Notes: generated by a model not told the origin, from the sequence alone. Counted from the stretch's first letter, positions 1 through 64,000 are shown. The stretch is 64,000 nt of DNA from Azolla caroliniana (GCA_043228905.1 JBHGNT010000013.1:8122001-8186000), one strand, 5' to 3'. Translations and numbers: made by a program.

Positions 1-770
1 CTTGGTTCTTCTCGGAGTTGGATTCACATCGATCCAACTCATCCTTATCACTGCCATCCTCCGACATCTTTTTCTTTCCCTTCTCTTCGTGCGTAAGCCG
101 TCTCCTCGGCTTCTTGCGCGGGGAATGCACGACCGAGTCACCACTACTCGCCGGCTCTGCGTCTGACTGGTCATGCTGACTCAGTCGCTCATTCGGCCCA
201 CTTAGCCTAAATAAGCTCGGACTCTCTTCAAGAGCTCCGATGTCTCCCTCATCCAGAGGCATTTCAGCCTCGCTGACGTCTTCGTCAGTGATCGGAATGG
301 AGTCGTTAGTGGTTGGAGGCGAAGGCAAGTACCACGACGCGGACTCGTCGAACACAACATCACGACTTACGCGAGCTTGTTTGGTTCGGGGATTATAACA
401 CTTATAACCCTTTTGTTCGTCTGAGTAGTCATTCAAGATACACTTCTCGGCTTTGGTGTCCAGCTTCCTCTGTTACTCCTTCGGCACATGCACATACACG
501 ATGCTACCGAAAACCCTCAAGTGTGCCAAGTTCGGCTTCTTCGTGAAGTACAATTCATGTGGTGATGCTCCGCCATTAGCAGAAGTCCGATTCTGCAGGT
601 AAACAGATGTCCATACAGCTTCAGCCCAATAAAATTTTGGCATATGTTGCTCTTCCAGCATTGCCCTGGCCGCCTCTTCGATCATCCGATTTTTCTGCTC
701 GGCCACGCCATTCTACTGCGATGTGTATCTGCAGAAGAATTTGCGCTGAATTCCTTCGTCCTGTAGATAA
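1..770 (-). pseudogene. Ty1/copia (Ale-like, family B) integrase C-terminal fragment, degenerate
   Basis: Minus-strand ORF 473-706 (AEQKNRMIEEAARAML..PKFYWAEAV..HLRVFGSIVYVHVPKE) matches the integrase region of the copia copy at 39285-39848; stops are present. Confidence 0.85.
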
Positions 771-789
771 TTCCTTCAAGCACTTACTG

Positions 790-1600
790 TTGATCTTCAT
801 AATTTGGTTCATCTACAACAGAGAAACATTTATGTGGAACAAAGGATGACAACACGAGCATAACTTAGGTGACAAGGAAACTTGCAAGAACTCAAGGTGG
901 GGATATTAATAGCTACACATGTAGATGGCCATGAGCTAGGGTACCAATTCTGCATTGGTAAAGTTTTGGACGTGATGATGCATTAAAACTTTGTAATACA
1001 TCTATCATTGACATTGGTTAGGTGGATATCATTGTGTATGACTTTACACTGACAAAAGTTGGATGTTTAAGGACAACAACGATATACATAATAAAAGAGA
1101 TATTACCAAGTCTAGAAGATATCTCAGATTGAAGATGAAGAAGATTTACTCCACACAATTTGGAGACACCATTTGGTGAAGACAATGATTTGATTGGTAC
1201 ATTTGAAAATGAGGAGGAAGAGTCACAATTGTATATTATCTATAGTAGTGATTCTCATGAAAAGAAAGATGATATTTATGCAAATAACTCCCAAATGTAT
1301 TTGTTGTGCAACTATATGTAACAAATAAAAACGTTCATTGTTTTGAAATCCTCTGCTTTTGATTTCTTTGAGATCTAAAAACTTATTAGTTGTCATTTTT
1401 CTTTAAAAATACACAAAGTTACTTTTCGTATTTGACCAAAAATTGGCATTTTTCAATTTTACCAAATGGTAAAATTTTCAAATTTTTCATCAAGTTTTAG
1501 AGAACATGTGATACCAGTGTCAAGGTGTTTTGTGAAATGGCAAAGAAAACCCCAAAATCAAACGGAATATTCCTTATCCTTCCACTTGTGAACGCGAACG
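790..1600 (+). mobile_element. Possible DNA-transposon remnant (AT-rich, degenerate coding traces)
   Basis: Short + frame traces LKVGILIATHVDGHELGYQFCIGKVLDVMM (~890-985) and DIIVYDFTLTKVGCLRTTTIYIIKEILP (~1025-1110) resemble C-termini of transposase-associated proteins. It separates two unrelated copia fragments. No TIR or TSD identified. Confidence 0.3.
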
Positions 1601-1604
1601 TGTT

Positions 1605-2749
1605 TCATGAGCAATCCCGAAAAAGAGGACTGGAACGCAATCAAGTGGATACTCCGGTACTTGAAAGGCACCTCGAGTATGTGCCTCCGGTTCGGCTCCG
1701 GAAAACCCCAATTTGACGGATTCATGGATTCGGATATGTCGGTTGATGTGGATACCAGTCGGTCTACATCCGAATATGTCATGACTTATGAAGGGGGACC
1801 TGTATCATGGCAGTCGAGGTTGCAGAAGTCCGTTGCACTGTCGACAACGAAAGCAGAGTACATGGTAGTGGTGGAAGTCAGCAAGGAGACAATCTGGATG
1901 AAGGACTTAATCAGAAAGCTAGGGATCCGGCAGGAGGAATTCCAGCTCTACTATGATAATCAAAGTGCCATCCACCTTGCAAAGAACGTGGCATACCATT
2001 CCCAGACCAAGCACATCTAGAGGAGATATCACTGGCTCCGGGGGAAGGTAGAAGATCAAGACTTTGTGCTGACGAAGATCCACATGAAGGAGAACGGATC
2101 GGATATGCTAACCAAGGTGCTTTCAACCGACAAGCTGGACGTGTGCCGAAGACGGATCAGATTAATGAGAAATCCCATGCCGGAGTGAAGGGGCCGTTTG
2201 TTGGGAATTCGGTCCCTCCGTATGGGATCCGGATGAGAACCGGAGGATCCGGATGAAGGAACCGGATCCGGAAGGGTTCCTCCGGATGAGACCCGGAAAC
2301 CGGATCAAGTGAATCCGGATGGATCCGGTGCAAACCGGATCCAAGGACATAAGTGTAAATATGTTTCATGGTGAGCCCATCGAGGCTATATTTGTAAATA
2401 GCCCCAAATTCATATAAGTATAAATATGACTTAGGGCAATCACTTTGCAGTGATGTTGTTGTTGTATCATCATTGTACATAGAGCGTGAGAGAGAGAGAC
2501 ACACACACACAGAACGAGTTTTTGTTGTAACCGCCGGTTGGCGAAGACATAGAGCTCGAGGTCGTTGCCTCTGATTCTCACATTGTATTCCTCCCCTCAT
2601 AGTGATAGTTGGAGTTCGCGGGCTCCCGTGGTTTTTCCCATTTAGCGTTTCCACATAAACATCCAATGTCATCTAGTTGTTAGTTAGTTTTTTTTCTTCC
2701 ATTCGTTGTTTAAGACTCTGTTGTGGCCGAGCGCTATTTTATGCACACA
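1605..2749 (+). mobile_element. 5'-truncated Tork/Tnt1-like copia: RT end, RNase H, PPT and 3' LTR (2199-~2749)
   Basis: ORF 1607-2020 is nearly collinear with the C-terminus of the 6815-10888 polyprotein. The PPT-like gaagggg is followed by TGTTGGGAATTCGGTCCCTCCG, which resembles the LTR at 6108. The LTR ends ..CACA, abutting gypsy RT codons. Confidence 0.85.
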
Positions 2750-3285
2750 ATGCGGACTTCGATTGGATTGGTACAGGTGTGCACCCTACCTCAAGGCACA
2801 ACCAGCTTTGTAGCACACATGGTCAATGTCGTGAACAAAGTACTAAGAGACTTCATCCCAGATATTACGATGCCTTTCCTCGATGATATCCCTATAAAAG
2901 GGTGCCCAAAATCAGAAAAGGACGAGGCTTTAGATCAAGATGGATGTCGAAGATTTGTTTCAAACCATATTGAAGACTGCAAGAGAGTGCTACAAAGGCT
3001 AGAAGGAGTTAGGCTCACATTTTTCGGAGAAAAGTCAGCATTCGCCCAACGCGAGGTCCTAGTAGTGGGACATCTTTGCAAACCATACGGACGGAAACCC
3101 TCTCCTAATAAGGTGAATGTTATTCAAGAGATGCGAGAAGAATGTATATCCCAAACAAAGGTGCGAAGATTCTTGGGAGCGTGTGCCTTTTATCATATCT
3201 GGATTCCGCACTACGCTCATGTCGTCGAGCCATTATATGGATTGCTAAAGAAAAGAAAGAAGTTCGAATGGTGAGAGGAGCATAT
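2750..3285 (+). pseudogene. Ty3/gypsy family C copy 1, RT segment (interrupted by chromovirus at 3286)
   Basis: TMRTSIGLVQVCTLPQG..MPFLDDIPIKG..VRRFLGACAFYHIWIPHY is homologous to the minus-strand RT at 29038-29598. The reading frame resumes at 13979 (HPNVMRRLKKLLLEAPAL). Confidence 0.9.
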
Positions 3286-3751
3286 TGTCATGTATATATA
3301 AAACCCAATAAGCTGAATAAGTTTTATGATGATTTGAACCCATGACCTCATCAAAGAAAGGATACAACCCCAACCATTAGGATATATCATATTGTATATA
3401 TTAAATAATAAATTCTATTATATCAATAGGAAATTAATATAATAATATTATTGAAATGTCGCCACCTTGCATAGGCTAACACATGATTTCCAAGTGGCAT
3501 GCTTGCATGAATGCCAAGTGGCGATCATGCGTGCCTATGAGGTGACGAGCATGCATGTATCCAAACCATACTATATAAACATGTATTTGACTATTGATGA
3601 ACCATTCTAGTTCAACGCCAGTCTTCGGCATATTCTTATAAACATTGCTCTCGTTGTTAATACATTATCAAATTATTCTTATCTCTCTCATATCTTTCGT
3701 TTCTCATTCTCTTCTTCATTTTAAAACTCATTTCTAGCTTTGCCCCTGACA
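3286..3751 (+). repeat. 5' LTR of chromovirus D
   Basis: Direct repeat of 13506-13978, TG..CA ends, TATATAAA at 3572. Confidence 0.92.
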
Positions 3752-3753
3752 GT

Positions 3754-3765
3754 TTGAACCAGAAT
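3754..3765 (+). other. Self-complementary primer-binding site (not tRNA-type)
   Basis: TTGAACCAGAAT is the reverse complement of ATTCTGGTTCAA in the LTR (13822-13833 exact; 3604-3615 with one mismatch), 32 nt downstream of the TATA box. Confidence 0.8.
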
Positions 3766-6107
3766 TTTCCTCCCTTCTCTCTTTCTTTTTGTGTCTCTTT
3801 CACTCTCTGTCTCTTTCTCTCTCTTTTCCTTCCTTCCTTGTCCTTGAGAATCTTGCCAAACATTATCCTCTCCATGTAGTCAATTAGCAAGCAAGAGTAT
3901 GTTCGAGTCGTCTCTGAACTAGAGCATCTCACAAATAAGTTTGTGGCGTTAGAACAAGAGAATCAACGATTTCTTGGATATTTGCAATAAGTAAGCATAG
4001 AAAAGGCACAACAATATGATGAGTTATCAACACGTATATTGCAACTCAAAACAACATTGTGGTCTCTTAATCAACAAGCTTCAATGCAACAAACCTCTCC
4101 CAAAGAACCAAATATTTGTTTTCCTGGGAAGTTCAATGGTAATTTATCACAATTTTGAGGGTTTCTAAACCAAGTACGTCTAGTAATTCATATGTACCCT
4201 AATAGGTATCTGATTGATGCAGCTCAAGTTGGACTAGTTGGGACCCTTTTAACAAGAATTGCATTAGTGTGGTTTGCACCACTACTAGAAAAGAAGTCTC
4301 CTCTTCTCCAAGTCTTCAAAGGTTTTATTAGAGAATTTCAAGCAAACTTTGGAGACATTGATAGTGTTAGAACAACTATTAACAAGATTTGAAGACTACG
4401 TCAAGGGGACCGTCCTGCCTCTGCCTATGCGGTAGATTTCTGCCTCCTAGCTTGTGATATTCTGTGGGATGAAGAAGCCTTAATGGATCAATTTCGCTAT
4501 GGACTACAAAATGATGTAAAGGATTTGCTATTAACTTTTCACGAAGATTCAAGATCACTTCCAAAAGCGATAAGTCGTGCAGTGCGATGTGACAACCGCT
4601 TATTTGAGTGACGTTCGAAGCGTCAACTAATGTCACGACCAAGAACGGATCAAACATATGCTTCGGTAGTAGCCTCGACATCTACGAGCACTACCCAAAC
4701 TTCACACATGATTCCATCAGATGGTCCAAGTCCAATGGAGATCGATGTAACACATCGTCAAGGGCCTTTATCTGAAGCTAAGAAGCAAAGATGTCGAGCA
4801 AACCGTCTATGTTTGTATTGCGGTGGTCCTGGATAGATCGCGATCACATGCCCACATAGGCCAAAACGACAAGTAAATCAAGTAAGTATTAGCAAGAATC
4901 TTCATTCCAATTCTCCAGTAAGATTGTCTAGCCCTAGTAGTCCCACATGTCATGGTCAGTCCAATAGTTTTGAAGTTTTGAGTCAACTTAATGAAATATT
5001 AAACGAATAAGTCCAACCAAAATCGGAGCCATTTGGTTGGACAATCCTGAATACATAAAGTCAACCCCAAGTAGTGGTTCCATTTTATCAAATCATGTTA
5101 GTAGAGTTTTTTTAGCACAAGTTGAGCTTAGCACTTCTAGGTGTCATCGAGTTCTTACCTTTGCTCTCTTAGATTCAGGAGCCAACTCTTGTTTTATGGA
5201 CAAAGAATTTGCTTTATCCGAGAAAATCCTATTGAAAAACCTCCCTTGCCCTGCATCTATTGTAGTCATTGATGGTCGCCCTATTTCATTCAGGAATATA
5301 GTTGAAGAATCTGAGCCAATTCGAGTAGTTCTTGGTAGCTTTGTTTGTATGATTTCCTTCAATATAATTAGTAGCCTTGAGCATCCGGTTATCCTTGGTT
5401 TGCCTTGGTTTGCCTTGGTTTGAACTTCATAATTTTGAAATTGACTGGAGAAATCGAACAATCAATGATTTCCAACAGAAACCTGAATCTAGCTGCCTTG
5501 TTACTACCAACCAAGATTCAAAACCTCACCAAATCTCACTCATGTCTCTACAAAAATTACGAGAAGATGGGCAAAAAAATGAAATATTTGTCTTTGTAGT
5601 AATAGCAAACCCATCCTCTAGCTCACAAGGGGCAGGCACTCCCCTCCCTACCAAGTACTTGGATTTTGAAGACATCTTCAACAAAGCTAAAGCTAGTTCT
5701 CTCCCAGACATCGGCCTTATGATTGTCCTATCGATCTATAACCTGGGAAAGAGCCACCATGGAGCCCAATATATAATCTATTATCTTCCAAACTCAAGGC
5801 CCTTAAAGATTATATAGACGAGCACTTGGCAAATGGATTCATTCGACATTCTACAAGGCCTGCTGGTGCACCCATCTTCTTTGTCAAGAAGAAAGATGGA
5901 TCTCTACGACTGGTCGTGGACTATCGAGGTCTAAACAAAATCACAGTTCGAAATAGATATGCTCTACCCTTGATTTCGAGTTTACTAGAGCGTCTTAGTG
6001 GAGCTAAAGTTTTCACAAAGCTAGATCTTCGAGGTGCATATAAGCTTGTTCGGATACGTCCAGGAGATTAATGGAAGACATCATTCCGTACTCGATACGG
6101 ACATTTT

Positions 6108-6783
6108 TGTTGGGATATCGGTCCCTCCGGATGGGATGTCCGGAGATGAATGACGGCAAGCCCGGTTGCGGTTACGGAACCGGAGGATGAAGAGTACCCG
6201 GCATGAAGCCGGATGAAGAGTACCCGGCTACGGAGCCGGATGATGTAGACCCCGGCTACGGAGCCGGATGATGAAGACCCAGCTACGGAGCCGGATGATG
6301 TATGTACCCGGAGAGAGATCCGGATGCGGGGACATATTTGTGAATATGTTTGCCAAGGGCCCTTGTGGCTATATTTGTAAATAGCCTGAAAGTCATATGT
6401 GTATAAATATGACTTAGGGCAAACAGTTTTATGCTGCTGAAAAGTTGCTACTCATTTTTTGTTTTTTTCCTTAGAGAGAGTGAAGAGAGCAGCCGAGAGA
6501 GAGAGAGAGAGACGAAGAGGTCGTTGCCTCTGTGTATTACCGCCGCCTGTGGCGAAGACAGTGAGCTCAAGGTTGTTGCCTTGAAGCTTCACCATTGTAC
6601 ATCTCTGTTCATAGTGATAGTTGGAGTTTGAGGACTCCCGTGGTTTTTCCCGTATAGGGTTTTCCACGTTAATCCCTGTGTTATCGTGTCTTTCTCTGTG
6701 TTTCCTATTTTCTGCTGCATTGATTCGTGATTTCTCGGTTGTGGCCGAACGGTGAAGGCGAATCTGAGCGTAGATTCTCAACA
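6108..6783 (+). repeat. 5' LTR of copia A, with CCGG-rich ~27-bp tandem array in U3 (~6180-6310)
   Basis: TG..CA ends; units like CCGGATGATGAAGACCCGGCTACGGAG repeated about 4-5 times; TATAAATA near 6402. Confidence 0.95.
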
Positions 6784-6786
6784 AAG

Positions 6787-6798
6787 TGGTATCAGAGC
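6787..6798 (+). other. Primer-binding site, initiator tRNA-Met
   Basis: TGGTATCAGAGC 3 nt after the LTR end; the canonical plant iMet PBS. Confidence 0.95.
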
Positions 6799-6814
6799 GA
6801 CGGCAGTGCAGAAA

Positions 6815-9800
6815 ATGGAAGGCGGCAGCAGCGGGCAGCCGGGGATGATGGTGCTGAATGCGCAGAACTACGCCGACTGGAAGATCAAGATGGAGGATCT
6901 TCTGATTGTTCGGGACCTGTACGAACCGATTGACAGGTCGGAAATACCGAAGGGGGTACTTGAGACGGAATGGAGGCTTCTGAACCGGAAAGCCGTTGCA
7001 ACCATTCGGCAATACGTCGACGTGAGCGTTCTACAACATGTGGCGAACGACACCAACGCATACGAGATGTGGCGGAAGCTGTCGGGCCTCTACGAGAGGA
7101 AGAATGCGTTGAACCGGACCTCCCTGATGAGGAAGATAGTGAACCTCAAGTACCGGGACGGCGAGAGTATGGTGGAACACGTAAGCACGTTCATGGGATT
7201 CGTGAACCAGCTTGCGGCGATCAAGTTCCCGTTGGAGGATGCAATGCAAGCCATCATCCTGATGTGTACATTGCCGGACAGCTGGGAGAACTTGGTGGTG
7301 ACTCTCAGCACCTCCTGCGCCGAAGATAACTTGTCCCTACAAACGGTAAAGACAAGTATTTTGAACGAAGAAGCGCGTCGGAGAGATAAAGAACCGGTCT
7401 CCGACTCGAAGGCGCTGCTTACCGAATCGGAACGGGGAAGACAATGGAACCGGAGTCCGCAAAGACGGGAGAAGTCGGGGACCCGGTCGCAGTCAAGAGG
7501 AAGGCCCACGTGCTTCCACTGTGGGAAGCCGGGGCACTTCCGGAAGAATTGTCGGCATTACCGAAAGGACAACGGAGCCGACGACACCGATTCGAAGAAG
7601 TCACCGGAAAGAAACGGTGCATACCGGGGAGCCACGGACCGGAGAGGTCCGGATCGGCGAGGGCAGGACCGGAAAGGAACGACGGCACTCGCGGCAAGTG
7701 AAGAAGAAATCATGCTCATTACCGAAGAGAGGGAGCTGAACCTTGCCGGCGTAGAGATGACCTGGGTGGTCGATTCCGGAGCGTCGTTCCACCTGACCCC
7801 GGAGAAGAAATACTTCTCATCCTACACAGCCGGTGAGCACGGCTTTGTCCGGATGGGAAATGAAGGTACATGCCGGATTGCCGGCATAGGAGACGTGTGG
7901 CTGATGACATCAACCGGATGCAAGATGCTGCTGAAGGATGTTCGACACGTTCCGGAGGTTCGATTGAACCTGATTTCGGCCGGGAGGCTAGACGATGAAG
8001 GCTACACAGGTAGCATCCGGAACGGCGTAATGAAGTTCAGCAAGGGGAGCCTGATAGTGGCTCGGGCCCGAAAAGACAACACACTGTACCTGATGAATGC
8101 CCGGTTATGTCCGGAAGAGTTGAACGTGGCAGCCGACACTGCCGGTGAGCTGTGGCACAAGAGACTGTGCCACATGAGTGAGAAGGGGATGAAGAGGCTT
8201 GCAGAAGACAACCTCATTCCAGTGAAGCATGTGCATCTGGAGAAGTGCACCGATTGCCTGGCCGGTAAGCAGAACCGAGCCTCCTTCCACTCAAGGCCAC
8301 CGACGAGACGTAGTGCACCATTGGAGTTGGTGCACACTGATGTGTGTCAAGTAGAAACGAAGTCACATGGCGGAGCCCAGTACTTCGTGACATTCATTGA
8401 TGACCACAGCCGGAAGCTGTGGTCGGCACCGTTGAAGACAAAGGACCAAGTGTTGTGCGTCTTCAGAGAACTCCACGCGAGAGTGGAAAGGGAATCCGGC
8501 AAGAAGCTGAAAGCGATACGAGCGGATAACGGAGGAGAATACCGAGGGCAATTTGAGGAGTATTGCCGTTCGATGGGAATCCGGCTCGAGTTTACTGTGC
8601 CGAAGACGCCGGAACTGAACGGGCTGGCCGAGAGGATGAACCGGACCATAATGGAGAGGGTCCGGAGTATGCTGGCGCATGCGAAATTACCCAAGGAGTT
8701 TTGGGCTGAGGCAATGTCGACGGCGACATACGTGATAAACAGATCACCCTCAGTACCTTTGGACGGAGACACGCCGCAGAGAGTGTGGACCGGTAAGGAA
8801 GTATCCTACCGGCATCTGAAGGTGTTCGGGTGTCTAGTGTATGTACATGTGGCAAAGGACCGGAGAGGAAAGCTAGATCCAAAGACCCGGCCATGCATAT
8901 TCCTCGGTTACGGCAACGACGAGTTCGGCTACCGAGTATGGGACCCGGTCGACAAGAAGATATTCAGGAGTCGAGATATCATCTTCATGGAGGACAAGAC
9001 ACTCGCCGACTGGGAGTCGGAGAAGAAGATGAAGAGCTCCAAGTCGACCGGTGAGGATCAACTCTACAAGGAGCAGTCCCGACCGGCAAGAGACCGGTTA
9101 GCACTCGAGGATCCGGCCGAAGACGGTGAAGAAACAGAACCGGCCGAAGAAGATGAAAATGATACCGGAACCGGCCCCGATCCCGAAATGGATTCGGATG
9201 AAGAAGAATCGGAAGAACCGGTTACCGAAGCTCCGGAACGGAGATATCCTCTAAGAGAGAGAAGGGCCCCCCGGAGATTTCCGGAACCAGAGCACGTGCT
9301 GCTAACCGACGAGGGGGAGCCGGAGAGCTTTGAAGAAGCGAAGCATGACACCCAGAGCCGCAGGTGGTTGAGTGCCATGCAGGACGAGATGGATTCCCTG
9401 CATGAGAACCACACATATGAACTTGTGGAATTGCCGAAAGGAAAACGGGCACTCCGTAACAAGTGGGTGTTCAAGCTGAAACCGGGAGATGCCGAAACCC
9501 CCCCGAGATACAAAGCCAGGATCGTGGTGAAGGGGTTTCAGCAGAAGAAGGGCGTCGACTTCGACAAGATATTTGCCCCGGTAGTGAAGATGACCTCCAT
9601 CCGGACGGTGCTGAGCATAGCGGCAAGCATGGACCTCGAGGTAGAACAGATGGACGTGAAGACGGCATTCCTTCACGGTGACCTCGAAGAAGAGATATAC
9701 ATGCAGCAACCGGAAGGATTCGAGAAGAAAGAGAAGGAGCATTTGGTATGCCGGTTGAAGAAGAGCCTTTATGGTTTGAAGCAGGCTCCCCGGCAGTGGT

Positions 9801-10888
9801 ACCGAAAGTTTGACTCCTTCATGACCGATGAAGGGTACCACAAAACGCAGTCCGACCACTGCGTGTTTGTGAAGAAGTTCGACGGAGGAGACTCTCTAAT
9901 ACTCCTCCTGTACGTGGACGACATGTTGATCGTCGGACGGGACCAGGTCAAGATACGGATGCTGAAGAAGGCTCTTCACCGAACCTTCTCAATGAAAGAC
10001 CTGGGTCCGGCGAGGCAAATACTAGGGATGCACATCATCCGGGACCGGAAGAAGAAGCAGTTGTGGCTGTCACAGGAGAAGTACGTGACAAAGGTGCTTC
10101 AACGGTTCAACATGTCGGAAGCAAGACCGGTCGGATCGTCCCTCCCGGCAAACTGCAAGTTGTCCAGCAAGCAAAGCCCCAAGACAAAGGCTGAGAAGGA
10201 GGACATGATGAAAGTACCATATGCCTCTGCCGTCGGGAGCTTGATGTACGCGATGGTGTGTACCCGACCGGACATAGGATACGCAGTCGGAGTGGTGAGC
10301 CGGTACATGAGCAATCCCGGCAAAGAGCACTGGAACGCGGTCAAGTGGATACTCCGATACCTGAAGGGCACGGCAAACGTGTGCCTCCGATTCGGCTCCG
10401 GTAAGCCCGAACTCGACGGCTTCACTGATTCGGATATGTCGGCTAATGCAGATACCAGCCGGTCCACATCAGGGTATGTGATGACGTATGCAGGGGGAGC
10501 TGTCTCGTGGCAGTCGAGGCTGCAGAAGACGGTTGCGTTGTCAACCACGGAGGCGGAGTACATGGCGGCTGTTGAAGCCGGCAAGGAAATAATATGGATG
10601 AAGGACTTCATTAGAGAGCTCGGTATCCGGCAGGAGGAGTACCGACTCTACTGCGATAGTCAGAGTGCCATCCACCTTGCGAAGAACGCGGCCTATCACT
10701 CCCGGACGAAGCACATCCAGCGAAGATATCACTGGATCCGGGAAAGGATAGAAGACCAGGAGTTCGTGCTGACGAAGATCCACACGGACGAAAACGGCTC
10801 AGATATGCTGACTAAAGTGCTCACACCCGACAAGCTGGAAGCATGCCGGAAGAGAATCGGATTGGAGAGACATCCCATGCCGAAGTGA
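6815..10888 (+). CDS. Copia Gag-Pol polyprotein (GAG, CCHC, PR, INT, RT, RNase H), 1357 aa
   Basis: Uninterrupted ORF; first ATG after the PBS is at 6815. Motifs CFHCGKPGHFRKNC, WVVDSGAS, LWHKRLCH, VHTDVC/RADNGGEY/AERMNRT, QMDVKTAFLHG, LLYVDDML, FTDSD, SRTKHI. Confidence 0.96.
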   Translation: MEGGSSGQPGMMVLNAQNYADWKIKMEDLLIVRDLYEPIDRSEIPKGVLETEWRLLNRKAVATIRQYVDVSVLQHVANDTNAYEMWRKLSGLYERKNALNRTSLMRKIVNLKYRDGESMVEHVSTFMGFVNQLAAIKFPLEDAMQAIILMCTLPDSWENLVVTLSTSCAEDNLSLQTVKTSILNEEARRRDKEPVSDSKALLTESERGRQWNRSPQRREKSGTRSQSRGRPTCFHCGKPGHFRKNCRHYRKDNGADDTDSKKSPERNGAYRGATDRRGPDRRGQDRKGTTALAASEEEIMLITEERELNLAGVEMTWVVDSGASFHLTPEKKYFSSYTAGEHGFVRMGNEGTCRIAGIGDVWLMTSTGCKMLLKDVRHVPEVRLNLISAGRLDDEGYTGSIRNGVMKFSKGSLIVARARKDNTLYLMNARLCPEELNVAADTAGELWHKRLCHMSEKGMKRLAEDNLIPVKHVHLEKCTDCLAGKQNRASFHSRPPTRRSAPLELVHTDVCQVETKSHGGAQYFVTFIDDHSRKLWSAPLKTKDQVLCVFRELHARVERESGKKLKAIRADNGGEYRGQFEEYCRSMGIRLEFTVPKTPELNGLAERMNRTIMERVRSMLAHAKLPKEFWAEAMSTATYVINRSPSVPLDGDTPQRVWTGKEVSYRHLKVFGCLVYVHVAKDRRGKLDPKTRPCIFLGYGNDEFGYRVWDPVDKKIFRSRDIIFMEDKTLADWESEKKMKSSKSTGEDQLYKEQSRPARDRLALEDPAEDGEETEPAEEDENDTGTGPDPEMDSDEEESEEPVTEAPERRYPLRERRAPRRFPEPEHVLLTDEGEPESFEEAKHDTQSRRWLSAMQDEMDSLHENHTYELVELPKGKRALRNKWVFKLKPGDAETPPRYKARIVVKGFQQKKGVDFDKIFAPVVKMTSIRTVLSIAASMDLEVEQMDVKTAFLHGDLEEEIYMQQPEGFEKKEKEHLVCRLKKSLYGLKQAPRQWYRKFDSFMTDEGYHKTQSDHCVFVKKFDGGDSLILLLYVDDMLIVGRDQVKIRMLKKALHRTFSMKDLGPARQILGMHIIRDRKKKQLWLSQEKYVTKVLQRFNMSEARPVGSSLPANCKLSSKQSPKTKAEKEDMMKVPYASAVGSLMYAMVCTRPDIGYAVGVVSRYMSNPGKEHWNAVKWILRYLKGTANVCLRFGSGKPELDGFTDSDMSANADTSRSTSGYVMTYAGGAVSWQSRLQKTVALSTTEAEYMAAVEAGKEIIWMKDFIRELGIRQEEYRLYCDSQSAIHLAKNAAYHSRTKHIQRRYHWIRERIEDQEFVLTKIHTDENGSDMLTKVLTPDKLEACRKRIGLERHPMPK

Positions 10889-10898
10889 AGGGGGAGTT

Positions 10899-11574
10899 TG
10901 TTGGGATATCGGTCCCTCCGGATGGGATGTCCGGAGATGAATGACGGCAAGCCCGGTTGCGGTTACGGAACCGGAGGATGAAGAGTACCCGGCATGAAGC
11001 CGGATGAAGAGTACCCGGCTACGGAGCCGGATGATGTAGACCCCGGCTACGGAGCCGGATGATGAAGACCCGGCTACGGAGCCGGATGATGTATGTACCC
11101 GGAGAGAGATCCGGATGCGGGGACATATTTGTGAATATGTTTGCCAAGGGCCCTTGTGGCTATATTTGTAAATAGCCTGAAAGTCATATGTGTATAAATA
11201 TGACTTAGGGCAAACAGTTTTATGCTGCTGAAAAGTTGCTACTCATTTTTTGTTTTTTTCCTTAGAGAGAGTGAAGAGAGCAGCCGAGAGAGAGAGAGAG
11301 AGACGAAGAGGTCGTTGCCTCTGTGTATTACCGCCGCCTGTGGCGAAGACAGTGAGCTCAAGGTTGTTGCCTTGAAGCTTCACCATTGTACATCTCTGTT
11401 CATAGTGATAGTTGGAGTTTGAGGACTCCCGTGGTTTTTCCCGTATAGGGTTTTCCACGTTAATCCCTGTGTTATCGTGTCTTTCTCTGTGTTTCCTATT
11501 TTCTGTTGCATTGATTCGTGATTTCTCGGTTGTGGCCGAACGGTGAAGGCGAATCTGAGCGTAGATTCTCAACA
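10899..11574 (+). repeat. 3' LTR of copia A
   Basis: Near-identical to 6108-6783; preceded by the PPT. Confidence 0.96.
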
Positions 11575-13505
11575 ATTTTAAGTACACAGTTATGCCTTTT
11601 GGTCTCACGAATGTGGCCGCGGTTTTTCCACACATGGTGAATGATATTTTTCGTGATTTTTTGGATTCATTCACCATAGTATATCTTGATGACATCTTGA
11701 TCTACTCGAAAACTGAAGAAGAGCATGAAATACATGTCCACCAACTCTTCCAACGCTTACGAGAATATGGGCTCTATGCCAAACTTGAGAAATGTAGCTT
11801 TGATCAAAATCACGTGGATTTTTTGGGGTATGTGGTTTCACAACAACGTATATCTATGGATCCATCTAAGGTTCAAACAATTCTAAACTGGCAACCACCT
11901 CGTTCAGTGCGTGATGTTCAATGTTTCTTAGGATTTGCGAATTTTTACCACAAATTTATCAAGAATTATTCAAACATTGTGATGCCTCTCAAGCATTTGA
12001 AGATTCAAGTCTTCTTTATTCATTCCGAACAGATATCATTTCTGATGAATTTGTGCAAGATATATTGAATCATATAATTTCAGATCGTGCTTCTTCTTCA
12101 AGCTCCAAGAATCCTTGTAAAGATTATAAACAATTTAAATGGGATAATGGTTTACTTTTTCACAATACTCTTTTATATGTCCCAAATGGTTCGTCTCGAC
12201 TTCAAGGAATGCAATATTGTCACGACAATCCAATGGCCGGGCACTTTGGAGCTAGTTTCTCGAAACTATTGGTGGCCTCACCTTCGAGAGTTTTTTGAAG
12301 ATTATGTTCGTAGTTGTGATGTGTGTTGTTGGTCAAAGATTCCACGACATCGACCATATGGGTTATTACAACCATTGCCAGTTCCTACTGGTCTGTGGAA
12401 ATTCATCTCGATGGATTTTATTATAGATCTTCCAATTTCGAAGAGTTTTGATGCTATTCTCACAATAGTAGATCGATTCACAAAGATGGCGCATTTTCTT
12501 CCATGCACGAAAACCATCAACAGTAAAGAAACTGTAGACATTGTTATGAAAGAAGTATTTCGGCTTCATGGTCTTCCAAATGACGTCATTAGTGATCGTG
12601 GCCCACAATTCATCTCAAAATTCTGGAAACACTTGCTTGAGATGCTCAAAATCTCCTGTAAACTTTCGTCAAGCTATCATCCACAACGTGACGGTCAAAC
12701 CGAGCGGATGAATCAAACACTAGAGATTGCAATATCTTTAGTGTTTCATCAATTACCGACAGGATGATTGGGTGAATTTTTTGCACTTTGTAGAGTTTGC
12801 ATACAATAATTCAGTTCATTCCTCAACAGTGTATACTCCATTTTTTGCAAACATAGGATATCATCCTCGTTGGACAATGATGACACATCTAGAAATCACG
12901 AAAAATCCTATTGTTGAAGATCGTCTGCCTCAACTCCGAGACGTGCATGTTGCACTTTCTCAACATTTGCAAACAGCTCAAGCCACACACAAAAAAGCCG
13001 TATATCATCACCGTCTCGACTCTTCACCAAAGGAACCGAAGTTTCAAATTGGGGATCATGTATGGTTACTACGACATAATGTGAAGACTACTAGACCTTG
13101 TGACAAGTTGGATTATCAACAACTTGGTCCATTTATTATCTCTAATCAGATTAATGATGTTGCATTCCGCCTTGATCTACGTCCACAGATACATCTACAT
13201 CCGGTATTTCATGTCTCATTTACATTGGTAGTTCCATTCCAAATCAGGTTGTTCTACCCCCACCTCCAGTTCAACTTGTTGATGGCCCAGAATTTGAAGT
13301 CAAAGCTATTTTGAACTCTAAGATAATATGTAAAAAGCTTTATTATCTCGTGGATTGGTTAGGATATACACCAAATGATCATCAACTGAGAACCTTGATA
13401 ATGCCTCTGACTTGGTGGCTGAATTTCATTGCCAATATCCAGATAAGCCAAGTCCGAATTCATGCATTAGGACTCGTGGAACTCGTCATCGAAGGAGGGG
13501 GATGG

Positions 13506-13978
13506 TGTCATGTGTATATAAACCCAATAAGCTTAATGAGCTTTATGGTGATTCGAACCCATGACCTCCTCAAAGAAAGGATACAACCCCAACCATTAGG
13601 ATACATCATATTATATATATTAATAATAAATTCTATTATATCAATAGGAAATACATATAATAATATTATTGAAATGTTGCCACCTTGCATAGGCTAACAC
13701 ATGATTTCCAAGTGGCATGCTTGCATGAATGCCAAGTGGCGATCATGCGTGCCTATGAGGTGGTGAGCATGCATGTATCCAAACCATGCTATATAAACAT
13801 GTATTTGACTATTGATGAACCATTCTGGTTCAACACTAGTCTTCGGCATATTCTTGTAAACATTGCTCTCGTTGTTAATGCATTATCAAATTCTTCTTAT
13901 CTCTCTCATTTCTCTCATATCTTTCGCTTCTCATTCTCTTCTTCATTTTAAAACTCATTCATAGCTTTGGCCTTGACA
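13506..13978 (+). repeat. 3' LTR of chromovirus D
   Basis: Direct repeat of 3286-3751, following the PPT. Confidence 0.92.
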
Positions 13979-16200
13979 CATCCAAACGTGATGCGAAGAT
14001 TGAAGAAACTACTTCTTGAAGCTCCAGCGCTAAGAAAGCCCGACTATACTAAAGGAAAGCCGATTTATGTGACTATGGATATGAGCCCAACCGGAATCGG
14101 TTGGGTCATCAACCAAGAAGAAGAAGATCGTGCATGGTATGCCATCCGGTTCGGAGCAAATGTCCTCAACAAATGACAGCAAGGATATGCTCAAGTCAAG
14201 TGGGAACTTTGGGGTATTGTGTCTGCGGTGAAGGTAGACAAAGACTACCTGATCGGGTCAGAAGTGATAATTGAGACGGATTGTCTCTCAATCTTCGGGA
14301 TGATCTCAGGGTGTGCGACACCAGATTTGGATATGCTAAGGTGGATAACCTACATCAAGTCTTTGAACCCAGAAATCCACCACATTGCAGGAAAGAACAA
14401 CGCCATGGCTGACATGGTGTCAAGAGCAAGATTCGAGAATGAAAGTGACATGGTTTCAGAAGATGAAGATGTCACCCTCGACTTCTTCAGCCTGACTGTC
14501 GGTGGAAGACAAGGACACGCCAAACCTCCACACCTTCAACGAGAACGAGTACAAAGGAGAATGCTTACTAATCGGTAGATTCTTAAAAACAGTGAAGGTG
14601 GATGCTTCGTGGACGAAGGAGGAGGCTCTACGAATCTGGAAGAAAGGCTACCAGTACTTTCTGAAGGGAGGATTCCTCTAGCGCCACCCAAAGAGAAGGA
14701 TAGGAATGCCACGTCAAGTAGTGGTGAAGAGAGAGGACCAAGCGATGCTAATATCTTAATTCCACGACAGTCCTTGGGCAGGTCATAGAGGAACATGGGG
14801 GACGTTGAAAAAGCTAAAGGAGAAGTAGTGGTGGTCGAGCATGTACAAAGATGTACTTCATTTTAAACATGCGTCACCATGATGAGTTACAACCGACATA
14901 CCCACTCACCATACACTTCAAATGGATGGTGGATCTGGTCTCGATGCCAATGGGAGTGGGACAGATCAGGTAAAAGGACGAGCCTTGGCAAATAAGATGA
15001 CGTCAGCCGTTTACAAATTTCTACTCGAAGAGATCGTCTGCCAATATGGATGTGTAGGAAAGATAGTGGCTGACCAAGTGGAGTTGAACGCACGCGAAGC
15101 AATGGAGCTCTTCGAATGACTAGGCATGAAGCTCTCCCTCACAACTGCCTACAATCCGGAAGCAAATGGGAAGATCGAGTGAGGGCATGGACCAATAGTC
15201 AAAGCCATGGTACGAGCATGCGACGGTCGAGTTGGGAACTGGCCGCAACTATTACCCTATGCCTTGTGGGCCGATAGAACTATGCACAATTCTGTGACAG
15301 GGTATATGCCAACAAAGCTTGTGTATGGGTAGAAACCGGTAATGCCCATCGAAAAGACGATCGCCTCTTAGGTAGCGATACCATGGGAAAGCGAGATGAC
15401 CCGAGTAGAATTACTAGCAGCACGAGTAAGGCTGATCGAAAGAAGACTTGAATATCTAGAAAATGCGCGAAAGATAATGGAGGCAACCCCGAGTGAAGAA
15501 CAAGATTCGGTTCGACAAGACACATCGACTATGTCCAAAGAAAATCAAAGAAGGAGATTGGGTATTGGTCTACGACAGCAACCTTGACAATCAACACAAG
15601 ACAACAACAAAGTTCGCAAGAAGGTGGTTTGGACCGTATGTGGTGACGAGTGCCAACCACAATGCCACCTACCACATTGCGGAGCTAGAAGGATCAAGGT
15701 TGGCCATACCCATTGCGGGGAAAAGAGTAAAAACATTCAAGATGACGGTCCTCACCTCGATGACCTCAACAATAAAGATGGTAGGGCGGAACCCGCAAAC
15801 ATGAGCGAGGTCAACGAGGACTTGGAGGAATTGAATTGATCACCGTAACCGAAATCTCACAATCTCTTCGTGGCACGTACCAGAGGATGTGCAGTTTGGT
15901 GGGGGTGGATGACGTGAAGATTTTCGGCAACGGTGTGAAAATCATGTGGAAAGGAGAAAATTGAGAAGGGTTCACTTTCGTGCTTCTCTCATTGTTTTTC
16001 TCAATGAGTTATCCCACATATATATGCAACAAATACGACTCTCGTTTTGGCTTTTCGGTTTACTTCGGCCAACCGACTTTTGTTTCATCTTTCTAATAGA
16101 TTTCGGCCGGTCGACTCTCATTTCGGCTTTTTGACTGATTTCGGCCATCCAGTTCTTGTTTCGGTTTTTTCGGTTGATTTCAACCAACCGACTCTCGTTT
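13979..16200 (+). mobile_element. Gypsy family C copy 1: RNase H, integrase, PPT and start of 3' LTR (from 15910)
   Basis: Degenerate frames match 27238-28941 (ETDCL, HDSPWAGHRGT, KFARRWFGPY). PPT ggtgggggtgga is followed by TGACGTGAAGA, like the C2 LTR terminus TGTCGTGAAGA. The LTR is cut off near 16200. Confidence 0.85.
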
Positions 16201-16203
16201 CGG

Positions 16204-19200
16204 TAGTACTTCTATTAGTCCTTTTAAGGACTTGTATAAAAATGCTCACAAAGCACATTGTATGTACAGAGAGTTTTTAGTGTTTTGGAATACATACATT
16301 TTCTATGTTCTTCTCTAACTCTGTCTCTCCCTTGTAAGGTTTCAATTAAACCTGTGTCTGTATTCTTTTGCTATCCGGACGAGCCGGTTCTGTCTTAGCT
16401 TCCGCAATCATATTCTTTTACATGGTATTAGAGCGCAATGGTTGAGAACCTCTGCAGCCAATGAGCAATTTCTGAAGACAAATGCCTGGTAAAGAATAGT
16501 AAACAAAGGTTAGAATGGACAGAGGAATGGCTAGCTCACTTCCAATGGAGAAGCTCGACAAATCCAACAACGCATCTTGGTTGTACAAGATGCACCAGTA
16601 CCTATTCAGGCATGAACACTAGAGTTATGTCGACGGAGCAAATGATGTATCACCTAATGCGGCACATAGAGACTTCCCAACTTGGGAAAAAGAGGCAAAT
16701 AGAGTTGTGTACTGCTTTGCGTCTAGTGTCAGCGATCAGTTGTTGAGCCATATCCGGAATTCCAAGACGCCAAAAGAAGCTTGGGAAAACCTGAAGAAGG
16801 TCTTCACCGCAAGCATCACGGACCAGAAGCTACAACTTTGACAAGAGTTGAGCAATGTCCGACAAAAGAACATGTCCGTGGCCAACTATACAGTCCAAAT
16901 CAAAGACATCCAACTGTGGTACACCTTCACTGTGCGCAACAAATACTCATGTATGTCTGCGGCACTAAGGGTAGGGGATTGTTGTATCAGACCGGTACTA
17001 TCGAACAGTTGGTCGGCTACACGGATGCCAATTGGGCCGAAAACGCCGGCGATCACAAGTCTACATCAAGTTTTGCTTTTTCACTTGGAAGCACCCTGAT
17101 CGTCTATAGTAGCAAGAAGCAGCCGATGGTTGCACTGTCGAGCACGGAGGCCGAGTATCGAGGAACGGTTGTCGTGATGTGCGAAGCCATATGACTCAAA
17201 AGGCTATTGAAGGATTTGTAGGTGGAGGAAGATGAGATTGTGTAGGTTTGTCTCGGGGGATTGGCGTCAAAGTTCGAAGCATTTCGGATAGCAGCCTGTA
17301 CAAGGGAGAATATGGCCTCATTTTTCTACTTATAGACAATGCATCTAGTAGAGGAGAACCACCCAAGTGCGTCAACAAGCACGCACACCGACAACAAGAT
17401 GTTGTACACGGAGGCAGATCAGCCCCGTGGTCATGGCGGATGAGGAGGATCGGCACGTGGTGGAAGTAGCCAACAAGAGCAGAGTCAGAGGCACAAAGAT
17501 GGTGTCGACAGCAATTCTGAACCCTCTAGAAACAAGGGGAGTCAAAGCGGTGCCGGAAACCGGCAAGAGAATGTTGGTATTGTGGCCGGAAGGGCCACAC
17601 AGAGAGCAAGTGTTGGAAAAAGCGCGCCGATCTAGACAAGTTCGGATCCACTAAGGCCAGATGGGGAAGCCAGCAAAGCTCGCACTACGCCGAGGAATCA
17701 GAAAAATCCGATTCTAGAAATGGAACAAGCCCAACCTTTGTGATGAAACACAAGGTTGAGTCGATGAAGAAGAGCACTTCCGGTTCGAAGGAAGTGTAGT
17801 ATGTTGATTCTAGAGCGTCGAACCATATGATGACCCACGAAGAATGGTTTTCATTTCTAGAAAAACTGGAGCTACCGGGAGTTGTCGAAACCGAAGACGA
17901 CACTCCTCATACCATCGAGCACATCGGTGAGGTCCCTCTCAGCCATGTCGAGCAAAAGGGAAAGCTGATGAATGTCTTGCATGTCCCGACAATCACAAAG
18001 AATCTTGTGTCAGTCGGATAGATTCTCGATCAAGGGATGCAGGTTCGATTCATGCACCTCAAGTGCTTCATCGAAGAAGAGGGCAAAGTCATCGCGCAAG
18101 GGCGCCGAGACGGGAGGATGTTTATCCTCAAAACGAATGATGTTGACCCTGTTATATTTGCAAAAGGACAGAAAGTTGAGTCGGCCATCGACCTGTGGCA
18201 CAAGCGGATCGGCCACATCACCTTCTGGAAGCTTCACGAGCTGTAGTCGAAACACGTGGTTTCCGGACTACCAATGTTCAGTGGTCGGAAAGGCCAAATA
18301 TGTGAAACTTGCTAGCTCGGGAAGCAGCATAGGCTTCCATTCCCCAATGCGAAGAATCAAAGCCAGAACCGGCTTGATCTCATCCATTCAGATGTGTGGG
18401 GACCGGCACAAAATGTGAGCATCGGCAAGAGTCAGTATTTCGTCTCCTTCATCGATGATTTCATCCGTCACACTTGGATCTATCTAATCGAGAAGAAAAG
18501 CGAAGTCTTCTCGTGTTTCCGAGATATGAAGACCCTTGTGGAACGCGAGACCGAAAGAAAGATCAAGTGTCTAAAATCGGATGGCGGAAAAGAATACTTT
18601 TTCGGCCGTCCACGAGTTATCTGCAAACGAAGGGAATCCGACGGGAGTTCTCCTATTGATACACGTCGGAGCAGAACAGCGTGGCCGAGCGTCGGAACAG
18701 GACATTGGTAGAAGTGGCCAGGGCAATGCTCAAGGAGAAGAATATGCCGAAATTTTATTGGGCTGAAACAATCTGGACGGTTGTCTACATACATAATCGA
18801 ATATCTGCCTCAAGGACAAAGGTGTCGTCGCACGAGCTGTACTTTGAGCGGAAACCGAATTTGGTACCTTCAAGTGTCCAATAGCAATGCATATGTGCAT
18901 ATACCAAAGGAAAAACGGAGGAAGTTAGACACAAAAGACGAAAAGTGCATTCTCGGCGGCTACTCGAATGAACAGAAGGGTTATAAGTGTTATAACCCCC
19001 GTTCAAAAGCGGTCTGATTTAGCCGAGATGTCATTTTTTATGAATCGACATCTTCGTACTTCTCTCCACCCGAGCCCGAGTCAATTTCTATTGATAATCC
19101 CATGGAATTCAAAACTGAGAGAAGCATCACAAATCGAGTTTGGCCCGGCTGAAGAAGTCAGAGTGCACGGGTCAGCCAAAAAAGTCGAGACCAGACATAG

Positions 19201-19962
19201 GGGGAGCCACCGGAACGGAAAGCCCAACCCGGAGCCAACCGAAAAAGGGGGAGGCAAAGCAGAAAAACCGAGACATGGACATGGGCAGGTGTCGTGAAAG
19301 GTTTGGAAATCGAAGAAGAGTTGGAGACAGCCAACTGGGACAAGTGATTCAGTTGAGAGCAGAAGTGAATCAAGGTCACTTGATTCAAGGCGGGAAGCAG
19401 AACCGGCCTGGATGAGGAGCACGAGCCAGGCGGGAGGACGCTGGAGGGAGCCAGAGGAGAGAACCGGCTACCACAAACACTAACACTATGATCCGACCTC
19501 AAGTTGAGCTTGAGGGGGAGTGTTGAGCGGACAAGCTCAACTAGATTCGGATCAGCTGAACAAGCCAGAGCTAGATCGGAGTTCGGAATGAAGAACCGGA
19601 TTGGTGTCCGGATGGTATCCGAAACCAGGAGCTGTATCGGATTGTAACTGGTAGGCAGTTAGAGACCTACAAATCTAGCCTAGTACGTAGGCATATTTTT
19701 AGGAGTCATTATCAGTCGCTCGTATGAGCATTGAAGTACATGTCAGTACTTCTGTCAGTCCTTTTAAGGACTGGTATAAAAGTGCTCACAGAGCACATTG
19801 TATGTACAGAGAGTTTTTAGTGTTTTGGAGTACACACATTTTCTGTGTTCTACTCTAACTCTGTCTCTCCCGTGTAAGGTTTCCATTAAACCTGTGTCTA
19901 TATTCTTTTGCTATATGGACGAGCTAGTTCTATCTTAGCTTCCGCAATCGTATTCTTTTACA
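16204..19962 (+). mobile_element. Rearranged Ale-like copia (family B, copy B1)
   Basis: Partial 5' LTR to 16422, PBS TGGTATTAGAGC 16423-16434, gag/PR/INT pseudo-ORFs, RT largely deleted near 19120, PPT ttgagggggag, 3' LTR 19521-19962. Confidence 0.88.
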
Positions 19963-21119
19963 ACAACTAATCAGTGACCAAGGAGGCCACTTTCTCAACG
20001 TGGTGATTCAGGGGCTCACCCACCATTACACCGTAGTGCACAAGAAGAGCACATCATACTACCCACAGGCGAATGGACTCGCAGAGTCAACAAATAAGAC
20101 CTTGCAGAACATTTTGAAAAAGATCATCAACAAGAACCACACAGACTGGGATATGAAACTACACAACGCCTTATGAGCATATCGAACAAGTTTCAAGACC
20201 AGTATCCAGTCGACTCCATTCTGGCTCATGTTTGGGCTCAAAGCCGTAATGCCTGTAGAATTCCAAGTCCCAAGTTTACAGATACAGATTTGGGAGCGTC
20301 TCCCAAAGAAACAATCTGAATAGTTACGCCTACAGCAACTCCTCGAGCTTTGGGAAGATAGGGTTTGAAGCATGGCAATTCTGGAACAAGAACAACGCCT
20401 TCGAAAGGAGTTTGTAGATCGGGACCGAGGAAGGAACGAAAAAAGTTTCGAGGAGGTAAGGCGCGCTACGAAGAAAACGTGGTCTCCAGCGCAAGCCGAA
20501 TTTCGAACCTCAAAACGGCTCTCGAAGAAATGTGGACGCACACGGAAATGAAGACCAAGCGCATAAAGATCCTCCTAGAAACAAAGCGCGCAAGATTCAC
20601 AGAACAACTTCAAGTGGCGCTGGACAGAGGATGGGCCGAATGGGCAAAGGAGGCCACAGAACTACATACGTATTGGGCCGATCGAGAGAATCGGCAAAAA
20701 GACGATAAGGGCTTCTACAAGTTGAATGAAGAAAGCATTGCCACAATTCGCGAGGACCTTATGCAACATTATCAAACCCTGGCCGACTGACACTCTGAGG
20801 AGATCGTGCAATTACTCGAGGAGTTTGGAGATAGCCAGACTGACACCTCTCTACAACTCCAGTCGATCGACAATGAGCAGAGGAGGGTAGAGGAAGAAAA
20901 ACGGGTGGCGGCCATTGTACTCCCAGACAACAATTTTGGAGAGCACGCAATCGACGGACCTTCGCGGCCAGAAGACACAGTCCCGGAAGTCTCCACGGCA
21001 CCGAAATCACCAATGGCTACACAAATGAATCTCGTCGACATCACGGAAGTTACGGCTGAAGCGACAACTTGAGATGCCTCGCACGAGGAATCGACTCAAG
21101 GCTGAAGTGTGGAAGTTTC

Positions 21120-22000
21120 TGGTGAGGATCGCACATGGTCGCTCACTCCAGCTATTGTTCGTGTTCCAAATCCCGGCGAGTACCGACATGGTCACTCATG
21201 CCCGATGTTGTTCATGTTCCAATTCCTATCGAGGACCACACATGGTCGCTCACACCCATTGGTGTTCGTGTACCAACTCTCGGCGAGGACCAACATGGTC
21301 ACTCACGCCCGTTGGTATTCGGGTTCCAGTCTCCGGTGAGGATCACACATGGTCGCTCACTCTGGCTATTGTTCGTGTTCCAGATCCTGGCGAGGACTGA
21401 CATGGTCGCTCATGCCTGTTGTTGTTCATGTTCCAGGTTCCGATAGGACCACACATGGTTGCTCACGCCCGTTGGTGTTTGTGTTCCAACTCTCGGCGAG
21501 GACCGACATGGTCTCTCATGCCTGTTGGTGTTTGTGTTCCCTGTGAGGACCACACATGGTCACTCATGCCCGTTGGTATTTGTATTCCAGTTCCCGACGA
21601 GGACCAGATGGTCACTCATGCCTGTTCATGTTTCCGATGAGGACCGCACATGGTCAAACACTTTCTGATTCCCGGTGAGGGCCACACATGGTTGCTCATG
21701 TCCGCTCGTGTTCTAGTTCTCAGTGAGACCGCACATGGTCACTCATGTTCCGATTCCCAGTGAGGGACACCCATGGTTGCACACCCCTGCTCGTGTTCAA
21801 GTTCTCGGTCAGGACCGCATGGTCTCTCACTCTTGTTCGTGTTCCAGTTCCCTCACTCTCGTTCATGTTCCACTTCCCCGTGAGGACCACATGGTCACTC
21901 ACGCCCTTCACGTTCCCGATGAGGACCGCACATGGTCGCTCACATCTGTTGATGTTCATGTTTCCAGTGAGGACAACACATGGTTTCTCACTCCCACTAC
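21120..22000 (+). repeat. Tandem minisatellite of about 18 units (53-54 bp, decaying to 38-50 bp)
   Basis: Core GAGGACC(G/A)CACATGGTCRCTCA recurs, with CATGGT near 21134, 21187, 21241, 21294, 21348, 21401, 21454, 21507 and onward. Confidence 0.92.
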
Positions 22001-22190
22001 ATCACGTTCACCCCTACACCATGATTTCGAAAAGGTGTGCCATAAAGAGGAGGATAATGTCACAAACATGACAACAACTATGTCAAGATTTTAACTCTTG
22101 ACCTCTTGTATTATAGTCAAGTGTTATATTGTAACCAACACATCCAAGTACATGGTCGTGTTATGTATATCTTTGTAGATTATCTATCTC

Positions 22191-22280
22191 AAGTTCTAGG
22201 AGTTTTTAGAAAGTTCTAGAACTAGAAGGTTCTAGAGGGTTCTAGAATATTCTCTTGAATATTCTCTAGAATATTCTAAT
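22191..22280 (+). promoter_or_regulatory. Cluster of heat-shock elements (inverted nGAAn) in LTR U3
   Basis: AGAAAGTTCTAGAAC (22208-22222), GTTCTAGAATATTCT (22239-22253) and further GAATATTC units, 20-100 bp upstream of the TATA box. Confidence 0.7.
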
Positions 22281-22466
22281 GCATGTACTTGGACTCACAA
22301 TATAAATACTTGTAACCTCCTTGGTTCCTTTCAAGGGATTCAACACCATTCATTGACACATCAATCTAGTATTCTTGTTTCGCCCCATCTTTGTCTCCTT
22401 GATCTTTATTTTTGTCTTTATGCCCTCATGTCGCTCACAACATCTAGCATTCCTAGCCTTGTCACA

Positions 22467-23290
22467 TCTAGCTCCAAGTTCATCCGTCGCTCATAGCCTC
22501 ATAATCTATGCTCCGTCCTAGTCCGCGCTTGGTGTGTCCATGACATAGATGAAGACTGGCACATAGAACATGTGCCGACCGACGCTTCCATGGATGAAAA
22601 ATTGTAGCAAGCGCAACTACAAGAGGCGGCACCGGAGTCAACAGACCCCACCAGCCTCCCCGATTTAATGCCAACCGAATCGAGCGAACTCCTCGATCCT
22701 GCATCGATAGAAGCGACTGGACCTCTCGACACCGCATCGACGACATAGTCTCCAATGAACCCACCGCAACTAACGAGTCTAACCATCCAGAGCCAAATAT
22801 TCTGAACATTTTTTATGACGAATGAAGGGCTGAGGTGGGTTCGATCATGCCAGCACTGTCCACAGGTGTGCCATGTGTTGGCCGCCTTGGACGGCCAAGT
22901 GGGAAAACCGAGAAAAGAAAAGACCCAAGGACGGTTACGACTTGTGAAATACACGGGTGGGGGTTGTAGCGTAATTATGAAAGAATAGTAGCAATCGTAG
23001 AATAGGGCAAAGCCTAATGAATGCATGTAATGGTTCACATGGCAAGCGTAACTGACCATGACCTTGTATATAAAGGGCATGGAAAACTTGTAATAGGGAG
23101 CTTGGAAATTCATGTATCCAGCTCGGAATATAGTTTCTGTTTTGCCCAACTATATGTGCTCTCTGTGTTTTGTGCTATGCATAAATATCGGTGTTGAGTT
23201 ATTTCTGTGTCGAGTATATGCATCCTATAGAATCGCGTAAGGAATCGGTTGTAGCCGTCTTCCCAACCTTCACAGTCTCCACGCTTACGC
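22467..23290 (+). mobile_element. Fragment of another LTR element: 3' internal region, PPT and LTR from 22965 (resumes 34757-34849)
   Basis: gggtgggggt PPT then TGTAGC at 22965; TATATAAA near 23067. It is interrupted by element E at ACGC, and the putative LTR end ..GTAACA at 34849 abuts copia RT codons. Confidence 0.5.
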
Positions 23291-24147
23291 TGTCGTGTGA
23301 ATCTTCACACACTATGTAAAAAATAATGAAATAATTATTATAGATTAGATTAGTAGCTTACTATAGAAAGATGGATATACTCAAGAGCTTCAAAACGTAT
23401 TTTAATATATACAAAATGGAGAAATACATATCAAGTTATGTGAAAATAAAGTTTGAGAAGATAGGGAAATTAGAACTATCCCACATAGATAGGAAAGTTA
23501 AGGCCCTGGTTATATAAGCACCTTGAGCTCCCTCATTTTTCATTTGTGCTAAGAGCACTTTGGCCACTTTGTCTTGATGGATGACGGTGGCCAAATTCCC
23601 TAAAACCGGAAACTGGCCGGTAAGCAAATCCGGAAAACGGGTCCGGTAAACAAATTCGGAAAACGGGTCCGGTAAGCAAATCCGGAAACCAGACGGTATG
23701 CAAACCGGAAACAGGCCGGTAAGCAAAAACGGAACCGGAACCGGCCGGCAAGCAAAATCGGAACCGGAACCAGTCGGCAAGCAAAATGGAACCGGCTACC
23801 GGATGAGGTTGGACGCGGATGGACGGAAGATTGGATCATGTAACAAACTAAAGTGAAGTGAAGAGAGCTAAAGTAAAGGCCATGTGGACGCAAGCAACTA
23901 AAGTTGGAGTGCATGCAAAAAGTAAAGGTCATGTGGACGGTCACATGCAACTAAAAGAAAAAGTCATGCAACTAAAAATAGATGCAACCAAAAGAAAAAG
24001 CTAGGCAACTAAAAGTAGAGGCCATGCAACAAAAAGTGGAATGGTTGTGATCAAGGGAGAACTCTATATATATTCCATTTTTCTTTTTACACTCGGGCTC
24101 TCCATCTTATATATTATTTTTCTTTTCCTTCTTAGCTCCCTAATCTT

Positions 24148-24312
24148 AGGGAAGCCATAACTCTCATAATTCCTAAATTCCCTACGGAAGCCATAACACT
24201 CAAAAACCCTAAAATTCCCTACGGAAGCCATAACACTCAAAAACCCTAATCTTCCCTACGGAAGCCATAATACTCATATAACCTAATCCTAATTTTCCCT
24301 ACGGAAGCCATA
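24148..24312 (+). repeat. CCCTACGGAAGCCATA repeats (~40-47 bp period) in E LTR; also at 34357-34521
   Basis: Five GGAAGCCATA copies in each LTR. Confidence 0.85.
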
Positions 24313-24450
24313 TCTACCAAAACCCCTAATTTTTCTTTTCTATTAATCTTAGTAAACCCTACGGAGGCATATAGATACAAAGAACCGAAGAGATGCAAAC
24401 TATATGAGTTCAATCAATGGGTATCATCATTAAAGACCCACTAAAGTGCC

Positions 24451-26244
24451 ATGCATGCTTTCGTTGAGTTCAAGTGTCGCTTTGCACAACTCTCAGAGCG
24501 GGATCAAAGATTGGTGGGGGTGGAAAAAGTCCTAATGTTTGTGAAGTCAATCGATCGGAAGGAAAGGAATGCCATTGGAATCCGACTTGAGGATGATGAT
24601 GGTGCAAATGGCCTCACCGAGGATTGGACGAAAGTGGAAAGAGTATGTCAACTGCACGATAAGAGGAAGACAAGATTCTTATCAGCAATAACACAATCCA
24701 TGACGAATGGTGAAAGGAGGACAAGAAGCAACTACAAAGTACCACCTAAAGAAGAAAACTCGAAGAGGGAAGGTTCAACAATACTCGACATAGAAGTCTT
24801 GATGGAAGAGGCATTCGAGAACTTAAAGGCGCAAGTTGAGGCTGAAGAGAAGCTTCAAAAGGAGCAAAAATTGAAGCAAATGATGAGCGAAGAAGAAGAA
24901 GCCTCCCAACAAATGCGGATAAATGTTATGGTTGATACAAAGGCCCAGGTTCGGTACCATGATGTGACCATGGGAGAAGATGTGCAACAAGACGCCTTCT
25001 CGTCTTGCAAAGAAACAATGGCGAAGAATGAAACAAATGAATCAAGGGTGGCGAATGCCACTTCAAGTAAGGGCAAATGCTTCGAAACACGCATTGTGTC
25101 TGAAACATCAAGTGATGAAAGTGCTAGCATGAGCAATGCTTGCATGATCAAGGGAGAAAAAAAATGTGAGGCCAAAATGATTGACGAGATAGCCATGAAA
25201 AACAACATCGAGTCAAAGGTGGCTAAGGACCAGTGAATGACGGATGGCCGTGTCATGACTTTCTCCACATTTGTTCTAGAGACTTGGGCAGATGCGTCGG
25301 AAAGCAAACGTGAGACCCAAGAGACGGAAGGTGGCGGCGAGGAAGTGAAGGCCAAGGCTAATACATGCGAAGAAGAAGGAGACGTTAAGCCGAAGAGGGT
25401 AGAAGACGATCATGAAGAGACTTTCCCCACAAAAGTTCTTGAGACTTGGGCATTAACCGATGTAAGACCCAAGCGAAGGACGGTTGCGGCAAAGAAACAA
25501 AGATCAACGCCAACACGAACAACCATAAGGTGGAAGTGGCAAAGAGTAGCACGACAAAGGCAATGCCAAACTACAAAATTCCTCCACACTCGTTTGAAAG
25601 ACTTGGGCATTAATCGATGTAAGACCCAAGAGAAGGATGATGGCGGCGAGGAAGCAAGGGTTAAAGCCAATGTGTGCAACAAGGAAGTAAAGCAAAGCAA
25701 AATGACGAAAGTCCATGTGTGCGACCAAGAGGTCAAGCAAAGCATGAAGACAAAAGCAAATGTGTGCGACAAAGAGACCAAGCAAACCTCAAAAAGTAAA
25801 GATGGGGGCCAAGTGGGCCAATCGGATACGAAAGATGTGATCACAAAATCTAACAAGGATAATACTAGCATAGAAGTCATAGTCAATTCTAACACAAGAG
25901 TATACCACAAAAGTGGACAAAGTGGGAAGCATGCGATGTGGTCACTTAACGACCTAGAGGAAAGCATGCCGCTAAAGAACGAATTGCTAAGAGTACTCAA
26001 GAATAGTATTTCGATAAGGCTTTTGAAAGACATGGATGGAACAAGAAAGAATGATAAGAGAAAATTAGATGACCAAGGAGATGGTCGAAATGAAGGTGGC
26101 ACATGCACGAGGCATAAAGTATTATGCTCAAGAGGAGCAAAGAGAGCCATGACAACCGGTTATGGAAATGCAAAGAGTAAACGAAGAATATGGTGGATCG
26201 GATGGAAATGGCGATTCGGGTACATCAACGAAAAATTAAAGTAA
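24451..26244 (+). pseudogene. Gag-like ORF with long charged, internally repeated extension (one in-frame stop at 25234-25236)
   Basis: EFKCRFAQLSERDQ..VLMFVKSIDRKERNAIGIRLEDDDG..LTEDWTKVERVC aligns with C2 Gag EFEECFARL..VLLFVKSVDERDRKQVGLLLETDDGLTADWAVVKRVC. No PR, RT or INT motifs. Confidence 0.75.
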
Positions 26245-26489
26245 ACAAAAATGGGGCCTCACCAAAATTGGCACATACCGGTGGATGTGCAGGTTTGGTG
26301 GGGGCGAATGTCGTGTGAATCTTCACACACTATGTAAAAAATAATGAAATAATTATTATAGATTAGATTAGTAGCTTACTATAGAAAGATGGATATACTC
26401 AAGAGCTTCAAAACGTTGTTGCATTGTTACGCGCCTGCGTGGAGAACAAGGCGGGACCACTGGGGTCTTGGACCGAGGAATAGGTGAGG

Positions 26490-26536
<47 letters not shown>

Positions 26537-27199
26537 GCTCACTCACGTATAGACAAAGAAGCGCACGGGGACGCGTCACAACAACACAGGAGATGCGAGT
26601 TGAGAACACTAGAGTGTGTATGTAAATATAGGCATGTATTTGTATGTATGCAGACGAATCGAACGGTTACAGCCGACCAGGTCAGTGAGGTGGATGCCGA
26701 CGCCTGATCACCCACGCACACAAGAGAGCAAGATGGAGATTCTTCCGGAAGCACACGGGCGTCGACAGAGCAGAATCAGCCTCCTGAGAGCCTGCGCAAA
26801 AGAAAGCTATGGAGAACGACAGAGAAGAAGAGCTCGGTCCCAGTCCGACAGCACTTCGTTCCCTCTAGCGCGCGATCCCCTCTCTCCCCCGTCTCCCTCT
26901 CTTTTATAGCTCAAGGAGGGAGGCCGTTTCACCCGTTTACATCACATTAATTCTCTGTCCTTTCGGACAGAGATACTCCTCGATTTACCTTATAGAATAT
27001 TGCTACCTAGGATTTAACCTTTGTGCCTACCTATCTACTATACGACAAGGGACGTGCCCACGTGTAAGGGCCGGTTCACACACACTATACACGGTTTGTG
27101 CCTGGGGACGGTTTTCTTCACGACATCCGCCCCCACCTAACCGCGCATCCACCGGTATGCGCCAAAACTAGGTTCCTATGGGAGAAAACCGATCCTTGC

Positions 27200-30100
27200 T
27201 TTTATTCCTCGTCTACCGGTTCATCCTCCGCTTCGGGCTACTCGTCGTCGTTGTCCATACCCCCTAGCCCCGGCTCCCCGTCGTGCCGTTTCTTGAACGC
27301 TTTGATCCTCTTTCCCGCTACTGGTATCGCCATTCTCGTACTGTCGAGCTCCGCGAGATGGTACGTCCCATTGCCGTTGGCACCTGTTACTATGTAAGGC
27401 CCGAACCACCTCCTCGCAAACTTCCGCGTGGCCCTGTGCTGATTGTCGAGGATGCTGTCATAGACTAGCACCCAGTCGCCTTCCTCGATCTTCCTTGGCC
27501 TGAACCGATGTGTTCGGTCGAACCGGGCTTTGTTCCTTATCCTCGCTACTCGAAGTTTCTCCGCGGCTCGCTCTACGTCCTCCGGCCTCCGCTCGAGCTG
27601 TCAAATCCGTGCCGCCAACAGTTCCTCCCGGCTCATCTCATCCCTCCAGTACATCGTGGCCCACGAGGAGATCGTTCGCTCTGTTGGTATGATCGGCTTC
27701 TGTCCGAAAATCAGCTCGGCCGGCATGAACCCGGTTACCGAACTGTGCGTAGTTCGGTCCGCCCACAAGGCATAAGGTAGCAGCCGTGGCCAGTCCCCGA
27801 CTCGGCCTCCACACTGCCGTACTAGCGCTTTGACAATTGGCCCGTGTCCACGCTCCACCTTCCCATTCGCCTCCGGATTGTACGCTGTGGTGAGCGAAAG
27901 TTTGACTCCTAGCCGGTCGAACAGCTCTTCGGCCTCTTCTACGTCCAACTCACCATGGTCAGCCACGATCTTCCCTACGCACCCGTATCGGCATACTACG
28001 TCCTCAATCAAAAACCGGCACACGGCTGCCGTCGTCTTGTTCTGCAGGGCTCGGCCTTCAACCTGGTTCGTTAGATCTTCCCGAGCCAATGCCAGATACC
28101 GCATCTGTCCTAGCCCCATTAGCATAGTCACCAAATCCACCATCCACTTGAAGTGGACGGTCGGAGGGTAGGTCGGGTGAAGCTCGTCCCGATGTCGGAT
28201 CATGGAGTGCACCTGACAGCTTTCGCAAGTCGTCACGAACCGATGCACGTCCCGGTATAGTCCCGGCCACCAGTACTTCCCCTTTAGCTTTTCGAACGTG
28301 GCCCACGTTCCACGGTGTCCAGCCCACGGGCTATCATGGTACGCCGCCACTCGGAGCGGGATGTCGTTCCTCTTCTTCGGGTGCTTCCATATGTATCCGT
28401 CCCGGAGAAAGAATCGGTAGGCTTTCTTCCGAATCCGGTTGGCCTCGTCTGTTGTCTATGCCACGTTCGGTGTCATTGTTTTCAGGAACCTGCCGATCTG
28501 TAGCCACTCCCCGTCGTACTTGCTCTCGTCGAAATCGTTAAGCGTTGGAGAGCATTCCCTGCCGGTTGTTACGTGAGCTGCCTCAAAGAAGTCCACGCCG
28601 ACTTCCTCATCCTCTGAAACCATGCCGCCGTCGTTTTCGAACCTCGCCCTTAAAAGCATGTCAGCCATGGCGTTGTCTTTCCCGGAAATGTGTCATATTT
28701 CCGGATTTAGAGACTTGATGTACGCTATCCACCTGAGCATTGCCAGGTCCGGTGTCACGCATCCGGAAACCATGCCAAGGATCGGTAGGCAGTCTGTCTC
28801 GATAATTACCTCTGTCCCGACCAGGTAGTCTTTATCGGCCTTTACCGCCGAAACGATACCCCAAAGCTCGCGTTTAACCTGGGCGTATCCTCGTTGTCGC
28901 TCGCTGAGGACCTTCGCGCTGAACCGGATTGGGGAACGCATGCCATCCTCGTCCTCTTGGTCGACGACCCATCTGATCCCGGTCGGACTCGTGTCTACTG
29001 TTACGTAAATTGGAGTGCTCTTTTCGTAGACAGCCTTTCAGAGCACCGAAGCCGCGGCAAGTGCTTCCTTCATCTTCCGGACAGACTCCGTATGCTCGTC
29101 TCTCCACTCGAATTTTTGCCCCTTTTTCAGCAACCCATATAACGGCTCTGCGACGTGAGCATAATGCAGGATCCATATGTGGTAGAACGCGCACGCTCCC
29201 AAGAACCTCCGAACCTCCGTGACCGAGCTACAAATGTTCTTCATCGCAAAGATGGCTTCTACCTTAGCCGGAGACGGTTTCCGGCCGTACGGCCCGCATA
29301 GGTGTCCGACAACCATGATCTCTGATTGCCCGAAGGCCGATTTTCCCCCGGAGAAGGTGAGCCTCGCGCTCTCCAACCTCTGCAGCACCTTCTCGCAGTC
29401 ATCGATGTGCGTCGTCACAAATTTCCGGCATCCGTCCGGTCCAATCGTCTCGTCCCTTTCCTCCACCGCGCATCCCTTGATCGGGACGTCGTCCAAAAAC
29501 GGCATGGTGATGTCCGGGATACAATCCCTCAACACTTTGTTCATTGCGTTCACCATGTGAGCCACCGAGTTCGTCCCTCCTTGCGGTAGGGTACACATCC
29601 GTACTACGCATTGTCGTGATGTCTCTGCTCTCTACGGCAAGCTGGAACTGATCGTACCCCGAGTAGAGATCACCGACCGAGTAAATTGACCTTCCGGCGA
29701 AGGCCTCCGTGAACTCGTCTATTGTCGGTCTGATTCCTGCGTTTCGAATGGTCACCTTGTTGACCGGCTGCAGGTCTTGAATAAAGCGCAGCGTGTCGTC
29801 CTTCTTCGGCACGGTAAACCACCGATTCGAGTATGGGGCACTCGACGGTTCGAGGGTTCCCATCTCAACCTTCTGCTTTAACAGCTCCATCAGCTTCGGG
29901 ATGTGAGCTCTGGGTATTGGAATCGGTTTGAGACTCCACGGCACATGCGGTACCGTGAATATCACCATCGGTTCCACGGCTGTCGGGTCTACGCACCTGA
30001 TCTCTTCCGGTGAGAATGCGAAAGCCTTCCCGTGCCTTCCGAGCATTCCCCGAAAACGGTCCTCTTCCACTAGCAGTAGGAAGCCGCCCCCACCGATTTT

Positions 30101-30643
30101 GAGCTCGCGCAACGTTATGTCGGTGAACGTGTGTCCTATGCGGGCCGGATTTCGTAAACTCGGGTCCGACGCAACCCCCTTTATTCGCAACTCGCTGCCC
30201 TCCGGCAAGGGAGCCACGACTGACCTCACCTTCCGGTCCACAGTCTTGTACCTCGTGTCCACCCGAGCCGTCTGATCCAACTCGAGCCCTCTACTGAATT
30301 CCGCGATGACTTCGTACATCTTTTCCGAACATACCGAAATCGTCCGGTCCTCTTTAAGGACTCCTCCGACTACCTCCCGCAGCTCCCCCAAGGTATCGTC
30401 GAAAGAGACCGCCTCCACGGCTCCGTTGATTTCCTCTCCGAGGTCGAGGACGCCACATGCCCGAAGTCGCTCCTCCGCCCTTCTCTTCTTCCAGCCAACA
30501 ACGTCGACTATCGTACACCCTCCGTTGTCGGAGAACCAAAATTCCCTACTTATAGCACAGGTCTTCTTCGCTATCATACACTTCTGGGGTTTTCCCGGAG
30601 TGTCCGGACTATCGCGGCCCCACGCCTTGATAGCCCTCTTCAA
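27200..30643 (-). pseudogene. RT-RNase H-integrase ORF of C2 (-1 frame to gag-pro), disrupted by a small deletion near 29600 and stops
   Basis: PYSNRWFTVPKK, DLYSGYDQ, LPQGGTNS, FLDDV, ETDCL, HDSPWAGHRG..CESCQ, YNPEANGKVERG, RWFGPY. Confidence 0.9.
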
Positions 30644-30649
30644 AAATCC
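30580..30649 (-). other. Putative -1 programmed ribosomal frameshift cassette
   Basis: Minus strand G GAT TTT TGA, a 6-nt spacer, then stem GGGCTATC/GATAGTCC with loop TGGGG complementary to a downstream CCCCA. Confidence 0.75.
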
Positions 30650-32766
30650 TCCCGGCTTTCGCCCCCGGGGGTCTCGCGGTTCCTCTCATGGTTCGGTCTC
30701 ACCGTCAGGAACTGGACTGAGTGACGCCCATCCTGGCTCTTGACCTTTGCATAGGCCGAGCCGTTGTCCAGCACCTTGGTCTCCATCCGTGCTGCCGTGA
30801 TGTACGGTTCTCCTAGTATAACCAGATGTGAGGATGTCTCTTGCATGAAGAAGTGTTGGTCAATCTCGACATCGCCGATCTTTACTCGTACATTCGGGCA
30901 GGCTCCATGCAGTTCTTCGGTGGCACGCGTCGCCGCCCGTATCTTCCACCTGTGCTTGGTGTTGATCGGCCATTTCCCCTTCTTGTAGAAGTCCATGGAC
31001 ATCAAATTGATTTCTGAACCGTGGTCCACCAACGCCACCACTAGTTCATGAACATCTCCGATCTTCACGGGGGTCTCCGTGGTCACTCTGGCCCAGTGCG
31101 GCCTCGAATAGTGGCTCTCTGCCAACTCGTCTTCCAGCGCCATGCCCTCTATGTGCGTCGTTCGCACCTCCACCGGCTTCTCCAGTTCTGTCTCTGTCGA
31201 CAGCCTCTTCCTCTTCACCAAGTCTACGATGGAGTCGTGGAACTCCTTCTTGGCGATCCCGAGCACTTCCCTCAACGACAGTTCCACCTTGCTGTCGAGG
31301 ATTCGTTCTTCCAGGACCTTTCGCACGTCCGTGGATCTTTCGATTTCTGTGCCCAGCCAGTACCCGCCCTTCTTGGGATTATCCTGGAAGCCGGTTACAC
31401 CGGCCTCATTCTGTCTTTGCCCGAATCGAGTTTCATATCGTTGCGAGGGCCCGGCCCCTCCGGTTTTTCCTACCCGCTTGTCCTCGACCAGAGCCTCGTA
31501 GTTTTGACAAGCGGCTTCGACGAAGCCCGTCTTTTCTTCCACCGGGTCACTCCACCCGGTTACCTCCCGAACCCGCTTTTCCACGCGGTCCACCTCTTCT
31601 TTCCTCAGCCGTGTGCCGACGAGGCCTTCCAGCATCGTCGGCCAGAACCCGGCTTTGTTCGTCTTCGGGGCCTCGCCACCTCCGACCCGAATACCAGCTG
31701 ACGCCGAGTAGTGGACGGTCTCCGCGTGACGAGCCGCCGCCTCCTCCATCAGCCTTTTCATACCCCCTCGCCCGACGTTCAGGTTCAGGGCCCTTCGGGT
31801 CTCGCTGGCGTGCACCCGACCATTCCACAGGTACACCACATTGCTTCTCATCGCCTCAGCGAAGTCCCCGCAGTCCTTCTGGATGTGCCCAACCACATCA
31901 CACCACATGCACCTATTTTCAGCCAGAGGTCGTCGGTCACGGGCCTGTTCGCCACTATCCCTCCGTGCCTGGGCGATCTGGAGATCCTTTACCATCCGCA
32001 TCAGCTCCTCCAGAGCTACTCCCCCGGACAAGCCCTTGACCATGCCAGTTGAAGCCGACCCGGTCTCGAGCCAATCTTGGGTCTCTTCCCTTCGCGTTGG
32101 TGGTGTTGGCTCGAGCTTCTTTGCTGCGACAGAGCCCGCCCCTATCGATCCTTTGTCAACCCATTCCCGTCGTTTGTCGAAACGGCCACAGACCCTTTTC
32201 ACCACGGCCCAGTCGGCCGTCAACCCGTCATCAGTCTCCAATAGGAGGCCTACCTGCTTCCGATCCCGCTCGTCAACCGACTTAACAAACAACAGGACAC
32301 GGCTTGTGTCCAGAACGGTCCGGTCAAGCACCCAGAGGCGCGCGAAGCATTCCTCAAACTCCCGAAGGAGCACTGACGCCTTCCTTCCTTTGTCGGGGGT
32401 CTCCACCCACTCCATGAAGTCCCGCTTCGAAAGTCGAAGCGCATCTTCAAGCCCGTATCTTTCGAGGAGCCGACCTTCGAACTCCTCCCAGGTCTGGCTC
32501 TCGGCCCGTACCTCGAGCACCTCCGTATGGATACCCGGCATCGCCACTCGAGGGAATCCGGCTAGATGCCTCTCTTCCGGAATGTCCCTCATTACCATCT
32601 TAGCCCGGTAGGACGCCAAGTAGCTCGTGGCATCCTTCCCACTAAACCGGCCGATCGTACCGACAACCGCCTTGATAGCCCTATCAAGGGCGCCGGTGCC
32701 TTCGCGCGTACTCACTATACGGTCTACAGCCGAAGCCATGGCTTCTGCAAGGTCCGACCCCCTCAT
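30640..32766 (-). CDS. Gag-protease ORF of gypsy C2, 708 aa
   Basis: Open frame starting about 22 nt after the PBS; knuckle CMWCDVVGHIQKDC; aspartic protease ALVDHGSEINLM..ILGEPY. Confidence 0.9.
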   Translation of the reverse strand: MRGSDLAEAMASAVDRIVSTREGTGALDRAIKAVVGTIGRFSGKDATSYLASYRAKMVMRDIPEERHLAGFPRVAMPGIHTEVLEVRAESQTWEEFEGRLLERYGLEDALRLSKRDFMEWVETPDKGRKASVLLREFEECFARLWVLDRTVLDTSRVLLFVKSVDERDRKQVGLLLETDDGLTADWAVVKRVCGRFDKRREWVDKGSIGAGSVAAKKLEPTPPTRREETQDWLETGSASTGMVKGLSGGVALEELMRMVKDLQIAQARRDSGEQARDRRPLAENRCMWCDVVGHIQKDCGDFAEAMRSNVVYLWNGRVHASETRRALNLNVGRGGMKRLMEEAAARHAETVHYSASAGIRVGGGEAPKTNKAGFWPTMLEGLVGTRLRKEEVDRVEKRVREVTGWSDPVEEKTGFVEAACQNYEALVEDKRVGKTGGAGPSQRYETRFGQRQNEAGVTGFQDNPKKGGYWLGTEIERSTDVRKVLEERILDSKVELSLREVLGIAKKEFHDSIVDLVKRKRLSTETELEKPVEVRTTHIEGMALEDELAESHYSRPHWARVTTETPVKIGDVHELVVALVDHGSEINLMSMDFYKKGKWPINTKHRWKIRAATRATEELHGACPNVRVKIGDVEIDQHFFMQETSSHLVILGEPYITAARMETKVLDNGSAYAKVKSQDGRHSVQFLTVRPNHERNRETPGGESREDF

Positions 32767-32787
32767 CTTCTACTCCTCTGCCGCCTG

Positions 32788-32805
32788 TTCACGTCGAGTT
32801 CACCA
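32788..32805 (-). other. Primer-binding site complementary to cytosolic tRNA-Trp
   Basis: The + strand TTCACGTCGAGTTCACCA matches the plant tRNA-Trp 3' end as I recall it (TTCACGTCGGGTTCACCA) at 17 of 18 positions; it lies 4 nt from the LTR. Confidence 0.8.
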
Positions 32806-34849
32806 AATATGTCGCGTTGTTACACGCGTGCGTGGAGAACAAGGCGGGACCACTGGGGTCTTGGACCGAGGAATAGGTGAGGAAAAGAGAGAGAGAGAGA
32901 GAGAGAGAGACGCTCACTCACGTATAGACAAAGAAGCGCACGGGGACGCGTCACAACAACACAGGAGACGCGAGTTGAGAACACTAGAGTGTGTATGTAA
33001 ATATAGGCATGTATTTGTATGTATGCAGACGAATCGAACGGTTACAGCCGACCAGGTCGGCGAGGTGGATGCCGACGCCTGATCACCCACGCACACAGGA
33101 GAGCAAGATGGAGATTCTTCCGGAAGCACACGAGCGTCCACGGAGCAGAATCAGCTTCCTGAGAGCCTGCGCAAAAGAAAGCTATGGAGAATGACAGAGA
33201 AGAGGAGCTCAGTCCCAGTCCGACAGCAGTTCGTTCCCTCTAGCGCGCGATCCCCTCTCTCCCCCGTCTCCCTCTCTTTTATAGCTCAAGGAGGGAGGCC
33301 GTTTCACCCATTTACATCACATTAATTCTCTGTCCTTTCGGACAGAGATACTCCTCGATTTACCTTATAGAATATTGCTACCTAGGATTTAACCTTTGTG
33401 CCTACCTATCTACTATACGACAAGGGACGTGCCCACGTGTAAGGGCCGGTTCACACACACTATACACGGTTTGCGCCTGGGGACTGTTTTCTTCATGACA
33501 ACGTATTTTACTATATACAAAATGGAGAAATACATATCAAGTTATGTGAAAATAAAGTTTGAGAAGATAGGGAAATTAGAACTATCCCACATAGATAGGA
33601 AAGTTAAGGCCCTGGCTATATAAACACCTTGAGCTCCCTCATTTTTCATATGTGTGCTAAGAGCGCTTTGGCCACTTTGTCTTGATGGATGATGGTGGCC
33701 AAATTCCCTAAATTTGGAAACTGGCCGGTAAGCAAATCCGGAAAACGGGTCTGGTAAACAAATTCGGAAAACGGGTCCGGTAAGCAAATCTAGAAATCGG
33801 CCGGTATGCAAACCGGAAATAGGCCGGTAAGCAAAACCGGAACCGGAACCGGCAAGCAAACCGAAATCGGAAACCGGCTGGTATGCAAACCGGAAACAGG
33901 CCGGTAAGCAAAACAGGAATCGGAACCGGAACTGGCAAGCAAACTGGAACCGGCCGGCAAGCAAAATCAAAACCAGAACCAGTCGACAAGCAAAATGGAA
34001 CCGGCTACCGGACGAGGTTGGACGCGGACGGACGGAAGATTGGATCATGTAACAAACTAAAGTGAAGTGAAGAGAACTAAAGTAAAGGCCATGTGGACGC
34101 AAGCAACTAAAGTTAGAGTGCATGCAAAAAGTAAAGGTCATGTGGACGGTCACATGCAACTAAAAGAAAAAGTCATGCAACTAAAAATAGATGCAACCAA
34201 AAGAAAAAGTTAGGCAACTAAAAGTAGAGGCCATGGAACAAAAAGTGGAATGGCTATGATCAAGGGAGAACTCTATATATATTCCATTTTTCTTTTTACA
34301 CTCGGGCTCTCCATCTTATATATTATTTTTCTTTTCCTTCTTAGCTCCCTAATCTTAGGGAAGCCATAACTCTCATAATTCCTAAATTCCCTACGGAAGC
34401 CATAACACTCAAAAACCCTAAAATTCCCTACGGAAGCCATAACACTCAAAAACCCTAATCTTCCCTACGGAAGCCATAATACTCATATAACCTAATCCTA
34501 ATTTTCCCTACGGAAGCCATATCTACCAAAACCCCTAATTTTTCTTTTCTATTAATCTTAGTAAATCTAAAACTTCTAAATCCCAATCTTGGGACATATT
34601 GTAATTTCTTTTTCCTTTGTTAATGAAAATTATTAAATTTCTTCTTTCTGTTAATTGTTAAAAATATAAACGCACGAATGTGATTATCCTCTGGTCGGAG
34701 GCCCCGGGGTCCGGCCTCAAAGTTCACGTATCCTCGTCGTATTTCCGCGATAACGCCATGATGTACTCTCCATTCTCTGAACCACAATCTCCTTGAGCCG
34801 AACCCCGAAGGACTAAGGGTTAGGCACTATGTAACCTGAGCCAGTAACA

Positions 34850-36866
34850 TTTTCCATGTCGAAGTCGGACTCCTCACTTTTCATCTAGCAAGGTCGGAGT
34901 GGGCCGATTAGTATTTTACTTTACGTTGATGACTTTGTCATCATCAGTGCTGACCAAGAAGAAATTAGTCACGTCAAGTCTCAAGTAGCAGCATCATTCG
35001 ACGTGAAGGATCTGGGGGACCTTCATTACTTCCTCGTGATCAAAGTGATCCGCACCCCTGAAGGCATACTTATCAGCCAGCGACACTATGTGTTGAGTAT
35101 GCTCCTCAGGTTCGGCATGACAGAGTGCAAGTCCATCTCAAATCATCTGGATAGGAATGTGAATCTTTGCCCCGACTTCGGAACGACATGTGACCCGAAA
35201 AGGTTCTGACAGATAGTCGAAAGCCTTATATACTTGACCATCACTCGGTCGGACCTTAGCTATCCGGTCAGCTTGATTAGTCAATTCATGGCGCATCCGA
35301 CCGTGGTGCATCTTCAGTGTGCACAACGAATACTTATGTATGTCTGCGGCACTTGTTGTATCAGACCGATATTGTCGAACAGTTGGTCGGCTACACAGGT
35401 GTTGATTGGGCCAAAAATCTCGGCGATCACAGGTCTACATCGGGTTTGGCTTTTTCACTTGGAAGCGCCACGATCACCTGCAGTAGCAAGAAGCAGTCGA
35501 CGGTTGCACTGTCAAGCACGGAGGCCGAGTATCGAGGAGTAACTGTCACGATGTGCGAAGCCATATGGCTCAAAAGGCTATTGAAGGATTTGCAGGTGGA
35601 GGCATCTAATCCGACAACATCAACTGCATCCAAGTTGTGAAGAACTCCATCTTCCACGCCCAGACCAAGCACATTGAGGTGCACTATCATTTTGTCTATG
35701 AGCAAGGCCTTTCCGGTGAAGTCGAGCTGGTCTATGTTTCGATGGATCGGCAGACTACCGATATTCTCACCAAACCCCTTAGCTTGGACAAGTTGTAGCA
35801 ATTTTTGAGTGCGCTTGGTTCGCAACATCTCGATGTGTCGAACTTGAGAGGGAGAAATAGAGAAAGGAGTGAAAGAGACCAGAAATCCGGGTCAGATGAA
35901 GAGTTCGACTTCGGGTTGGCTGAGGAAGCTGAATACAGATACAAGGGGAGCCGAAGGGACGAGTCGGAGCTGGAGCCAACTGAACAAGGGGGAGGTAAAG
36001 CCAAGAAGGGCAAAGAGGCCAAGACCAAGACATGGTCGGATGTGGTCAAGGGCCTAAAGGAGGAAGACAAAGCGGAGACAATTGATCCAGTTGACCAAAT
36101 CGATTTGGACAAGCCAAATCATATAAAGTCCAAGTTGACGATAGGACAGTCGAAGCCCACACCAAAACAAAGGAATCATCGGGTCAATGAGCACTGAAGT
36201 CGCAACAGCGAGGGAGATGACAAGGCCCTTATGAGCAGACAAGCCAACCAAAAGGGTTGAGGTGTGCGAAACTAGAGAGGTCAAAAACGAAGGACTTGAG
36301 GGGTTGAGGAACGCAAAATTGAACCGAACAAGGAGTGCGAGCAAGGCATGGAGACGCTAGGAAGAGTCGAATGTTGACTCAAGGAGAACCTCAAGTTGAG
36401 CTTGAGGGGGAGTGTTGAGTGAGCAAGCTCAACTTGGGCAGGATCAATTGAAGAAGCCGAGAACCGGATCAGATTGGACCGATTGGTTAGGCCCGGATCA
36501 ACTGAAGAAGCCGAGAGCCGGATCGGATGGAAACCAATCGGTGAGACCGGATTGGTGGGAGCTGAAAGGCTGTTGGAAAGATATTCCGTGATGGAATATA
36601 TTTGGGAGTTAGTGTAGGGGCTCATTTATGAGCATTCAAGTACTGACAATACTTGTGTCAATCCTTTTAAGGACTTGTATAAAAGGGCTCTCTGAGCACA
36701 TTCGATGTACAGAATGAGCACCATTTTTTAATAGAGTTCTTTGTTGTCTATCTGTTTGCCTCTCTCTCTCTCACCTAGTCTACATATTCCATTCTCTGTG
36801 TTTTCTATTGCATTCCGGTTGAGCCGGTTGTGATCTATGTTTAGTTTCCGCACTGTAAGTCTTTCA
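34850..36866 (+). mobile_element. 5'-truncated Ale-like copia (B2): RT/RNase H, acidic extension, PPT, 3' LTR 36413-36866
   Basis: [42 protein letters not shown]; ttgagggggag then TGTTGAG. Confidence 0.88.
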
Positions 36867-36945
36867 TTTGTTTATCTCGCCCTTGTCCTTTTCTCTTTTC
36901 GGACAGTTCCTAGCATTCAAGTTGCAATTTGTTGGCAATGCAGAC
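36867..36945 (-). pseudogene. Tork-like copia RT fragment (host of B3; continues 43488-43530)
   Basis: Joined across the TSD, the minus strand reads LERFNMSEAKPVGSALPTNCNLNARNCPK, like LQRFNMSEARPVGSSLPANCKL in copia A. Confidence 0.75.
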
Positions 36946-37236
36946 TATTGAGAGACAAGCTCAACATTCGTGCGTAATACGATGCGTAACCTAGTGCGTA
37001 GACTAGGTGCGTAAATCGGTACGCATAACATGGCCGTATCAATGCGTAAACCGCGAGGCCGTTGGGAAAATATTCCTTATAAGGAATAATTTTGGGAGTT
37101 AGTGCAGTACGCACATTTATGAGTGGTCAAGTATTGTCGGTACTTGTGTCAGCCCGATTGTCAGGGCTTGTATATAAGGTGCTCACTGAGCACGAAGTAT
37201 GTACAAATTGAGTATTATTTTGAATTGAGTTTCTGT

Positions 37237-37295
<59 letters not shown>

Positions 37296-40200
37296 CGTAT
37301 TGTGTATATTCAAGCTCTCCATTAAACCTGCGTATTTTCTATGTCCACACATAATTTTTTTCATGGTATCAGAGTGCGAGGGTTGAGAACCTCTGCAGCC
37401 GACATAGCTTGAAAAGAAAACTAACCAAGAAGAATAGGAAAAACAAAATGGATAGAGGCATGGCGAGCTCGCTTCCTACCAAGAAGCTCGACAAAAACAA
37501 GTACGCGTCTTGGTCCTACAAGATGCACCAGTAGCTGCTCGGGCACGGTTACTAGAGCTATGTCGACGGAGCAAATGACACAGCACCCGAATCGACACAC
37601 TGAGATTTCCCGGCATGGGAACAGTCGGCGAGTAGAGTATTGTACTGCTTCACATCTTGTGTGGGTGAACAACTCCTGAGCTATATTCGGGATGCGAAAA
37701 TGCCAAAGGATTCTTGGGGAAATCTAAAGAAGATTTTTGCCGTGAGCACCACAGCCAGGAAGCTTCAACTCCGACAAGAGTTGAGCAATTTACGACAACG
37801 CGACTTGTCAGTGGCTGATTACACCTCGAAGATCAAAGAGATATATGCGACTCCTTAGCCTCTATCGATGTGAACGTCAAGGAAAGCGAGATGGTGCAAA
37901 TTTGTCTCGGGGGACTGGTGTTGAAGTTCGAAGCGTTCCGAACTACTGTGTGTACACGGGAGAATACGCCATCGTTTTTCGACTTACAGTCGATGCTCCT
38001 TATAGAGGAGAACCACGCGGGTGCGTCAACAAGCACCCATGCCGACAACAAGATGTTGTACACGGAGGGAGATAGGCCCCGTGGCCGTGGCGGACGAGGC
38101 GAGTCGGTGCGCAATGGAGGCGGCTGACGTGATCAAGGAAGGAGGCACTGAAGTGATGTCACAGCAATTCCGAACCCTCTGGAAATAGGGGGAGTCGAGG
38201 CGACAAGAACCGGCAAGGGAAATCTGTCACGGAATGCTGGTATTGTGGCAAAAAAGGCCACAGGGAGAGCAAGTGTTAGAAAAAGCGCATCGATTCAGAG
38301 AGAGCCGCGTCCCGATCAGGTCCCGGACAGACCGACAAAGGAAATCGGCAACGATTGCACTACGCCGAAGGATCCGGAAAAGAGTTATTCTTCGAGACGA
38401 GACACAAAGCAAACTCGATGAAGAAGCTCACCCCGAAGTCGGACGAGGTGTGGTACGTTGACTCCGGCGCGTCAAACCACATGACGTGCCACAAGGAGTG
38501 GTTCTCATACCTTGAGAAACCGATGCAACCGGGAGTAGTCGCAACCGGAGACGACACTCCCCATCCGATCGCGAATGTCGGTGAAGTTCCCCTGAGCCAT
38601 GTCGGGCAAAAAGGGAAACTCATGAACGTGTTACACGTTCCAACAATCACGAAGAACCTATTGTCAGTCGAACAGATCGTCGACCAGGGGATGCAGGTTC
38701 AGTTCACGCATCTTGGGTGCTTCATCGAGGAAGAAGGCCGAGTTATTGTGCCAGGGCGCAAAGACAAGAGGATGTTTATCCTCGACTCTAGTGACGGTGG
38801 CACCGCAATGTTCGCGAAAGGACAAAAAATCAAGTCGGATATCGACTTATGGCACAAGCGGATAGGCCACATCAACTATCAACGGCTTCAAGACTTGCAA
38901 TCGAAACAGGTGGTGTTCGGATTGCCCAAATTTAGTGGTCGGAATGCACGAATTTGTGAAGCCTGCCAACTAGGGAAGCAACACCGACTTCCTTTCCCCA
39001 ATGAGCGTAACCGGAGTCGGAACAAGCTCGACTTGATACATTCCGATGTATGGGGGCCAGCACAGAACGTTAGTCTTGGTGGGAGTCGATATTTCGTCTC
39101 CTTCATCAACGACTTTACGTGGCACACGTGGATCTACCTCATTGAGAAGAAGAGTGAAGTCTTCGATTGTTTCCGTGACCTCAAGAGTTTCGTCAAAAGG
39201 GAAACAAGAAGAAAGATCAAGTGCTTGCGGTCGGATGGCGGAAAAGAGTACTTTTCCGGTCAATTCAACGGCTATCTGCATTAGATGGGAATTCGGCGCG
39301 AATTCAGTTGTAGATACATGCCGGAGCAAAACGGCGTGGCCGAGAGGAAGAACCGATCAATTGTAGAAGCGGCACGGGCAATGCTGGAGGAGAAGAGCTT
39401 GCCCAAGTTCTATTGGGCGGAGGCGGTACGAACCGTGTTATACATCCAGAATTGGATCAAAGAAAAAGTGTTGGTGCATGAGCAGTATTTCGGAAGGAAG
39501 CCGAACCTACGACACTTGAGAGTCTTCGGTAGCATTGCATATTTTCATGTACCGAAAGAGAAACAAAGGAAGTTGGACGCAAAAGCCAAGAAGTGTATCT
39601 TGGTCGGCTATTCGGACAAGCAGAAGGGTTATAAGTGTTATAACTCTTGCACCAAACAAGCGGGTGTGGGCCGCAACGTTGTGTTTGACGAGTCAACGTC
39701 CTGGTACTTGCCTTCGACTCCGGAACTCACCCCTAAACCAAGTTCTAACAATGAGGTCAGCGAGGCCGACATGCCTCTGGATGAGCCTAAAATCGGGACC
39801 CGCGAAGAGAGTCCGATTTCGGTTCGGTTAAGCGGACCGGATGGATAACTAAGTCGGTTTGACCAGTCCGATGAAGAGCCGGCGAGTAGTGGAGACTCGG
39901 TCGTGTATTCCCAGCGTAGGAAGCCGAGGAGGCGGCTACGCGCAAGGAAAAAGGGAAGAACAAGGTGTCGGATTACAGCACGGATAGGAACAAGTCAGAT
40001 TGACGCAAGTCCGACTCCGAGGGAAGTGATGACGGGTCTTCGAGAGCGAAGTCCGCATCGGCTAAGAAAGCCTCAACATCTGCTAATGAGCAATTACCCC
40101 GATCTACCCGTCAAAAGAACCTTGTTGTGTGGTTCGGATACAATGAGTACATGATGCATCACTATGCGTACATGACCCATGTAGCGGAAGTGCGTGCGCC

Positions 40201-43200
40201 GGAGAGCTACACAGAAGCTGCGAAGGACGCAAATTGGCGCGCCGCAATGGAGGATGAGATGTGCGCATTAGTGGAGAATGAAACCTGGGACCTGGTTGAT
40301 GCACTGAAAGGTGTGAAGACGATCATATGTAGGTGGGTGTACAAGGTCAAGTACAACACTGACGGCTCAGTCAACCGATACAAGGCCTGATTAGTAGTGA
40401 AAGGCTACATGCAGAAACATGGCATCGACTACGATGAGATGTTTGTGTCGGTCGTGAAGATGACGACCATCCGTGTTTTGCTCGCGGTAGCTGCGGCAAA
40501 GGGGTGGCACTTACATCAAATGGATGTAAAGAATGTGTTCCTGCAAGGTGAGCTTGAGGAACAAGTGTACATGGTACAACCCCCTGGATTTCACTCCGGA
40601 AATAGCACTTCGGCAGTGTGCCGATTGAAGAAGTCCCTTTACAAACTAAAGCAAGCCCCGCGTGCCTAGAATGCGAAGATCACGCAACGTTTGCGATAGT
40701 TGGGCTTTACAACGTCAAAATTGGACTCCTCACTGTTCATCCAGAAAGGTCGACTCGGGCCGGTTAGCATTTTACTTTATGTTGATGACTTGGTCATCAC
40801 CAAAGCCGACCTAGGTGAGATTGACCGCGTGAAGCTCCAACTTGCGGCATCATTCGACATGAAGGATCTGAGGGACCTTCATTACTTCCTCAGGATCAAA
40901 GTGATCCGCACCCCCGAAGGCATACTAATCAGCCAACGACATTACGTGCTGAGTATGCTCTTCAAATTCGGGATGGCCGATTGTAAGTCTGTCTCGACTC
41001 CTCTGGATAGAACTGTCAAGCTTCGCCCCGATTCCGGAAAGGTATGCGACCCGACGAGGTTCCGACAAATAGTCGGGAGCCTTATATACTTGACCATCAC
41101 CCGACCAAATCTCAACTACCCGGTCGGGGTGATTAGTTAGTTCATGGCGCAACCGACCGAGGAGCACCTTCAGTGTGCACAACGCGTACTCCGGTACGTC
41201 AGTGGCACTAAGGACTGGGGGCTACTATATCGGACCGATACTGCCGCGCAGTTGGTCAGTTACACCGATGCTGATTGGGCTGGAAACGCCGGCGATCGCC
41301 GATCCACGTCCGGTTTCGCGTTCTCTCTTGGGAGTGCCGCAATAGTGTGGAGTAGCAAGAAACAGCCGACAGTTGCGTTGTCGACCACCGAAGCCAAGTA
41401 TAGAGGAGTGGTTATCGCGACGTGCGAAGCCATATGGTTGAAGCGGCTACTTAAGGATCTGCAGGTGGAGGTATCCGATCCAACGACAATCTACTGCAAC
41501 AACCTCAGCAACATCCAGCTAGCAAAGAACCCCGTCTTCCACGCCCGGACTAAGCACATTGAGGTGCACTACCATTTCGTCCGTGAGCGTGTCCTTTCCG
41601 GTGAAGTCGAACTTTAGTATGTTACGATGGATCGGCAAAACGCTGACATCTTCACCAAGCCCCTTGGTCTGGACTAGTTGCGGCAATTCTCGGGTGCACT
41701 TGGGTTGCGTTACCTCGATGTGCCGAACTTGAGGGGGAGAGATGTCCGTGATGACCACGGAAGGGAGCAGGAAAGGAGCGGAAAAGATTGTGACGCTGAG
41801 TCGGATGACGAATTCGATCTCGGATCGGCTGAAGAAGCCGAGGGCGGATCCGCGGAAGAGTCCGAAAGCGGACATAAGGTGAGCAGTCAAAAGAAAGAGC
41901 CGAAGCCAACCAAGCGTGGGGGAGACGAAGCCATCAAGGGCGAGAAGACCGAAGACGAGTTGGAGACAGCCAACTCGGACAATAGCAAAAACCGATCGGA
42001 GGAAGCCGAGTCGGTTCGGATGTTTGATTCGGATACGTTGTCGTAGTGTAATTTGCACACTACGTGAAAAATTACATTTTTGGTCTCTCCGGATAGGGCA
42101 TGGAGTACCCGGTGAGAACCGGAAGAAGGAACCGATAAGGACCGAAACCGGTAAGGAGACCCTGCAAGAGCCGGATGAAGCAGAACCGGTAAGAGCCGGA
42201 TGAAGAAGGCCGGTGAGAGTCTCTCACCAGATGAAGAGACATATTTGTAAATAGAAGAAAGTATAAAATTATATATATTACATGCATAGGGCAAGATTCG
42301 AACCTTGCACCTCCATGTTAATAATGTTAAGCCTTATCATTATACTAGCGTATTATGAATTTTAAAGTTATACTAAACTTTATCCCATGTAAAATTTCTA
42401 GATATGCATGGTACAAAAAGTTATTCGTGCATAGACACTCGAGTTAAAAGAAAAGATGAGATAGAAAGCTAATCATGCACATGCAGTGTGCATGAAAACT
42501 AAAAATAGGAAAAGCATGATGCTTGCATGTAATAAACTTAGACTCTTCCAACACTATATAAGGAAGAGAGAAAGATGTATAGAGGTTGTTGATTATTTTA
42601 CAAGGGTTGATTAATATAATATAATCGTGGGATCCACGAGTTTGCTAACTATTTTTTCTCTCTTAATTTGAGTACTCACTAATACACTATGCTCGTGGGA
42701 TTCACGAGCTTTTCATATCTTTCTTTCTTACAATATATTTCATATTCTTAATCGCCTTAGAATTTTCTTTCCTCCTAGTCCAAAACCCCAACGGTTCCCA
42801 CCCGACTCACGCAACGATCCAAAGCCGTAAGGCACGACAACGCTGAATCAACCAAGGGCCAAGCAGAAGAGAAGGCAGCAGAAGAGGCGCCAACACCGCA
42901 ACAGCAAGGAAGCTGAGAAGGGTCGTGTAAGCATACAAGCCGACCGGAAGGGTCAAGGCGTGCGGATTCGAACGGGTCGAGGAGCGCGAGCGAGGCGTGA
43001 AGCCAGAAGGAACCGGAGCGTAGATCCGGCGGAGCAGGTGGAACCTCAAGTTAAGCTTGAGGGGGAGTGTTGAGAGACAAGCTCAACATTCGTGCGTAAT
43101 ACGATGCGTAACCCAGTGTGTAGACTGGGTGCATAAATCGGTACGCATAACATGGCCTTATCGGTGCGTAAACCGCGAGGCCATTGGGAAGATATTCCTC

Positions 43201-43358
43201 ATAAGGAATAATTTTGGGAGTTAGTGTAGTACGCTCATCTATGAGTGGTCAAGTATTGTCAGTACTTGTGTCAGCCCGATTGTTAGGGCTTGTATATAAG
43301 GTGCTCACTGAGCACGAAGTATGTACAAATTGAGTATTATTTTGAATTGAGTTTCTGT

Positions 43359-43395
<37 letters not shown>

Positions 43396-43482
43396 CGCGT
43401 ACTATGTATATTCAACCTCTCCATTAAACTTGTGTATTTTCTGTGTTCGGTTTTCTATTGCTTCCACACATAATCTTTTTCA
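36946..43482 (+). mobile_element. Full-length but decayed Ale-like copia (B3)
   Basis: LTRs 36946-37363 (TG>TA) and 43068-43482; TSD CAGAC at 36941-36945 and 43483-43487; PBS TGGTATCAGAG at 37364. All domains are present with multiple stops (WYVDSGASNHMT, IHSDVWGP, LLYVDDL, YTDADWAG, ARTKHIEVHYHFVRE). Confidence 0.93.
42039..42790 (+). mobile_element. Solo-LTR-like insertion with C/E-type terminus, mosaic internal structure
   Basis: Starts TGTCGTAGTGTAATTTGCACACTACGTGAAAAA, like the E LTR start TGTCGTGTGAATCTTCACACACTATGTAAAAAA. Left flank ACGT, right flank ACGG after ..CCCCA; TATATAA near 42555. The right boundary is less certain. Confidence 0.65.
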
Positions 43483-43529
43483 CAGACCCTACTGGTTTAG
43501 CTTCTGACATGTTAAATCTTTCCAAGATT

Positions 43530-43993
43530 TAGGGTTCTGGCAAGTTTCACTCCACTATGCCTACACGCACACTCTCTCAAGTCTCACTTCTCTTTTTTTG
43601 TTTCACTCTGCTACAGTCAACTATTCTACACAATTCTACTACTTCTTCTCTATAGAGTTTGCCCTAACTCCACATATTTATAGATGGGAATAAGTTACTA
43701 TTAGATAATAATAATAACAGTCGTTAATCAGCCAACTGATCGAACTGACTATCTGACCCACATCCGAATGATCAAGGTCGGACAGTTGAGTCGATTCTAC
43801 TAGCCAACTTCTATGTCTATTATCAAGTTGGTGCGACTAGTAGACTTTGTCATTGACCATCCAGTCGGCCTATCCCTCACTTGGTTCGTCCAAACAATAC
43901 AGTTGACTACTAAATGGACTCGTTGGTCGATCCGACTAACCGACTAGACTTCGGTTGTCAACTTCTCCCATTGTGAGGGACAAAGTTCTAACA
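43530..43993 (-). repeat. Truncated Tork-like LTR (minus strand)
   Basis: The minus strand begins TGTTAGAACTTTGTCCCTCACAATGGG, similar to the copia A LTR start; it joins the RT fragment by deletion. Confidence 0.6.
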
Positions 43994-44073
43994 ATAGATA
44001 TGAAGTTAATGATGATGATGATGATGATGCGAAGATAATTGAGAACCTATCAGTTATCTAGCAAACAAGATGG

Positions 44074-44076
<3 letters not shown>

Positions 44077-44110
<34 letters not shown>
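44077..44110 (+). repeat. (GA)n microsatellite; similar tracts in paired LTRs at 26494-26535/32886-32910 and 37240-37292/43361-43393
   Basis: Directly visible; lengths differ between sister LTRs. Confidence 0.95.
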
Positions 44111-44112
<2 letters not shown>

Positions 44113-44129
44113 TGCTCAAAGAAGTCTAT

Positions 44130-44830
44130 CTTTCATTAACATTCTAACTCACTTTACAATATGAACAGTTAGCTACTTATATAGTTAGATTAATTATGTT
44201 CACACAATAGATACAAAGTGCGCAGAGTGGGACTTTTATCCCAACAAGCTCTTGGTATAGTAGTAAAGGTAAGTTGGCGTTTAGAAAATGGCCTAGACAT
44301 TTATAACCTACCTCCTCTTAGATACAACCAAGGTATATATACAACTTTAATCTTTCATGGGGACAATAATAAAGTGATAGGCCAAGAAATATGGCAAATT
44401 TATACTTAACATAGATGAATCAACTCATTAGAGTCAGTCCTATCTAAAATCTTTTCCTATAAGGTACATTTCTTTGAGTTGGGTTTTATTATACAACCAA
44501 AATATCTAGATACGTTCATACCACATGTAAAAATGGTTACTATTGGATAAATTAAAGGATCATCCCACTGACTTGAGATTGAAAATGGTCATGTGATGAA
44601 GTTCATATAGAGGAAAGTGTATGTAGATTATGTCACATAGAGATAGAAGATGAGTACCATTTTACATGTGAATATCCAACTTATGTGGAAATAAAGAAAA
44701 ATATCAAGACATACTTGGACTCTCCCCCAATTACGTTCATAGAGAGAGTAAGCTACAAAATGTGGACGATGAATGTGGACGATGAATGTGGACACACCTA
44801 CGTCATTCAACCTCTCCCTCTTTGAAGTAG
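44130..44830 (+). mobile_element. Highly degenerate LINE ORF2 3' fragment (RTE-X/L2-like C-terminus)
   Basis: Traces SSH*LEIENG..IEDEYHFTCEYPTYVEIKKKY (44555-44705) resemble the SSHxLxIExG..EDExHFxxxCPxY motif; it follows a (GA)n tract. Confidence 0.5.
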
Positions 44831-45145
44831 AAAACCAATTTTAGAGTAACCAAACACTATTGTGATCTGGAGAGCGCATAGGAGGAACCTAGTTAAACTA
44901 GAAATATATAGAAGGTTGAAGGATAAAGCAAGGCATAGTACGTAAAATTCGTGTTCGTGGTATTTACCATTCTTCGAGGGTGTTTACCATACTCGAATGC
45001 ACGTATGGTTCATACTATGAGGCAAGGATATGGTAAAGGAGTGCATGCAAGGTGGGGAAAAAAAACGAGGTGCATGCTAAATAAACAAATGCTCACTATT
45101 TTTATTTGCACAAGGTGCTCTTATGACATATGAAAGGGAAAATAT

Positions 45146-46114
45146 GTACTCATGAAAACACATGGCTGCGTAAGGTCAGTTGGGACCCTTTGCAATGGAC
45201 ATGGCGTGATCCCTACGCAGGGCAAGGAAGCAAACCCATCCCTTTCTTCCAATTCACAACTAGATTGGGTCGCCACATTCTAGCTGCTCAAGTCGACCGA
45301 GAACCGGCTGCTGCAAAGGTCTGGCGCACATTTCAAGTTCCCTCCGCAATAATCACCAAGTTTTGGCAGAAAATCTGGAAGCAACAACACGCGAGGCGAA
45401 TTACCACTTTCCAATGGTTGTTAATACATAAGTCCCTACCGGTGGGAGCATGGCAACGTGGGAACCTTAACTCTCCTAATTGTGTAGAGTGCCCACACTC
45501 AGTAGAATCCATACGACACGCTCTGTGGGACTGCCCAACGTCCCATAGAACATGGCGGGGGGTTGGCCGCTTGTTGTAGTTATGCCAGGTGCAAGGTTCA
45601 ATCAAGTGGGGAAATATATGTTGGCTATCATGGCAGGCTGCAATTGGCCGATACGAGCATCAGGAGGAGGGGATGACTTTGGTGATAAAAGCACAAGAGG
45701 TTCTTTTCTCCTCCAGCGACAATGTCCACTATTTTCCTCTTAATGAAAAATCTCAAGAGGTGGTGGATTTGGTCAGCCCAATAACCCTTTGGATTCTATG
45801 GAAACAACGATGTAGGCGAGTCTTCTGCAACCAAACCACCCATCCAACAAGGTTACTGCAAGAGATATGGAGTGAAGTTGTAGCCACTCTGAAGAGCCAA
45901 TATGATGGCCTTAAAGGTGGCTCTGAGGGAGTTGAAAGACAACGCATAGCCTTCATCCAACAATGGTCGTCCTCTCCCTTTCTTGAGTCAGTGGGCTTCC
46001 ACATTAGATGGAACTATCGCGTCCCTTTAGGGATTTGTACATAATCGCCTCATTTGTAAAATTTTATAACTAATGGAAGGAGTTTTTTTTTGGAAAAAAA
46101 AAAGAAAAAAAAAA
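45146..46114 (+). mobile_element. 5'-truncated L1-clade LINE (zf-RVT C-terminus) with poly(A) and TSD
   Basis: CVECPHSVESIRHALWDC and TLWILWKQRCRRVF motifs; A-tail 46094-46114; TSD GAAAGGGAAAATAT (45132-45145) vs GAAGGAGAAAATAT (46115-46128), 12 of 14 matching. Confidence 0.88.
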
Positions 46115-47756
46115 GAAGGAGAAAATATAGCTTACTCAAGAAAGGGGTAAAACTTTAACCTACAATTAATTCTTACTATTTCATCCTTTCATTTTGTATT
46201 CACTAATAATTTAAACTTCATATGATATACTTTTGTTTCACGAAAACATAACTCTCACACGTATAAACTTACTCACTCCTTATATACGAACAAAAAACAC
46301 ATATCACTGATCAAGTATATATATACACATACATACATACATTTAAAATACACTTGCATACCTACACACATAAGCAATTACAAATATAAATAAATAAATA
46401 AATATATATATATATATATAAACTTATACCCATGCACATTTCAATACTTATATTCACATGTATTTTTGTTTTCCAGAAAAGAATATACTCCATTATTTAA
46501 ATATGTCCTTTTGTACACAACTTTAGTCCCCTTATCAGGTAGTTGTTACTTAAATTATCCTATCATTCACAGCCACTATATACCCTGCGTCAGTTGTACA
46601 AAAGCTCGCTACCATACATCTACTTACATCTGGGTGACATTTCATATTTATCTTACACTTCCGCGTATGTCTCTAGCCGATCTATACTTGGTTATGTCTA
46701 TTTACTAGTTATCCTGCCAATTTCCATACACATCATTATCATTCAATAGCCCACATGTATGTTCCATTTGGGTACCACATATTGCCATCGTATATCCATT
46801 CCATTTTCTACAGCCATGGGTGCAGTACACCACATGTATTCGTACACAAAGATATACTATAAAGACAAATTATTTACACACATAGTTACACACATATAAC
46901 ATGTTAAGAATGTATGCATATGCCCTCTAACCCATATACATGATATAATCAAACACGTAAATTTATGCATATAAAAATATAAATTAATCATAAAGAAATC
47001 ACATAAATAATCTAACCTAACTAACTTGCACTTATAAAGATCTACTTCCAAAGCATATACCTTCAAAGACATCATACATCCTCAACGTACAAAAGCACTA
47101 AAGAGGAACTATTACAAGGGCCGAAAGCAACGATTCGAGGCAATCCATTCTTACTAAACACATCTTTAAGTATTGAACATATAAACTCGACATCCTATCC
47201 TCTCTGGTTTAAGTCCCTACTGGTCCTGCTTAAATTTCACATGCACACTCATAACTTTGCGACAACGCCCTTGAATACCAAGCTTCAAAGTCACTCATTG
47301 TAGTGTACTAAACTTGAAGAAGATAAGGGAACGTGAGTTATTCCGCCTAGAAGATATGGTTGCGATACTATTTATATCGAGACCCACGAGCCACACCTAT
47401 ATCAAAACCCGTCAATATCCCACTCCTTTTTAAGAGACTTGGATGGACATAAAATTAGTCGAGCAACACATAACCATTTCCTTTGCATAAGATATTACAC
47501 CCCATCACACTTTGTACCACACTATAACTCTTTTATTTATGGTCCCTTTTCCCATTATTATTTTCTTTTCTTTTCGATTATTGGGTACACGTCATATTGT
47601 TGTAATCGTTTATCTCGTGGGTCAATTTTGGTCATAGAAAATGTTAACATGTCTTCATTTCTCTCTTTCTTAGAAGACATCATCTCTCCCTCTCTACCCT
47701 TTTATTTTTTATTGTAATTAGTTTCTTTCTCTCTTTCTTCGAGGACATGATCTCGC

Positions 47757-48382
47757 TTTCTTTCTTTTTTTCGTAAATAATGGCTTTCATTACGAAAGAA
47801 AAAACACCACCATGACTAACTTACTACAAAGTATAGAACCCTTATAGGGAGCTAAATACTACTATGACTCCAAACTCAATGTCACTCTACACACCAATTC
47901 AAATGGCGAATATGATGATATGCGACCTTGCATAATTCTCTTCTCTCTTCTCTCTTCGTGGTTGAGATTTTGTGACTTCTCTAGCACTGTGAATTGTCAC
48001 AAAAAAAGTCCTTTTAACTTTACAACATATTTTACCACCCTAACTTGCGAATCAAAAGTGAAGGCATTCCGCATATTCCAATTGAACCATAACCCCCAAT
48101 ACGTGAACAACTACAAATTAATTTGGAAATGAGGCATCGGTTCATTGTTCTCCATATGTGCAAAACCCCAACCGAAGGAAGATAGACTCACTCCAGTTAC
48201 AAACATCCACACTGAGCTGATACACCTCCATACCATCCTTGCTACCGAGCATGAAAGAAATTGATGCCTACTATGTTCCAATTCCACCGAATTACAAAAG
48301 AAACGTGATCCTATAGAATGGAGGGGTTGAACCTTTGACCTCATGATCTCCATTGGGTAACCTTGCCAAATGGGCTATATCC
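47757..48382 (-). mobile_element. tRNA-headed SINE-like element with LINE-derived body and A-rich tail
   Basis: Minus strand GGATATAGCCCATTTGG (box A) then GGTTCAACCCC (box B) about 33 nt later, followed by FFCNSVELEHSRHQFLSC..WNMRNAFTF (LINE zf-RVT end) and an A-rich tail at 47757-47771. Confidence 0.65.
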
Positions 48383-48777
48383 ATTTAGTGTCTTTGTCTT
48401 TGTCTATCTATAGTTCAAAAAGATATAAATGGCTGGGGGGGCGGGGGGGGGGGAGCTCAAGCCTGCTCACTTTTGAGGCGTCAAATCCCGAAACGGTTTC
48501 AGAGAGGTTTGATGGCTTGGTTCAGGCTTTAGCGGAACCGTTTTGCCTACTCCATTGGTGATGGGGCATTGGGGTCCTCTTCTTCTTCATCTTCTTCGTA
48601 CTCGCCTCAGCCTCCTGGCAGCTAGCTAGCTAGCTACCTACTAACAAGCGGTCGGTCCCTCCTACGACGACTCCGACTACTCGATTCAAGAGAGCCTTCC
48701 TTCCTTCCTTCCTTCCTTCCTTCAAGAAAGCATTCCAGAGAGAGAGCAGGCAGGCAGGCAGGAGGGAGATTTAGGAA

Positions 48778-51417
48778 ATGGCATGGTCGCCGCTGATGAT
48801 GAGCGGGAGGGGAGGAAGAGGAGGGGGAGGAGGAAGGGGAGGATTCCTCTCCTCCTCCTCCTCCTCCTGCTACAACCATTATCCTCCTGCTCTCGCTCTC
48901 GCCCTCCTCACCGGAGGAGGATCCAATCTGCACCTCTCAACCTCCACCTCCACCTCCACCTCCATCTGCATATCCATATCCATATCCACATCATCCCTTT
49001 GTACCCAGGCACTTCCAAGCGGCCTCAGGCACTTGCAGCAGCAGCAGCAGAGGGGGAGGGGGAGGGGGAGGGGGAGGGGTTGTGACGCACTTGCAGCAGC
49101 AGCAGCAGCAGCACATGAGCAACAGTCTGCTGCGCCTCCTGACGAGGAGGGGGAGGAGGAGGAGAAGATGAAGATTGTGGATTGGGTGAATCGTCACGTT
49201 CGAGACCCCAGAGTGGAGGTGGACCCCGTTACGGTGCTCCGCAGGATCTCAACAGAGGAACAACAACACACGATTATGCTCACTCAAGTCAATGAAGCTA
49301 CTACTACAGTTCAACAGGAGGAGGCGTCCACACTGAGGACGCCCATGCCTCTGCCAGTGAAGAGTACCACTGCCCCTGCCCCTGCCCCCCTTCCAATCAG
49401 TATGATCGGCATATGCAACAATAGGGGGCCCTTCAATCTGGGAAGCTTTCCAAGCCTAGCATCAGCTCTGTTTCTGCTGGCAATTGGGGCAGCCGCCAGC
49501 CTCTATTTCTTTATGTTAGGTCGGCGAAGGAAGGCTAAATCGTTAAAGCAGGACCCGTTGTTTTCTTCTTCTGTAAAGCGAAAGCTTGTGGATAAGAGTC
49601 TCAGAATCTCTGCTAGCATCCAATCTGCCATGAATATTGGTGCCGCATCTGTAAGGATTAGGAACATCAACACAATAAGTCAACATGCACTCCCTAATCA
49701 CGATACACCAAATATTGAAGAACCAAACCTAACAGTGGTTTCTAAACTGGCTGACATCCAAGATATCAAGGGTCCAGTCAATACTAGCTCCATAGTTGAG
49801 GATGTACATGTGCATGGTGTAGGGGGAGGAATCTCAGTTATGTCCCAAGAAGTTTCAGTAGATTCAGGCATGTTGCGCCGCAACATCAGCCATACCTATG
49901 ACCATGGATATCAGTTACAAAATGAGGCTGCAGTGCAAAATGTGGTGATTCAGAGTGGGCTTCTTACAGAGTGCATGCCTCTGCCCTATAAGAGCATAGG
50001 TAACAGGATAAGTGGGTCTGTTTTAGATTCACTGCAGCAAGAGAGAATTGATAATAGATATGATTCTCAAGACCAACTGTTGGATAGAACAGATCGTTTT
50101 ATGGTAACAATTGGCGAGCCTGGTGACCATGGATTCACCTCGACTCCTGGGGGCCTAGATTTTTCTTGTGATGCTTTCAATGGGGTAATCAACAAATTTG
50201 AAGAAACAAAATCATCACAAGATGCTCCAAGTGCTTCTGAGAGTGAGCAACGAGATTCAGATTCAACTATTGGAGACTTGAGCAACTGCGAAGAAAATGG
50301 CCTAGATGCTTCAAATAGTGAGAAGACCGATCAAGATGTCGCGGCTCTAGCAAGTGAAGACTTTAATAACTCGAGATTGATCAACCAGACTGAAGAAATG
50401 CAGCATCACAGTGTGCCTTCTTCACTTAGTGGATCAGTTGCAATGCCTGGTAAAGAGAATTTGCCAGGAAGTACCGGTGAGACTGTCAAACAAGCATCTG
50501 ATAACTTCTTTATTGGTTTAAAACTTTGTAGTGTATGTCATAATAAAAGATTGTGTGAATTCCACTAGCCATACATAATATTTGCACTTCTTTTCTGATG
50601 CTATCATCAAATGGGGTAATTTGGTCTCTTTTTTTTGTTGAACAAATGCAATATGAACAATAAAAACTCTGTTGCTTGAATTCAGAAATCAAACAAAGGT
50701 ATAAGGACATGTCACTCAGCTCTCCTCTCCCTGGGACGAAAAACCCGACGACAACCCCGGATACAGTGTCATGCTCAATGATAGAAACTGATGTGCAGGT
50801 TTCTGATAAGGTGATAGTATAATATCGATGAAACAATGCTATTCAATGCTTCCATTATGTACCACCAGCATTTATTGTCACATGCTCAAAACATCTTTAT
50901 GAATGTGTCTAAGCTCAAAACATCTTTGTGCAGGTTTCTAAGATTGGAAACTTGAGAGCACTTGCTGCAATTGTGCCTATTTTCACTGTTGGAGTTGGCA
51001 GCATGGGTTTACTTTTAGGTGGAGGTATATGATGAGATTCTCAGTATTTAACTTCAGTTTCAAAACAAGACATTACCCTTGAGTTGCTGAAATTATGAGA
51101 AGAAACTTCATAAACAGGTTCTGAAGGTCTGGAAATTGTGGGGCTCACAGCGCTTACAAGTGTTTTATGTCAGGACTTTTTGTGGGCGCAAAGTCGGTAG
51201 GCCCTCCCTCCTATTGAGAATCCATATCTTTAAAAACGAGAATATTCCATTTTTTTGTCTGTCATGTACATCTTAAGCTATGCAAATTTACATATGATGC
51301 TCCTAATGCAGAGAGTCGCTCAAGCATGAGCTGAGTTCTATAGCAAACCGTAAAAATCTGCGAAACTTCTTGGAGCGGCGGAATATCATCATCGCAAGAA
51401 AGAATGAAAATTCTTAA
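48778..51417 (+). CDS. Host gene, 5 exons: probable plastid-targeted membrane protein, about 690 aa, with CURT1/TROL-like C-terminal hairpin
   Basis: join(48778..50449 [alternative donor 50476], 50686..50810, 50934..51024, 51118..51196, 51312..51417). All introns are GT..AG with compatible phases and open frames. Ser/Ala/Arg-rich N-terminus; TM segment SLASALFLLAIGAAASLYFFMLG; C-terminus AIVPIFTVGVGSMGLLLGGGSEGLEIVGLTALTSVLCQDFLWAQSRESLKHELSSI. Confidence 0.8.
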
Positions 51418-52910
51418 GTAAATGAGAAGCTTCCACTTCTCGATAGCAGGTTCTATGGCTCTATTGCAGAGGCTTGTCATGGGTAAAAGTAGGAATGCAG
51501 AAAGAAATGAGGTTGTAAATATTCTTTGCACTCGGTATAGTTCATAAATGTCGTTTGTCACTACAAGCATTTACATTTGAGTTTTTAAATAATAAATTCT
51601 TGATCTTGCATAGCTATGCATGGATGCAGTTTTAAGATACTATGGGTAAATTTGTTGGAAGCTCTATCATACTTGTTACATAATCTATGAGAATGTTGTT
51701 GCATGTATTTGGTCTTATAATTCCAAACTAGAGTGCATTATAAAACAAAGATAATCTCATGTTCACCCATAGCCTCCAAGTTCTTTTGCTTCTCAAATGC
51801 TTCATACCAATCATGTTTGTCATTCATTTCCATGATAAACATGTTTCCAAGCCTGGTATTCTATCGCTTGCCTGATGGAATTGTCTGTTAGAGATTTCAA
51901 AATCACTAGACATCTCTGGCAAGTGGTATTTGGAAAACTGTAAACATGGTTGTATGTGGTGATCCAATCATCCTAAATCGATGCACAAACGTAATGCTCA
52001 TTTTAATCTGAGGCGAGCATGTTACTTGCATGTCTCACGATGTCAATATGATGGAGGCACCAACGGTTCTAAGCATTCAACCACATCCTATAATCCATTT
52101 ATACTAATACCTGGCTTTGCATAGAAACTAGGAATAGTAGGAGATTTATCATGGTTAATAGTCCAATCTCTTGTTGATTTCATGTTAACATACACATGAA
52201 ATACCTAGGAGTGTAACTGCATACTATCATGCAGAGTTTTATGTGAGTCTCCAAGGTCAGTTGTCATAATTACATGAAGGTAGGTGGGTTGCCTAAAGGT
52301 ATTGAATGATTTTGATACAATCTGACTTGGAAAAGTGTTTCAAGTTATGTACTTTTCAGAGTAATAGAAAAAGATTAATAAAAGCTAAATTTATCTTGGC
52401 ATGTTACCATTCACAACATGCACTTGCATATAGAGGACAAGCTAAAATACACTTTGGTAGAACTAAAATCAGTTCGTTAACTAAGGGAAAAACATTGAAC
52501 TTGTTTTGTGGCTTATCGTAAACTACTTTAGTGAGGATGAGGCGGCTTGGGATATTGTTTCTCATACTTGGAGAATGAAAGCAAGGAGAAGCTTTGTGCA
52601 ACACATACAAAAAGAAGGTTGTGTAGAATAAGTTTATATGATGCAAACGTGATATGATATCTTGATGAAGGAATTTGATTTGGTTTTAATCTACATAAAT
52701 GATTATCAAGAGATCATTCAACAATTGAAGGAGCTAGAAGATGAGAGTTGATTTAGAGATGTGAGCCTTGATATTGGCGTGCACATAGCCAAGCTCATGG
52801 GACAACTTCTATGTGGTTTTCAGTGTGAGTGCACCTATTGGCTCATTATGAAACATGGAGGTATGTGGAACACATTTTTGTGATGAAATCAATTGAAAGT
52901 CAGTGGCTAA

Positions 52911-53940
52911 TGTAGAAAGTTGGAGAAACATACAATATGAACAATTTGGGGGGAAGTTGTTGGAGTAGAGTTACAATAGAAGTTGAGTAGTAGAAGAGAA
53001 TACTCTCGATTTATGTAATCTCGATTGAAGGGGGTGGAAAGCCTTATTGCAATGTTATATTTAATGCAACTATACATCTGATGCAATGTTATATTTAATG
53101 CAACTATACATATGATTCTATGAGGGTCATCGATTGAAATATCTAAATAGTTACACATTTTGTATGCATGCTCATGACATCCTCTTGCTTAATATCATGG
53201 CCCCACACTAGATAGCATATGGATCTCCATTTTAAGTCTCTAATTCGATGAGCCATCCGATCTTGAGCACAATCTCTTTAACCTTCAGATTGACTTACTA
53301 TGCTCCTTGGTCCATTTTAAATTTCTTCTTTGCTTTAGCAAACCATTTTGAGTTCGAGTCACAAAACATCTACACCCATCTCAACCTTTCTTTCTCATAT
53401 GTACTATTGAGTTTGTAGGCTGTAGTCCCTTGTGGTGATGATGTTTGCCATGTGGACAATGAATGACACATGGTGTGAAACAACCAAACTCACATGCATC
53501 CTTATAATTCCACAATGATATAATTTTTTTTGAAATATTATAAGAATTGACCTTTGTAAGGCTCAAACCAATAACCTCACATATTAAACATTGGATGCAA
53601 ACCATTAGGATACCTATGCTTAACATTATATTTTATACATGGTGCATTGAGATGAGCAATCATGCATCACACATACCTATTACCACATGTGTGTGACATC
53701 ATGGCTATCATGCATTGCATGTAGCACATGTGTGAAGTGGTGATCACACATCACATACATTCTTATTCAAACACCTATATAAGGAGACGGAAGAGAAACA
53801 TGTATGCAACTATCAAGATGAAAAAGACATTGATTTATAGTCAAGAGAATCAATTAGTTGAGTCGGAAAGTTTCACTATTTCATAAGATAGAAGTTAAGG
53901 GTTTGAGCTAGAATTTGGTAGAGATAAGGGGTATGGTAAC
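52911..53940 (+). repeat. Possible degenerate LTR of gypsy G
   Basis: TG start, a 33-bp duplication at 53047-53112, CATG-rich tract and CTATATAA at 53775, upstream of gag traces. No partner LTR in the window. Confidence 0.35.
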
Positions 53941-54508
53941 TTTGGTAAATAAATTATTGTATTATCAATTTAGCAAAACATGTTTATCATAAATAAATAA
54001 AAAAGTAAAAGAAATTTTTTAAAAAAAGAAAAAATTTAATTTATTTTTAAAAAGAAGAAGAAAGAAGTCAAGGATAATTCAGAACCTCAAGATGCTCGTC
54101 AATCTCAATATGAACCCGGAAAATCTAGTGGCTCATCAATTCCAAATTGCTATATATGCAAAAAGATGGACGCTATGCAAATCAATGCCCGATGAAAGAT
54201 AAAGGAAAGGCACTGACAGTAAATATGGTGGTACCAGAAATACAACAAGTAATCACTCGAAGTAAAGGCAAACAATCAGAGTGGGAGGTGCATGAAGTAG
54301 TACGAAAGGCAGCTAAGGAATGGGTTAAGGAAACCAGCAACAATAATGTCTCCAAAATGATCCAAGACAATGCCGCATTCACCGATGCGCAACCGGTTGG
54401 ACAATCGACACCAAAAACGACACAGAAACATGGAAAATCTTGGCAGATTGCCAAGTGTCATTACCCTTTGTGGGATTATTAAAATTAGTACCCAGATTCA
54501 CGGAGAAG

Positions 54509-57500
54509 AACCCACGCTCTATGTGGGTTGGAGCTGAATTGCATCGAACGCGTGCTGAGAAGCAACAAATTGAGGATGTTATAGCTCAACACAAATTTCA
54601 TGCATCCTCAGCGAAATGGTCTCATCTCGTAGATAAGGTTAATGATGATTTTTTTCATGTAAATAAAATTGGCCATACTAAGAATGTAATGAGGCAATTA
54701 GAGAGGGAGGATGGATCATTAACATCAGATGATGTTGAAATGAGGAGAATTGCCTCAGACTTTTATAAATCTTTGCTAACTGGGCAATCATTTACGCATG
54801 AGCAAGTGGCCTTAAGATCTACATTATGGTGTGTGAGGAAGAAGAAAGTTAATCTTTCTATGGCTAATGAATTAGTTAAACCTTTTAATGGTGAGGTGTA
54901 TGCTGCAATTAAGGCCTTAGGTAAGAATGTATGTCTTGGCATCGATGGTTTTCCTCCTGAATTTTTTCTTTGCTATTGGGATCACATTGGAACCAATGTA
55001 ACGAAAGCCTTACAAGAGGTTTTTACTTTGGGTGATATGCCTTCTCAATGGAATGCAGGATTAATTTTTTTGATTCCTAAATTGGAGGGGGTAGTAGTTG
55101 ACATTAAGAAGTGACGACTGATAACTATTTTGAATACTATCTATAAGATTATGCTAAAGTCCTTGCTTTACGTATGAAACCTTTATTAAATGATATTATT
55201 CATAAATTGCAAACGGGTTTTATGCAAGGGCGTTTTATTTTTTATAATATTTTCATGTTCTGGGAGCTTACAACTTTGGCAAAAGAGAAGGATGTTGACC
55301 TAGTGGTGCTATTGTTGGACTTTGAAAAGGCATACGATAGAGTTGATTGGTCTTTCCTCGAGGAAGTTATGTTACAACTAGGATTTCCAATGGCTTGGGT
55401 AGTGGCGGTAAGAGCCTTGTATAAGAATGTGTCTAGCTTCGTATATGTGGTGGGAGAAGTTGATGCTCCCTTCTCTATTTCAAGGTCAGTTAGACAAGGA
55501 TGTCCATTGACCCCTTTCCTATACTTATTAATAGTTGAGGCTTTTCATGTGTATTTTAATAATCACGCCTTAAGAATTAAAGGGTTGCAATGGGGATTCG
55601 ATAATAAGCAAGTGCTTGATGATGAATTTGCTGATGATACAACTTTATATGTGGATGGGGAGGAACAGAATTTGCGTAATGTTCAATGTGTGGTGCAAGA
55701 ATTTTGTGAACTATCCGGTGCTATTATAAATTGGAATAAATCCATTGGAATCAGAATGAAGAATAATAGAGTTTCACATTGGTTGCGCCATCCGGATTTT
55801 CAATGGCTTCAACATTGGAGGTCAATATGATATCTTGGTTGTCAAATTGGTGTTGACATTACTCATGATCAACTTATTGCCCCTTTGTTGATGTCATTGA
55901 AGAGGAAATTGTTGTTTTGGTCTTCGAGACATTTATCATTGGCTGGAAGAATTGTAATTGCTAATCAAGTGCTTCTGTCTTCGATGTGGTATATCCTTTC
56001 ATCTTGGTTGTTTTCAAGATGTGTTCTCTCTCAGGTACAAAGGCTTGTCTGCAATTTCTGATGGGGGGGTGCATTTGATGTAAATGCAAGATCTAAAGTT
56101 GCGTGGAAGGTAATAACATCTCCTCCTCATGAGGGCGGATTAGGGTTGATAAACCCAATGTTACAATGTAGAGCATTACTTGGGAAATTTGTTGTGAGAA
56201 GTATGTTGCTAGGGAATGAACCATGGAAATTGCTACTTCATGAACGTATGAAGGAATTGGTTCCATGTAGAGGTAGACATTGGAAGCGAAATGTGAGGTG
56301 GTGGTTTGTGCATGAGGATATGCCTTTGACTTCCATTTTCACTTCCAATAAATTTTTTAACTCTTTGTTAAGAGCTTGGAAAAATTTGTTGCCTAATCTT
56401 GTGCATAAACATCCTATATAGGAGGACAAGTGGAAAAGGCAACCAATTTGTTGGAATCCCTTGATTAAGGATGATTATGGTAATATGTTGGGAAGAAGGA
56501 CGAGATTAAATTGGGTGGTGGTCGATGAGGCATTTGTGGCTAATGTTGGTACTTGGTTAAACTTTAATCAATCTTCTAGGGATGTTAAGGAACAAGTTTT
56601 GAAATCAAATAAGAGGTGGTACGTTAATGTTCCAAGCGATAAGTAATGCTTGTAATAGGATTTTGCCTTCTTCGTTTAATTCAAACCATGTATGGTATGG
56701 GGCATTCTCTTCTTTTAATGTCTTGATTGGAGCAAGAGCTTATACATCTAATGAATCCTTCTTAGCATATATAATAGTTTCGGAGGGAAAATTGCAATGG
56801 GTCTCTATGGAGGATGATCTTCTCAATTTAGTGGAATGGAAGCCTATTAGGTTGGTAGCAAAAATAGGGAAAGTATGTATTATTGATCCCCATCCTGAAA
56901 AAGTAAACCCTTTTTGGGATATTTGGGTTTGTGATAGTAAGGGCTTATTGGAGTTAGAGTGGGATCCGACGGAATGGTGGTGGAGATATGCTAATGGTAT
57001 GATGGTTTCTTTCTTTGACTACTCCGTAAAATTAGGTAGGGAATTCCAACAAAGGAGGAATCCAGTTATGCCAGCTGCAGCTAAGGTATGGTTAAATAAT
57101 AATATTCCTATGCATTCAATATTGGCATTTTGGAAATGGTTGTGGGCTCTACAGATTCCCTACATTTAGATGGTTATGTGTCCACTACGCACTTCCAGTC
57201 TTGGAATGGATGCATAGGGAAGGGGGAACCAAAACTTTGTCTTTTTGTGGGCTTCACTTGGAACTGTATGGCCGCATGTTCTGTTTGGAAACGTATGTTG
57301 TGCCTCATTGATATTGCATATGAACCTAATGTGATTACATGGGGAAATGTCTTTTGGATGGATGTAAATGTGGATAAACATAATTATGAAAGGGAAAATA
57401 TACTATTTACCCTTCAAACTAAGGGAAGACAAGTTAAGGACATACCATACTCAAGCTCAAATTGGTTGAATGTGGATGCTATAGTATGGGCTACGATATC

Positions 57501-57896
57501 ATTGGTAGTTCTCTGGAATATTTGGATAGATCGATGCAAAAATGTGTTTCAACAAATAAAGCAAAATCCTGTTCGTTGTGTGAAGGAAATTTGGTTGATG
57601 CTTATCTCAATTTTAAAAGGTCAATATGACTCCTTCACAGGTAATGAAGATATGATTTTTATGAAACAACAATCCTTTAAAGGAAAATGGAAGGATTTGT
57701 TAGTTTTTGTGGAGAGAAATGACAAAATGGATTGGCAATATGTACCCCGCGATGGTTGTTTCCTCCATAGGTGGAGGTTGGTATCAAGTATGACATAATG
57801 GGGGATATCTTACCCGCCACTACATTGTATTATTATATGTCTTGTATATGCTTTTTGGATTGGTAATGGAAACTATGGTGTAGTTAAAAAAAAAAA
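54509..57896 (+). mobile_element. 5'-truncated L1-clade LINE, ORF2 RT and C-terminus (pseudogenised)
   Basis: GIDGFPPEFF, DFEKAYDRVDW, SVRQGCPL, FADD; the C-terminus is homologous to the 45146 LINE; poly(A) at 57886-57896; inserted between G codons PRFTEK and TIIAQN. Confidence 0.9.
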
Positions 57897-58930
57897 CAAT
57901 TATTGCGCAAAATGGGGCCGAAAAAGTGCCGGTTAATTACAACAATCCGATCACTAGACCGACAATAATGGATGAACAGAGTCCATCAATAAAAGTAGTA
58001 ATTCGGGGTCAGGAAGTCACCGGGACTATTGTTGACGACGGATTAGGCGTAAATGTGATTAATAAGATCACATGTGATCGGCTCGGAATTACTAAATGGG
58101 ATGCATGCCCTTTTTGGTTAAGAATGGCTGACACAAGTATAGTTCGACCACTGGGTTTAATTCACCAGTTAGAGGTCATTATTGGAGGTCACACTTTCCA
58201 GATCTCGGTTGTAGTGCGTCATTTGGATGTATCCGATGCATATCCATTATTATTAGGCTGACCTTGGCTAAAGACAACAAATATTAAACAAAATTGGAAC
58301 AAGAACAACTTAACAATCCGGAAGGGTAAAAGTAAATTTCAGGTGTCAACACAAGAAAAGATCAGTATGACTCAGTAGTGTTTACCAGTTCATGCCTAAG
58401 CAATGAACATGATGGAAGGATTGGATGAAGCTGAAGAAGATCAGTATTTTGAAGACAATCCAAAGATCATTCCACCATTCGAAGTTGACATCATACAGAC
58501 GCTTACATCGTATATGAGTGAGGAAGATAAAGAAGGAGAAATTCTGGTTGATGACAAAACATTGAAGGAGTTATAACTTAAACAAGAACCTACAGAAAGG
58601 GAGATGCAGGTGTCTCAAATAGTTCAAGCGTCGGCACTCGAAGAATTAAACCTAGCCGACACCGACATTGAACCGATGACCATCCTGACTGATAGTTAAA
58701 GAAATGGAGTCGGTTGATAAAACTAAGATGACTGATTTACTGCGTCAATATAAAGATGTGTTTTCCTGGTCATTTGAAGACATGAAGGCTTTAGATCCAA
58801 CCTTCGTTCAACATCAGATAAATTCGCATAAAGATGTGAAGCCGATACAACAACGTCAGTACTGATTAAATCCCAATTATGTCGTGAAAGTAAAAGAGGA
58901 AATCAACAAACTACTCAAAGTCGATTTTAT

Positions 58931-61900
58931 AAGCGGATCGGCCACGTCAATTACTGGAGGCTTCAGTGTTGGGAATATGTCCCTCCAGTGGGAGGAAGAT
59001 CTGACCGTCAAGAAAGCTGACTGTTGAGGAGCCGAGTTGATTAGAGAAACCAGAATCGTGTAAATAGCCAACTCGGGAGACTATATTTATAAATAGTCTA
59101 TGGGTGCGCCCCATGAGGGCTACGTACGTAAATAGCCAGAAAAGTTGCATAAGTATATATGTAACTAGGGCAAACTTTAACTATGATGAACAGTGGATGA
59201 ACAATGGATGAACTGGGTGCAGAGAGTGAGAGAGAGAGTGAGAGAAGTGTGAGCTGCGCGCCATAGCTGTGTGTGTAACAACAGACGAGAAGAGCCCTGT
59301 GCGGCTGATACACTCGACAGGGTGTTGTAATCATCTCGGTGTTGTATATCCACTATTTTTATAGTGAAGATTCTGTTCCCGTGGTTTTCCTTGTTTTAGG
59401 GTTTCCACGTAAATTTGTGCATATCTATTTATCTTGTCTTTCTGCCATTTCTGTGAATCGTATTTCAGCACGTAGTTCATTTTATTGTGATCTATTCCGC
59501 AATGATTTCTCGACATTCAGAACCTGCAAACGAAGTAGGTTGTGTTCGGTTTGCCGAAATTCTGTGGCCGGAAGGCCCAAGTTTGTGAAGCTTGCCAACT
59601 CTGGAAGCAAGACCGGCTTCCATTCCCCATTGAACGAAACCGGAGCCGTAACAAGCTCGACCTAATCCATGCGGATGTATGGGGACCGACACAGAATGTT
59701 AGTCTTGGTGGGAGTCAATATTTCGTCTCCTTCATCGACGACTACAGCCACCGACACACGTGGATCTACCTCATCGAGAAGAAAAGCGAAGTCTTCGACT
59801 GTTTCCGGAACCTTAAAAGTTTAGTCAAAAGGGAAACAGAGAGGAAGATCAAGTGCCTGCGGTCGGATGGAGGAAAAGAATACTTTTTCGGCCAATTCAA
59901 CAATCATCTGCAGCAGAACGGAATTCGGAGAGAATTCAACTACTGATACACACCGAAACAAAATGGTGTGGCTGAGCGAAAGAACCGGTCGATTGTCAAC
60001 GCGGCAAGGGCAATGTTGGAGGAGAAGAGCATGCCCCAATTCTATTGGGCTGAGGCGGTCTAGACGGTCGTCTACATCCAAAACCGGATCAAACACACGG
60101 TATCAGCACATGAGCTGTATTTCGGGCACAAGCCAAATTTTAGACACCTTCGAATATTCGACAACATAGCATATGTGCATGTACCGGTTGAGAAGTGGAA
60201 GAAGCTAGATCCGAAGTCGGAGAAATGCATCCTAGTCGGTTACTCTCATGAGAAAAAGGGGTATAAGTGCTATAACCCCCGAAAGAAGCAGGTCCGAGTA
60301 AGCTGAGATGTTGAGTTCGACGAGATGGCATCGTGGTACTCTCTATCGACTCCGATTTCCAACTCCCAACCCAATCCCGAAGGATGAGGCCAGTGAGCCT
60401 GAACTAGTCCAAATAGAAGATGACGAGTTGGAGACTCTAGAAGAGAGTCCAGAATCGTTTCGGTTGAGCAGATCGAATGAGCGACTAGGTCAAAGTGACC
60501 AATCGGATGAGGAACCGGCGAGTAGTGGAGACTCTGTCGTGCTCTCCTCGCACAAGGAACTGAGGAGATGGTTCATGTGCAAAGAGAAAGGGAAGCGGAA
60601 AATGTCGGAATACGAAACCGGCAACATTGAGTCGGATCGGAGTGAATCTGACTCTGGCAAGGATGAAGGCAGATCTTCGGGAACGAAGTCCGAACTGGCC
60701 AAGAAGGGCCCCAAACCGGGTGATGACAAGTTATATTGGTCTTCCCGCCATAAGAACCCCGTTACACGGTGTGGGTATAATGAGTACATGGCGCATGGCG
60801 CATCACTATGCGTACATGACCAAAGTGGCGGAAGTGCGTGAGCTAGAGAGCTACGCAGAAGCGGTAAAGGGCGCAAATTGGCATGCCACTATCGAAGAAG
60901 AAATGCGGGCACTCGATGCCAACGACACATGGGACCTCGTTGACCCTCCCCGACACTGTAAACCAATCGGTTGCAAATGGGTGTACAAGGTAAAGTACAA
61001 TGCAGACGGTTCGGTTAACTGGTACAAGGCCCGGTTAGTGGTGAAGGGATACGCACAGACCCACGGAATCGACTACGATGAGACCTTCACTCTAATAGCG
61101 AAGATGACGATGGTTCGCATGGTACTAGCAGTTGTTGTGGCAAGGGGGTGGCATCTTCACCAGATGGACGTGAAGAATATGTTTCTTAAGGTAACCTTGA
61201 AGAACGGGTCTATATGATCCAACCTCTTAGTTTCTAGTCGGAGAAGTCGCTTTATGGTCTGAAACAAGCCCCCCGAGCTTGAAATGCCAAGATCATGCAC
61301 CGGTTGCGTAAGATGGGTGGGGTTTGTGACGTCTAAATCCGACTCATCGTTGTTCATCCGACTAGGTTCAGACGGTCCGGTTTGCATCTTACTTTATGTA
61401 GATAATTTAGTCATCACCGGACCCGGACTCCATGAAATTGATCGTGTCAAGGCCCAGTTGTCTGACGCATTTGAGATAAAGGACCTAGGGGACCTTCATT
61501 ATTTTCTTGTGATCGAGGTGATCCGAACCCCTGATGGCATATTGTTCTCACAAAGACACTATGTGTTGAATATGCTATACAAGTTTGGCATGACGGAATG
61601 CCGACCTGTCTCCACACCCCTGGACCAGATCCAGAAGCTTCGTCCCAACTCTGGACCAGCCTGCGATGAGAAATGGTTCTGAAAAATTGTCGGAAGCCTC
61701 ATATACCTTACAAACACTCCACCTGACATCAGTTACCCGATTGGCGCGATCATCTAGTTCATGCAGAAACCGACCGTCGAGCACCTTCAGTGCGCACACC
61801 GGATACTCCGGTATGTGAGTGACATGAAGGACTGGGGACTGTTATACCGGCATGGTATAACTGAAGAGCTAGTTGGATACACCAATGCCGACTAGGCTGG

Positions 61901-63378
61901 TGATGCATCGGATCGCCGATCCACCTTCGGTTACATGTTTTCTCTTGGTAGCGTAGCTGTTGCATGGAGTAGCAAAAAGCAGCCAACATTGGCTCTATCG
62001 AGCACTGAAGCTGAATACCGGGGCGCTACCAATGCCACCTATGAAGCCATCTGGCTTCGACGACTGCTGCGAGATCTCCAGATCGAGGTCCTAACCCCGA
62101 TCCTGATCCACTGTGACAACATGAGCAGCATATAGCTCACCAAGAACCCCGTATTCCATGCTTGAACGAAGCACATAGAAGTGCATTATCACTTCGTGCG
62201 TGAGCGTGTCCTAAGCGGTGAAGTCAAACTTCGGTATGTTTAGACGGATTAACAGGTTGCCGACATCTTCACCAAACCGCTCAGATCGGACAAGTTGCAG
62301 CACTTCTCGGAGATGCTCGGCATTCAGCATCTCGATGTGCCACACTTGAGTAGGAGAACATGAAAGGGATTGGATAGCACCAGACAAGGAGCCGGAGAGG
62401 AAGAAAGAATCAACAAAGGGGGAGACTAGAGGAAAAAGGGGGCCGAGTCGACGAAGGAAGTTGGCACATCTGAACAAGTCGGAACGAGCAACAGAGTCAA
62501 GAAGGACAGAGCCGACTGGAAGGAGAAGGGCAAGACCTAGACATGGTCTGACGTGGTGAAGGGCCTGAAACCGGAAGACAAATTGGAGAACACCGACTCG
62601 GAGAAGAGCAGGAACGAATCGGAGACAACCGATTCACTTCAATAGTTGGATTCGGAGGAGCCGGATTGACTAAAGGCCAAGAGAACATGGACGCAACGGA
62701 AGTTGATGCCAACACGAAGGAACCGACAGGTCGACAAGCGTCGGAGTCATAGTAGCGAGGGAGCTTATATGGGCCTGTTGAGCAGACAAGCCGACCGAGG
62801 AGGTTGAGGTGCGCAGAACCAGAAGGGTCACGACAAACAGGACCGGACCAGATGAGGAGCGCGAGCAAGGCGGAGCAATGCCAAAAGGAGCCAGGTAGAA
62901 GAACCGGCAGCCACAGACACTAACACCACGATCCGACCTCAAGTTGAGCTTGAGGGGGAGTGTTGAGCGAGCAAGCTTAACCGGATGCAATCGGTTGAAT
63001 AAGCGTGAGCCGGATTGGCATCTGGAAGGATGAGCCTGATCGGTATCCTGATGGTATCCGAAAAACAACCGACCGTATCGGAGAGTCGGATTCGAGCAGG
63101 AACCGGAAGCCTAATTGTCTTGTAGTTAGTGTCAGTTGCACGTAGGAATATTGAAGTACATGTCAGTCCTTTATGGACTTGTATAAAAGCGCTCTCTGAG
63201 CACATTCTATGCACAGAGTGTTTTTATTATTTTGAATCTACGTTTACGTTCTGCTCTCTCTATCTCTCCCGCGTATACTCTTTGTGTATTAAGCTTCCCC
63301 ATTAAACCTTCATCTTATTCTCTGTTGCTATCCGGTTGAGCCGGTTCTGTCTAACGCTTCCGCACGTTAACATTCACA
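58931..63378 (+). mobile_element. 5'-truncated Ale-like copia (B4), 3' LTR 62961-63378
   Basis: Begins at KRIGHVN; INT, RT and RNase H are degenerate; PPT ttgagggggag; LTR TGTTGAG..TTCACA. Confidence 0.88.
58967..59515 (+). mobile_element. Solo LTR, Tork-like (A-related)
   Basis: TGTTGGGAATATGTCCCTCC..CGACA flanked by a perfect TSD TTCAG (58962-58966, 59516-59520); removal restores NYWRLQNLQ. Confidence 0.92.
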
Positions 63379-64000
63379 ATATGGCTAGAACTATGATTAT
63401 ACCATAAAGGAGCCGACGACATATGGCGATGGATAGTTCGACAATACGAGAAAGAAGCAGTTTTGCGCGAGGCACATTGTGGTATTGCTGGCGGTCATTA
63501 TGCGGGAGAAAATTTGGAATAACGGTCTGTGGTGGCCGACTACCTCAAAAGACACAGTCGACTATTGTCGACAGTGCGATTTATGTCAGCGAACCGACCA
63601 ACGCACAGAAAAAGATAGGATGCCTCATCAACCGCAATTACCTTTGGAGCCATTCCAAAAATGGAGTCTCGACTTTGTTGGACCATTCAAACCAACAGTT
63701 GCGCGAACCGGGAATCGCTGTATTATAGTTGCCACTAACCATTGTACCAAGTGGGTTGAAGCCAAAGCACTTAAAGATAACATGGCGACATCCACAAGCA
63801 AATTTCTTTATGAGTCTATATGGTGTCGATTCGGTTGCCCAATCGAACTAGTAAGTGATTAGGGTACTCATTTTATAAATAAAATTGTACATGAGCTATC
63901 CCCTTATTACACAATGGTACATAAAAGAAGTATGTCGTACTATCCTCAAGGCAATGGATTGGCAGAATCGACAAACAAAACCTTACAAATGATTTTGTGA

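What the first reader, a model, noticed from the sequence alone, without database searches (positions are those of the whole stretch)
23287..42794. Gypsy C/E group makes 4-bp TSDs that all begin ACG: possible sequence-specific (CpG) integration
Seen: C2 is flanked by ACGT/ACGT, and the empty site CAAAACGTATTT is visible in the sister LTR near 23391, which fixes the TSD at 4 bp. E is flanked by ACGC/ACGC and the related solo LTR at 42039 by ACGT/ACGG. The copia elements and chromovirus in the same window have unrelated 5-bp TSDs (ATTTT, CAGAC, TTCAG, CATAT/CATCC). Known: most plant LTR elements make 5-bp TSDs with weak preference, whereas 4-bp sequence-specific TSDs typify insect errantiviruses. 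Inference: this integrase targets ACGN, possibly methylated CpG, steering insertions into TE-rich chromatin without a chromodomain. Only 3 sites are available and the third right boundary is uncertain.
Basis: partly seen in the sequence, partly recalled or inferred. Interest (0 to 1): 0.8.

Follow-up and report, generated by a model that had tools for sequence, protein, structure and literature searches.

The report
Moss retrotransposons that insert at CG
These jumping genes, likely from a moss, land on four-letter sites centred on CG, a habit already published for the Phygy group they likely belong to, and whether the CG must be methylated remains untested.

Summary
C2 (26417-33500) has ACGT/ACGT and an empty site fixing 4 bp; E (23291-34752) has ACGC/ACGC; the solo LTR ends at 42839, not near 42790, giving ACGT/ACGC. 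The target is not ACG only. In 80 related metagenome loci, 22 of 27 outer LTR flanks are NCGN (background 6.5%) and 3 more are one C-to-T change away; ACG begins 12 of the 22, T first and A last are avoided (VCGB). Raw reads of a related species agree. The behaviour is published: Neumann et al. 2019 (PMC6317226) give the moss non-chromovirus lineage Phygy a 4-bp NCGN TSD in 100% of 186 elements. C2 fits Phygy (no chromodomain, 46-56% identity to Physcomitrium Gag-protease proteins), though no tree with labelled Phygy references could be built. Most likely the integrase itself selects a bendable central CG step, as 4-bp intasomes and Drosophila ZAM do; nothing here supports or excludes a need for methylation. 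New member of a known kind; modest interest.

The parts
23287..23290 (+). Left TSD of element E, ACGC
23291..24356 (+). E 5' LTR, begins TGTCGTG; its 3' end and the PBS are lost by a deletion near 24356; holds the empty site for C2 (ACGT at 23395-23398)
   Evidence: 97.6% identical to the 3' LTR over 1066 aligned bases
24445..26244 (+). E internal region: short Gag remnant (46% identical to C2 Gag over 68 aa) followed by ORF sequence with no Pfam match; no pol, so non-autonomous
26292..26308 (+). E polypurine tract, same type as in C2 and relatives
26309..34752 (+). E 3' LTR, split by C2 (26309-26416 and 33505-34752); ends CCGCGATA
26413..26416 (+). Left TSD of C2, ACGT
26417..27125 (-). C2 3' LTR
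   Evidence: LTR pair 97.1% identical
27126..27142 (-). C2 polypurine tract
27238..30685 (-). C2 pol (RT, RNase H, integrase), broken by stops and frameshifts; D-D-E triad present; ends in an SH3-type domain, no chromodomain
30640..32769 (-). C2 Gag-protease ORF, 709 aa, weak DUF4100 match
32788..32805 (-). C2 primer binding site, 18 nt, one mismatch to the form in 13 related loci; tRNA-Trp type by recall only
32810..33500 (-). C2 5' LTR
33501..33504 (+). Right TSD of C2, ACGT
34753..34756 (+). Right TSD of E, ACGC
42035..42038 (+). Left TSD of the solo LTR, ACGT
42039..42839 (+). Solo LTR of a third family, TGTCGT...ACGACA, inserted in the 3' non-coding part of a copia element
42840..42843 (+). 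Right TSD of the solo LTR, ACGC (corrected boundary)

Best explanation
C2, E and the solo LTR are chromodomain-free Ty3/gypsy retrotransposons, likely of the moss Phygy lineage, that insert at 4-bp CG-centred sites, and their integrase likely selects the CG step itself without needing methylation. Shown: 4-bp TSDs at three window sites; CG at the centre of 22 of 27 flanks in relatives, with T avoided at the first and A at the last position (VCGB); E is a non-autonomous derivative with the same termini and PPT. Inferred: a symmetric PFV/Ty3-like intasome cuts with a 4-bp stagger and must kink the central step, which favours pyrimidine-purine steps; extra base contacts would narrow this to CG. 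Candidate contact residues (inferred, untested) are the conserved D-R-G-E after the second catalytic Asp, where PFV has D185-Q-G-A188, and the conserved loop before the GPY motif in the SH3-type domain. Because young elements are richer in VCGB than older DNA in this window, this preference alone would tend to nest insertions in other elements.
For: Junctions and empty site. Flank-blind scan of 80 loci: 9 of 11 left flanks have CG at -3,-2 and 13 of 16 right flanks at +2,+3, a symmetry that implies a 4-bp duplication; P about 4e-22 against 6.5% background, edge bias P about 3e-6. Raw reads of a relative: 554 loose ends at the LTR end with consensus starting ACGT; at 33500, 81 + 133 reads run on through xCG, against about 376 not clipped at the terminus. 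Phygy = 4 bp, NCGN, 100% of 186 (PMC6317226). Physcomitrium proteins 46-56% identical to C2 Gag-protease. 4-bp retroviruses select central YR and disfavour T first and A last (PMC4422553 section 6). ZAM integrase binds its CGCGCg target directly in vitro (PMC2527525 abstract). Nearest solved integrases are PFV and Ty3. DRGE: R in 70 and E in 71 of 75 relatives. VCGB 31-42 per kb in three young elements, 7.6 per kb at 44-57.5 kb.
Against: No tree with labelled Phygy sequences (REXdb file not readable). The tRNA-Trp identity of the PBS is recalled; my test found no tRNA gene. C2 is 7,084 bp, below the published Phygy range of 7,656-9,968. All three window sites lie inside other elements, as a methylation reader would also predict. 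In PFV the cited base contacts are at the edges of and outside the TSD, so they do not by themselves explain a strict central CG. Metagenome flanks are one-sided and from collapsed assemblies: L018 has ACGT left and CCGC right, and 2 of 27 flanks fit neither NCGN nor its decay.
Confidence: 0.72

Rival explanations
1. The integrase reads methylated CG, so the 4-bp site is also an epigenetic mark that sends the element into silenced, TE-rich DNA without a chromodomain.
For: All three window sites are inside other elements. Three flanks in relatives and the E-family empty site in another species show CG decayed to CA or TG, so target sites were methylated at some time. Moss CG methylation is concentrated in heterochromatic TEs (PMC6453930 passages). 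Phygy-labelled domains are enriched at centromeres of a liverwort (PMC12885004 passages).
Against: Decay can follow insertion. CG-rich young elements attract a CG-reader without methylation. ZAM binds a CG-rich target directly in vitro, and Drosophila has next to no CG methylation (recalled). No methyl-binding domain was found by Pfam in C2 or P0001.
Confidence: 0.13
2. The CG rule comes from the integrase, but the choice of region comes from a separate host or chromatin tether, as for Ty3 or MLV.
For: The model of a related integrase matches Ty3, whose structure shows tethering to TFIIIB-bound genes (entry title). Nesting of Phygy in Tcn1 was the commonest conserved nested pair in Physcomitrium (PMC6911290 passage).
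Against: No evidence for a tether here; no conserved base preference was apparent at positions 5-12 outside the TSD in 30 flanks. It adds a part that the data do not need.
Confidence: 0.1
3. Only a general preference for flexible pyrimidine-purine steps, with CG appearing because the DNA is CG-rich.
For: 4-bp retroviruses enrich central YR.
Against: 22 of 27 centres are CG, none is TA, and the 3 CA/TG fit decay of CG; background CG is 6.5%. Retroviral YR enrichment is only about 63% over random.
Confidence: 0.03
4. The target is strictly ACGN.
For: All three window sites begin ACG; A is over-represented first (12 of 22, P about 7e-4).
Against: 10 of 22 NCGN flanks begin with C (7), G (2) or T (1); reads show C at the first position in 41 of 212.
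Confidence: 0.02

Closest known systems
Phygy (non-chromovirus Ty3/gypsy clade of REXdb; Neumann et al. 2019, PMC6317226)
   Same: 4-bp NCGN TSD; no chromodomain, no extra RNase H, polyprotein filling the internal region; PBS likely tRNA-Trp; Gag-protease 46-56% identical to five Physcomitrium proteins.
   Different: Described as specific to Physcomitrium; relatives here include other unnamed hosts, Riccia, the fern Adiantum and more distantly Chara. C2 forms its own branch apart from the Physcomitrium proteins and is 7,084 bp, below the published size range. The edge bias (VCGB) was not in the passages I read.
Drosophila errantivirus ZAM subgroup (CGCG targets; PMC2527525, PMC5408687)
   Same: Ty3/gypsy integrase with a short palindromic CG-containing target; direct binding of the target shown for ZAM.
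   Different: Different motif (CGCG; CG is not the single central step); animal lineage; the nearest insect integrase in my hits is only 29-33% identical; no env seen in C2.
Prototype foamy virus intasome and other 4-bp retroviruses (PMC4422553)
   Same: Nearest solved integrase by sequence and fold; 4-bp stagger, central YR, T first and A last disfavoured.
   Different: Their preference is weak and not CG-specific; Ala188 corresponds to a conserved Glu here.
Selgy and TatI (other plant 4-bp non-chromoviruses, PMC6317226 supplement 5)
   Same: 4-bp TSD; TatI also uses tRNA-Trp.
   Different: No NCGN motif reported; Selgy is 4.4-6.7 kb with tRNA-Ala; TatI has an extra RNase H.

Membership tests
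Phygy | Ty3/gypsy order GAG-PROT-RT-RH-INT filling nearly the whole internal region, no extra ORF | tested here: met
   Coding span 27238-32769 of internal 27126-32809
Phygy | No chromodomain | tested here: met
   C2 C-terminus gives only a weak SH3 match, whereas the window's chromovirus gives a weak Chromo match; no PF00385 on P0001-P0097
Phygy | No extra (archaeal-type) RNase H | tested here: met
   One RNase H region in C2 and in the intact relative P0001
Phygy | 4-bp TSD with NCGN motif | tested here: met
   3 of 3 window sites; 22 of 27 flanks in relatives
Phygy | PBS mainly for tRNA-Trp | tested here: inconclusive
   Conserved 18-nt PBS in 13 of 80 loci and C2; match to plant tRNA-Trp is recalled; searches found no tRNA gene or paper to confirm it
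Phygy | Clusters with REXdb Phygy in an RT-RH-INT tree (the formal criterion) | not testable with these tools
   REXdb sequence files too large to read. Surrogates: unlabelled Physcomitrium Gag-protease proteins at 46-56%; integrase clade with Riccia and Chara, apart from chromoviruses, SH-aLRT 99 (no Athila, Tat or Selgy rows)
Chromovirus (Tcn1) | Chromodomain on integrase; 5-bp TSD; self-priming | tested here: not met
Tat / TatI | Extra archaeal-type RNase H | tested here: not met
Errantivirus (ZAM subgroup) | env gene or descent from the insect gypsy clade | tested here: not met
   No room for a third ORF between integrase and PPT; insect and fish integrases fall outside the clade

The most novel reading that the evidence does not exclude
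The Phygy integrase is a methyl-CG reader: an ancient plant retrotransposon lineage, from mosses and liverworts to ferns, that finds heterochromatin by binding the methylated CG at the centre of its 4-bp site, with no chromodomain.
Probability: 0.13. Interest if true: 0.75.

Novelty: new member of a known kind. Interest (0 to 1): 0.25.

Why it matters
The headline is already in print as one line and one table cell for Physcomitrium. What this adds is small: the rule holds across several families 66-89% alike to C2 in other hosts, it can be sharpened to VCGB, and two conserved integrase patches are named for testing. It would matter more if methylation were required, since that would be a new route to heterochromatin targeting; a Physcomitrium met mutant that lost 93% of CG methylation exists (PMC6453930), so the question is testable.

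Tried and rejected
No whole genome was held, so no genome-wide count of paired TSDs in this species. A 5-bp reading AACGT/AACGT at C2 was rejected because the inner LTR ends ...CGACA before the PPT and the empty site holds ACGT once. Viral contigs held no integrase relative. Confirming the PBS as tRNA-Trp failed: 0 tRNA genes in 31 loci and 0 papers. Cluster look-up gave no organism names for ten relatives. The Atlas search gave only generic gypsy integrase clusters. L031 could not be shown to be a true solo LTR: its left flank did not match the empty-site candidate L071. In one search, 31 hits became 30 after removing one duplicate (L061 = L060) and 27 after removing by eye three PPT junctions that the filter missed (L047, L075, L079); before that removal the count was 22 of 30. 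A first, looser pass gave 20 of 23. The integrase C-terminal domain alone had no PDB sequence match, so its loop is matched to PFV by eye and recall only. Logan contigs (X1-X3) gave few junctions. Supplement 1 of PMC7466625 held only legends, so RLG2/RLG3 could not be tied to Phygy. Four look-ups of earlier findings returned nothing. No paper testing methylation dependence turned up in searches; supplements I could not read (PMC6317226 files 1 and 3) may hold more on the motif.

Full report
Anatomy. Self-comparison of the window and the sequence show element E at 23291-34752 on the + strand. Its second LTR is split by C2 (26417-33500, - strand, LTRs 26417-27125 and 32810-33500, 97.1% identical). 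C2 encodes a 709-aa Gag-protease ORF and a pol broken by stops and frameshifts, in the order RT, RNase H, integrase. E has no pol; it keeps a Gag remnant 46% identical to C2 over 68 aa and the same type of PPT, so it is a non-autonomous relative. No genome was held. The host is likely a bryophyte, probably a moss; this is inferred from the homologues only.

The three sites. C2 is flanked by ACGT on both sides. A 5-bp reading is excluded because the inner LTR ends CACGACA before the PPT and E's intact LTR holds ACGT once (23395-98). Contigs in runs X1 and X2 show the same empty site, and 103 reads of run X21 show it with the CG decayed to TG. E is flanked by ACGC/ACGC and ends CCGCGATA at 34752. 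The solo is 42039-42839 with ACGT/ACGC.

The group-wide motif. A search with the intact relative P0001 gave 80 metagenome loci, 66-89% alike to C2 in their longest match. Weight matrices trained only on inner junctions (PPT-LTR and LTR-PBS), with a threshold above the best score on reversed sequence, gave 31 outer candidates; one duplicate and three missed PPT junctions were removed, leaving 27. Of these 22 are NCGN, 3 are one C-to-T change from it (ACAG, CCAT, ACAT) and 2 fit neither. Background is 6.5% (P about 4e-22). CG lies at -3,-2 in 9 of 11 left flanks and at +2,+3 in 13 of 16 right flanks, which implies a 4-bp duplication, although these flanks are one-sided and come from collapsed assemblies. 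My tally of the 22: first base A 12, C 7, G 2, T 1; last base T 10, C 8, G 4, A 0. So the motif is VCGB (edge bias P about 3e-6, noticed after the fact), with A favoured but not required. Raw reads of a related species agree: 554 loose ends at the LTR terminus have a consensus that starts ACGT and then scatters. At 33500, of a depth near 636, 260 reads break at the terminus (mostly PPT), 81 run through xCG and 133 through xCGT; 47 smaller rows were not shown. These reads are not all independent insertions.

What is known. Neumann et al. [quoted passage not shown] Jedlicka et al. 2019 (PMC6911290; passages) also find 4 bp commonest in Phygy, with GC-rich centres in 4-bp TSDs. C2 meets the testable features: domain order, no chromodomain, one RNase H, NCGN. 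Five Physcomitrium proteins are 46-56% identical to its Gag-protease; they carry no lineage label. An integrase tree groups C2 with Riccia, Chara and unnamed relatives apart from chromoviruses (SH-aLRT 99; long branches, and no Athila, Tat or Selgy rows). The 18-nt PBS is conserved in 13 of 80 loci; its match to tRNA-Trp is recalled and my test was empty. The formal tree with REXdb references could not be run. C2 is shorter than the published range, a feature the authors call relatively insignificant for classification.

Mechanism. The nearest solved integrases are PFV (E 4e-18) and, for a model of relative P0026 (mean pLDDT 74.8), PFV and Ty3. Serrao et al. 2015 (PMC4422553; passages and section 6) report that 4-bp retroviruses bend the central step, select pyrimidine-purine there, and disfavour T first and A last, the same edges as seen here. 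Their preference is weak, so strict CG likely needs added contacts. ZAM integrase binds its CGCGCg target directly (PMC2527525, abstract only; review PMC5408687, passages). In this clade the residues after the second catalytic Asp are D-R-G-E (R 70 of 75, E 71 of 75 full-length integrases out of 97 screened; C2 itself has H for R), with the Glu aligned to PFV Ala188, and a loop before GPY is conserved. That these read CG is inference. VCGB occurs 31-42 times per kb in three young elements and 7.6 per kb at 44-57.5 kb, so plain CG reading would favour nesting; this rests on one window. Methylation cannot be judged from these data: decayed flanks show that sites were methylated at some time, not at insertion. 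Searches found no test of it. A met mutant with 93% loss of CG methylation exists (PMC6453930; passages).

Verdict. Real feature, one boundary corrected, motif widened from ACGN to VCGB, and the behaviour already published for Phygy. New member of a known kind; interest 0.25. The methyl-reader reading stays open at about 0.13.

Noticed in passing
window 2720-3283 and 13979-16204: A fourth element of the same group: pol 57-69% identical to P0001, split by the chromovirus, with a PPT near 15893-15910 and a 3' LTR starting at 15911 that is cut off near 16204. No TSD can be recovered.
   Followed up: partly
window 47225-47268: Looks like a decayed LTR 3' end of this group (...TTTGCGACA) followed by ACGC; score 15.1, near the noise limit. 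No matching start was sought.
   Followed up: no
window 24356: E's first LTR lost its 3' end, PBS and Gag start by a deletion at a short repeat resembling the 37-bp tandem unit in the LTR.
   Followed up: partly
P0306, P0019-P0020, P0097: Relatives occur in the fern Adiantum nelumboides (about 50% in Gag-protease), in Riccia (integrase mostly 50-67%) and more distantly in Chara (40%), so the clade is not confined to Physcomitrium. Their TSDs were not seen.
   Followed up: partly
LTR termini of C2, E and loci L001-L080: The termini TGTCG...CGACA hold CG in TCG and CGA contexts, the two that the target motif avoids; this might limit insertion into its own ends (speculation).
   Followed up: no
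window 6106-11575: A very young copia element: LTRs 99.7% identical and an open 1385-aa polyprotein, inserted in the chromovirus.
   Followed up: no
window 21114-21995: Array of about 53/107-bp tandem repeats inside the element that hosts E; that host has an integrase remnant near 19961-20263.
   Followed up: no
window 48775-50568: A 597-aa stop-free frame with no Pfam match in a CG-poor region.
   Followed up: no
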